From positions 1-35,229 of the forward strand of contig JAISDM010000173.1 of NCBI GenBank assembly GCA_031264885.1: a stretch of 35,229 nucleotides of DNA, read 5' to 3'. Origin of the DNA: Peptococcaceae bacterium (GTDB lineage: Bacteria; Bacillota; Peptococcia; DRI-13; UBA5745). Position numbers and translations under genes: made by a program. Below are positions 1 through 35,229 of this stretch, in pieces; the stretch's first letter is position 1; each line of letters begins with the position of its first letter. Below the pieces are notes generated by a model. That model had not been told where the DNA came from. It made no database searches and saw only the letters and a program-made list of their open reading frames with translations.

Positions 1-1101
1 CAGGAACTGCGCGATGTTCTGGCTGCACAGAGCGACAGAGATGGCCATGGGCGCCGAGGCCGCGTCCACCGCGTTGGTCACATGCACCATCATATTGGGT
101 ATCGCGGCCGAGAAAGCCAGTCCGCACAAGAAACAGCCGAGATAAACCACCGTGATATCCGGCGCGTACGCCATCAGCATATAACTCAGGAACAGCGCCG
201 CGAACGCCGCGGTCAGCGTCTGGCCCCGGGTGATTTTGACCAATCCCGCATACAAAGCCCCCATGACAAAGCCCCCGAGAGAAAACAGCATCACGGTCTG
301 CCCCGCCTGCGCCGCGGTTCCCAGCCTGTGTACATCAATAAAAAACGAGATAAACGTGGAAAAAACCTGGCCGCTGATAAAAAACATAAATAGCATCAGC
401 GTCCACCATACAAAGGCCCCCGTCAGCACGCCGGTCTTCTTCCCGGCGCCGGCGGTCGCGCCTCCCCCGGCGCCTTCGCCCGAGCCCGCGCCGATGACCC
501 CGGCGCCTTCGCCATCGGTCGCGCCACCCCCAGAGGCGGCGGCGCGCCCGGGGGGTTTCTCCATGGGCAAAAATAACAAGACACAGATCAAAGAGCCCAG
601 GCCCAATAAATACACATAAAACACCTTGTCCCAGCTGATATCCGCCAAATAGCCGCCGATTAGCACCATCCCCGCGCAGCCCAGCATGGAAGCCGAAGCC
701 TGCTGCCCCATCACCTTCGCCCGCTCATCCCCCTGAAAATACTCCGCGATCAGCACCGTGGACAGAGGCTGCAAGATCCCCAGCCCAACCCCCAGCACAG
801 CCCGGAGTCCCAATATAATCGAAAAAGACGAACAGAAAGCCGGTGCCGCGCCGCCGGCCAAGTAACAGAGGATGCCCGTCACTACCAAAACCTTCTTCGA
901 GACAAATTCCTGCAGCTTCCCCATGGCCAGCGCAAAAGGAATCATCACGATGCACGGCAGCGAAATTAACATCTGAATGGCAGTCTGCGGCTCCCCCGCG
1001 AACCTCTGCCCGATCACGGACAGCCCGCCGGATATACCGATGGCGCCCATCATCAGCGCCGAAAAACTCAAGACCGCGATTTTAATCTTCAGCCGGTTCA
1101 T
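1..1101 (-). CDS. MFS-type transporter, C-terminus cut by the window edge
   Basis: Absent from the ORF track because it runs off the window. Hand translation of the minus strand from ATG (1101-1099) has no stop down to position 1 (367 codons, MNRLKIKIAVLSFSALMMGAIGISGG...). It is helix-rich and hydrophobic with a Gly/Ala-rich central loop, like the neighbouring MFS protein. The + strand ORFs 82-393, 230-619 and 843-1085 are antisense shadows. Confidence 0.8.
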   Translation of the reverse strand, partial: MNRLKIKIAVLSFSALMMGAIGISGGLSVIGQRFAGEPQTAIQMLISLPCIVMIPFALAMGKLQEFVSKKVLVVTGILCYLAGGAAPAFCSSFSIILGLRAVLGVGLGILQPLSTVLIAEYFQGDERAKVMGQQASASMLGCAGMVLIGGYLADISWDKVFYVYLLGLGSLICVLLFLPMEKPPGRAAASGGGATDGEGAGVIGAGSGEGAGGGATAGAGKKTGVLTGAFVWWTLMLFMFFISGQVFSTFISFFIDVHRLGTAAQAGQTVMLFSLGGFVMGALYAGLVKITRGQTLTAAFAALFLSYMLMAYAPDITVVYLGCFLCGLAFSAAIPNMMVHVTNAVDAASAPMAISVALCSQNIAQFL

Positions 1102-1110
1102 CAGCCCTCA

Positions 1111-2310
1111 TCAGCCCTCCTTCGGCGCCTTTCGGCGCGCCAAACGCGCGATCAGGAACACCGTCGCCAGCACAGCCGCGGAAATCACCCGGTATCCCAT
1201 ATCATAATCAAACCGCTCCGCCACATTCCCCATCATGACAGAGCCCAGAACCACAGACAGATCCACCCCCACGAAATACGTGGCGCTGGCCGCCCCGTGC
1301 CGCTCCGGCTCCACCTGGCGCACCACCGAAGTCTGGATGGTGGGCGTCGCGATTCCATAGCCCAGACCGAGTATTACGCCGGCCGCCGCGAGATAGACGA
1401 AAGACTGCGCCATGCTGATGATCCAAAGGCCGGCGGCGCACAATACCGCGCAGGGATAAAGAATCCGCTGATAAGGCAGCTCATCGATCCACCGGCTGCT
1501 AAAAATACGCGTCGCGATAAGAACAACGATATGGATCGTAAAATAAAACCCCACCGCCTGAATGCCCCTTCCCCTGGCAAACACCACGAGGAAATTGCTC
1601 ACCGCCGTATGCCCGCACATAAAGATGGCTCCCACCACCGCGATTCCGACCGCTTCCTTCGCGAAAATATTGTGAAAGACAAATTTCTCTTTCGAGCCTG
1701 TTGTACCCTGGCTGTTCAACGCGAGACTCAGACAAACAGAGAACAGGACAAAACTCGCCGTCGTGTAGAACACTGCGGAATAACCCAGCGCGTCCGCTAC
1801 GGAAAGCCCGATAACCGGAGCGATGGCCTGATTCCCGATGGTGCTGATCCCATAGAAACCGATCCCCTGCCCCAATTTATCCTCAGGCAAAGTCTGCACA
1901 ATGGAAACCATAATCAGCGTGGTGGTAATCCCGTACATAAACCCCTGAATCAGCCGCATGACAATCAGCAAATAGATATTCCTGCTCAGCGACATACAGA
2001 AAATAACCGCCGCTATGGCCGTCTGCACGATGCAGATGACCTTCTTTCTCTCAGCGCGGTCCGCCACAATCCCGGCAAAAGGCCGGATCAGCAGCGAAGA
2101 GAAAGAAGCCGCGGCGGCCAGATAACCCAGCTGACTCTCCACCGCGCCCATATTGGAAGCGTACAGAGGCAGAATAGGCGTCAGAATCTGCGTGCCCAGC
2201 GACGAGACCGCGTTAATGATCAATAAGATAATATAATCTTTACTCCAAATTGACAATGAGCCGACCTTCCCTCGAAATCTATAACGCGATTCGCGTTTGG
2301 AGATACGCAC
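1111..2310 (-). CDS. MFS transporter
   Basis: 399-aa ORF with about 12 hydrophobic segments and an MFS-like loop (ADRAERKK). The stop lies 9 nt upstream of the next MFS start. The track start is GTG at 2310. An alternative TTG at 2256 follows a GAGGGAAGG ribosome-binding site, so the start is uncertain. Confidence 0.85.
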   Translation of the reverse strand: MRISKRESRYRFRGKVGSLSIWSKDYIILLIINAVSSLGTQILTPILPLYASNMGAVESQLGYLAAAASFSSLLIRPFAGIVADRAERKKVICIVQTAIAAVIFCMSLSRNIYLLIVMRLIQGFMYGITTTLIMVSIVQTLPEDKLGQGIGFYGISTIGNQAIAPVIGLSVADALGYSAVFYTTASFVLFSVCLSLALNSQGTTGSKEKFVFHNIFAKEAVGIAVVGAIFMCGHTAVSNFLVVFARGRGIQAVGFYFTIHIVVLIATRIFSSRWIDELPYQRILYPCAVLCAAGLWIISMAQSFVYLAAAGVILGLGYGIATPTIQTSVVRQVEPERHGAASATYFVGVDLSVVLGSVMMGNVAERFDYDMGYRVISAAVLATVFLIARLARRKAPKEG

Positions 2311-2537
2311 CCGTCAAAGACGGGCGGCAGAATGCCGCCCCCTACAGACGCATTGTTCACGGTACCGTAGGGGCGGCATTCTGCCGCCCGGGACCGTCCG
2401 AAAACAACAAAAGTTCGGCCTGTGCAATTGTGCGCATCCGTTCCCTGTCATTCCGCTCCATCGTATCTTGTCATTCCGGGCTTGACCCGGAGTCCAGGTT
2501 CCCTCTTTTGGATTCCGGGTCAAGCCCGGAATGACAG
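2311..2537. repeat. Intergenic modular palindromic repeat, locus R1
   Basis: Near-perfect 23-bp inverted repeat: GGGCGGCAGAATGCCGCCCCCTAC (2322-2345) and GTAGGGGCGGCATTCTGCCGCCC (2367-2389), followed by the tail GGGACCGTCCGAAAAC. Two inverted B modules follow: GTCATTCCGGGCTTGACCCGGAGTCC (2469-2496) and GGATTCCGGGTCAAGCCCGGAATGAC (2510-2537). The same modules recur at six other loci. Confidence 0.85.
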
Positions 2538-2602
2538 GGAACAAATGTGCCTGCCACCCCTCCCAGGCCGAAATTTTTCCGAGCCACGAATCGCAGGGCC
2601 GC

Positions 2603-2632
2603 AAGGCCGCGCTTGAATCCAAGCGCGGCCTT
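2603..2632 (-). terminator. Perfect 13-bp stem hairpin downstream of the transketolase genes (possible terminator)
   Basis: AAGGCCGCGCTTG-aatc-CAAGCGCGGCCTT lies 56 nt after the transketolase C-subunit stop. No U-tract follows on either strand, so the terminator role is uncertain. Confidence 0.3.
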
Positions 2633-2687
2633 AGAACCAGTGCAACCATAATAATTTGCGCTTCTCGCTTGCCCTTTTGCCGCCCGC

Positions 2688-3641
2688 TTATTTCAGCGTC
2701 TTCTTGAAATAATCCACAACGGCGGTTACGTCATAGCCGTACTTCTTGCGCTGTTCCGGGCCGCTGCCGAATCCGGCGTATACCTGCGGAATCCCCAGCC
2801 GCTTGAACGTCTTGGGAACCACCTTATTGTCCACGAAGAAATCGGATATGGTACTGGCCAGCCCACCGTACATCAGATGATCCTCCAGAACCAGCACATT
2901 CCCGGTCTCATCGACGCACTTTTTGATCAGTTCCTCATCCACAGGCTTGATGCAGTACATATCCGCCACACGCACATCAATGCCCTCGCCTTTCAGGATC
3001 TCGGCGGCGTCATAAGCCTCCCCCACCATCTCCCCATGGCAGAAGATGGTGGCGTCCTTGCCCTCTCTGGCAATCGCGCCTCTGCCGATGCCGAAACTCC
3101 GCGCGTCTTGCTCATACATTACCCGGTCCTTCTTGCCTTCAGCCAGACGCATGAACATGGGACCCTGATGCTCCATGCTCAGGATAAGGATATCCCGGAT
3201 CATCAAAGGATCGCTGATAGAGAACACCGTCATATTCACAAAGGATTTCATAATGGCGATGTCTTCCATCGCGTTGTGGGTGGAACCGCCGCCGGAGGTC
3301 AAACCGCCGCCGGTGCCGATGATGCGCACATTCAGGTTCTGATAGCAGATATCCGTGCGCACCTGTTCGGTGGCCCGCATGGAAAGGAACGGGATCATGC
3401 CCATGACGATGCAGATATTGCCTTCCAGCGCCAGCCCGGCAGCCACGCCCAGGCAATTCGCCTCCGCGATGCCCACATCCACGAAGCGGTCAGGAAATTC
3501 TTTCTTATAGCCGCCCAGCGCCCCGCCGATATCCGGGGTCAACACCCACAAATTATCGTGTTTCGCTCCCAATTCAAGAACCGTGTCGCCAATGACGCTC
3601 CGTCCGGAAAAGAAATCCCCGAAATTCAGTGTGATTGCCAT
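2688..3641 (-). CDS. Transketolase family protein, C-terminal (pyrimidine-binding) subunit
   Basis: 317 aa. It has VDVGIAEANCLGVAAGLA and GGGSTHNAMEDIAIM motifs typical of the transketolase Pyr/C-terminal half. The start overlaps the preceding stop by 1 nt (TAATG). Confidence 0.9.
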   Translation of the reverse strand: MAITLNFGDFFSGRSVIGDTVLELGAKHDNLWVLTPDIGGALGGYKKEFPDRFVDVGIAEANCLGVAAGLALEGNICIVMGMIPFLSMRATEQVRTDICYQNLNVRIIGTGGGLTSGGGSTHNAMEDIAIMKSFVNMTVFSISDPLMIRDILILSMEHQGPMFMRLAEGKKDRVMYEQDARSFGIGRGAIAREGKDATIFCHGEMVGEAYDAAEILKGEGIDVRVADMYCIKPVDEELIKKCVDETGNVLVLEDHLMYGGLASTISDFFVDNKVVPKTFKRLGIPQVYAGFGSGPEQRKKYGYDVTAVVDYFKKTLK

Positions 3642-4504
3642 TATTTTGCACCTCTTTCCTTATCCCACGCGTCGTTTACATCCTTCAGCGCCTTGTTCAT
3701 ATCCTCTTCGCTGAGCATACCCGCGTGCCAGCCGATGTTCCTCTCCATGAACGACACGCCCTTGCCCTTGACGGTATTGGCCACAATCGCCTGAGGCTTA
3801 TCGGTTTCATTCGGCTTCTTCAAATGATCCAAAGCGTTTACGATTTCTTCCATATTATGACCGTCGATTTCCGTCACGTCCCAGCCAAAAGCCTTCCATT
3901 TGTCCGGATAGGGATCCATCTTCATGGATTCCTCAGAGAAAGAAGTCATCATCTGTTTGTTTCTGTCTATGACGCCGATTAAGTTCCCGAGATCTTTGGC
4001 GTGAGCCGCCATCGCGGCCTCCCAGATAGAACCCTCGCAGGTTTCGCCGTCGCCCATGTAGCAGAATACCCTGTGATTCTGTTTCTTTTGTTTGGCCGAA
4101 ATCGCCATGCCCACCGCGATGGAGAGCCCGTGCCCCAGGGAGCCCGAGGAGGTCTCCACCCCCGGCAGCCGCACCTTGCACGGATGCATGCCATACGCGC
4201 TGTCCAGCTTGCCATAGGTCTTCACAATGTCGTCATAATTGAAAAAGCCCTTATACGACATAGCGGTATACATCGCCATCGCGCCGTGACCCTTGCTCAG
4301 TACAAACCGGTCTCTTGTGGGCAGCGCGATATCGGACGAGTCCACGTTCAGCCCGTAATTATAAATCGCGATCATTAAATCGGTCATGGACAGATCGCCC
4401 CCGATATGCAGCACCCCTCCGTAAGTGCCGCAGAGCGTGAGCAATTTGACGCGCATATCGTGAGCCAGTTCCTTCAGATGATAAATTTCCTGTTGCGTTG
4501 CCAT
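3641..4504 (-). CDS. Transketolase family protein, N-terminal (ThDP-binding) subunit
   Basis: 287 aa. Motifs are SKGHGAMAMY, GSLGHGLSIAVGMA and the ThDP/metal motif GDGETCEGSIWEAAMAAHAKDLGNLIGVIDRN. The ribosome-binding site is AAAGGAGG. Confidence 0.9.
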   Translation of the reverse strand: MATQQEIYHLKELAHDMRVKLLTLCGTYGGVLHIGGDLSMTDLMIAIYNYGLNVDSSDIALPTRDRFVLSKGHGAMAMYTAMSYKGFFNYDDIVKTYGKLDSAYGMHPCKVRLPGVETSSGSLGHGLSIAVGMAISAKQKKQNHRVFCYMGDGETCEGSIWEAAMAAHAKDLGNLIGVIDRNKQMMTSFSEESMKMDPYPDKWKAFGWDVTEIDGHNMEEIVNALDHLKKPNETDKPQAIVANTVKGKGVSFMERNIGWHAGMLSEEDMNKALKDVNDAWDKERGAK

Positions 4505-4551
4505 TGACTTGCCTCCTTTGATTCTTTGAATTTAAGATTCTTTAAACAATA

Positions 4552-5601
4552 CTACTCAAGATCCGGATTGCATTTGACCAGAATCTTGGGGTATTTGCCC
4601 GTCATATGAGCGTCAAAAGCCGCCGGAGCGTCGTCCAGGTCAAACACCTTTGAGGTCATATCGTCCAAGTCCAGTCTCCCGATGACCTGAGCGGTACGGC
4701 TAAACGTATATGGGGACACAAAGATGCCGGTCATGGTGACTTCCTTCATGTACAGCATATCCCACATATTCACCGGCATATTGTAATCTCTCGCGTACTG
4801 CGCCACATAAATCAGATTGGCGTAAGGCGCCGCCAGGGCTTGCATCGTCTCCGCCGATTTGGGAACCCCCGAGACCTCAAACAGAATGTCAAAACCGCGT
4901 CCGCCCGTAATCTTCAGCGCTTCCTCCTTGAGATCCTGAGACAAAGGATCAATCGTATGCTTCGCGCCGTACTTGACCGCGATATCCCTTCTGGCGGCGA
5001 TGGGCTCGCTGATGGTCAAATTCGCCGCGCCGTAAAGATTGGCCAGCTGCAGCGTCAAGAGACCGATGGGGCCGCCGCCCAGCACGATGACGTTTTGCCC
5101 GAACTTAATATTGGATTTGTCCATGGCGCGGACAGCGATGGATACCGGTTCCAGAATACATCCGGTCTTCAGCGATACATCGTCCGGCAGCTTCACCGCC
5201 TGCTTCTCATGCCAGATCAGGTATTCGGCCATTCCCGGTTCCCCGCCGCCGTGCCGGCAGAACTGCTCCATGCCGTTGGTGCAATAATAGCAAGTCCCGC
5301 AGGTACTCCTGAAGTTCCCGGATACCCGGTCGCCCACTTTGAATCCGTTGATGTCCGCCTTCGGCCCGACCTCAGCCACCACGCCGGAGATTTCATGACC
5401 CATACCGAAGGGAGCGGGCCTGCCAAAGATACCCTCCACAGAATGGGGATCCGATCCGCAGATGGCGCAATAAGCCACCTTGATCAGAATTTCACCCTCA
5501 TTGAGTTTCCTCAAAGGCATATCGCAGACTTCCACAATCCCCTTCTTCGCCGGGTCCGGATCCTTCAAACTGCCGATCCTTGTCGTCATAACAACCTTCA
5601 T
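4552..5601 (-). CDS. Zinc-dependent alcohol/polyol dehydrogenase (MDR family, sorbitol/threonine-DH-like)
   Basis: 349 aa. Catalytic Zn motifs are CAICGSDPH and GHEISGVV. The structural Zn cysteines are CGTCYYCTNGMEQFC. The Rossmann motif is VLGGGPIG. Confidence 0.85.
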   Translation of the reverse strand: MKVVMTTRIGSLKDPDPAKKGIVEVCDMPLRKLNEGEILIKVAYCAICGSDPHSVEGIFGRPAPFGMGHEISGVVAEVGPKADINGFKVGDRVSGNFRSTCGTCYYCTNGMEQFCRHGGGEPGMAEYLIWHEKQAVKLPDDVSLKTGCILEPVSIAVRAMDKSNIKFGQNVIVLGGGPIGLLTLQLANLYGAANLTISEPIAARRDIAVKYGAKHTIDPLSQDLKEEALKITGGRGFDILFEVSGVPKSAETMQALAAPYANLIYVAQYARDYNMPVNMWDMLYMKEVTMTGIFVSPYTFSRTAQVIGRLDLDDMTSKVFDLDDAPAAFDAHMTGKYPKILVKCNPDLE

Positions 5602-5621
5602 ATGTTTATCCTCCTTTTAAT

Positions 5622-6059
5622 TTAATCCCACAACTCAATCATATTGCCGTCCGGATCCTTAAAAAAGATCCAATGCCCCGGTTCAGTAGGCATGCGCTTC
5701 TTCGGCGGGAAAAAAAACTCGATTCCGTCCGCCTTCATCCGCTCATACAGCTCCGGAATGCTCTCCACCTTAAAGGCCAAGTGATGATAGCCCGTCTTCT
5801 GCCATTCGGCGGGACCCGCTTTTTCCACATTTGAGAATTGAAAAACCTCCAGCACAACGCCGTCTTCCGACTCAAGCATCGCCATATCCGAATAGACGCC
5901 CTCCGGCTGGCGGTACAGCGCATCGCTGTCGCTGATGAATTCCTTGGGGAACCGGTGCGCCATATTCTTCTTAAATCCAAAATACTTCGTGTAAAAATCC
6001 GCGGTTCTGTCAAGATCGGACACAGTCAGGCCAAAGTGCATAAACGTGGTTTTCGCCAT
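5622..6059 (-). CDS. VOC-family protein (glyoxalase/dioxygenase/epimerase fold)
   Basis: MAKTTFMHFGLTVSDLDRTADFY...GYHHLAFKV...FKDPDGNMIELWD is a typical paired beta-alpha-beta-beta-beta VOC signature. I shortened the track ORF (to 6173) because GGAGGA sits 6 nt before the ATG at 6059. The longer form would overlap the MFS gene by 112 nt. Confidence 0.75.
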   Translation of the reverse strand: MAKTTFMHFGLTVSDLDRTADFYTKYFGFKKNMAHRFPKEFISDSDALYRQPEGVYSDMAMLESEDGVVLEVFQFSNVEKAGPAEWQKTGYHHLAFKVESIPELYERMKADGIEFFFPPKKRMPTEPGHWIFFKDPDGNMIELWD

Positions 6060-6061
6060 TT

Positions 6062-7270
6062 TCATTCCTCCTTTTTGAAACTCTGTTTTCTTCCATCGAG
6101 CAAGTGATACGCCAATCCCCCGAGCAGCGCCATAAAAAATCCGGTGAGAAACAGCCCGCGGAACCCGATCCAAGGGATCAGAAGTCCGGCGATCATCGGC
6201 CCCGTCGCGCTGCTCAGATCAATCGAGAAGTAATAGGTGGCGTTCGCGAGCCCCAGCCGGCGCCTGGGTACGATTGAATTCGCGAAAGCCATGGTACCGA
6301 TCTGTATCGTTCCAAAGCCCATTCCGAACACAGCCGCCGCCAGAAGCAGCGTCGCCGCGTGATAACTCTGGCTTAATATCAGAAAACCGGCCGAATACAC
6401 CACAAACGCGGGATACAAAATAAAATTGGGCCCCCTCCTGTCATACAGCTTGCTGACAAAAGGTCTGCTGATCAGAACCACCACCGCGTTCACGATAAAG
6501 TAATAAGCCGCCGCTTCCGTGAGATTGTTCCGGCTGGCAAAGACAGCCATAAACGTCATGATGGCCGCGTTAAACAGCATCAGCAGCATGGTGATCAGAC
6601 CCACCGGAACGACCCTCCGCTCAATGAAGCGATCCAAAAACAGCGTCCCGTCCTCTTCTGGGCGATCCGCCCCCGCCTGTTCTAACGGCGGCCGCTCCAG
6701 ACCCTTCAGCCTCAGAAAAGGCAGGAAGATCATATTGACCGCGGGCAGAACCGCGCCAAAGACAAACACAGCGCCATAATTCCCGCTGTTGGCCAGGTTC
6801 AGGCCCACGAAAGGCCCCAGGGCCGAGGACAGCACCTGAACCAGAGAATAATATCCCAGCCCCTCGCCCCTGCGCGCCTCCGGTATGATATTGGAGATAA
6901 TCGTCAGGTTCGTGTTGGACGTCATGCCATAGGAGACCCCGTGCAGGAACCGGATCACACACAGCAGCACCGCGCTTCCCGCCGCGAAATACCCCATCGT
7001 GACCGTCACAAGCAAAACAAGCCCCACGGACAGCATCCGCTTATATCCCACATAGTTCACAGCCGAAGCCGCGAACAGGCGCGCCGACAGAATCCCCGCG
7101 ATGAACAGCCCGGCCACGAAGCCGGCCTGGGCTTCGGACATATGAAACACATCCAGCGCGTACTTGGGCATAATGGTCAGAAGCGAGAAAAAATTGAGAC
7201 TCATGAAGAAATTGCTGCATGTGATCAGACCGTATTCCCGCGTCCAGAGCTTTTCCCTGATATCCGTCAT
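6062..7270 (-). CDS. MFS transporter
   Basis: Hydrophobic 12-TM-like ORF. The ATG at 7270 (MTDIREKLWTREYG...) is preferred over the track TTG at 7297. The stop TGA overlaps the first in-frame ATG of the VOC ORF (ATGA). Confidence 0.85.
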   Translation of the reverse strand: MTDIREKLWTREYGLITCSNFFMSLNFFSLLTIMPKYALDVFHMSEAQAGFVAGLFIAGILSARLFAASAVNYVGYKRMLSVGLVLLVTVTMGYFAAGSAVLLCVIRFLHGVSYGMTSNTNLTIISNIIPEARRGEGLGYYSLVQVLSSALGPFVGLNLANSGNYGAVFVFGAVLPAVNMIFLPFLRLKGLERPPLEQAGADRPEEDGTLFLDRFIERRVVPVGLITMLLMLFNAAIMTFMAVFASRNNLTEAAAYYFIVNAVVVLISRPFVSKLYDRRGPNFILYPAFVVYSAGFLILSQSYHAATLLLAAAVFGMGFGTIQIGTMAFANSIVPRRRLGLANATYYFSIDLSSATGPMIAGLLIPWIGFRGLFLTGFFMALLGGLAYHLLDGRKQSFKKEE

Positions 7271-7289
7271 AGGCCCGCCGTTTTTCCCT

Positions 7290-8855
7290 TCAATCAAAGC
7301 AGCCCATTCTCCCGGGCGTAAAGATCCGCGCGTCCATCAGCTTCAAATCCTTGCTGACAATGGGCTTAAAGCCCATTTTGCCCAGCACGTCTTTTTCCAG
7401 ATCCATGCCCGGAGCGATTTCAGTCAGCAGCAAGCCTTCCTTCGTCAGCTTGAATACGGCGCGCTCCGTGACAAAGACCGCTTCCCTGCCGTCCGCCATG
7501 GCGAGCTGGCCGCTGTACGTAATCTGAGCGACTTTATCCACGATTTTGGAAATGCTGCCTTCCTGATCGATCACCATCTTGCCGTCCTTGACAGACCCCT
7601 TGAATCCGGACGCGGTAAAAAACATCACAAAAACGGTCTTTTTGCTGCATTGGCTGATGTCCATGAATCCGCCCTGCCCGGAGGGACGCCCGCTCATCAG
7701 GCTGACGTTCACATTGCCTGTCTTGTCAACCTCCGCCGCTCCCAGGAACGCGATGTCCAGTCCGCCTCCATGGTAGAAGTCGAACATGGTGGGATGCGCC
7801 ACGAAGGAGGACGCGTTCAGCGACGCGCCAAAGTCGCTGGGCGGCGTGGGAACGCCTCCGAATGTGCCCAGCTCCAAAGTGAATGTAATCCTGTCCGCGA
7901 CGTTCTCGGTCTCCGCCACCAGGCCTATGCCCGCGCCGACGCCGACCCCCACGTTCACAATCGCCCCCGGACGCAGCTCATAGAGCGCCCGCCGGCACAC
8001 AATATCATCCGGCGTCAACACATCCTTGGGCGGCGGCGCGCTGGCGGCGGGCCGTCTCAATTCGCCGCTGTAATAGGGATTATGCACCTGACCCAATGTC
8101 TGCCGGTGGGTTTCCTCCGGTTTGTCCGCGATCACGACGGCGTCCACAATCTCGCCGGGCACCGCCACATCCTTCGCCTTCAGGGTTCCCCTGGCCGCGA
8201 CCCTCTTGACCTGGGCGATGACCTTGCCGCCGCGGGCCTTGGCGGCCAGCGCCGTCTCCATAATCTCCAGCTTCAGGGCCTCTTCCTCAATGGTGAGATT
8301 CCCGTCCTCGTCCCCGGTGGTCACCCGGATAAACGCCGCGTTGATGGGATGCGCCTTATAAAACAGCCATTCCTCCCCGTCAATCTCCATCAGCCGGACG
8401 ATGTCCTCCTTGGCGGCGGCGCTCATCTTCCCCCCGTCCTGCCTGGGATCGATATAAGTACCCATGCCGATCTTCGTCAAAAGCCCCGGCTGCCTGGCCG
8501 CGCTGGTCCGGTACAGCTGCTGCAGCACCCCCTGGGGCAGGGAATACCCCTCCACCTCGCAGGCCATGATCATCTCCTGTATGGGCCGGCAGGTCATCGG
8601 ATGCGAAGCGACGTAACGCTTCAGCATACCGGGCTGGGCGAATTTGGAATCGCCCATGGTCGGATGAACGGGGATCCCGTGCCCGCACCCCGCGAAAACC
8701 GTCAGCCCCTTGGGATGTCCGGTCTCTTTGTAACGCTCCGCCAAACCGATGGACAGATATTCCGGATACCCCACCATACCGCCTGACACGATCGCGATGG
8801 TATCTCCATCGCTGATCAGCTCCATAGCCTCCCGAAGCCCCATTATTTTGCTCAA
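7290..8855 (-). CDS. Class I acyl-CoA:carboxylate CoA-transferase, propionate CoA-transferase (Pct)-like
   Basis: 521 aa. By eye it is collinear with Clostridium propionicum Pct as I recall it: SDGDT..SGG, IDPRQDGGK, EDIVRLMEIDGEEWLFYKA, VKRVAARGTL..VPGEIVD.VV and the catalytic-Glu region TLELGTFGG. The start is TTG, 6 nt after AAGGAGGG. Confidence 0.9.
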   Translation of the reverse strand: MSKIMGLREAMELISDGDTIAIVSGGMVGYPEYLSIGLAERYKETGHPKGLTVFAGCGHGIPVHPTMGDSKFAQPGMLKRYVASHPMTCRPIQEMIMACEVEGYSLPQGVLQQLYRTSAARQPGLLTKIGMGTYIDPRQDGGKMSAAAKEDIVRLMEIDGEEWLFYKAHPINAAFIRVTTGDEDGNLTIEEEALKLEIMETALAAKARGGKVIAQVKRVAARGTLKAKDVAVPGEIVDAVVIADKPEETHRQTLGQVHNPYYSGELRRPAASAPPPKDVLTPDDIVCRRALYELRPGAIVNVGVGVGAGIGLVAETENVADRITFTLELGTFGGVPTPPSDFGASLNASSFVAHPTMFDFYHGGGLDIAFLGAAEVDKTGNVNVSLMSGRPSGQGGFMDISQCSKKTVFVMFFTASGFKGSVKDGKMVIDQEGSISKIVDKVAQITYSGQLAMADGREAVFVTERAVFKLTKEGLLLTEIAPGMDLEKDVLGKMGFKPIVSKDLKLMDARIFTPGRMGCFD

Positions 8856-8897
8856 ACAAATCCCTCCTTCGCTTACTAATACTTACGTCCGCCCGGG

Positions 8898-10217
8898 CTA
8901 TTCCTCGAATTTCCTCAAGCCCTGGCCTTCCATCCAAGTATCCAGCTGATCCATAAAGCGGCGTTCGTCCAAATCGGTCCGGTCGCCGGGCTGGGAGCCT
9001 TCATAATGCATGACCCGGACGCCGATCTCGCTCAATTGCAGACCCTGTTCCTTCCGGGTAAGGGTGCAGCCCACGCCGCCCCGGTACAGCGGCATCAGCG
9101 CGCCGTTTACCTTGAAGCCCTTGGCGAAATCCGTAATGGCGTTCAGGCGGAAATACTCATCGTCTTTAAACCGGTGCCCCCGGGCTTCCGTCAGCGCGGC
9201 CCGGACAGCGTCCTCCCGGGTTCTGATCTCCGTGCCCGCCGGCCTGGGAATCATCTCTCTGCGGTCCATGGTGCCGTCCGGTTTCAATTCAATCGGCCCG
9301 GCCATCATATGGCTGTATTGCGAACCGACGCAAACCGCCCCGTACTGCTCCATATAGCGGTAATATCTCAAGTAATGCCAGGGGGAGGGATGCGCCTCCA
9401 TCCAGCGGTAACGCTCATTCCCTACGGCCGCGATATGGTTGTCGATCCGCCATTGCAGCTCGTCCGAGAAGGATTTCCAGAAGTCCACCAGTTCGTCCGG
9501 CGCCACCTTGGTCAGCCCTCCCAGCGTGTAGAAGGAATACAGATCCTTCTGCCCCAGGGGGGAGGGGATATTCGTCATGGACTGGGTGACCTTCAGCGCG
9601 TATTCCCCCACCTGCCTGTGCGCCTTGATCGATTCGACAAATTTCTCGTCGTCGAACTCGATTCCGAAGATTCTTTCAATATCGTCAATCACCTTAAGGG
9701 TATTATACACCCGCTCCTCGATCATTTCCACTTCTCTTTGCGGATCCCGCTCGCCCAGGTACATCATCCAGTCGCCGCCCCAGCGGGGAATCGGGGAGAA
9801 GTCCATGCACTGCTGTCCCCGTTTGGTATGCTGGTCGCAGGGATCCGAGAACGGAACGCACATATCCCTCAGCGGGAACGGGCTGTTATCCAGCTGATAA
9901 CCCAGGAACTGAACCCCCCAGCAATTCTGCACATATCCGCAAATCTCACGGCCCCAGCCGCGGATCTCAGAAGCCAATCTGGCCTTGCGGGCAAAGGAAT
10001 CGCTCACACTGGCCATCATGGCGCCCACCGGATTGTCCTCGATGATATTCAGACCCTTGAAGCTCTCGCGCCAATCCACCTCGCCCGTATTGCCGTGCGC
10101 CAGCAGCAGATTCTCCTGCTCCGCCGATTCGTCGATGGATTTCTGCCATCTCGCCCTCAAAGCCTTGGCCCTTCCCCAGATCTCCAGCGGACGGGTCTCC
10201 CATAATTGTTTGCTCAT
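8898..10217 (-). CDS. Benzoyl-CoA reductase / 2-hydroxyacyl-CoA dehydratase family (HGD-D), large subunit
   Basis: Family-typical motifs are EICGYVQNCWG, NIPSPLG, RYRWMEAHPSPW...YGAVCVGSQYSH, GVGCTL and the C-terminal HYEGSQPGDRTDLDERRF. The ATG at 10217 (8 nt after GGAGG) is preferred. The track ATG at 10232 directly abuts the stop of the upstream ATPase. Confidence 0.8.
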   Translation of the reverse strand: MSKQLWETRPLEIWGRAKALRARWQKSIDESAEQENLLLAHGNTGEVDWRESFKGLNIIEDNPVGAMMASVSDSFARKARLASEIRGWGREICGYVQNCWGVQFLGYQLDNSPFPLRDMCVPFSDPCDQHTKRGQQCMDFSPIPRWGGDWMMYLGERDPQREVEMIEERVYNTLKVIDDIERIFGIEFDDEKFVESIKAHRQVGEYALKVTQSMTNIPSPLGQKDLYSFYTLGGLTKVAPDELVDFWKSFSDELQWRIDNHIAAVGNERYRWMEAHPSPWHYLRYYRYMEQYGAVCVGSQYSHMMAGPIELKPDGTMDRREMIPRPAGTEIRTREDAVRAALTEARGHRFKDDEYFRLNAITDFAKGFKVNGALMPLYRGGVGCTLTRKEQGLQLSEIGVRVMHYEGSQPGDRTDLDERRFMDQLDTWMEGQGLRKFEE

Positions 10218-10232
10218 TTTTTTAACCTCCAT

Positions 10233-11009
10233 TCACCTATCGCTCGCTATGACCGCCGCGCCTACGGCACAGCCGTACTGCGCCTCTTCCGGAATGAGGA
10301 AACGGATTCCGGAACGGGCCTTCAATCCATCGACCACCGCAGTGTTTCGGGTCATCCCGCCGATAAAAACCGTGGTCTCTTTCGCAGGCGGAATCTTATC
10401 CTTCAGAATCGCGTTGATCCGGCAAATCACCGTCTGAACCACCGCGCCCGCCACTTCCTTCTTGTGTACGTTCCGGTTCAGCAGTTCCAGCGCGTCCATC
10501 TCCGTAAAAACAGCGCAGCCGTCGTTCACCGTTTTGCCGCCCGCGGCATCTGGCGCCAGCGCGCTCATCTCCGCCAGGGTCATCCCCAGCCTTCTGCCCA
10601 TGTATTTCAGCATAATGCCCAAACCCGCCGAACATTTCTGGTTCAGCACCACTTCCTCGATCTTATCCCCTTCACCCAGGGTCGCCACACGCACCTGATC
10701 GGCGCCCGCGTCCACCACCGAAGTAGCGTTGGGATAGAAGTACCGGGCGGCGCGGGCATCCGCCACAACCTCCACCACACGGTCCCCCGCGAAGGCGACA
10801 TCGTACTTGCCCGCTCCGGTAGCCACCGTTTTGCTCACATCCGCAGCCTGGATCCCGGCCTTGTTCAAAGTCTCTTCCCACAGCTTTTCAGCCGCCCGAC
10901 CGCGGCCGGCCCCTCCGGCCGGCCCCTCGCTTTTGGCCGCGATCTTGCCGTCTTTCAGGATCACAATCTTGATATTTTCCAAACCCACGTCAACGCCGGC
11001 TGTAATCAT
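10233..11009 (-). CDS. BcrAD/BadFG-family ATPase (activator-type), divergent copy (ATPase-2)
   Basis: 258 aa with an ASKHA fold. Motifs are GVDVGLENIK, the cluster-ligand cysteines NQKCSAGLG and NDGCAVFTE, and FIGGMTRN. The phosphate-2 motif is degenerate (VVDAGADQ instead of DxGGQD) and the xCHxxGA motif is missing. The ribosome-binding site GGAGGA lies 7 nt upstream. Confidence 0.85.
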   Translation of the reverse strand: MITAGVDVGLENIKIVILKDGKIAAKSEGPAGGAGRGRAAEKLWEETLNKAGIQAADVSKTVATGAGKYDVAFAGDRVVEVVADARAARYFYPNATSVVDAGADQVRVATLGEGDKIEEVVLNQKCSAGLGIMLKYMGRRLGMTLAEMSALAPDAAGGKTVNDGCAVFTEMDALELLNRNVHKKEVAGAVVQTVICRINAILKDKIPPAKETTVFIGGMTRNTAVVDGLKARSGIRFLIPEEAQYGCAVGAAVIASDR

Positions 11010-11057
11010 TTTTTATTCCTCCTAATCCTCTGATTTCCTCAAAACAAACATCGGTCC

Positions 11058-11243
11058 CCGCGTCTTATCCCCTCTTCCGCAGGGGCGGCGCGGCATTCCC
11101 GCGCCTTATCCCTTTCCGTAGGGGCGGCATTTTGCCGCTCGGGACCGTCCGGAAACGCGCCCTAATTATTACCGGACTTGTCTATCACCCGTCATTCCAG
11201 GTTTGTTTATCCCCCCGTCATTCCGGGCTTGTCCCGGAATCCA
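11058..11243. repeat. Intergenic modular palindromic repeat, locus R2 (inside the BCR/HAD locus)
   Basis: A tandemly duplicated unit of about 40 nt (CTTATCCCCTCTTCCGCAGGGGCGGC... and CTTATCCCTTTCCGTAGGGGCGGCATTTTGCCGC) is followed by the tail GGGACCGTCCGGAAAC. A partial B module and a full B module CCGTCATTCCGGGCTTGTCCCGGAATCC (11216-11242) follow. Confidence 0.8.
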
Positions 11244-11310
11244 AAAATGACAAGATATGATAGCTTCCAGACAGCCTGGCCCGCCCCGGGGATCCCGCCG
11301 CCCCCGCGCC

Positions 11311-12447
11311 TTACGCCTTGCTCCACCCGTACAGCCGGGTCATTCCCGGCTTGATCATATTGATCAGCGCCTCGACGCCCAGCTTCGTTTCCTCATAAGG
11401 CATCGTGCTGTCCCGCTCAAACGTATGATACGGGATATTCCTTTCCCGGAGCAATTTCCACACAGCGTACATATCCGTACCGTGAGGGTGACAGTAAATC
11501 TGCTTGGCGATGATCACACCGTCGGCCTGATAATCCTCAAACAGCTCATAAATACGCTCCGGCCGCCGGCGCCACACATTGTCCTTCAAAGCGCTGTGGG
11601 GCCTTCCCAGATACCGCAGCCCGATGGCCATCAGACGGTCTTTCTGAGGAATCACATTGTTCCAGATATAGGAACTTCCATTGTCCAGCTCATCGATCAC
11701 AATATTGGCGCCCAGGGATTCCACCAGCTTCTCCAGTTCCGCGTCGTAGGTCTCGCTTCCCACCAGCATCAGGCGCACACAGTCGCCGTGAGGCTCGCGG
11801 CTCTCCAGCTCCGGGATCAGTTTTTCCAGTATTTTATTGGCTTCCGCCTTGTCCATGACCTGACATGCCAGAACGATCTCCATCGCCTCAGACCCCAAGA
11901 TGACAGAACGGTCAAACCTTCTCAGCTCATAAACCTGACGCAGCAAATTGCGGTTTGTGTTGTAGACCTCTATGGCGTGATCCAGCGCCTCATCCGTGAT
12001 GGTCTTGCCGAGCCACTCCTCCAGGCGCGTCTTAAACACCCCCATCTCCGAACGCATCACATCCTTGGATTTGCGGCCGTCGGGATAATCGGGCACAAAG
12101 AAATAGTGGCTGAACAGTCCCGGGAAATTGACCAGGGTCGTGGAACACGCGTTGTGCCACCACTGACAGCTTTCAATATCGATCAGGCCGTCCACATAAT
12201 CATACCTGCCGTTCATAAACTGATTCAGCATGTCCCGGGTAGGATAACAGTTGCCGTACATCTGGCGGTCCGTGTTATCATCCGCCTCATGCCGGGCCAG
12301 AATACGGATGGGCAGCGCTCCCGCGGCGTAAAGCAATTCTTCCGGGAAATAAACGTCATAATATCCCACCACTTTGCCGCCTGTGCGCTTCTTCCAATCT
12401 TTGGCGTATTCATGGCGTCCGTCTAATATCTCTTTCAAATTCTCCAT
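11311..12447 (-). CDS. Benzoyl-CoA reductase / 2-hydroxyacyl-CoA dehydratase family (HGD-D), small subunit
   Basis: 378 aa. The N-terminus is typical of the family (GGKVVGYYDVYFPEELLYAAGALP). Conserved Cys positions are ESCQWWHNAC and IYCHPHGTD. The ribosome-binding site GGAGGG lies 7 nt upstream. Confidence 0.8.
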   Translation of the reverse strand: MENLKEILDGRHEYAKDWKKRTGGKVVGYYDVYFPEELLYAAGALPIRILARHEADDNTDRQMYGNCYPTRDMLNQFMNGRYDYVDGLIDIESCQWWHNACSTTLVNFPGLFSHYFFVPDYPDGRKSKDVMRSEMGVFKTRLEEWLGKTITDEALDHAIEVYNTNRNLLRQVYELRRFDRSVILGSEAMEIVLACQVMDKAEANKILEKLIPELESREPHGDCVRLMLVGSETYDAELEKLVESLGANIVIDELDNGSSYIWNNVIPQKDRLMAIGLRYLGRPHSALKDNVWRRRPERIYELFEDYQADGVIIAKQIYCHPHGTDMYAVWKLLRERNIPYHTFERDSTMPYEETKLGVEALINMIKPGMTRLYGWSKA

Positions 12448-12494
12448 TTAGTTTCCCTCCAAAAATATCATTTCGGTTTCTCCTGGAACTCGAA

Positions 12495-13373
12495 TCAAGC
12501 CAGAAGCGCCGCGCCGATGGCGCCGGCCAGCTGAGGATCGTACTCGCTGGTGAGCGCGGCGGCGTCCAGCTCCCTCTCCAGCCTCTTGGTCACGCCTTTG
12601 TTCTTCGCCAAACCGCCCGTGAACGCCAGCTCCTTATACACCTTAATGTCCCCCACATCCAGAGGCGCCAGCTTGCCCACCGTACTCAATATCCTCCAGG
12701 CCACCGCAAAGAGATGCGCGGCGTAAACATCGTTCTCGGTGTAGGCCGCCTCCCTGTAGCCCTCGCGCAGCAAGCCCACCGTCTCCGTGTTGGCAAAGGC
12801 GTAACAGGTGGTGCTGACCGGTTCGGGGTCATTCTCAACCTGAAGGGATTTCTCCCCGATCTCCTGAATGGGTACCTGCAGAATATCACAGATGACCTCG
12901 ATGTCCCTTCCCATTCCGGCGGCACATTTATCATTGGTCTTAAAATCCCGGATCCTGTCCCACTCAAACAGCCGGATCGCTTTGCATGTCTGGCCGCCCA
13001 GATCCACAACCGTGGTCACGGAAGGCCCGAACATAAAGCGGGCGCCCTTGCCATGACATTGGATCTCATCCAGGGTTTTTGCCGCGTACCCGGCGTTCCT
13101 GCTGCCAAACCCGGTGGCCGCCACACTGCCGATGTCCTTCAGCGTCATTCCCGAAGCGCCCATCGCCCCTTGAATCACCGCGTCGGCAGCTTCCCGAAAA
13201 TCCGCCCCCGTGGCAATATTGGCATAACCGAACAGTTGGCCGTCACACAAGATGGCCGCCTGAGCGCTGGTTGTGCCGATATCGACTCCGGCCGTTATTT
13301 TTTTTGCCTTTTTCCAGTCGATCTTCTCAGACACCCACTTGGATTCCGGCCATTTCCAAAACTCCTGCGTCAT
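12495..13373 (-). CDS. BcrAD/BadFG-family ATPase (activator-type), canonical copy (ATPase-1)
   Basis: 292 aa. All HgdC-type motifs are present: GVDIGTTS, EIQCHGKGA, VVDLGGQTCK, NDKCAAGMGR, STTCYAFANTE, FTGGLAKN and AGAIGAAL. It has an N-terminal extension of about 25 aa. The ribosome-binding site is GAGGAGG. Confidence 0.85.
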   Translation of the reverse strand: MTQEFWKWPESKWVSEKIDWKKAKKITAGVDIGTTSAQAAILCDGQLFGYANIATGADFREAADAVIQGAMGASGMTLKDIGSVAATGFGSRNAGYAAKTLDEIQCHGKGARFMFGPSVTTVVDLGGQTCKAIRLFEWDRIRDFKTNDKCAAGMGRDIEVICDILQVPIQEIGEKSLQVENDPEPVSTTCYAFANTETVGLLREGYREAAYTENDVYAAHLFAVAWRILSTVGKLAPLDVGDIKVYKELAFTGGLAKNKGVTKRLERELDAAALTSEYDPQLAGAIGAALLA

Positions 13374-13510
13374 TACAGATACCTCCTCACAGAGTAGTAA
13401 AAAGATTGTGAAATCTATGACACTTCTAATATTTAATTATAGTAATTGTATGGACTGATTTTTATATACAGACAGCAGCTTTTAGAAGCGCAATCTGTCC
13501 TGGTTCTGTT

Positions 13511-14941
13511 CTATACCATTTTTTTCGCCAGATTTCCGACTAATTCGACAGCGTCGAATTCCTTCGCGGTCAGCGCCATGGCGTAACAGAAACGCATACA
13601 GCCGCCGAATTCGCCCCTTTTTGTAAAAATATTTCCCGGCGCCAGCAAAATATGATGCCGCATCGCCTCCGCGAACAGGGCCTCCGCGGATATTTTCCCG
13701 GGCATCGCCACCCATAGATAGGATCCGCCCTCAGGCCGGTACACCGCCGTTCCCTCGGGAAAACTCCGCTCAATGGCGTCGGCCAGCTGTTCACAGTTCT
13801 TTTGATAGACGCGTCTCAGGTTCTTTAAATAGATATGACATTTGCCGGAAGCTATGTACTGGGCGACCGCTTCCTGGCTGGCCCGCATAATCGCGAACGA
13901 ACCCATCCCGTACACATTTCTGATTTTCATGGTATGCTTTCCGGCCGCCACCCATCCCAGCCGGTACCCCGGGCTGATGGTTTTGGAGTAGCTGCTGACA
14001 TAAATCACCGACTCCGGCAGCAGACTCTTCAGCGTAGGCAGCATGCTCCCAAACCTCAGAGGCCCCATCACATCGTCTTCCACCACGATGATGTCGTATT
14101 CCTGGCATATTTCCAAAAGCCTATGCCGGTTCTCCAGCGGCATCAGCGACCCCGTCGGGTTTTGATAATTCGGGGTAACCAATATACACGCGGGCCTTAC
14201 GCCCGTCTCCAGCAGCAATTGCAATTTGTCCACATTCAAGCCGTAAGGCGGCAGCGTCTCAATCTCCATCGAGATCAAGCGCAGCTGCTGAATCAGGCTG
14301 AAGTAGCCGGGGAACCCCGGGCTCTCCATAATCACCAGGTCGCCCGGATTCGTCAGGGCGCTCAATACACTGTGTACGCCTTCCCACGCGCCCGTCGTGT
14401 TAAAAAGCTCCGCCTCAGACACCAGCGTGCCGGAGAATTGGAACATATACCTCGCCGTCATTTTTTCCACCAGACTCGTCGTCTCCGAGGTGGCGGAAGA
14501 AAAATCATAGGTATTGAGCTCCTGAGGCTTCGCCCGGATAATCCGCGTCAGGCACTTGCTCAGCTCCTCATTGGGGAAATACTGATTCGGCGGCGAGAAC
14601 GCCCCCAACTGAATCAAATCCTGGTCACGCCGGATGCTGTTCTTGAAATGCTGCACCTGTATATCGGGAAGAACAGGCTGAATCTGAAGCGGATGGGGAT
14701 AAAACGACGTCTCCTTGGGGGCGGATATTTCCTTCACCGCGTTCAGAATAAAACCCTTCCGCTCCTTGCTCCTTACGAGACCCTTGCGTTCCAGTCTGCA
14801 ATAAGCGTCGTAAACGGTCACATTGCTCACACCCAGATTCTGCGACATCGCCCGAATCGACGGCAGGAAATCACCCGGGCACAGATTGCCCGTGTACACG
14901 CTTTTCATAATAAATTCTATAACGGCCTCATATTTTCTCAT
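13511..14941 (-). CDS. MocR/GabR-type regulator (GntR winged-helix + class I aminotransferase-like PLP domain)
   Basis: 476 aa. The N-terminal GntR HTH is LPSIRAMSQNLGVSNVTVYDAYCRLERKGLV. The PLP-lysine motif is SYSKTISPGYRLGW. GC content is lower than in neighbouring genes. Confidence 0.85.
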   Translation of the reverse strand: MRKYEAVIEFIMKSVYTGNLCPGDFLPSIRAMSQNLGVSNVTVYDAYCRLERKGLVRSKERKGFILNAVKEISAPKETSFYPHPLQIQPVLPDIQVQHFKNSIRRDQDLIQLGAFSPPNQYFPNEELSKCLTRIIRAKPQELNTYDFSSATSETTSLVEKMTARYMFQFSGTLVSEAELFNTTGAWEGVHSVLSALTNPGDLVIMESPGFPGYFSLIQQLRLISMEIETLPPYGLNVDKLQLLLETGVRPACILVTPNYQNPTGSLMPLENRHRLLEICQEYDIIVVEDDVMGPLRFGSMLPTLKSLLPESVIYVSSYSKTISPGYRLGWVAAGKHTMKIRNVYGMGSFAIMRASQEAVAQYIASGKCHIYLKNLRRVYQKNCEQLADAIERSFPEGTAVYRPEGGSYLWVAMPGKISAEALFAEAMRHHILLAPGNIFTKRGEFGGCMRFCYAMALTAKEFDAVELVGNLAKKMV

Positions 14942-14956
14942 GCTTTTACCTCAACA

Positions 14957-15075
14957 CCCGGGCGGCAGAACGCCGCCCCTGCGGTACCGCGAACAACGCG
15001 TCCGCATGGGCTTCAACGCATCTGTAGGGGCGGCATCCTGCCGCCCGCCTCCGACAGACGCAATTCCCAAATTCC
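14957..15075. repeat. Intergenic modular palindromic repeat, locus R3
   Basis: GGGCGGCAGAACGCCGCCCCTGCGGTACCGCGAACAACGCGTCC...CATCTGTAGGGGCGGCATCCTGCCGCCCGCCTCCGACAGACGC. It fills almost the whole 137-bp space between the pfk stop and the MocR start. Confidence 0.8.
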
Positions 15076-15078
15076 CCG

Positions 15079-16326
15079 TCATCCCTTTTTCACGGGCGCC
15101 TTTTTTAGCTGGGCAAATCTGGGGAGACCGTTCACATTTTGAGGATACGACTCGCCCTGAATCAGCGGCCGCGCGTATTGAATGAACTCCTCATTCAGCC
15201 CGTGGCCCTCCTTATTGATCCATTCCCGGGGAATCGTTTTTTCTTTATTGGCGACCTCGCCCAGATCCACCAAAGTGGTTTCGCACCGGTACTCCGGCCC
15301 CCGGCCCCTCTCAAAAGCGACCATGCAATCAGACTTGCCTTCTATCGCCAGCCTCACCGCGGACTGCCCGGCCATGAACGCCTCGTTCACATCGGTGAGA
15401 GAAGCGCAGTGCGCGGCGCACCGCTGAAGGAGGCTGAATTCTATGCTTCTCAGCTTTATATTTAATTTTTGCCCGAGAATCCGGGTCAAAACAGCGGCCG
15501 CGCCGCCCAGCTGCACATGACCGAAAGCGTCTTTCCCATGCTGGTGAACGGTCATTTCAGCCACATAATTGCCTTCCTTGTCATGAATCCCCTCCGATAT
15601 GGCCACAATGACCTTGCCGGATTTTCGATACACCGCGTCCACATCCGACACAAACTTATCGATCTCAAAGGGGATTTCAGGCAAATAGATCAAGTCAGGC
15701 CCGTACCCCTCATAGGTGGCCAGCGCCGACGCGGCGGTGAGCCAGCCCGCGTTTCTGCCCATGATCTCCAATACGGTCGCCATTCCGGTGTCATACACCC
15801 GCGCGTCCAAATACACCTCCATCATCGACGTGGCGATATACTTCGCGGCGCTGCCATAGCCGGGACAGTGATCGGTTCCGTAAAGATCGTTGTCGATGGT
15901 CTTCGGCACACCCAATATACGGCACTCATAGCCGGATTTTTTCAAATACCGGCTGATCTTGCTGCATGTGTCCATAGAGTCGTTCCCGCCGTTATAAAAG
16001 AAATAACGGATATCATATTTCTGAAACACCTCCAAAAGACGCTTGCAATCCGTTTCGTCCTCCTCAAAATCCTTGAGCTTGTACCGAACCGATCCCAGCG
16101 CCGACGAAGGCGTCGTCTTTAAACGCGCGATCTCCCCCTTGTCCTCTTGAGAGATATCATAAAAATCCTCGTTCAATATGCCTTTAATCCCGTGCGCCGC
16201 GCCATAAACCCCCGTAATATCCGCCTGCGCCAGCGCCTCCGTAAAGACCCCCGCGGCGCTGGCGTTGATGACAGACGTAGGCCCGCCGGACTGTCCAAAC
16301 ATACACGCACCCTTTAAATTCCCCAT
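15079..16326 (-). CDS. pfp: 6-phosphofructokinase, pyrophosphate-dependent type likely
   Basis: 415 aa. It has GQSGGPTSVINAS, GGNDS (Asp where ATP-PFKs have GGDGS) and PKTIDNDL (Lys where ATP-PFKs have PGTIDND). The Asp/Lys pair is the established PPi-specificity signature. Confidence 0.8.
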   Translation of the reverse strand: MGNLKGACMFGQSGGPTSVINASAAGVFTEALAQADITGVYGAAHGIKGILNEDFYDISQEDKGEIARLKTTPSSALGSVRYKLKDFEEDETDCKRLLEVFQKYDIRYFFYNGGNDSMDTCSKISRYLKKSGYECRILGVPKTIDNDLYGTDHCPGYGSAAKYIATSMMEVYLDARVYDTGMATVLEIMGRNAGWLTAASALATYEGYGPDLIYLPEIPFEIDKFVSDVDAVYRKSGKVIVAISEGIHDKEGNYVAEMTVHQHGKDAFGHVQLGGAAAVLTRILGQKLNIKLRSIEFSLLQRCAAHCASLTDVNEAFMAGQSAVRLAIEGKSDCMVAFERGRGPEYRCETTLVDLGEVANKEKTIPREWINKEGHGLNEEFIQYARPLIQGESYPQNVNGLPRFAQLKKAPVKKG

Positions 16327-16341
16327 AAGCTTTCCTCCTTT

Positions 16342-17073
16342 TTACATCACGGCCGCGCCCAGAACCTCTCCGATGCGGTCATGGATCACCAAATCCGCCT
16401 GTTTGTCATAAGGCGTCGCCGACTGATTGATCAGCACCACCTTGCCCTTCGCGTATTGAATCAGCCCCGCGGCCGGATAGACCGCCAAAGACGTTCCCCC
16501 GACAATCAAGAGCCGCGTCTCCGCGATGAATTGAACCGATTCGGACATAACGTCCTGATCGAGCGCCTCCTCATACAAGACCACATCCGGCCTGACCATT
16601 CCCCCGCAGACATCGCATTCAGGGACCGCGCCGGGGCTTTCAGCGACAAATTCCAAGCCGAAACTTTTCCGGCAATTCACACAATAATTCCTATGCACAG
16701 ACCCGTGCAGCTCCAGAACCTTTTGACTTCCGGCCTTCTGATGCAGCCCATCCACATTCTGGGTGATTACCGTTTTCAGTTTGCCTTCCGCCTCCAGCCT
16801 GGCCAGCGCGTAATGAGCGGCATTCGGCCGGGCGTCGGGATACAGCATTTTTTCTTTGTAAAATCGAAAAAAAAGCTCCGGCCGATCCATCAAAAAATGA
16901 TGGCTCAACAAAGCTTCCGGTCTGTGCCCATACTCGCTCAGCGCCTTATAAATCCCGTTTTCGCTGCGAAAATCAGGGATATCGCTTTCCGTAGACACCC
17001 CCGCCCCGCCAAAAAACACGATATGGTCACATTCCGTGATCAATCTTTTTAATTCCTCTGTCTCCGGCGCCAC
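16342..17073 (-). CDS. cobB: NAD-dependent protein deacylase (Sir2/CobB family)
   Basis: 243 aa. Motifs are GAGVSTESDIPDFRS, QNVDGLH and the Zn ribbon CVNC...CDVCGG. The start is GTG. Confidence 0.85.
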   Translation of the reverse strand: MAPETEELKRLITECDHIVFFGGAGVSTESDIPDFRSENGIYKALSEYGHRPEALLSHHFLMDRPELFFRFYKEKMLYPDARPNAAHYALARLEAEGKLKTVITQNVDGLHQKAGSQKVLELHGSVHRNYCVNCRKSFGLEFVAESPGAVPECDVCGGMVRPDVVLYEEALDQDVMSESVQFIAETRLLIVGGTSLAVYPAAGLIQYAKGKVVLINQSATPYDKQADLVIHDRIGEVLGAAVM

Positions 17074-17104
17074 GCCTACCCCACCACCTTTTCGGTATCG
17101 TCAT

Positions 17105-17245
17105 TGAAATAAACTTAACATTTTGCTTGTCTTTTTTCCCTCTGGCGGCGTTGCTCATTCTTGACGTACCACTGCGAGTACGCCTGCGAATTCGCGCCTT
17201 GCCAGAGGAAAAAAATCCTGCGCAAAATTTGTTAACTTTATTTCA
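17105..17245. other. Nested inverted-repeat element of about 140 nt (long structured hairpin)
   Basis: The outer arms are TGAAATAAACTTAACATTTTGC (17105-17126) and GCAAAATTTGTTAACTTTATTTCA (17222-17245). The inner arms are CTTTTTTCCCTCTGGC (17131-17146) and GCCAGAGGAAAAAAA (17201-17215). The centre holds the GCGAATTCGC palindrome and a CGTAC...GTACG stem. The right arm overlaps the copZ stop codon. Confidence 0.6.
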
Positions 17246-17452
17246 TGAAGATACCGTATACCCCTGATCCTCAATTTCCAGTTTGATTTTGTCGAGAGGC
17301 GTCTGAGCGGGATCGTACCGCAGGGACACCGTTTTTCCCTCCAGATCCACCGAGACGTCCGCGACGCCCGGCAACACGCCCACCGCGCCTTTGACCGCCT
17401 TTACACAATGCTCGCAGGACATCCCGTCCACATTCAATACGGTATTCTCCAT
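17243..17452 (-). CDS. copZ: Heavy-metal-associated copper chaperone
   Basis: 69 aa with the GMSCEHC metal-binding motif (MxCxxC) in an HMA ferredoxin-like fold. Confidence 0.85.
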   Translation of the reverse strand: MENTVLNVDGMSCEHCVKAVKGAVGVLPGVADVSVDLEGKTVSLRYDPAQTPLDKIKLEIEDQGYTVSS

Positions 17453-17496
17453 TTCAATCGCTCCATTCCACAGTTAAATTTATCCTGTTTTTTGAT

Positions 17497-17853
17497 TCAG
17501 AACGCGTCCTGAATCCATTCGACGGACTGAACCTGATCCCGATTTCCCAGCAAAATCCCCACCACATCGAAACGGCACAGCCGCTCCATGTCGAAATGGC
17601 GCTTCAAGTATTGGGTCGCCACCCTGCGGATCTTCTGCCGCTTCCTTTGGTTCACCGTTTCCTGAGGGAGTCCCCGGGACGCCTCCCGGCGGCTTCTCAC
17701 CTCCACAAAAACCAATACGCCCTCTTTCTCCGCGATTAAATCAATCTCCCCCAGGCGCGTCCTGAAATTCCTCTCAACGATACGGCAGCCCTCCCCGGCG
17801 AGATACTTCGCCGCGGCCTCCTCCGCGAGCGCGCCTTTTTCTTTATTGTTCAC
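17497..17853 (-). CDS. yraN: YraN-family endonuclease (UPF0102)
   Basis: GALAEEAAAKYL...RNFRTRLGEIDLIAEKEGVLVFVEVRSR is the typical YraN signature. The GTG at 17853 (after GGGGGG) is preferred over the track start 17916, which would overlap rnhB. Confidence 0.75.
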   Translation of the reverse strand: MNNKEKGALAEEAAAKYLAGEGCRIVERNFRTRLGEIDLIAEKEGVLVFVEVRSRREASRGLPQETVNQRKRQKIRRVATQYLKRHFDMERLCRFDVVGILLGNRDQVQSVEWIQDAF

Positions 17854-17894
17854 AGGACACCCCCCCGGTCCGCGCCAGACTGTCCGAAAACGCG

Positions 17895-18575
17895 CTATCC
17901 CGCCGGAGGCGCCCATATCCGGCTGAGGAAAGACATCCGGTGTACCCGGCAGGGCCCGTATTCCTGTATCGCCGCCACATGAGCCCGGGTTCCGTAACCC
18001 TTGTGCTTCCGAAAGCCGTACAAAGGGAATTCCCCGTCCAGTTCCTCCATACAGCGGTCCCGCGCCGTCTTAGCCAAAACAGACGCGGCGCTGATACAGG
18101 CGCACAGCGCGTCCCCCCTGACGATGCCCTCCTGATTCCGGATCCCCGGCAATGTCAAAGCATCCAGCAGCAGATAATCCGGCGCCTGGGACAAACCGTC
18201 CAAAGCCCTGCGCATGGCTGTTTTGGTGGCCTCCAGTATGTTGAGAGCCTCAATTTCCTCCACAGAAGCCCAGCCCACCGCCCAGGCCACCGCCTCCTCC
18301 CGGATGCGCAGCGCCAGTTTTTCCCGAACCGAAGGAGACAGCTTCTTCGAGTCGTTCAACCGCTTCAAGCGGAATCCCCGGGGCAATATCACCGCCGCCG
18401 CCGTCACCGGCCCCGCCAGCGGACCCCGCCCCGCCTCATCCAAACCGGCCACATACCGAAAGCCCCGCCGCGCCAAATCCTCTTCCCTGGCCGACAAAGC
18501 CTCCAGACGGGCCCGCTCCGCCGCGCTCATCGCTTCCGAGTGTTCCGCCGCTCCCACTCGATTCACCGCTCCCAT
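17895..18575 (-). CDS. rnhB: Ribonuclease HII
   Basis: Motifs are GLDEAGRGPLAGPV, DSKKLS and KHKGYGT..H. The track ORF (to 18692) runs through repeat R4 (residues RGGRMPPG come from the repeat). The start is therefore placed at the ATG at 18575. The ATG at 18530 is an alternative. Confidence 0.85.
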   Translation of the reverse strand: MGAVNRVGAAEHSEAMSAAERARLEALSAREEDLARRGFRYVAGLDEAGRGPLAGPVTAAAVILPRGFRLKRLNDSKKLSPSVREKLALRIREEAVAWAVGWASVEEIEALNILEATKTAMRRALDGLSQAPDYLLLDALTLPGIRNQEGIVRGDALCACISAASVLAKTARDRCMEELDGEFPLYGFRKHKGYGTRAHVAAIQEYGPCRVHRMSFLSRIWAPPAG

Positions 18576-18601
18576 ATTTGGAATTTCGCGTCCGCCAAAG
18601 C

Positions 18602-18686
18602 CGGGCGGCATCCTGCCGCCCCTACAAACAAGATCATCCGCGGCGCCGCAGGGGCGGCATCCTGCCGCCCGGGACCGTCCGGGAAC
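18602..18686. repeat. Intergenic modular palindromic repeat, locus R4
   Basis: CGGGCGGCATCCTGCCGCCCCTAC...GCAGGGGCGGCATCCTGCCGCCCGGGACCGTCCGGGAAC lies between ylqF and rnhB. Confidence 0.8.
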
Positions 18687-18698
18687 TATCATGATTTG

Positions 18699-19541
18699 TC
18701 ATTCATCCAGCGTAATCAAACCCAACTTGCCCCCGCGAAATTCGTCCAGGATCATAACCGCCCCTTTTTCAGATTCCGTCAGCCCGCCTTTTCTCAAGAA
18801 CCCCCGCTTTCGCGAAATGGCTTCCAAAAGCTCCGGCCCCGCCAAATCCTCATCCACACCGTACCTGGCTTCCAGCCGCCCGGGCCGGCGCGTCCTCAGC
18901 CAGTCCAGCAGCCATCTCGCCAGTTCGGGCGCGTCATAAGCCCCTTCCCCCACAGCCCCTGTAACCGCCAGTTTAAGCCCCGTCTCCGGGTCTTCAATTT
19001 TGGGCCAGAGTATCCCCGGCATATCCAGCAATTCCAGATCCTTCTCCAGCCGGATCCATTGTTTGCCCCGGGTAACGCCCGGCTTATCCGCCGTCTCCGT
19101 TTTTTCCCTGCCGGCAAAGAAATTAATCCATGTGGACTTGCCCACATTGGGAATCCCTATGACCATCGCCCGCACGGACGTGTTGACAATGCCCCGGCTT
19201 CCGCGCTTCTTCAATATGGGGGCGGTCTGCGCGCGGATGTTTTCCAGGATCCGCTTTTTCTCGTTTTTCGCGTTTTTGTCCAGGAAACTGACGGCGATGG
19301 CGGCGGTCCCGCTTGCGGCATAATAGCGCAGCCAGCCATTGGTCATGGCAGGCTCAGCCAAGTCCGCCTTCGTCATCATCAGAAGACGCGGCTTACTGCC
19401 CGCCCATTCCTCCAGAAGAGGATTCCGGCTGCTTATGGGAATACGCGCGTCCACCAATTCCAGAACCGCGTCCACCAGCCGCATATTCTCCAGAATCAGC
19501 TTTCTGGCCTTGGTCATATGACCGGGAAACCACTGTATCAT
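18699..19541 (-). CDS. rbgA: Ribosome biogenesis GTPase A (YlqF/RbgA)
   Basis: 280 aa. It starts MIQWFPGHMTKA and has circularly permuted GTPase motifs (MTKADL, GIPNVGKST). Confidence 0.9.
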   Translation of the reverse strand: MIQWFPGHMTKARKLILENMRLVDAVLELVDARIPISSRNPLLEEWAGSKPRLLMMTKADLAEPAMTNGWLRYYAASGTAAIAVSFLDKNAKNEKKRILENIRAQTAPILKKRGSRGIVNTSVRAMVIGIPNVGKSTWINFFAGREKTETADKPGVTRGKQWIRLEKDLELLDMPGILWPKIEDPETGLKLAVTGAVGEGAYDAPELARWLLDWLRTRRPGRLEARYGVDEDLAGPELLEAISRKRGFLRKGGLTESEKGAVMILDEFRGGKLGLITLDE

Positions 19542-19554
19542 CTCAAGCCGCCGG

Positions 19555-19896
19555 TCAGGCGCGTTCCTTAATTCTTGCCGCCTTGCCGGACAGCTTGCGC
19601 AGATAAAACAATTTGGCGCGGCGGACCTTGCCCTTCCTGACCACCTCTATTTTCTGAATCCTCGGCATGTGTACGGGGAAACACCGTTCCACCCCGACCC
19701 CATAAGCCACCCGCCGAACGGTGAACGTCTCGCTGAGCCCGCCTCCCCGCCTTTGAATCACAACCCCTTCATAAGGCTGAACCCGCTCCTTCGCCCCTTC
19801 CACCACGCGGACATGAACCCTCACGGTGTCTCCCGGACGAAAATCGGGAACGTCTTCGCGCAGCTGCTCGGCTTCAATACTGCGAATCAAATCCAT
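19555..19896 (-). CDS. rplS: 50S ribosomal protein L19
   Basis: [44 protein letters not shown]. The ATG at 19896 follows AAGGAGA. The upstream extension in the track ORF was rejected. Confidence 0.95.
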
Positions 19897-20641
19897 GGAG
19901 CATTCTCCTTTCTTCTTCTCTATAAATATCTTCCAATAACCGCTGGTCTTCATCCGATAAAGGAACCTTCGCCAGCATCTCCCTGCGTCTCAAAAAAGTC
20001 CGCTTTAAAGACTCCCTGCGCTTCCAAAGGCGAATTTGCTCATGATTGCCGGACAGAAGCGTTTCCGGCACCCACTGTCCCCGGAATTCCCGGGGCCTGG
20101 TATACTGAGGGTATTCCAGCAGCCCATCCGAGAAAGAATCCGTCAGGGTCGATTCCTCCGCCCCCAGAACCCCCGGCAAAAGCCGGCACACAGCGTCAAT
20201 GACGACCATGGCGCACAACTCGCCGCCGGTCAGAATATAATCCCCGATGCTGATCTCCTCATCCGCCAGACAGCGGACGCGCTCGTCGAATCCCTCATAA
20301 TGACCGCAGATGAACGCCAGCGCGGGTTCCCCGGCCAGAGACCTCGCCATGGATTGGTTAAACACGCGCCCCTGAGGCGTCATCAGCAGGATTTTGCCCT
20401 TGTAACGCTCCCCGCCCAAGACATCCTCCACCGCGTGATAAATCGGCTCCGGCTTCAAAACCATCCCGGCGCCTCCGCCATAAGGACTGTCGTCTACATT
20501 CTGATGCTTCATGGACGAATAATCCCTGTAATTCACCGCCTCAAAAAAGATTCGCCGGCTCTGCCTGGCTCTCTTCAGAATGCTGGTATTCAGCGGCCCC
20601 TCAAACATTTCCGGAAAAATTGAAAACACATGAATGTCCAC
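19874..20641 (-). CDS. trmD: tRNA (guanine37-N1)-methyltransferase
   Basis: The start is GTG ([17 protein letters not shown]), 6 nt after GGGAGGA. Motifs are [12 protein letters not shown] and [12 protein letters not shown]. The 3' end overlaps rplS by 23 nt. Confidence 0.9.
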
Positions 20642-20657
20642 CGCGTATCCTCCCGCC

Positions 20658-21155
20658 TCAATCCAAAAGCCCCGGCGGCAAAGCCACCTCCATACGGTTC
20701 GCTTCCAAATCCACCTTCCGGACAACCCATTTCAACGCCGGAACCAATATTTCGCGCCCGCCGTCCCGAACCACATACACATCATTGCTCCCCGGCTGCA
20801 GCACCTCCGCGATTTTGCCGTAGTAACGGTCCCCCTCGTACACATCCATCCCCACCAGCTGAAAGATATAATACCTTCCCTCCGGCAAAGGCTTCAGCTC
20901 CGCCTCCGGGATCCGCAGGAACCGCCCTTTCAAGGCCGCGCCCTGATCCATATCCCCTACCTCCGGGAACGTCAGCAGGACCATTCCCTTGTGATAGCGC
21001 ACGGTTCCAACGCTCAAAGGCTTCATCCGCCCGTCTTCCTGGACATATACCGTCTTCAGCTCCTCAAAGCGGGACGGATCGTCGGTCAGAGGCCAAACCT
21101 TCACCTCTCCTTTGGCGCCGTGCGTATTGACCACTCTGCCCACCGGTATATACAT
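20658..21155 (-). CDS. rimM: 16S rRNA processing protein RimM
   Basis: 165 aa. The N-terminus is VGRVVNTHGAKGEVKV, followed by a PRC-barrel C-terminus. The gene sits in the conserved position between the KH gene and trmD. Confidence 0.9.
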   Translation of the reverse strand: MYIPVGRVVNTHGAKGEVKVWPLTDDPSRFEELKTVYVQEDGRMKPLSVGTVRYHKGMVLLTFPEVGDMDQGAALKGRFLRIPEAELKPLPEGRYYIFQLVGMDVYEGDRYYGKIAEVLQPGSNDVYVVRDGGREILVPALKWVVRKVDLEANRMEVALPPGLLD

Positions 21156-21181
21156 GGCACTCCTTTTTCCAGCCCGAATCT

Positions 21182-21412
21182 TTAGGACAAAATATCCACC
21201 GCGACCTTTTTGCTGTCCCCCTGAGAAGCGGCCCTGACCACCGTCCGGATGGCCTTGGCGATCCGCCCGTGCTTGCCGATCACCTTGCCCATGTCCTCGG
21301 GAGACACCCGCAGCTCAATCAAAAGCGTCTCATCGTCCTCGCGCTGTTCCACAGCCACAGCGTCAGGATTGTCCACTAAAGCGCGCGCCAGATATTCCAC
21401 CAGCTCTTTCAT
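21182..21412 (-). CDS. KH-domain RNA-binding protein (YlqC/UPF0109)
   Basis: MKELVEYLARALVDNPDAV... and GKVIGKHGRIAKAIRTV (GxxG KH motif). The ATG at 21412 lies 6 nt after TAGGAGGTG. Confidence 0.85.
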   Translation of the reverse strand: MKELVEYLARALVDNPDAVAVEQREDDETLLIELRVSPEDMGKVIGKHGRIAKAIRTVVRAASQGDSKKVAVDILS

Positions 21413-21424
21413 GCCCCGCACCTC

Positions 21425-21673
21425 CTATTTTGTCAAAACGCCCGCCTTGATCAAAATCCCCTTAACGGTTTCGGAAGGTTTCGCGCCTGTCCCAAGCCAA
21501 TATTTGGCCCGTTCCTCATTGACACTGATCACACTCGGCTCCTTTGTGGGATCATAAATCCCGATCTCCTCAATGAACCTGCCGTCCCTGGGCGAACGGG
21601 AGTCCGCCACCACCAAACGGTAAAAAGGCGCCTTCTTTGCCCCCAACCGTCTCAACCTAATTCTTGTCGCCAT
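21425..21673 (-). CDS. rpsP: 30S ribosomal protein S16
   Basis: [41 protein letters not shown]. Confidence 0.95.
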
Positions 21674-21686
21674 CCACTCTCACCTC

Positions 21687-23051
21687 CTATCTCTTCTTTT
21701 TGAAAAACGGCGCGGCCGCGTTCCCTTTTTTCATCATCTTGCCCGGCAGCGTCTGGTTCATCAGCCTCATCATCTTCTGCATCTCCGCGAACTGCTTGAG
21801 AAGGCGGTTCACCATCTGCACCGAAGTCCCGCTGCCCGCGGCGATCCGTTTCCGCCGGCTGCCGTTGATGATCTCCGGCTTCCGGCGCTCCTGAAGCGTC
21901 ATAGACCGGATGATGGCTTCCGTTTTGCCCATCTCCTTCTCGCTCAGCTCCATATTTTGAGCGCCCTTGATCTTGCTCATCCCCGGAATCATGTCCATCA
22001 GCTGATCCAAAGGCCCCATCGCCTTCATCTGCTGAAACTGATCCAGGAAATCCTCCAGAGTGAACTCCGACTTCCGGATCTTTTCCTCCAGTTCGCGGGC
22101 TTTTTTCTCATCGATCTGGGTTTGGGCCTTCTCGATCAACGTCAGCACGTCCCCCATGCCCAATATCCGGGAAGCCATACGGTCCGGATGGAAGGGTTCC
22201 AGCGCGTCCAATTTCTCCCCCATGCCCACAAATTTAATGGGCTTGCCGGTCACCGCCTTAATAGACAGCGCCGCGCCGCCTCTGGTATCGCCGTCCAGCT
22301 TGGTCAGTATCACACCGTCCACGTCCAGCCGGCTGTTGAAGGTCTCCGTCACATTCACGGCGTCCTGCCCCGTCATGGCGTCCACCACCAGCAATATCTC
22401 ATGGGGCTTCACCTGATCCCTGATCTGCTCCAGCTCCATCATCAGGTCGTCGTCCACATGAAGCCGCCCCGCCGTGTCGATGAGAACCATATCGCAATCC
22501 TGCCGCTCCGCCGAAGCCACAGCCGCCTTCGCGATATCCACCGGGCCGCTCTTGTCTCCCATGGAAAAAACAGGCGCATCCGCCTGACCGCCCAAGACCT
22601 GAAGCTGCTTCACCGCCGCCGGGCGGTAAATATCACACGCGGCCAGCATCGGACGTCTGCCCTGAGCCTTCAGCGTTTTGGCAAGCTTAGCGACGGTGGT
22701 TGTCTTGCCCGAACCCTGAAGCCCGGCCAGCATAACAACGGTAGGCGGCTTGGACGCCGTGCCTATCCTGGAAGTGTTCTCCCCCAGCAGCCGGATCATT
22801 TCCTCATGAACCAGCTTCACCACCTGCTGGCCGGGAGTGAGGCTTCCCGCCACTTCCGACCCGAGAGCGCGCTCCGTAAGGGTCTGGACGAAACTCTTCA
22901 CCACCTTGTAATTCACATCCGCTTCCAGCAGAGCCATCCGCACTTCCCGCATGGCTTCCGACAAATCCTTCTCAGAGAGCTTGCCCTTGCCCCTGAGTTT
23001 TTTGAATATGTTTTGAAACCGCTCGGTCAGCCCCTCGAAAGCCACGGCCAT
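21687..23051 (-). CDS. ffh: Signal recognition particle protein Ffh
   Basis: 454 aa. It starts [21 protein letters not shown] and has the GTPase motifs [14 protein letters not shown] and TKLDGD. An M-domain with a Met-rich C-terminus follows. Confidence 0.95.
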
Positions 23052-23070
23052 CCCTCCCTTCGGAGCCCGT

Positions 23071-23424
23071 TTACATCTCTATCGTAAGCACCTGAGAAAT
23101 ACGCGCCCTGAACTCATCCAGCCAATGCTCCGGGATGACCCCCGCCGCGTCGTCCAGCCGGCTCAAAAAAGCCTCCCCCGCCGCCTTTCGGCGGATATGA
23201 GCATCCACCAGCGACAAAACCCGCTCATAATCCTCCATCTCCCGATCGGCGCGGCGCAGCAAATCATAAACCGCCGCCCGGGACACACCGCCGTCCGCCG
23301 CGATCTCTCCCAGGGATAAATCCTTCTGATAGTACAGATCATAAACCTCCCGCTGCTTCCGGGTCAACAGATCCCCATAAAAATCAAACAGCAAAACCCG
23401 CCGGGTCCGGTCGTCCATACACAT
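23071..23424 (-). CDS. ylxM: YlxM/p13-like putative DNA-binding protein (UPF0122)
   Basis: [32 protein letters not shown] is a sigma-70 region 4-like HTH. The gene sits in the conserved position upstream of ffh. The start is the ATG at 23424 or 23418. Confidence 0.85.
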
Positions 23425-23461
23425 CGCCCAATCTGTAAAGGATTTTTGCTTGACACATCAT

Positions 23462-23490
23462 ATTGTAGCAAGCGCCCTCCCCATTGTCAA
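23462..23490 (-). promoter_or_regulatory. Sigma-70-type promoter for the ylxM-ffh operon
   Basis: On the minus strand the sequence reads TTGACA - 17 nt - TACAAT, about 35 nt upstream of the ylxM start. Confidence 0.55.
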
Positions 23491-23511
23491 GCAGTTTTTG
23501 AATTTGTAACC

Positions 23512-23540
23512 TTGATTTACTTGTGACTTTGGCGTATGAT
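23512..23540 (+). promoter_or_regulatory. Sigma-70-type promoter for the Uma2 gene
   Basis: TTGATT - 17 nt - TATGAT. The track ATG at 23536 lies inside the -10 box, which supports the downstream start at 23566. Confidence 0.5.
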
Positions 23541-23565
23541 AAAAACACATTGGAGGTGGTTTGCC

Positions 23566-24114
23566 ATGCCGTTGTTGGTAGACAGAGAAGAGCCCATGCC
23601 GTTGGAAGAGTTTGTTCATTCCCGTTATATTGACGAGAATTACGAATTATGCGGGGGAGAATTGGTGGCAATGTCTCCGGCCAGGGTTTCACATGAAATG
23701 GTTGTAATGAACATCCTCTATTTGTTCAGATCAAAGCTTTTTGGCTCCCCCTGTTCCGTGTTTCCAAGTAATCTGGGCATCTATTTTGAAGAAGACGATT
23801 CATTTGTAATGGCCGACGCGTCGATCATTTGTGATAAATCGAAGATAGTGGACGAAAAATGTGTGCGGCCTCCGGAATTGGTTGTAGAGGTCCTGTCTCC
23901 ACCGACGGCAAAATATTGTTTCGGGAGAAAGCGGGATCTGTATAAACGGTTTGGCGTACAGGAATATTGGATCGTGGACGCGGATAAGAAAGAGGTTTTG
24001 GTGGAGAACTTTGTTCAAGACCAAAAAATTCTGTATCGGACGAAAGGATTCGTTAAATCCGAACTGATAAGCGAACTAGTTTTAAGCCTCGACGACATTT
24101 TTGAAGGGGTTTGA
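23566..24114 (+). CDS. Uma2-family (DUF820) PD-(D/E)xK-like endonuclease
   Basis: Typical Uma2 layout: ELVAMSPA, D...ELVVEVLSP and GVQEYWIVD. The ATG at 23566 lies 6 nt after GGAGGTGG. The gene is visibly more AT-rich than its flanks. Confidence 0.8.
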   Translation: MPLLVDREEPMPLEEFVHSRYIDENYELCGGELVAMSPARVSHEMVVMNILYLFRSKLFGSPCSVFPSNLGIYFEEDDSFVMADASIICDKSKIVDEKCVRPPELVVEVLSPPTAKYCFGRKRDLYKRFGVQEYWIVDADKKEVLVENFVQDQKILYRTKGFVKSELISELVLSLDDIFEGV

Positions 24115-24121
24115 GAGTTGC

Positions 24122-25783
24122 TTACGCCCCCAGCCGGGCGGCCACCCGCTCCCGCCCCATCACCCGCATCATCTCATATAGATCCGGCGACGTCCGCCGC
24201 CCGGCCAGCGCCACCCGGATGACCATCGTCACATCGCCGATCTGGCCCTTATAGGCTTCCGGCGCTTTTTTATAGGTTTTTTTATCCCGGGCGTATCCCA
24301 AGCCGTCACACAGGACGCGGATCTTTTCCATCCAGGCGTTTTTGTCGTCCGCCACATCCGCCACATCCGCGTAAGCCCTCAAGATGGCCCGGACATCCTC
24401 ATCCTTCATTCCCTCCGGATAAAGCGGCCCCCTCGCCTCCGCCGCGCCCTCAAAGACAGAGTCGAAGAAATACCCGAAGACCTCCGGCCCGTCGGCCCAC
24501 TTGGCAATGTCCTTGCGCGGGCTGGCAGCCTCCCGCTCAATATGAAACACCTCCGCCCCATAGCCGGGATCCGAATCGAGAATATCCGCGAAATCCGGGC
24601 GGTACCGCCTGGCCCAGTCATAAATCCGGCGGTACAGATCCTCCTTGCTCAAACCCGCGATGAAATTTTTGCTCACATCCGCCAGCTTATTCATATCCAG
24701 CAAAGCCCCGCCGGCGCTCATCCGGTCAAAACTCACCGGGAACTCCTCCAAAGGCGCGTCCGGACGCTCCATACGCCATTCCTCATAATTGGAATTCATC
24801 AGCATCATCAGGTACTCCCGAACCGCCTCCTCCGGGAACCCCAATTCCGCGTAATAAGACGCCGCCGCCTCCGGATCCTTGCGCTTGCTCAGCTTGCGCC
24901 GCGAAGACCCCTCCGCCTTCAAAACCGGCGCGATATGCCCATATTGGGGCGGCGCCCACCCCATGGCCTCAAACAGCTGCAGATGCACAGGCGCCGAAGC
25001 CAGCCACTCATCCGCCCGAAGCACATGCGTGACACCCATCCAATGGTCGTCCACCACATGGGCAAAATGATAAGTGGGCAGCCCGTCCGTTTTCAAAATC
25101 ACCACATCCTGGACATTCGCCTGCATCTCCAGCGGGCCCTTAATCAAATCCTGATACCCGACACGCTCGCCCGGGCTTCCGGGAGAGCGGAGCCGGACCA
25201 CATACGGCGCGCCCGCCGCAGCCTTTGCCCGGATTTCCTCAAAGGTCAGATCCCGATCCAGAGCCCATTCGCCATAATAGCCGGGATCCGCGCCCAGAGC
25301 CTCCTGCCGCCGCCGCAGCTCCTCCAGTTCCCCGGTCGTGGCGAAACTGGGATAAGCCTTCCCCCGCCGGATCAGCGCCTTCACATGATCCCGGTAAACG
25401 CGCCCCCGCAGGCTTTGCCGGTAAGGCCCGTACACACCCGTCTCCCCGCCGCCTTCCCCAGCCTCCGCGGTCACACCCTCATCAAAGAACACACGGAACT
25501 GGCTCAGCGCCTCCAAGATCATCTCGGCGCCCTTCTCAATCTCACGTTTCCGATCCGTATCCTCGATCCGCAGAAGAACCCGTCCCCCCGACTGATGGGC
25601 AAAACGCTCGTTGATCAAGGCGGTATATACCCCCCCGATATGCAAAAACCCCGTAGGACTGGGCGCGAACCGGGTTACCATCACCCCTTCAGACACGGCC
25701 CGCCGGGGATACAAAGACTCATAATCCGCCTCCGGCCCGTCCTCCGGGAACAAAAACTCCGCCAAAGCAAAATCATCCGACAC
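24122..25783 (-). CDS. gltX: Glutamate--tRNA ligase
   Basis: 553 aa with class I signatures: RFAPSPTGFLHIGG (HIGH) and KLSKRK (KMSKS). The start is GTG. Confidence 0.9.
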   Translation of the reverse strand: MSDDFALAEFLFPEDGPEADYESLYPRRAVSEGVMVTRFAPSPTGFLHIGGVYTALINERFAHQSGGRVLLRIEDTDRKREIEKGAEMILEALSQFRVFFDEGVTAEAGEGGGETGVYGPYRQSLRGRVYRDHVKALIRRGKAYPSFATTGELEELRRRQEALGADPGYYGEWALDRDLTFEEIRAKAAAGAPYVVRLRSPGSPGERVGYQDLIKGPLEMQANVQDVVILKTDGLPTYHFAHVVDDHWMGVTHVLRADEWLASAPVHLQLFEAMGWAPPQYGHIAPVLKAEGSSRRKLSKRKDPEAAASYYAELGFPEEAVREYLMMLMNSNYEEWRMERPDAPLEEFPVSFDRMSAGGALLDMNKLADVSKNFIAGLSKEDLYRRIYDWARRYRPDFADILDSDPGYGAEVFHIEREAASPRKDIAKWADGPEVFGYFFDSVFEGAAEARGPLYPEGMKDEDVRAILRAYADVADVADDKNAWMEKIRVLCDGLGYARDKKTYKKAPEAYKGQIGDVTMVIRVALAGRRTSPDLYEMMRVMGRERVAARLGA

Positions 25784-25808
25784 TCACATACGCTCCCCTC
25801 AGTTAAGA

Positions 25809-26663
25809 CTATGACATGAAAACCGCCAGCGAACCCAAGTCACATTTGATCACCGCGTACTTCTCAAGCACGGGACGCTGCCCCCGATACATTTTCGGCG
25901 GCGTAATATCGCAGACATACCCCATCTCCGCGATTTTGGACGCGGCGTTCCCACTGATGATGTTCGCGACCTCGCGCAAAGCCGACTCCATCATGCCGCT
26001 CAGACCGGACGGATCCGTCATGGTCATATGCTGCACCAGACGCAGCGCGGTCACCAGCGGAAACAGAAATTCCGCGCTGCCCGGATGATCCCCCACAATA
26101 CCCACGCTCACACCCAAATCGCTGACCTGACTGCTCGGCGGCGGCGCGCCGGGATCGGTCCGAACCGTCAGATTCAGCATCTGGCCCAGCACCTCACAGG
26201 CGCTCTCCGCGAAACTGCCCACGAACTGATCAGGCCGCGCCTTTTCCCGAACCTGTGGCGCGACCGCCTTGACCGCGCCGGTGATTTTGCCGTCCTCCCC
26301 CACCACATGATAAATCAGCCAGCCGATCAAGGTCCCCCCGAACTGCTGCATGGCCGCCTGACTGTAATTGCTCCCCGCCAGGATTTTTTCATATTCCAAA
26401 ACCGTAGAAACAAAATTCCGGTGCAGCACCTTATGCGCCTCCAGCCCCGCGTAGCCCAGCGAAGCCTGGAGCGCCTCCTCATCGGCAAAATGCTTCACCA
26501 CATAATCCTTCAAAAAAGCCACCGCCTGCGCGCAGGCCGCCGGGCTGTCCGGCCCCTGCCGGCGTATCGTCTCCACCAGCTCATCCGACATCCGGAACAG
26601 TTCCTTATGCTGACCGTCAATCACCTCATTACCCACCGCATACGCGTCTTTCCACATGCCCAT
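25809..26663 (-). CDS. Hemerythrin-domain / CheX-like phosphatase-domain fusion protein
   Basis: The N-terminal part (about 135 aa) carries bacteriohemerythrin ligand motifs: IDGQHKELF, HFADEE, HKVLHRNF and WLIYHVVGED. The C-terminal part (about 140 aa) resembles CheX/CheC and has SALREVANIISG...ITPP. That matches the phosphatase motif (D/S)xxxExxN-x(~21)-P. Confidence 0.75.
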   Translation of the reverse strand: MGMWKDAYAVGNEVIDGQHKELFRMSDELVETIRRQGPDSPAACAQAVAFLKDYVVKHFADEEALQASLGYAGLEAHKVLHRNFVSTVLEYEKILAGSNYSQAAMQQFGGTLIGWLIYHVVGEDGKITGAVKAVAPQVREKARPDQFVGSFAESACEVLGQMLNLTVRTDPGAPPPSSQVSDLGVSVGIVGDHPGSAEFLFPLVTALRLVQHMTMTDPSGLSGMMESALREVANIISGNAASKIAEMGYVCDITPPKMYRGQRPVLEKYAVIKCDLGSLAVFMS

Positions 26664-26695
26664 ACAAAAATCATCCTCCCCTAATCAATCTGTCC

Positions 26696-26790
26696 ACCGT
26701 CATTCCGCGCCTGCCAACGGGCGGCATCCTGCCGCCCGGAACCGTCCGAAAACGCACCCGTCCCGTCATTCCGGGCTTGTCCCGGAATCC
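26696..26790. repeat. Intergenic modular palindromic repeat, locus R5
   Basis: A partial B module is followed by GGGCGGCATCCTGCCGCCCGGAACCGTCCGAAAAC and then a full B module, CCGTCATTCCGGGCTTGTCCCGGAATCC (26763-26790). Confidence 0.8.
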
Positions 26791-26809
26791 ATCCCCGTCG
26801 AATCGCAAA

Positions 26810-27523
26810 TCAATGATCATAACGGCCCGTCATCCGCGCCTCAGCCAGCACATGACCCTCAATCATCCCCGCGAACTCACCTTTGTCAAAACCGTTCTCC
26901 GCCGGCAGCTCAGCGTCCAGCGCGTAAACCGTCACCACATAAGTATGCGCCTTGTCAGGCGGCGTTGGCCCCCCATAACCGACCGAATCAAAATCATTCT
27001 TCCCCTGAACCATCCCGTCCGCGCCGTCAATGCTGGCGTTCTCCGCAATGTCGGCGCTCTTGACATTCACAGCCAGCCAATGCGCCCATTCATAACCGCA
27101 CAAAGGAACAGAATCAGGATCATACACACTCACCGCGTAACAAACCGTACCCTCCGGCGCGTCCGCCACACTGACAGGAATAGAGCGCGTAGGCACTCCC
27201 CCGCTCACCTGATCCCCGCGCATCCCATATTTATCCGCGATCACACCGCCGCTGATCCCCTCGCTGCTCACAGCCATCGCCCGAATCACCGGCGCGGCCT
27301 CCGGCGAAGACTCAGACTCCGGCGAAGACTCAAACCCAGGCGCCGCCACAGACATCGGCGCAGACCCCGATTCCAGCGCCGATCCTCCCGCATCCACAGA
27401 CCCCGGCTGAGAGGTAAATCCCGGCGCGCCCACAGATTCCGGCACAGCCTCAGACCCGCCGCCAGAACAAGACATCAGCATCAAGAAACAACAAATAACG
27501 CAAAATAAACGCACATATTTCAT
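26810..27523 (-). CDS. YbhB/YbcL-family (PEBP) lipoprotein
   Basis: The ATG at 27523 lies 4 nt after GGGGGGTG. The signal peptide has a lipobox (FLMLMSC). A Ser/Pro/Gly/Glu-rich linker follows, then a PEBP domain (HWLAVN, GYGGPTPPDKAHTYVVTVYALD). Confidence 0.8.
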   Translation of the reverse strand: MKYVRLFCVICCFLMLMSCSGGGSEAVPESVGAPGFTSQPGSVDAGGSALESGSAPMSVAAPGFESSPESESSPEAAPVIRAMAVSSEGISGGVIADKYGMRGDQVSGGVPTRSIPVSVADAPEGTVCYAVSVYDPDSVPLCGYEWAHWLAVNVKSADIAENASIDGADGMVQGKNDFDSVGYGGPTPPDKAHTYVVTVYALDAELPAENGFDKGEFAGMIEGHVLAEARMTGRYDH

Positions 27524-27624
27524 AAAACACCCCCCAACCATCCCGGTATTTAGATATTACCTCAAAATCCCCCCAAAGTCCATCCTCCGAATCAGACAGC
27601 ACCCAAGAAATTTTTTCCAAACGC

Positions 27625-27790
27625 CCCCCGTCATTCCGGGCTTGTCCCGGAATCCAGGTCCTTCTTTTTGTCATTCCGGATCAAGCCCGGAATAACAACA
27701 CAACGGCAAAACACCCCCCCACGGTACCGCAACAGCGCATCCGTAGGGGCGGCATCCTGCCGCCCGCCTCCGTCAAACGCGAATTTCCCC
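27625..27790. repeat. Intergenic modular palindromic repeat, locus R6
   Basis: Two B modules (27628-27656 and 27669-27694) are followed by ACGGTACCGCAACAGCGCATCCGTAGGGGCGGCATCCTGCCGCCCGCCTCCGTCAAACGC. Confidence 0.85.
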
Positions 27791-27898
27791 GAATTGAAGA
27801 AATTTTCGCAATTCAGTATTAAATCCGCCTCAATTATGATATATTATTCACATGTATACAGACCAAGATATCACATCCAGACGAGAGGAGAATTAAAA

Positions 27899-29419
27899 AT
27901 GGTAAAAACAGTGGACGTCGTGGTGGCAGGCGCCGGCAACGCCGGGCTGGCCGCCGCCGCCGCCACAGCCAAGATGGGCTTATCAACCCTCTTAGTGGAG
28001 CGGCATAATATCCCCGGCGGCAGCGCAAGCAGTTTCCGGCGGGGCCGCTTCGAATTCGAGCCCTCGCTGCACGAGCTGGCCGGCTACGGCTCACCCGGCA
28101 ATCCCGGCGACGTGCGGGATATCTTCAGCGACCTGGGCGTCAACGTCGAGATGCTGGAGGTAAAAGACGCCTTCCGCACAATCGTTACCGGGCCGGAAGG
28201 GTATGACCTGGTGATGCCGGTGGGCATCGAGAACTTCGTGTACGCGATGGAGAAAGCGGTTCCCGGCAGCGCCGAAAGCACGGTCAATTTCTTTAAACTG
28301 GCGGGCGACGTAGGCCGGGCGCTGGGATACCTCTCCTCGGGCCAGCCGGATCCCGCTGTTTTGCAAAAAGATCACATCAATTTTATGAAGGTCGCCAACC
28401 TCCCCGCCGGTCCGGTGCTGGACGCGCTGAACATGCCCCCAAAAGCCCAGCAGATCATTATGACCTACTGGCCTTACATGGGCACCCCCCGCGGCCAGTT
28501 CTCCTTCGTGCTTTACTCCCTCATGGTGTACCGCTACATCTCAATGAGCGCCTATATACCCAAAAACCGCTCCCATGATATGTCGCTGGCACTGGAACAG
28601 GCCATCCGCGATCACGGAGGCGAGGTGTGGTACAACACCGAGATCAGCGAACTCCTGGTGAAAGACGGCCGCTGTTATGGCGTGAGAACCCGGGACGGCA
28701 GCGAGATCCATTCAAAGCAAGTGATCGCTAATTTCTATCCGGACCGCGCCTTTGCGGGCATGACGCCCCCGAACGAGACGCCGAAACAGGAAGTAAAACG
28801 CGCCAACGCGCGCACCCTGGGCATGAGCGGATACTGCGTATATTTGGGACTCGACAAATCGCCGGAAGAACTCGGCATCAAAGACTACAGCGTTTTTATC
28901 AACACCACCCCCGATTCGGACGAACAGCAAAAAGGCATGTATACCCTGGACAATAACGACTTTTTCATCATGAACTGCCTGAACATAGACAATCCGGGAT
29001 GCAGCCCGGAGGGAACCAGCATTCTGTGGGGCACACAGCTGTTTGCGCCCGGCGTGTGGGATCAGCTGAAGCCCGCCGAATACAAAGCCGTCAAAAACCG
29101 TGTGGCCAAAAAAATCATCACTGCCTACGAACGCGCCGCCGGCGTCAAAATATCCGACTGTATCGAGGAAATATCGACGGCGACCCCGGTCACATTCGCG
29201 CGCTACCTCGATACCCCCGACGGCTCCATCTACGGTTATCACGGGGTAAAATGGGACGCGATGCTGCCGCGTATCATGGGTATGCGCGGCGAGCAATGGA
29301 TACAAGGACTGCGTTTCGCGGGCGGTCACGGCGCCCGTACCATGGGCTACAGCTCCACATATATCAACGGCTATCAAACGGCGCAGCTTGCGGCGCAAGA
29401 GATAAAGGAGGGACGCTGA
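27899..29419 (+). CDS. FAD-dependent oxidoreductase, phytoene desaturase/CrtI-RetSat-like family
   Basis: The ATG at 27899 follows GAGAGGAG. The dinucleotide fold is VDVVVAGAGNAGLAAAAATAKMGLSTLLVERHNIPGG. The C-terminus is CrtI-like (GLRFAGGHGARTMGYSS). The track extension back to 27668 runs through repeat R6 and was rejected. Confidence 0.8.
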   Translation: MVKTVDVVVAGAGNAGLAAAAATAKMGLSTLLVERHNIPGGSASSFRRGRFEFEPSLHELAGYGSPGNPGDVRDIFSDLGVNVEMLEVKDAFRTIVTGPEGYDLVMPVGIENFVYAMEKAVPGSAESTVNFFKLAGDVGRALGYLSSGQPDPAVLQKDHINFMKVANLPAGPVLDALNMPPKAQQIIMTYWPYMGTPRGQFSFVLYSLMVYRYISMSAYIPKNRSHDMSLALEQAIRDHGGEVWYNTEISELLVKDGRCYGVRTRDGSEIHSKQVIANFYPDRAFAGMTPPNETPKQEVKRANARTLGMSGYCVYLGLDKSPEELGIKDYSVFINTTPDSDEQQKGMYTLDNNDFFIMNCLNIDNPGCSPEGTSILWGTQLFAPGVWDQLKPAEYKAVKNRVAKKIITAYERAAGVKISDCIEEISTATPVTFARYLDTPDGSIYGYHGVKWDAMLPRIMGMRGEQWIQGLRFAGGHGARTMGYSSTYINGYQTAQLAAQEIKEGR

Positions 29420-29420
29420 A

Positions 29421-30617
29421 ATGGCCAATGAAGTCAACCTGAACCTGGATCCGCGGGGGTTTTTGGAGATCATGCCCCAGCGCGCCGCCGCGTTTGAGGC
29501 CGCCTCCGAAGCCCCCCTGCCCACCGATTATCCGGTGAATAAACTGATGCGGGCCTTCCACCCCGATTGGCAGTACGCCCGAATCCAAAAAATCGAAACC
29601 CACGGCCCCGGCGCGAAGAGCTTCACCCTCGTTCCGGACGAAAGCAAGGGCACAAAGGAACTGGCCTATTTCAGCGCCGGACAGTACATCTGCGTATATC
29701 TCGCCATCGGCGCCTCCCGGTTGCTTCGCCCCTACTCCATTCGCTCAGCTCCGGCCGACGCGCCCGCCGGGAAATACATCCTGACCATCAAACGCGCCCA
29801 GGACGGCTTCGCGTCGGACTACATCCTGGATCACTGGAAGGAAGGCGGCGCCGTGACACTGACCGGCCCCGAGGGGAATTTCACTTACGAACCGCTGCGC
29901 GACGCCAAAGAAATCGTAGGCATCGCGGGCGGCAGCGGAATCACACCCTTCTTCTCCCTGGCCGCCGCCATCGCCGGAGGCGCCGAGGATTGCCGCCTGA
30001 CCCTGCTGTACGGCAGCCGGCGCGCGGAGGATATCCTGCTGAAAGACGAACTCGACGCCCTTGCCCGCCAAACAGATAAGTTCAAAGTCATACACGTGCT
30101 GAGCGACGATCCCGCGGAAGGCTATGAATCCGGATTTATCACAGCCGATTTGATTAAAAAACACACACCCTCCGGCGACTACAGCCTGTTCCTGTGCGGC
30201 CCTCAGGAAATGTACGCCTACTGCGACGCCCAAATCGCGGCACTGGCCCTGCCGCCGCGCCGGGTGCGCCATGAACTGTTCGGCGCCCCCTCCGCCCGGC
30301 TCACCCACCCCAACCTCAAAGACGGCGCGTTCACAATGAAAGTCATCACCCGGAACAGCGAAAAAGAAGCACCCTGCGCCGCAAACGAAAGTCTGCTGGT
30401 AGCCCTGGAGCGGGCAGGCACAGCCGTTCCTTCCCGCTGCCGCAGCGGCGAATGCGGTTTTTGCCACACCAAACTGCTGTCCGGCGAAGTATTCATTCCG
30501 TCGGACTTCGACAAGCGCCGGCTGGCCGACGTCGCCTATAACTACATCCACCCCTGCGTAACCTTTCCCCTCAGCGACATAACCATAGAAGTCCCGGGGC
30601 AAAAAGAACCCGTTTAA
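29421..30617 (+). CDS. FNR-like FAD/NAD(P)-binding reductase with C-terminal plant-type 2Fe-2S ferredoxin domain
   Basis: 398 aa. Motifs are RPYSIRS (FAD), GIAGGSGITP (NAD(P)H), CGPQEM and CRSGECGFC...C (Cx4Cx2C...C). The ATG lies 1 nt after the upstream stop, which indicates translational coupling. Confidence 0.85.
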   Translation: MANEVNLNLDPRGFLEIMPQRAAAFEAASEAPLPTDYPVNKLMRAFHPDWQYARIQKIETHGPGAKSFTLVPDESKGTKELAYFSAGQYICVYLAIGASRLLRPYSIRSAPADAPAGKYILTIKRAQDGFASDYILDHWKEGGAVTLTGPEGNFTYEPLRDAKEIVGIAGGSGITPFFSLAAAIAGGAEDCRLTLLYGSRRAEDILLKDELDALARQTDKFKVIHVLSDDPAEGYESGFITADLIKKHTPSGDYSLFLCGPQEMYAYCDAQIAALALPPRRVRHELFGAPSARLTHPNLKDGAFTMKVITRNSEKEAPCAANESLLVALERAGTAVPSRCRSGECGFCHTKLLSGEVFIPSDFDKRRLADVAYNYIHPCVTFPLSDITIEVPGQKEPV

Positions 30618-30653
30618 CAGAACGACCCCGCCCGCCCGGGCGGCAGAATCCAA

Positions 30654-30690
30654 GAATCGCCGAACCCGCGTGGGTCCGGCGATTCCTTTA
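30654..30690. terminator. Hairpin between convergent genes (candidate bidirectional terminator)
   Basis: GAATCGCCGAACCC-gcg-TGGGTCCGGCGATTC is followed by CTTTA. It lies between the reductase stop (30617) and the AKR stop (30688). The U-tracts are weak. Confidence 0.45.
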
Positions 30691-31719
30691 CATTGGATTC
30701 TCCGCGACAGCCTTTTTCCATAAGGCAATTTTGTCCTTGAGCAAATCCGGAATTTGCAGCTTATATGGACATCGTTCCACACAACGCCCACATTCAATAC
30801 AGCCGCCCGCTTTTTCGACGCCCGCGTTCGCCATTCGGAACGCCTGCTTAAAGGGCATCCGCTTGATCAGACTTTCCACAGTCAACACCGAACTTATCCC
30901 GATCCCCTGAGGGCACGGCTGGCAGTAGTCACAGCGGTGACACCAGTGGTCCCCCATCGCTTGGATCAAATCGCCCGCCGTCTTCTCATCCTCAGCGGAA
31001 AACGGCCTTTTTTCCTCGACAATCGAAACAATCTCCCGCATTTCCGACAATTTCTCTATGCCCGGATCCGGGATCACATTGCCGAATTGGAGTACATAAC
31101 GAATGGCGACGCCCGCGTCCTCCAGAAGCCCTCCGCCAAAAGGCTTCATCCCGATAAAACCCATGCCCAGTTCCTCAGCGAGAGGAATCGCCTCCTCCCC
31201 CGCCGTGCTGTCCACGAAATTAAAAGGAAGCTGCACCGAGGCAAATTTACCGGTTTTCATCAGCTCAATCGCCAACGGAATACTGTGACTCGAAAAAGCC
31301 GGGTAACGTATCTTCCCCGCCTTCACCCCTTCGGCCAGCCCCTCCAAAGCGCCGCCGGGAGCAAACACAGCGTCCCGCGCCTCCGCCGACGACAGATTAT
31401 GCAGCTGATAAATGTCCACATAATCCGACCCCAACCGTTTAAGACACAAGTCCAGATGCTCCAGAAGGGTTTTCTTATCGGTCGCGGTGGATTTTGACGC
31501 GATAACCAGACTCTCACGTTTGATATCCTTAATCGCCGCGCCTATCTTCTCCTCGCTGTCGGAATAAGCGTTTGCGGTATCAAGAAAATTAACGCCCAAG
31601 TCAATCGCGCCGTTCACGACGGCCGCAGCCTCCGCCCTCGAGAGACGTTGAATCGGGATCCCCCCGAACCCGACCCTGCTCACCATTAAATCGGTTTTTC
31701 CAAAACGTATCTTTTCCAT
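30688..31719 (-). CDS. Aldo/keto reductase with C-terminal 4Fe-4S ferredoxin-type domain
   Basis: 343 aa. The AKR N-terminus is MEKIRFGKTDLMVSRVGFGG, FLDTANAYSDSE. The C-terminal Cys clusters are CHRCDYCQPCP and CIECGRCVERCP. Confidence 0.85.
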   Translation of the reverse strand: MEKIRFGKTDLMVSRVGFGGIPIQRLSRAEAAAVVNGAIDLGVNFLDTANAYSDSEEKIGAAIKDIKRESLVIASKSTATDKKTLLEHLDLCLKRLGSDYVDIYQLHNLSSAEARDAVFAPGGALEGLAEGVKAGKIRYPAFSSHSIPLAIELMKTGKFASVQLPFNFVDSTAGEEAIPLAEELGMGFIGMKPFGGGLLEDAGVAIRYVLQFGNVIPDPGIEKLSEMREIVSIVEEKRPFSAEDEKTAGDLIQAMGDHWCHRCDYCQPCPQGIGISSVLTVESLIKRMPFKQAFRMANAGVEKAGGCIECGRCVERCPYKLQIPDLLKDKIALWKKAVAENPM

Positions 31720-31820
31720 AACCTGAGTCTACAACAAAATACAGAAAAATACAACATTGAATTTGCGATTACTGCAATTCGTAATTTGACATGATTTGGC
31801 GATTCACCTCTGCCAAGGAC

Positions 31821-31900
31821 AGGCGGCAGAATACCGCCCCTACGGTACCGTGAATGACACGCATCTGTAGGGGCGGCATCCTGCCGCCCGGACCCGTCCG
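31821..31900. repeat. Intergenic modular palindromic repeat, locus R7
   Basis: AGGCGGCAGAATACCGCCCCTACGGTACCGTGAATGACACGCATCTGTAGGGGCGGCATCCTGCCGCCCGGACCCGTCCG. Confidence 0.85.
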
Positions 31901-31918
31901 TTGACAGCCAAACGTCCC

Positions 31919-31946
31919 TTGACTATAATAACGGTATCATTATAAT
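31919..31946 (+). promoter_or_regulatory. Sigma-70-type promoter for the HTH-GHKL gene
   Basis: TTGACT - 16 nt - TATAAT, about 30 nt upstream of the TTG start. It lies immediately downstream of repeat R7. Confidence 0.5.
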
Positions 31947-31975
31947 ATCTGCCAAACAGATAGGGAGGCGCAGCC

Positions 31976-33028
31976 TTGCCGCTTTCAAAAATACAACGCC
32001 AAAACATCATAACCGAAATCATCCATCAAATCGGATCGCCGTCGTCAAACGGCTTTTTGGACATAGACGCCCTCGCCGCCCATTATGGCGTGAGCAAGCA
32101 GAGCGTGTCCCGGATCCTCAGCGAATTACAAGCGGAGAACCGCGTCATTGCCGAGACCGCCGGGCGCAAAAAGAAATATACGCTTCCGCGTGAAGAAATT
32201 GAACGCGATTTTCCCGCCGCCGGGCTTTCAGAGGATAAAGTCTTTAGAGAGTACATCAGCGCCTTCATCGCCTCCGCGCCGGAAACACCGCGCCGCAATT
32301 TTGCCTATGCGTTCACAGAGATGCTGAACAACGCCGCCGAACACTCGGAAAGCGAGAAGATAACCGTCCGCGCCGCCAAAACCGAATGTTACATTGAATT
32401 TTCGATCCGCGACTATGGCGTCGGCATATTTCGCAAAATCGCGCAAGCGATGAATCTTGAAGACGACACCCACGCCTTTTTAGAACTCGCCAAAGGCAAA
32501 TTTACCACCAAACCGCAAAATCACAGCGGCGAAGGCATCTTTTTTTCCGCCAAGGCGGGAGATATATTCCTCATACGTTGCGGTCAAATCGCCATGACCG
32601 TCAGCGGATCCACACGCGATACCGGAAGTAAATATTTGTTCAAGGCAATGGACACCTTGGAACCCGGAACATTTGTCAATTTTCGCATACAGAATGATCA
32701 TTCGGAAACCCTCGCCGAGGTTTTTGACCGCTACGCGCCCGACGGAAACGGTTTTGTCAAAACCCACATTCCGATCAGGCTATTGGAGCATGATCACATA
32801 ATGCCGATCGTATCGCGCTCTCAGGCAAAACGACTGCTTGCCAGAGTCGAGAAATTTCAATCCGTCACCTTGGACTTCGACGGCGTACCCGAAATCGGAC
32901 AAGGCTTCGCCGACGAGATTTTTCGCGTCTTCCACAACAATCACCCGGAAATTGAGCTTATTCCAATCAACTGTACCACCGCCGTTTCAAACATGATCCG
33001 CCATGTTTGCCCGAGCGAATCCGTTTGA
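31976..33028 (+). CDS. Fusion protein: winged-helix HTH + GHKL (RsbW/SpoIIAB-like) ATPase/kinase + C-terminal STAS-like (DUF4325-type) domain
   Basis: The start is TTG, 7 nt after GGGAGG. The HTH is LAAHYGVSKQSVSRILSELQAENRV. The GHKL boxes are TEMLNNAAEHS (N box), RDYGVGI (G1) and SGEGIFF (G2). The C-terminal SRSQAKRLLARVEKFQSVTLDFDGVPEIGQGFADEIFRVF resembles the STAS-like DUF4325 domain as I remember it. Confidence 0.7.
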   Translation: MPLSKIQRQNIITEIIHQIGSPSSNGFLDIDALAAHYGVSKQSVSRILSELQAENRVIAETAGRKKKYTLPREEIERDFPAAGLSEDKVFREYISAFIASAPETPRRNFAYAFTEMLNNAAEHSESEKITVRAAKTECYIEFSIRDYGVGIFRKIAQAMNLEDDTHAFLELAKGKFTTKPQNHSGEGIFFSAKAGDIFLIRCGQIAMTVSGSTRDTGSKYLFKAMDTLEPGTFVNFRIQNDHSETLAEVFDRYAPDGNGFVKTHIPIRLLEHDHIMPIVSRSQAKRLLARVEKFQSVTLDFDGVPEIGQGFADEIFRVFHNNHPEIELIPINCTTAVSNMIRHVCPSESV

Positions 33029-33086
33029 CAAAACCGCCGCGTTATAGTATGCTTATTCAACAATTACTAACTGGAGAATTAGAAAA

Positions 33087-34481
33087 ATGTTCGTAGGCAG
33101 AGAATCCGAGCTGAACGCATTGAACAAACTCTATCATCGGAACAGCTTTCAATTTACGGTGATATACGGCAGGCGGCGCGTCGGCAAAACCACGCTGATC
33201 AACGAATTTTGCAAAGGCAAAAAAACAGTCTACTTTGTCGCCGTGGAATCCACCGCGAAAGAGAATCTGGAACTGCTGTCCCGGCAGATTTTGACCGCGC
33301 TGGCGCCCGGCGCGCCAAGAAACCCCTTCGGCTCATTTCGCGAAGCCATCGAATATGTTTTTGAACAAGCGAGAGACGAACGCGTCATTTTCGCCTTAGA
33401 CGAGTACCCATACCTGGCCGGGAGCGACCGGGCCGTTTCCTCCATTTTGCAGGCCGCCGTGGATCAGTATCACAGCGACAGCCGGTTATTTCTGATTCTG
33501 TGCGGCTCCTCCATGTCTTTTATGGAGAATCAGGTTCTCGGCTACAAAAGCCCGTTGTACGGCCGCCGGTCGTCACAATTGAAGCTGCTGCCCTTCGACT
33601 TCTTTGATTGTGCCCGGATGTTTCCGGGATTTGAACCGGAAGACAAAATCGTCCTCTACGGAATCACAGGCGGGATCCCGGAATATGCCTCCCGCGTTGA
33701 CGACACGCGTTCCGTGCGCGAGAACGCGCGGGAGCTGTTCTTTGACCCGTCCGGACGGTTGTTTGAAGAACCCTCAAACCTGCTGAAGCAGGAACTGAGA
33801 ATGCCGCAGACTTACAACGGCGTCATCACCGCCATCGCGTCAGGCAGCAGCCGTCTCAGCGAGATTGCCACCAAGACGGGGATCGAAACCAGCCAATGCA
33901 GCAATATGCTGGATACCCTCACCAGCCTCAGCCTTGTGCGCAAAGACATTCCTGTAACAGCGCAAAACTCCAAAAAAACCATTTACATCCTAGAGGATCA
34001 CATGTTCCGCTTCTGGCATCGCTTTGTCCTGCCGAACATCAGCCGTATCACAGCAGGGCTTGGAGACACCGTATGCGACGATGTTTTTGGAGAGCGGCTG
34101 AACACCTACACCGGTTACGTCTTTGAAGAATGTGCCAAGCAGTACATGTGGCGGCTGCCGGCCCGTAACGCCGCGCCGTTCCCTTTCCAGAGAATCGGCC
34201 GCTGGTGGGGAACGAACCGCAAAGAACGGCGCCAGGAAGAAATCGACTTCATCGCGTGTTCAGACACAGCGGCAATTTTTGGGGAATGTAAATGGCGCGG
34301 CGAAACCGTCGGGGAAGACACGCTGAATGAACTCGTCCGAAAATCAACCCTGCTGCCCCAGTTTGGCGAAAAATACTATATGCTGTTCGCGAAATCCGGT
34401 TTTACCCAAGCCCTCCGTAAGCGCGTAAGCAAGGATGAACACACGCGGCTGGTGACTCTGCCGGAAATGTTTGAAGCCTGA
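33087..34481 (+). CDS. ATP-binding protein, archaeal-ATPase-like P-loop domain + DUF234-type C-terminal domain
   Basis: 464 aa. The N-terminus FVGRESELNALNKLY is typical. Walker A is GRRRVGKT and Walker B is IFALDEYPYL. The C-terminus has a D...ExK signature (EEIDFIA...GECKW). Confidence 0.8.
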   Translation: MFVGRESELNALNKLYHRNSFQFTVIYGRRRVGKTTLINEFCKGKKTVYFVAVESTAKENLELLSRQILTALAPGAPRNPFGSFREAIEYVFEQARDERVIFALDEYPYLAGSDRAVSSILQAAVDQYHSDSRLFLILCGSSMSFMENQVLGYKSPLYGRRSSQLKLLPFDFFDCARMFPGFEPEDKIVLYGITGGIPEYASRVDDTRSVRENARELFFDPSGRLFEEPSNLLKQELRMPQTYNGVITAIASGSSRLSEIATKTGIETSQCSNMLDTLTSLSLVRKDIPVTAQNSKKTIYILEDHMFRFWHRFVLPNISRITAGLGDTVCDDVFGERLNTYTGYVFEECAKQYMWRLPARNAAPFPFQRIGRWWGTNRKERRQEEIDFIACSDTAAIFGECKWRGETVGEDTLNELVRKSTLLPQFGEKYYMLFAKSGFTQALRKRVSKDEHTRLVTLPEMFEA

Positions 34482-34503
34482 GCGGCGGCGCCTCTGACCC
34501 ACA

Positions 34504-35229
34504 TCACCGATATCCCCGCCGCGCTCCCGAATCATCACGCCGCGACCCCACAACCACATCATAGATCCGCTTGCCATCCCACTCGACCCACCCCATTCTG
34601 GTCGGCTGCGGGTTTTTATTGAAATCGAAGGTAAGCAAGTAACCTTCCGTCTTGTGCTTTGAGTCCAAATAACGGCACAGCTGATCATACGCTTCCTCAT
34701 GCTTCTTCCCGCCATGCCACAGCTTTAACTCTACGATGAACTGCTGGTCGAGATATTCCACAATCAAATCCATGCGCAAGGTGTTGCGCGTTTCCGTCTC
34801 AATGTGCAAAAAGCCCCGGCCATTGACAAACGGCTTAAGATATGTGTAAAACAGCATCCGGCATTCACGCTCAATAAAACCCTTGTCACGTTCGGCGTAC
34901 ATCTCGTAAAAATGCTGAGCAAACTTTTCAAGCGCGGCTTCCATGCTGAATTTGCCGCCGTCGATCACAGACTCCTTCACAACCGGACTGCGAAAAAGAT
35001 TGTTCACCAGAACATCAGCCGATAAAAAATCAGCGACTACCATTTCAAAAACCTCATTGGCAATCACCGTTTTGCCATCACGATTAGCGAGAATACCGTA
35101 CATAGCGCCAAGCTCCACCTCAGGCTGCCGTATGGAGAAAGGCACTTCCACGCCATCCATCAGTATCGCGTACACCAATTCCCTCAGTTTGCGATTGTTG
35201 AACACATTCTTAGAAATATCGTCAAACAG
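34504..35229 (-). CDS. C-terminal part of an AAA-ATPase-like / PD-(D/E)xK nuclease family protein (N-terminus beyond the window)
   Basis: The reading frame stays open upstream of the track start (LFDDISKN precedes the GTG at 35205) to the window edge. The nuclease-like motif is RMDLIVEYLDQQFIVELKLW (D...ExK). Confidence 0.75.
   Translation of the reverse strand: MFDDISKNVFNNRKLRELVYAILMDGVEVPFSIRQPEVELGAMYGILANRDGKTVIANEVFEMVVADFLSADVLVNNLFRSPVVKESVIDGGKFSMEAALEKFAQHFYEMYAERDKGFIERECRMLFYTYLKPFVNGRGFLHIETETRNTLRMDLIVEYLDQQFIVELKLWHGGKKHEEAYDQLCRYLDSKHKTEGYLLTFDFNKNPQPTRMGWVEWDGKRIYDVVVGSRRDDSGARRGYR

Follow-up and report, generated by a model that had tools for sequence, protein, structure and literature searches.

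The eleven genes between positions 2688 and 14941 of the window (the whole 35,229-nucleotide stretch analyzed, from a Peptococcaceae bacterium) form an array built from two evolutionarily separate modules. Module A consists of a MocR-type regulator, the four genes Q, N, P, and O of a benzoyl-CoA-reductase-like (BCR-like) enzyme, and a CoA-transferase, while module B consists of a VOC protein, an alcohol dehydrogenase (ADH), and the two halves of a split transketolase (TK-N and TK-C). What we observed directly comprises the gene families, the residues they conserve, the existence of each module on its own, and the repeated side-by-side placement of the two. We propose, tentatively and at a little under an even chance, that the array is a composite operon for catabolism, whose two modules have been joined repeatedly in termite-gut anaerobes because both handle one class of compound of plant origin. 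The pairing is seen again in related gut bacteria and is probably the signature of an undescribed anoxic pathway that breaks down an acid of plant origin.

ORF calls together with Pfam and NCBIfam matches identified eleven real genes, all on the minus strand and arranged head to tail, listed here with the intervening features:

13511..14941, minus strand, MocR-type regulator (GntR winged helix-turn-helix plus fold-type-I aminotransferase domain; Pfam GntR, Aminotran_1_2)
13374..13510, minus strand, AT-rich spacer of 137 nt, likely operon promoter and MocR target
12495..13373, minus strand, Q, BzdQ-like ATPase, electron-activating subunit 1 (Pfam BcrAD_BadFG)
11311..12447, minus strand, N, BzdN-like subunit (Pfam HGD-D)
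11010..11310, no strand, gap of 301 nt with GC-rich repeats between N and the second ATPase (sequence reading)
10233..11009, minus strand, P, second ATPase, BzdP/BcrD-like (Pfam BcrAD_BadFG)
8898..10232, minus strand, O, BzdO-like catalytic subunit (Pfam HGD-D)
7290..8855, minus strand, fused family-I CoA-transferase of YdiF/FadX/Pct type (Pfam CoA_trans)
6062..7270, minus strand, MFS transporter (Pfam MFS_1)
5622..6059, minus strand, VOC/glyoxalase-fold protein of about 146 amino acids, module B (Pfam Glyoxalase)
4552..5601, minus strand, Zn-dependent MDR alcohol dehydrogenase, DesC-like (Pfam ADH_N, ADH_zinc_N)
3641..4504, minus strand, TK-N, split transketolase N-terminal (ThDP/PP) half (Pfam Transketolase_N)
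2688..3641, minus strand, TK-C, split transketolase C-terminal (Pyr + C) half (Pfam Transket_pyr, Transketolase_C)
2314..2649, no strand, repeat-built pseudo-ORF of 111 amino acids ending the array, without a Pfam match

The ORF at 2314-2649, after TK-C, was rejected as a gene; it is built from a genome-wide repeat, and pieces of it turn up in more than 100 of that genome's contigs.

An earlier note on this DNA had described eleven co-directional genes with tight junctions, and the ORFs, domain matches, and direct reading of the sequence confirmed that description. The stop codon of the second ATPase directly abuts the start of O (TGAATG), 19 nt separate the CoA-transferase from the MFS ATG at 7270, VOC and ADH are spaced by 20 nt, ADH and TK-N by 47 nt, and the two transketolase halves overlap by 1 nt. 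At the MFS/VOC junction, the MFS stop and the first VOC ATG share the sequence ATGA, so a separate promoter could not fit between the two genes; the better VOC start lies, as the note had preferred, 6 nt downstream of that ATG, at 9 nt after an AGGAGG. AGGAGG-type ribosome-binding sites precede most genes of the array, the MFS ATG having a weak GAAGGGA only. Since every gene from position 1 to approximately 27.5 kb lies on the minus strand, including an ffh-rimM-trmD-rplS housekeeping block, co-direction of the array is weak evidence. The repeat-filled 301-nt gap divides the enzyme genes between N and the second ATPase; its GC-rich motifs, such as GCCGCCCCT, also occur in a repeat-bearing stretch upstream of MocR, and it contained no notable ORF and no terminator-like site called by the consensus scan. 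Terminator-like sites in that scan did not exceed those in shuffled sequence (19 found versus 16.9 expected), and one such hairpin, at 7317-7302, coincides exactly with the CoA-transferase gene end, which is the A/B boundary. We presume that the array is co-transcribed.

Module A was found without B as MocR-Q-N-O-P-CoA-transferase (locus L137) and as MocR-TRAP-Q-N-O-P (L128), and in three further loci (L002, L030, and L138) with the CoA-transferase and a TRAP transporter or a decarboxylase-type gene. Dozens of metagenome contigs carried module B and no CoA genes at all. The 80 metagenome loci with TK-N homologues (60 to 68% identical) contained 74 TK-C, 44 ADH, and 11 plus 11 VOC genes, and in L034, L044, L052, and L098 the module was self-contained, with housekeeping genes on either side. 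Elsewhere, the transketolase/ADH half usually lay near AraC, GPH-type MFS_2, SDR, DUF1537 kinase, and PdxA-family genes, a sugar-like context that agrees with its earlier reading as a sugar or polyol marker. Module B lacked partner A in 77 of the 80 loci and most A modules likewise lacked B; thus, neither module needs the other. The two halves were found together in other loci, so the condition under which the earlier note would have given up its idea, that they never co-occur elsewhere, does not apply: O is followed by TK-N in L053, an ATPase by TKN-TKC-VOC in L058, and a transketolase lies near the CoA-transferase in L056. Additionally, in three related MAGs the gene immediately upstream of Q-N-O-P encodes a 54%-identical ADH, and in a quick tree these BCR-adjacent ADHs grouped with the transketolase-adjacent ADH of L034 (100% SH-aLRT), so that one ADH clade includes members from both contexts. 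Because the modules, or the B-type ADH alone, adjoin in several arrangements in termite-gut relatives, a functional link between A and B is likely, judging from the gene neighborhoods compared. Among 88 genomes of the class, the B-type TK-N was present in G000, G009, and G010 only, all three with an expansion of BCR-like sets. The adjacencies come from few lineages, namely, termite gut and one biogas contig with a partial TK-like match only. The genomes that show them are crowded with BCR-like sets, at least 12 paralogous ones in the genome of the array (G000) and 17 to 18 in G009.

The same observations bear on the alternative that the modules are metabolically unrelated, a non-phosphorylative polyol/ketose unit (MFS-VOC-ADH-TK) having landed by chance downstream of an aryl-CoA module and being read through from the module A promoter or an internal one. 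The occurrence of B alone among housekeeping genes and of A alone (L137 and L128), the AraC, GPH transporter, DUF1537 kinase, and PdxA-type company of B elsewhere, the abundance of BCR-like sets, and the hairpin at the CoA-transferase end all fit such an explanation, as does the MFS gene, which matched no specific NCBIfam family and had no homologue in any of the comparison loci, A or B. The existence of at least three different A-B gene orders, in addition to the ADH-QNOP arrangement in three MAGs, speaks against it, together with the tight ADH clade spanning both contexts and the gap of only 19 nt between CoA-transferase and MFS. Moreover, BCR-like sets with 1-kb margins make up an estimated 2% or so of G000, which renders repeated direct abutment by chance unlikely. 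We regard unrelated modules as a rather unlikely explanation and prefer the composite operon, counting against the latter the hairpin at 7317-7302, the few lineages with adjacency, and the lack of an enzyme to bridge the two chemistries, no hydratase, hydrolase, thiolase, or aldehyde dehydrogenase being found in the cluster. A literature search returned no described pathway with both gene sets, and the combination is unusual, as had been remarked. The two-module anatomy does not favor the single pathway from a polyol to a 2-hydroxyacyl-CoA that had been suggested for the array.

The regulator has the build of MocR/GabR-type proteins, an N-terminal GntR winged helix-turn-helix and an aminotransferase-fold domain with an SYSK lysine, and the lysine of SYSK and SFSK motifs is what we take to be the PLP carrier. 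Its best NCBIfam match was PdxR-like (238 bits, with a cut-off of 320), and its SYSK motif aligned with the SFSK motif of LysN (PDB 2EGY). The association with a MocR gene, noticed earlier, recurs upstream of orthologous Q-N-O-P sets in L128 and L137, where the regulators are 49% identical. The spacer at 13374-13510 has a perfect TATAAT box, an inverted repeat with 7-nt arms (CTTCTAA/TTAGAAG) that are 52 nt apart, and a GAGGAGG ahead of the ATG, and from these elements it is likely to be the operon promoter and the MocR target.

By sequence, the two HGD-D proteins and two different BcrAD_BadFG ATPases (Pfam and NCBIfam) constitute a Bzd-type, benzoyl-CoA-reductase-like four-subunit enzyme and not an orthodox BCR. 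This is the make-up of Bzd-type class I BCRs, enzymes that spend ATP on the two-electron reduction of benzoyl-CoA to the dienoyl-CoA. One of them, BzdNOPQ of Aromatoleum sp. CIB (PDB 8S02; PMC11971306), gave the top match for Q, N, and O both among solved structures and in NCBIfam. However, all three scored below the NCBIfam equivalog cut-offs: Q reached 270 against TIGR03192 bzdQ (cut-off, 380.2), N reached 232.7 against TIGR03190 (453.8), and O reached 162.2 against TIGR03191 (448.6). The two ATPases are only 26% identical to each other. Q has intact phosphate motifs (DIGTTS and DLGGQ), whereas the second ATPase has the degenerate DVGLEN and DAGADQ instead of DIGTTS and DLGGQT; both cluster cysteines are present in each. 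In BzdN, six cysteines (Cys36/73/100/263/293/327) ligate an [8Fe-9S] double cubane (PMC11971306), and their counterparts in N are D31, C67 (shifted by 1), C94, D255, S285, and C319, leaving three of the six, a state common to the whole Clostridial branch. In O, residues C98, C132, H135, C389, and W54 and the E65-D66-N67 motif were invariant in 42 homologues. Compared with the [4Fe-4S] ligands Cys95/128/380 of BzdO, C98 and C132 align and the third cysteine (C389) is displaced by 3 residues; H135 aligns with BzdO His131, a position occupied by Ala in HadB, and Glu65, the acid-base partner of His131 in BzdO, aligns with N67, beside the invariant E65-D66. Since N lacks half of the double-cubane ligands and Glu65 is replaced by Asn, arene reduction of the BzdNO kind is not assured. 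The array also differs from BzdNOPQ in its gene order (Q-N-P-O), in activation via a CoA-transferase and not a ligase, and in its host, a termite-gut bacterium from a small class of Bacillota, with a dozen or more paralogous sets per genome. Near close paralogues of Q-N-P-O, we found OYE-type reductases, Amidohydro_2 decarboxylases, URO-D, and DAPG hydrolase, neighbors that suggest aromatic metabolism.

The CoA-transferase matched YdiF (PDB 2AHU) with 407.7 bits, and homologues 54 to 69% identical to it adjoin BCR-like sets in L002, L025, L030, L056, L123, L137, and L138. Activation by a CoA-transferase is typical of 2-hydroxy-acid fermentations, and the earlier note had placed the HGD-D proteins in a route that turns an imported polyol or sugar-acid-like compound into a 2-hydroxyacyl-CoA. 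Spelled out, the radical enzyme of this route would be a 2-hydroxyacyl-CoA dehydratase whose CoA-ester substrate comes from a polyol, a sugar acid, or a hydroaromatic acid taken up by the cell, such as a 1-hydroxy acid of the quinate type, with ADH, VOC, and transketolase preparing or degrading the polyhydroxylated skeleton. HadBC with its activator HadI (PDB 3O3M) does belong to the same BCR/HAD radical-enzyme superfamily and is likewise paired with a CoA-transferase, and the three cluster cysteines of N resemble the single-cluster HadC-type beta subunit and not the six of BzdN (PMC11971306). The loss of the catalytic Glu65 of BzdO in the alignment also agrees with a dehydratase, as does a close homologue (L001) beside genes for a DHDPS-type aldolase, a DGOK kinase, a 2-hydroxyacid dehydrogenase, and an ADH. 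Sequence similarity, however, points the other way: N matched BzdN (8S02_B) with 217.9 bits and HadC with 77.9, and O matched BzdO (8S02_A) with 154.9 bits and HadB with 34.9. Dehydratases are expected to have a single gene for a homodimeric activator ATPase, whereas the operon has two different ATPase genes, translationally coupled into it as in stoichiometric BCRs. The invariant His135 and the OYE-type reductases by the closest paralogues, which fit arene or dienoyl-CoA reduction, likewise oppose it. The comparisons do not support a dehydratase identity for Q-N-P-O, and we consider the route built on it improbable.

In module B, the transketolase has the cofactor-activating Glu (GIAEAN) of canonical transketolases, and its TK-N half carries their ThDP motif (GDG...N) and donor-side histidines (HIGG, KGHG, HP, and WHAG), residue roles being presumed from the yeast and Escherichia coli transketolase literature. 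The best PDB match of TK-C was the split transketolase 6YAJ (188 bits). At least 50 of 54 family members share the TK-C substrate loop GTGGGLTSGGGSTHN, which takes the place of the canonical His and Asp. These correspond to yeast His469 and Asp477, distal residues that bind the sugar phosphate and hydroxyls, and their positions are G111 and G118, as they are glycines in 52 of 54 relatives. The C218 transketolase of the same genome keeps the canonical His and Asp, and the alignment was ambiguous for the equivalent of yeast Arg528. Module B therefore encodes, as judged from these alignments, a transketolase without the canonical distal sugar-binding residues, a member of a widespread subfamily. 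VOC homologues, 36 to 48% identical, adjoin transketolase genes in 11 of the 80 loci, and a second VOC family does so in 11 more. The VOC protein scored 29.3 against methylmalonyl-CoA epimerase TIGR03081 (cut-off, 114.95), and this low score, with a module normally free of CoA enzymes, makes the suggested role as a CoA-ester epimerase unlikely.

The closest solved relative of the ADH was DesC of Clostridium scindens (PDB 4OH1; 202 bits). The desABCD steroid-17,20-desmolase operon of that species (PMC12065433) shares with the array the side-by-side genes of a split transketolase, as well as genes for an MDR dehydrogenase of the Zn-dependent kind and a transporter, the transketolase likeness being one of arrangement. 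The desABCD logic, in which the ADH makes a ketol that is then cleaved with ThDP, fits the residues retained in the array. The array differs by its VOC gene and by its habitats, termite gut and sediments, which make steroids unlikely substrates, and whereas true desAB operons are a rarity, numbering 44 among 2.23 million genomes (PMC12876203), the transketolase family of the array is common in metagenomes. Routes with a split transketolase by dehydrogenases and transporters in a catabolic operon offer a second likeness. The apulose-4-phosphate transketolase of D-apiose catabolism and the sulfo-transketolase SqwGH act on phosphorylated or sulfonated sugars. The array, in contrast, has glycines at the His469 and Asp477 positions and no kinase in its cluster.

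The composite operon could work as follows, with substrate, step order, and all of the chemistry being what we infer. The CoA-transferase would activate a carboxylic acid at no ATP cost, and the Q/P ATPase heterodimer would use ATP to drive low-potential electrons via the N iron-sulfur cluster to the [4Fe-4S]-OH2 site of O. There, the thioester-bound substrate would be reduced or lose a substituent by ketyl-type chemistry; an aromatic or hydroaromatic ring is the most likely candidate. Module B, perhaps with the MFS protein as importer, may operate like the steroid desmolase unit: the NAD-dependent Zn-ADH would oxidize a secondary alcohol to an alpha-ketol, VOC would isomerize or epimerize the latter via a metal-bound enediolate, and the non-canonical transketolase would cleave the HOCH2-CO-C(OH) bond and transfer the C2 unit to an accepting aldose. 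With the help of PLP, MocR may sense an amino or carbonyl effector and control the promoter in the 137-nt spacer.

Older feeding studies reportedly found that anaerobic termite-gut microbes altered only the side chains of lignin-derived aromatics and not the rings. A more specific version of the route, itself improbable, is that in termite-gut bacteria the BCR-like single-cubane Clostridial branch and the desmolase-like unit strip ketol- or glycerol-type side chains from phenylpropanoid acids released from lignin and then dearomatize or dehydroxylate the ring CoA ester, all without oxygen. If true, this would amount to anaerobic ring attack in a habitat thought to require oxygen for it. The dozen ATP-driven BCR-like sets in one gut bacterium, one of them linked with a MocR sensor, a CoA-transferase, and a C-C-cleaving unit of desmolase-like type, point to anoxic reactions of aromatic or hydroaromatic plant compounds that have yet to be described. 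Two concrete targets emerge: a BCR-like branch lying between benzoyl-CoA reductases and 2-hydroxyacyl-CoA dehydratases, with an electron-storing subunit minus half of the double-cubane ligands, and the widespread transketolase subfamily of module B.

All eleven co-directional genes that the earlier note had read as one operon were present at the claimed positions on the minus strand, as identified by Pfam and NCBIfam matches:

13511-14941, minus strand, MocR regulator
12495-13373, minus strand, BcrAD_BadFG ATPase (Q)
11311-12447, minus strand, HGD-D protein (N)
10233-11009, minus strand, second ATPase (P)
8898-10232, minus strand, second HGD-D protein (O)
7290-8855, minus strand, fused CoA_trans protein of 521 aa
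6062-7270, minus strand, MFS transporter
5622-6059, minus strand, VOC protein
4552-5601, minus strand, Zn-ADH
3641-4504, minus strand, transketolase N half (TK-N)
2688-3641, minus strand, transketolase C half (TK-C)

The genes from MocR to the CoA-transferase are referred to as module A and those from VOC to TK-C as module B. Direct reading of the sequence also bore out the junctions: TGAATG joins the second ATPase to O, 19 nt separate the CoA-transferase from MFS, the MFS stop overlaps the first VOC ATG as ATGA (another ATG, 6 nt further on, is better spaced), the gaps from VOC to ADH and from ADH to TK-N are 20 and 47 nt, and TK-N and TK-C overlap by 1 nt. The 19-nt gap and the overlap of MFS with VOC leave scant space for independent regulation here. 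However, three features weaken the operon picture: all genes in the first ~27.5 kb, the ffh-rimM-trmD-rplS block among them, share one strand, a repeat-filled gap of 301 nt (11010-11310) splits the enzyme genes, and the ORF after TK-C (2314-2649, 111 aa) is repeat-made. This ORF was ruled out as a twelfth gene, since pieces of it matched over 100 contigs of the same genome and it had no family match; it is the translation of a dispersed, GC-rich repeat. GC-rich motifs of this repeat were also seen in the 11010-11310 gap and in the sequence immediately preceding MocR (14950-15060). Consensus scans for promoters and terminators did no better than shuffled sequence. A terminator-like hairpin at 7302-7317 (GCCCGGGAGAATGGGC, then a T-rich tail), found in a scan that overall stayed at the shuffled level, lies within the last CoA-transferase codons and exactly at the boundary between the two modules. 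Outside the array, Pfam matches identified a hemerythrin-CheX fusion gene (25809-26663) and an FAD oxidoreductase gene followed by that of an FNR-like 2Fe-2S reductase (27668-30617).

The HGD-D pair had been read as part of a dehydratase-type route, and here the comparison pointed elsewhere. The nearest NCBIfam families of Q, N, and O were BzdQ, BzdN, and BzdO, with scores far under the equivalog cut-off in each case. Against solved structures, O scored 154.9 bits with BzdO (8S02_A) versus 34.9 bits with the dehydratase subunit HadB, and N scored 217.9 bits with BzdN, 104.7 bits with MbdN, and 77.9 bits with HadC. Because of these scores and the two different ATPase genes, Q-N-P-O, judged from its sequence, is a Bzd-type four-subunit enzyme, similar to benzoyl-CoA reductase (BCR), and not a dehydratase with its activator. 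Residues were mapped onto BzdO and BzdN by HMMER alignments, with numbering and roles in BzdNO taken from the structure paper (PMC11971306). O keeps BzdO Cys95, Cys128, and His131 (as C98, C132, and H135), whereas its third cysteine, C389, is displaced by three residues relative to BzdO, and BzdO Glu65 aligns with N67 within an E65-D66-N67 motif. C98, C132, H135, C389, E65-D66-N67, and W54 were invariant among 42 homologues. N has three of the six BzdN double-cubane cysteines (C67, C94, and C319), with D31, D255, and S285 at the remaining three. The ligand split was clean over 36 homologues, loci L114-L126 among them: all Clostridial, termite-gut, and biogas homologues had 3-4 of seven scored cysteine positions, whereas all Chloroflexi homologues had six cysteines (C67, C94, C255, C259, C285, and C319). 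Because of this split, the enzyme, while BCR-like in sequence and subunit make-up, is likely to be dehydratase-like in its iron-sulfur content. With the structural scores on one side and the cysteine pattern on the other, we regard the dehydratase-type route of the earlier note as improbable. In the second ATPase (10233-11009), the phosphate-1 and phosphate-2 motifs are degenerate (DVGLEN and DAGADQ) and both cluster cysteines are kept, which suggests a heterodimer with a single working nucleotide site.

The gene order in the window (10233-12447) is Q-N-[repeat]-P-O. At homologous loci, the order was Q-N-O-P or, as a circular permutation of it, N-O-P-Q more than 20 times, and O-Q-N-P once (L002/L003), so that P and O appear to have been swapped beside the repeat insertion. 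At least 12 paralogous BCR-like sets were found in the window's own genome (on contigs C74, C81, C132, C145, C154, C191, C268, C290, C305, and C306) and 8-18 in each of three related termite-gut MAGs; none was found in the other 36 related genomes searched, save one weak match in G003. The class-level O-subunit search, run at 1e-200, covers closest orthologs only. The nearest genomes with orthologs were termite-gut 'Clostridiales' MAGs, and the stretch 3700-13600 was found in termite-gut DNA metagenome runs only. At one locus of a related genome (L129, contig C2 of G009, 7635-16255), three O-like genes stand in a row upstream of a complete Q-N-O-P set, and an N-like partner for them was not detected at the locus.

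The closest solved relative of the ADH was 4OH1, which is DesC, the 20-alpha-hydroxysteroid dehydrogenase of C. scindens (2026 paper). Besides DesC, the steroid desmolase operon of that organism, desABCD, encodes a transporter and a split transketolase, the enzyme by which the ketol side chain is cleaved from cortisol (PMC12065433). In the module B transketolase, the donor-side histidines are retained together with the ThDP motif and the activating Glu, and a glycine-rich loop, GTGGGLTSGGGSTHN, nearly invariant among 54 relatives, replaces the canonical His and Asp; in contrast, the ordinary transketolase of the same genome (contig C218) keeps both. Residue roles follow the yeast and E. coli transketolase literature, in which the canonical His and Asp bind sugar phosphates at their distal part. 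Since the ThDP and donor-side residues are kept and the distal pair is replaced, the enzyme would fit a ketol-cleaving role on a non-phosphorylated substrate. The equivalent of Arg528 mapped differently in HMMER and MAFFT alignments.

The most likely reading, although held tentatively, is a composite operon whose ATP-driven, BCR-like enzyme would work together with the ketol-cleaving, desmolase-like unit on a plant-derived acid; it ranks ahead of the dehydratase-type route and of an accidental fusion of unrelated modules. The array noticed in the earlier note stands, and its interpretation was supported in part only. The combination is indeed unusual, as literature searches on BCR-transketolase clusters, split transketolases, and termite BCRs turned up no account of it. 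The co-occurrence of both halves elsewhere was also borne out, in differing gene orders: O is followed by TK-N in L053, an ATPase by TKN-TKC-VOC in L058, and a transketolase lies near a CoA-transferase in L056. In three related genomes (G008, G009, and G010), a 54%-identical ADH immediately precedes Q-N-O-P and faces SDR, thiolase, and CoA-transferase genes, and these ADHs grouped with the transketolase-adjacent ADH of L034 with 100% SH-aLRT in a quick tree. The transketolase genes of G009 are 5.5 kb from one of its Q-N-O-P sets. Among 88 genomes of the class, the module B type of transketolase occurred only in the window's own genome, G009, and G010, all of which carry the BCR-like expansion. 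This adjacency is support for a link between the halves rather than proof, because the lineages are few and related to one another. The locus with the closest BCR ortholog (L025, 76%) was rejected as a full case and is a weak instance of adjacency; its last ORF matches TK-N residues 131-251 only, behind an unrelated N-terminus of 300 residues.

An accidental fusion, which we consider rather unlikely, has to be weighed between this recurring adjacency and the loci with one module only. A metagenome scan with TK-N gave 80 loci (60-68% identity), 74 of them with TK-C, 44 with an ADH (two classes, 48-54% and 36-43% identity), and 11 each with the window's VOC family and a second VOC family; only 3 had BCR-like or CoA-transferase genes. 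At L034, L044, L052, and L098, the transketolase-ADH-VOC unit stands alone with housekeeping genes on either side, and neighbours at other transketolase loci included AraC, a GPH-type transporter, SDRs, a DUF1537 kinase, and a PdxA-family gene. VOC orthologs of relatives (66%; contigs C13 of G009 and C44 of G008) sit in other contexts; the one in G009 (L131, 7057-11738), the closest, lies between an IorA-like 2-oxoacid:ferredoxin oxidoreductase gene and a radical SAM gene, next to which comes a LigB/AMMECR1 fusion gene, with transketolase and ADH genes not nearby. Module A genes likewise occur at loci that lack transketolase genes: L137 has MocR (49%)-Q-N-O-P-CoA-transferase (66%), L128 has MocR (49%)-TRAP-Q-N-O-P, and L002, L030, and L138 have a CoA-transferase and TRAP transporters (an ABC transporter instead in L030), with Amidohydro_2, URO-D, OYE-type reductase, and DAPG hydrolase as further neighbours. 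The paralog on C132 adjoins an OYE-type reductase. A DAPG-hydrolase-family protein and OYE-type (Oxidored_FMN) reductases were seen beside close BCR-like homologues at L138 (11676-12533), L030 (7578-9599), and L134 (5381-6388), and such neighbours hint at phenolic or dienoyl-CoA chemistry.

Follow-up and report, generated by a model that had tools for sequence, protein, structure and literature searches.

In the BCR/HAD family of radical enzymes, the class I reductases, which are stoichiometric, are typified by heterodimeric ATPase modules, whereas the activators of the 2-hydroxyacyl-CoA dehydratases (HADs) are homodimers (PMC11971306, PMC11574389). In BzdO, the large subunit of the Bzd-type class I benzoyl-CoA reductase BzdNOPQ, Glu65 is the proton donor to the dienoyl anion and His131 contacts the Fe-OH2 (PMC11971306). 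A Bzd-like enzyme has also been described as a tetrahydronaphthoyl-CoA reductase (PMC12016498).

The window, by which we mean the whole 35,229-nucleotide stretch analyzed (contig JAISDM010000173.1 of a Peptococcaceae bacterium), carries on its minus strand the order of genes that a sequence-only reading had proposed; in an ORF check all six ORFs were intact and at the coordinates given there, and the domain families it had named were recovered for both ATPases, both HGD-D subunits and the transferase. The features are:

13511-14941, minus strand: MocR-type regulator (GntR plus aminotransferase-fold; PF00392 and PF00155), upstream of the operon
12495-13373, minus strand: ATPase-1, BzdQ-like electron-activating ATPase subunit (292 aa; PF01869, 121 bits)
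11311-12447, minus strand: small HGD-D subunit, BzdN-like, predicted electron relay (378 aa; PF06050, 198 bits)
11010-11310, no strand: intergenic gap with dispersed REP-like repeats (301 bp)
10233-11009, minus strand: ATPase-2, BzdP-like ATPase subunit with degenerate nucleotide-binding motifs (258 aa; PF01869, 85 bits)
8898-10232, minus strand: large HGD-D subunit, BzdO-like, predicted substrate-binding catalytic subunit (444 aa; PF06050, 53 bits), its ATG directly following the ATPase-2 stop
7290-8855, minus strand: class I (YdiF/Pct-type) acyl-CoA:carboxylate CoA-transferase, predicted substrate activator (521 aa; PF01144)
6062-7297, minus strand: MFS transporter, possibly a carboxylate importer (PF07690, 165 bits)
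5622-6173, minus strand: VOC/glyoxalase-fold protein (Pfam)
4552-5601, minus strand: Zn-dependent alcohol dehydrogenase (Zn-ADH), possible pathway partner (ADH_N and ADH_zinc_N)
3641-4504 and 2688-3641, minus strand: split transketolase (Pfam)

Among characterized proteins, each of the four subunits is closest to its counterpart in Aromatoleum BzdNOPQ (Q 45%, N 34%, P 33% and O 29% identity), which bears out the suggestion that two ATPases and two HGD-D subunits represent a class I reductase inventory. The four orthologues, one of each, are found together in over 25 loci, which come from two phyla (Clostridia and Chloroflexi), and from these sequences the putative enzyme clade is widespread in strict anaerobes. 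In the relatives the genes form an unbroken run with little space between them, ordered Q-N-O-P, N-O-P-Q or O-Q-N-P, the Chloroflexi members having the bzdNOPQ order itself; the interleaved Q-N-P-O order, correctly singled out as unusual, is a local rearrangement of the window lineage. An independent contig from a sister strain (L034), whose small subunit is 96% identical to that of the window, reproduces this order (MocR, Q, N, a 293-bp gap, P, O), and the arrangement is therefore not a misassembly.

The identity of ATPase-1 to BzdQ includes the BzdQ-type N-terminal extension; the protein scores 270 bits on the NCBIfam bzdQ model, under the cut-off of 380, and its clade grouped with BzdQ in 100 of 100 neighbor-joining bootstraps. 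The top BLASTP match of ATPase-2 is BzdP (115 bits), and its orthologue clade grouped with BzdP in 82 of 100 bootstraps; neither ATPase clade ever grouped with HadI or HgdC (0/100). These groupings uphold the claim of two distinct activator-type ATPases and led us to reject an origin as recent paralogs of HgdC/LcdC-type activators: given the matching Bzd relatives and the co-occurrence of all four genes, the two are an ancient Q/P pair rather than duplicated HAD activators. In pairwise comparison ATPase-2 scores nearly as well against HadI (111 bits) as against BzdP, which counts against a reductase. Both ATPases retain both bridging-cluster cysteines. ATPase-1 has canonical phosphate-1 (DIGTTS) and phosphate-2 (DLGGQ) motifs, while ATPase-2 has DVGLEN in place of D.GST and DAGADQ in place of D.GGQ, both changes being conserved in all orthologues; true BzdP likewise deviates at phosphate-2 (DVGAEE). 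The degenerate P-like motifs suggest that the Q-like site alone may hydrolyze ATP efficiently.

The small subunit matches BzdN (PDB 8S02_B) with E = 1.8e-63 and scores 233 bits on the bzdN model, under the cut-off of 454, against 107 bits on the HadC model. It retains three of the six double-cubane cysteines (Cys67, Cys94 and Cys319, equivalent to BzdN Cys73, 100 and 327), and the distal-cubane ligand positions Cys36, 263 and 293 of BzdN are occupied by Asp31, Asp255 and Ser285. Only the three proximal cysteines are found in the window protein and in about 100 of 121 family members, a HadC-like single-cluster state and not the [8Fe-9S] state of BzdN in the framework of PMC11971306. The lost distal-cubane cysteines are those that would allow two-electron storage, and this too counts against a reductase.

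The large subunit matches BzdO (PDB 8S02_A) with E = 2.7e-44 and the bzdO model over its full length with 162 bits, under the cut-off of 449; parts of it had been read as closer to BcrB than to LcdA, but the match to BzdO is far better than that to Thauera-type BcrB (24.5 bits) or HadB (44 bits). By these scores the closest relative is the Azoarcus/Aromatoleum Bzd type specifically, and not Thauera BcrB. In alignment with BzdO the protein retains Cys98, Cys132, His135, Tyr100 and Tyr306; His135 matches BzdO His131, and the counterparts of the two tyrosines bind the thioester in BzdO (PMC11971306). The position of the catalytic Glu65 is taken by Asn67, and all 120 family members have Asn there; the third cluster cysteine (Cys389) lies three residues away, in the column of BzdO 383 and not that of 380, so that a cluster cysteine stands where BzdO has Leu383 and the benzoyl pocket is rebuilt; and Gln274 is replaced by Pro282. 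Asn67, Cys389 and Pro282 are all invariant in the 120 homologues and clade-specific. The shifted cysteine occurs in all seven clade clusters and in none of 72 other representative clusters, and the Glu65 column holds Glu in none of the seven but in 45 of the other 72 representative large subunits, a set without names in which HAD types are not separable. The Birch-type chemistry of BzdO cannot simply be transferred to such a protein. Judged from its sequence, the enzyme has a complete four-subunit set and a rebuilt active site, and stands as a distant sister to the benzoyl-CoA reductase of the Bzd type.

The transferase, reported as collinear with propionate CoA-transferase, does match E. coli YdiF (2AHU) over its full length (408 bits) and falls, like Pct, in the fused class I family; Glu328 aligns with the catalytic Glu333 of YdiF, and its 90% cluster is named “propionate CoA-transferase” in the source record. 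Orthologues of about 522 aa adjoin the four genes in L015 (62% identity), L021/L022, L025, L029, L031 and L033. Of 22 informative loci, about 17 have a CoA-transferase within 10 kb; it belongs to class I in Clostridia and to class III in Chloroflexi, and in two loci to the AcetylCoA_hydro type. No PF00501 CoA ligase was found in any Pfam-annotated locus. Linkage to a transferase and not a ligase thus stands as a family-wide trait, and the central proposal of an uncharacterized CoA-transferase-coupled enzyme is upheld; the trait is less exotic than had been claimed, since the succinyl-CoA:benzoate CoA-transferase of Geobacter shows that benzoyl-CoA pathways of strict anaerobes can be fed in this way. 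The MFS gene overlaps the transferase stop by 8 nt, and the corresponding position in relatives is occupied by TRAP, ABC or MFS transporters. The co-directional downstream genes are spaced 0-47 nt apart, which suggests that they are co-transcribed.

Other neighbors are less constant. The Zn-ADH has generic NCBIfam matches only (52 bits on the dearomat_had model, cut-off 339), and in L003, L004 and L019 an orthologue with 54% identity immediately precedes the Q-like gene; MocR has the same position in L034 and, in L020, an orthologue with 49% identity close to the four genes. Association of the VOC protein and transketolase with the radical enzyme is uncertain: neither has orthologues in loci L001-L020. 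Sugar-type enzymes of other kinds are again present in L002, L026 and L033. The four-gene set adjoins an OYE/dienoyl-CoA-reductase-like gene in L025 and thiolase and SDR pairs in L003, contexts that parallel those of the Bzd-like tetrahydronaphthoyl-CoA reductase (PMC12016498). Neighbors otherwise range widely between loci, through sugar kinases, aldolases, AcnX, URO-D, Amidohydro_2, and 2-hydroxyacid and alcohol dehydrogenases, and therefore indicate no single aromatic substrate.

On balance we favor a CoA-transferase-fed, ATP-coupled, low-potential iron-sulfur radical enzyme of the BCR/HAD family, organized like a Bzd-type class I aryl-CoA reductase. The MFS transporter (TRAP or ABC systems in relatives) would import a carboxylic acid, from which the YdiF/Pct-type transferase would form the CoA thioester through Glu328 without spending ATP. 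The Q-like and P-like ATPases, as a heterodimer with one bridging [4Fe-4S] cluster, would presumably accept an electron from reduced ferredoxin (Pfam annotation revealed neither a ferredoxin nor a dienoyl-CoA hydratase gene in the window), and ATP hydrolysis would drive it onto the three-cysteine [4Fe-4S] cluster of the N-like subunit. From there it would reach the O-like subunit, whose [4Fe-4S] cluster, held by three cysteines and with an open site, would reduce the thioester-activated substrate via a radical intermediate. The most likely function is ATP-coupled low-potential reduction of an acyl-CoA, dehydration being less likely; most likely this would be a net two-electron reduction, of an unsaturated, hydroaromatic, aromatic or heteroaromatic acyl-CoA other than benzoyl-CoA. 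ATP spent per electron is costly for fermenters, which counts against a reductase, as does the absence of ferredoxin and dienoyl-CoA hydratase genes from the window. The neighborhood of dehydrogenase and CoA-transferase also fits dehydratase pathways.

The main competitor, possible though clearly less probable, is an enzyme of the 2-hydroxyacyl-CoA dehydratase type with a retained heterodimeric activator, acting as a redox-neutral ketyl-radical dehydratase or as an eliminating dehydroxylase: the neighboring dehydrogenase would make a hydroxy acid, the transferase would activate it, and dehydration would take place at the O-like [4Fe-4S] cluster, with ATP required in catalytic amounts only, for the injection of a single electron that can be recycled. 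The HadC-like cluster state of the small subunit agrees with this, as do the low ATP demand suggested by the degenerate P-like site and the fermentative hosts, for which a stoichiometric ATP cost would be hard to bear. The combination of dehydrogenase, CoA-transferase and transporter follows the same scheme as the hadA/ldhA, fldA and pct-lcd pathways, with dehydrogenases near the four genes in several loci (Zn-ADH in the window, L003, L004 and L019; 2-Hacid_dh in L002; Fe-ADH in L020; SDR in Chloroflexi). The missing Birch-type proton donor Glu65 can also be counted here; however, absence from all seven clade clusters and presence in 45 of the 72 others make its loss not dehydratase-specific. 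Characterized HADs all use a single homodimeric activator (PMC11574389), whereas here two anciently diverged ATPases, one each per locus, group with BzdQ and BzdP; both HGD-D subunits score higher on the bzdO and bzdN models than on HadB and HadC, and the His135 kept in the O-like subunit is Ala in HadB (PMC11971306).

If the enzyme is instead a divergent but genuine reductase of benzoyl-CoA, or of a simple substituted benzoyl-CoA, in fermenting bacteria, the Bzd kinship of all four subunits and the bzdNOPQ order in Chloroflexi would follow, as would the JGI labeling of family members as benzoyl-CoA reductase subunits; Amidohydro_2, URO-D and DAPG-hydrolase neighbors could serve aromatic-acid metabolism, and Chloroflexi bzdNOPQ-like genes have been called class I BCR (Sewell et al., 2017; PMC5736913). 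We hold this to be improbable: the bzdN, bzdO and bzdQ scores fall well short of the equivalog cut-offs, where true Bzd subunits reach 888, 969 and 690 bits; the catalytic subunit shares only its 29% identity with BzdO and is altered at Glu65, Gln274, Leu383 and the Cys380 position; and the window has no dienoyl-CoA hydratase, Had-type dehydrogenase or ring hydrolase, the Zn-ADH scoring far below the Had model cut-off. From sequence, then, the predicted enzyme does not qualify as a benzoyl-CoA reductase sensu stricto. More improbable still are two independent systems of two genes (Q+N and P+O), each pairing a dehydratase-like subunit with an activator of its own and parted by the gap, or a repeat assembly artifact, for which one could cite the strongly structured 300-bp repeat region dividing the four genes and the orphan additional O-like genes of some relatives. 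The conserved co-occurrence of the four genes, contiguous in relatives, contradicts separate systems, in all relatives with a solved structure the N-like and O-like proteins pair into a single heterodimer (PMC11971306), and the sister contig repeats the order. ATPase-1 and the small subunit as an independent pair were likewise rejected.

The repeat gap had been reported as about 300 bp; it is real (301 bp) but not specific to the operon. It is built of short direct repeats whose motifs recur in three further intergenic gaps of the window (~2360-2540, 26715-26780 and 27627-27645), the motif ACAAGCCCGGAATGACGGG occurring six times against 0.03 expected. An Rfam search of the gap gave no match, and the gap held no credible ORF and no terminator or promoter signal above background, the latter a further point against two separate systems. 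Its predicted RNA folding is strong (z = -4.4), and it sits, with its 293-bp counterpart at the same place in the sister contig, where the gene order of the window departs from that of its relatives.

The four-gene set and its CoA-transferase lie together on the minus strand, and the ORF listing bore out the genes and coordinates proposed in the sequence-only reading: by our count six intact, co-directional genes, with the large-subunit ATG immediately after the ATPase-2 stop. The set is laid out as follows:

12495-13373, minus strand: ATPase-1 (Q-like), 292 aa, PF01869
11311-12447, minus strand: small subunit (N-like), 378 aa, PF06050
Between the N-like and P-like genes: intergenic gap of 301 bp with short repeats
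10233-11009, minus strand: ATPase-2 (P-like), 258 aa, PF01869
8898-10232, minus strand: large subunit (O-like), 444 aa, PF06050
7290-8855, minus strand: CoA-transferase, 521 aa, PF01144

The family assignments of that reading also held in profile searches (PF01869, PF06050 and CoA_trans), where all matches were above the gathering scores; two PF06050 subunits together with PF01869 ATPases carrying the bridging-cluster cysteines place the set in the superfamily of benzoyl-CoA reductases and 2-hydroxyacyl-CoA dehydratases (BCR/HAD). Genes for an MFS transporter, a VOC-fold protein, a zinc-dependent alcohol dehydrogenase (Zn-ADH) and a split transketolase follow downstream with spacers of 0-47 nt, a MocR-type regulator lies upstream, with housekeeping genes past it; the G+C content is about 56% and the gene order is Clostridia-like. 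The VOC-fold ORF (5622-6173) is listed with a TTG start that overlaps the end of the MFS gene (6062-7297) by 111 nt; translation more probably begins at an internal ATG (MKMAKTTF..., near 6065), for a product of about 147 aa. The split transketolase (2688-4504) consists of an N-terminal part of 287 aa and a C-terminal part of 317 aa, which overlap at 3641 and are co-directional with the operon. Long ORFs of 389-540 aa on the opposite strand face real genes at 7164-8786(+), 9006-10205(+), 11257-12426(+) and 13835-15142(+); these four gave no family matches and are artefacts of high G+C and strand composition.

The closest known system is the BzdNOPQ reductase of Aromatoleum sp. CIB (locus L028 among the relatives' loci fetched for comparison, L001 to L034). 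Each of the four subunits is orthologous to one of N, O, P and Q, giving the four-subunit inventory of that enzyme, and BLASTP against L028 paired them one-to-one as best matches (Q 45%, N 34%, P 33% and O 29% identity), the Q match spanning the BzdQ-specific N-terminal extension. In searches of the PDB the large subunit matched BzdO at E = 2.7e-44 against HadB at E = 7e-8, the small subunit matched BzdN at E = 1.8e-63 against MbdN at 4e-29 and HadC at 6e-21, and ATPase-1 matched MbdQ at E = 1.5e-44. The proposal that the ATPases are two different proteins and not copies of a dehydratase activator was upheld by neighbor-joining analysis (100 bootstraps): the ATPase-1 clade grouped with BzdQ in 100/100 replicates and the ATPase-2 clade, represented by its orthologues with the window's own ATPase-2 absent, with BzdP in 82/100, and neither grouped with HadI or HgdC in any of the 100. 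Together with the BLASTP matches, these groupings indicate an ancient Q/P pair. Among the NCBIfam models, those of the Azoarcus type came nearest for three of the four proteins: ATPase-1 scored 270 bits for bzdQ (cut-off 380.2), the small subunit 233 bits for bzdN (453.8) and the large subunit, over its full length, 162 bits for bzdO (448.6), none reaching its cut-off; the genuine Aromatoleum N, O and Q score 888, 969 and 690 bits. NCBIfam has no bzdP model, and genuine BzdP matches the same generic models as ATPase-2. The window set belongs to a coherent, widespread and uncharacterised sister clade of BzdNOPQ with a distinctive active-site signature.

That signature was defined by taking the functions assigned to individual residues in the BzdNO structure (PDB 8S02; Fuchs et al. 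2025, PMC11971306) and mapping them by phmmer and family alignments; columns follow BzdO numbering for the large and BzdN numbering for the small subunit. As in BzdO, two cluster cysteines are kept (Cys98 and Cys132, aligned with BzdO Cys95 and Cys128), as are the Fe-OH2-contacting histidine (His135, equivalent to BzdO His131) and the two thioester-binding tyrosines (Tyr100 and Tyr306). The acid/base pair Glu65/His131 retains only its histidine: Glu65 is replaced by asparagine (Asn67 in the window) in 120/120 members, within an invariant D-N-P motif. Gln274 is invariantly proline (Pro282), and the Cys380 column holds Gly386, with an invariant cysteine, Cys389, three residues further on (R-G-G-V-G-C against R-G-C-E-G-L in BzdO). 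Cys389 is a predicted third cluster ligand, and sits in the pocket column of BzdO Leu383. Of the BzdO benzoyl/thioester pocket (Trp46, Tyr97, Leu302, Leu383, Tyr298, Gln274) the two tyrosines are kept; column 302 (BzdO Leu302) holds methionine or is variable and the alignment at Trp46 is ambiguous. Columns 302, 379 and 385 vary within the family. Only 336 related clusters came out of an exhaustive search across 1.84 billion representative proteins, and residues were compared in 79 full-length representatives, seven from the clade and 72 from other clusters. The relocated cysteine is present in 120/120 family members and 7/7 clade clusters and in 0/72 of the others, 69 of which have cysteine at column 380; Glu65 occurs in 45/72 of the other clusters and in none of the seven.

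The small subunit keeps the proximal cysteine triad of BzdN (Cys73, Cys100 and Cys327; Cys67, Cys94 and Cys319 in the window), which is invariant, along with Arg53, Arg290 and His330. The ligands of the distal cubane, Cys36, Cys263 and Cys293, are Asp31, Asp255 and Ser285 in the window, so that three of the six cysteines of the BzdN [8Fe-9S] cluster are present and the relay subunit is predicted to carry a HAD-like single cluster. Distal ligands are lost in the window and most Clostridial members, about 100 of 121 family members in all; the remaining 21 keep Cys263 and Cys293, 18 of them with an added cysteine at column 267, a pattern which within the locus set belongs to Chloroflexi sequences. 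In these Chloroflexi N-like proteins (L006-L014, L017 and L018; for example L006 8859-9980) six cysteines are found, with glutamate at the Cys36 column and a new cysteine at the Arg267 column, which could be a re-wired set of double-cubane ligands. Stepwise loss of Fe-S sub-clusters has been proposed as a source of new chemistry in the BCR/HAD family on the basis of the 2025 BzdNO structure (PMC11971306), and the ligand patterns suggest that this one family spans the double-cubane to single-cubane transition proposed there.

Both ATPases and all of their orthologues keep the bridging-cluster cysteines, in the motifs NDKC and C.VF/C..F. The ASKHA phosphate motifs are canonical in ATPase-1; in ATPase-2 and each of its orthologues they read D-V-G-[ILF]-[ED]-[NS] and D-x-G-A-D-Q, where HadI, HgdC, MbdQ, MbdP and DCCP-R (the reductase of double-cubane cluster proteins) have D-x-G-S-T and D-x-G-G-Q. 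Part of this degeneracy is a Bzd-type trait, since genuine BzdP (L028 9343-10152) itself reads DVGAEE and not D.GGQ at phosphate-2, so that Bzd-type reductases may already have two unequal ATP sites; loss of the serine and threonine of phosphate-1 is specific to the clade. We found no discussion of the non-canonical BzdP motif in the BzdNO structure paper, which covers BzdNO only.

More than 120 homologues of the large subunit, at 57-76% identity, are found in Peptococcaceae, Oscillospiraceae, Family XIII, Lachnospiraceae, Dehalococcoidia and other Chloroflexi MAGs, from termite guts, biogas fermenters, peat, soils and aquifers; in a scan of genome contigs, from which the window's own organism was absent, the best match was 71%. 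We could not identify any characterised member among these homologues, nor a paper characterising one in a literature search, whose relevant return was a study that assigned similar Chloroflexi genes to the class I benzoyl-CoA reductases on no more than similarity and gene order (PMC5736913). As far as contigs permit, the four orthologues accompany one another in more than 25 of the loci fetched, and in every locus the two ATPases form separate orthologue groups (59-69% identity for ATPase-1, 42-64% for ATPase-2, and about 25-30% between the two types). Gene order is Q-N-O-P in Clostridia, N-O-P-Q in Chloroflexi, which is the bzd order, and O-Q-N-P at one locus; the window and its sister strain have Q-N-gap-P-O. 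Two full sets can be present in one genome: L003 (7903-12108 and 17064-21259) and L020 (7750-12129 and 16789-18751), each from a single termite-gut Clostridia MAG, have a pair of paralogous Q-N-O-P sets in a stretch of about 20 kb, which indicates diversification of the family within genomes. O-like genes are also found as orphans without N, P and Q of their own (L029 10001-11323, L030 17723-19045, L026 10001-11326), each next to a transporter together with an accessory enzyme: a DAPG/phloretin-hydrolase-family protein, URO-D with an HpcH aldolase, or FAD-oxidase/ETF; this suggests interchangeable, substrate-specific catalytic subunits sharing one electron-delivery module.

The CoA-transferase is a recurring partner of the four-gene set. 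In the window it proved, as had been read from the sequence, to be a class I enzyme collinear with propionate CoA-transferase (Pct): a fused family I protein of the YdiF/Pct type in a single chain of about 520 aa, residues 4-518 of which align end to end with E. coli YdiF 15-523 (408 bits). Its Glu328 corresponds to YdiF Glu333, reportedly the catalytic residue. This type, at about 522 aa, is shared by the window, L015 (62% identity), L021/L022, L025, L029, L031 and L033, with a 39%-identical version in L003 and L019; L002 and L030 have AcetylCoA_hydro-type transferases, and seven Chloroflexi loci a class III transferase with a short-chain dehydrogenase (SDR). No AMP-forming ligase (PF00501) was found in any Pfam-annotated locus, and carboxylate-type transporters (TRAP, MFS or ABC) nearly always adjoin the set.

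Other neighbors differ between loci. Zn-ADH orthologues lie directly upstream of Q in L003, L004 and L019; thiolase and SDR pairs occur in L003; an OYE/dienoyl-CoA-reductase-like protein with Amidohydro_2 in L025 and L031; URO-D in L030, L031 and Chloroflexi; a DAPG/phloretin-hydrolase-family protein in L029; AcnX, RraA, HpcH and DHDPS aldolases in L020, L030 and L002; and sugar-type sets (FGGY kinase, class II aldolase, transaldolase or transketolase) in L026, L033 and the window. In L033 the orthologous set is flanked by transaldolase, FGGY kinase and class II aldolase genes, a recurring link to sugar-phosphate enzymes. A 2-Hacid_dh gene was seen in L002 only, the neighbors elsewhere being Zn-ADH, Fe-ADH or SDR, and coupling to a CoA-transferase is strong. 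We sought a single substrate in these neighborhoods and gave it up, the contexts being too heterogeneous (Amidohydro_1, transaldolase, RraA and DAPG hydrolase among them); this heterogeneity points instead to several substrate specificities within the family, as do the presence of more than one paralogue in a genome and the variation in the pocket columns.

The window enzyme falls short of what defines BzdNOPQ on several counts: its equivalog scores, the Glu65 and pocket residues, the double cubane with its six cysteines, and the pathway context. The clade is fed by a CoA-transferase and not a ligase, and its hosts are strict anaerobes. Downstream of the genuine genes in L028 lie ECH and ADH genes; downstream dienoyl-CoA pathway genes are absent from the window, which also has no benzoate-CoA ligase, dienoyl-CoA hydratase, Had dehydrogenase, ring hydrolase or ferredoxin gene. 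The Zn-ADH was considered as the Had/BzdX dehydrogenase and dismissed, with 52 bits on dearomat_had against a cut-off of 339. The dehydratases HadBC/HadI, HgdAB/C, FldBC/I and LcdAB/C share the superfamily, the folds and fermenting Clostridia as hosts, and resemble the clade in coupling to a CoA-transferase, that of the acrylate pathway belonging to the same class I Pct family. They also match it in the predicted cluster complement, one three-cysteine cluster for each subunit: the window subunits have three conserved cysteines each, with no second triad in the small one. However, the dehydratases use one homodimeric activator, where the window has two anciently diverged ATPases grouping with BzdQ and BzdP, and they differ at the active-site Glu column and in the position of the third cysteine. 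With 44 bits on the HadB model (cut-off 750) and 107 bits on HadC (cut-off 700), the window enzyme fails as a dehydratase both in this similarity and in its activator.

Other members of the superfamily are more distant. Class I reductases of the Thauera type have an electron-transfer subunit with a single [4Fe-4S] cluster. Like the window set, BcrABCD and MbdONQP (PDB 9G87, 9GAI) are heterotetramers of two ATPases and two HGD-D subunits, but similarity is much lower (24.5 bits for BcrB, 109 bits for BcrC, E = 4e-29 for MbdN), MbdO was not detected with the window large subunit in the PDB search, and MbdP has canonical ATP motifs, unlike ATPase-2. Tetrahydronaphthoyl-CoA reductase is an ATP-dependent, Bzd-like enzyme for a non-benzoyl substrate in strict anaerobes (PMC12016498); compared by description only, it shares the four-subunit Bzd-like composition and nearby OYE-type reductase genes, as in L025, but it belongs to sulfate reducers, where a CoA ligase makes its substrate. 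Double-cubane cluster proteins (PDB 6ENO/7YYL), which go with DCCP-R, have the same fold, and the N-like subunit scores 138 bits on the double_cubane model (cut-off 350); they are, however, homodimers with a six-cysteine [8Fe-9S] cluster and a homodimeric reductase.

The best-supported assignment is a CoA-transferase-fed, ATP-coupled, low-potential redox enzyme. Gene content, orthology, ligand patterns and linkage are directly observed, and from them we infer how electrons travel, how much ATP is used and which reaction and substrate are involved. A carboxylate would be imported and converted to its CoA ester; the Q/P heterodimer, with a bridging [4Fe-4S] cluster, would transfer an electron, at the expense of ATP, to the N-like cluster and from there to the open-site cluster of the O-like subunit, which would act on the thioester-activated substrate by radical chemistry. 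Net reduction is somewhat favored as the outcome, since the module is a heterodimer with one ATPase of each type and every subunit is orthologous to one of the stoichiometric class I reductases. Its main rival, a redox-neutral enzyme that catalyses dehydration or elimination, is supported by a cluster complement like that of the HADs, by the absence of a Birch-type proton donor and by the context of dehydrogenase and CoA-transferase; set against the two diverged ATPases and the low HadB and HadC scores, we regard it as rather improbable. A genuine benzoyl-CoA reductase, for all its orthology with the set, is a good deal less likely again, given the departures from BzdNOPQ.

Separate Q+N and P+O systems, lying on either side of the repeat-bearing gap, were considered and rejected, and with an assembly artefact they are effectively excluded. 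An independently assembled contig of a sister strain (L034, from JGI sample 3300042643), with a small subunit 96% identical to that of the window, reads MocR, Q, N, a 293-bp gap, P and O; the same order rules out misassembly at the repeat, and the order in the window is real.

Class I benzoyl-CoA reductases and the dehydratases are two functional poles of one radical enzyme family, and the clade lies between them: composition and orthology are of the Bzd type, the cluster complement is HAD-like in most members, the catalytic Glu is missing and a putative ligand has moved into the BzdO benzoyl pocket. It is often present in several paralogous copies per genome, and in its usual set-up CoA esters are made without ATP. 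Tentatively, and with considerable doubt, we suggest that the relocated-cysteine, Glu-less clade may catalyse a reaction new to the BCR/HAD family, for example a radical reaction, coupled to ATP, that reduces or reductively dehydroxylates hydroaromatic, heteroaromatic or sugar-derived acyl-CoA esters; the hosts would be fermenting anaerobes of gut, digester and subsurface. A half-site ATPase (active Q-like, degenerate P-like) and activation by CoA-transferase would cut the ATP price, which supposedly keeps class I reductases out of strict anaerobes, and the family would also capture the double-cubane to single-cubane step in one orthologous group. Characterisation of the clade could bring to light a new radical reaction coupled to ATP and, for plant-derived and other carboxylic acids, a catabolic route still missing from the picture of anoxic habitats. 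It could also show whether the ATP cost per electron falls when one of the two ATP sites in a heterodimeric activator is degenerate, and could correct metagenomic metabolic reconstructions, where these genes are routinely labelled "benzoyl-CoA reductase" or "2-hydroxyacyl-CoA dehydratase".

The gap between the N-like and P-like genes shares its repeats with other parts of the window. The window has six copies of the motif ACAAGCCCGGAATGACGGG, where 0.03 would be expected, and three of a second motif of about 36 nt, approximately CGGACGGTCCCGGGCGGCAGAATGCCGCCCCTACGG. Neither a credible small ORF nor a promoter or terminator was found within the gap, the promoter/terminator scan giving counts no higher than in shuffles; an Rfam scan of 6000-15200 returned only two sub-threshold matches to miRNA families, dismissed as chance. 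The gap RNA is predicted to fold much better than shuffles (z = -4.4). All copies are intergenic (2360-2540, 11057-11232, 26715-26780 and 27627-27645) and form hairpins, with an inverted pair at 2467-2538; these dispersed repeats look like REP/MITE-like elements of this genome, and the REP-like element in the gap is genome-wide and no part of the enzyme system.
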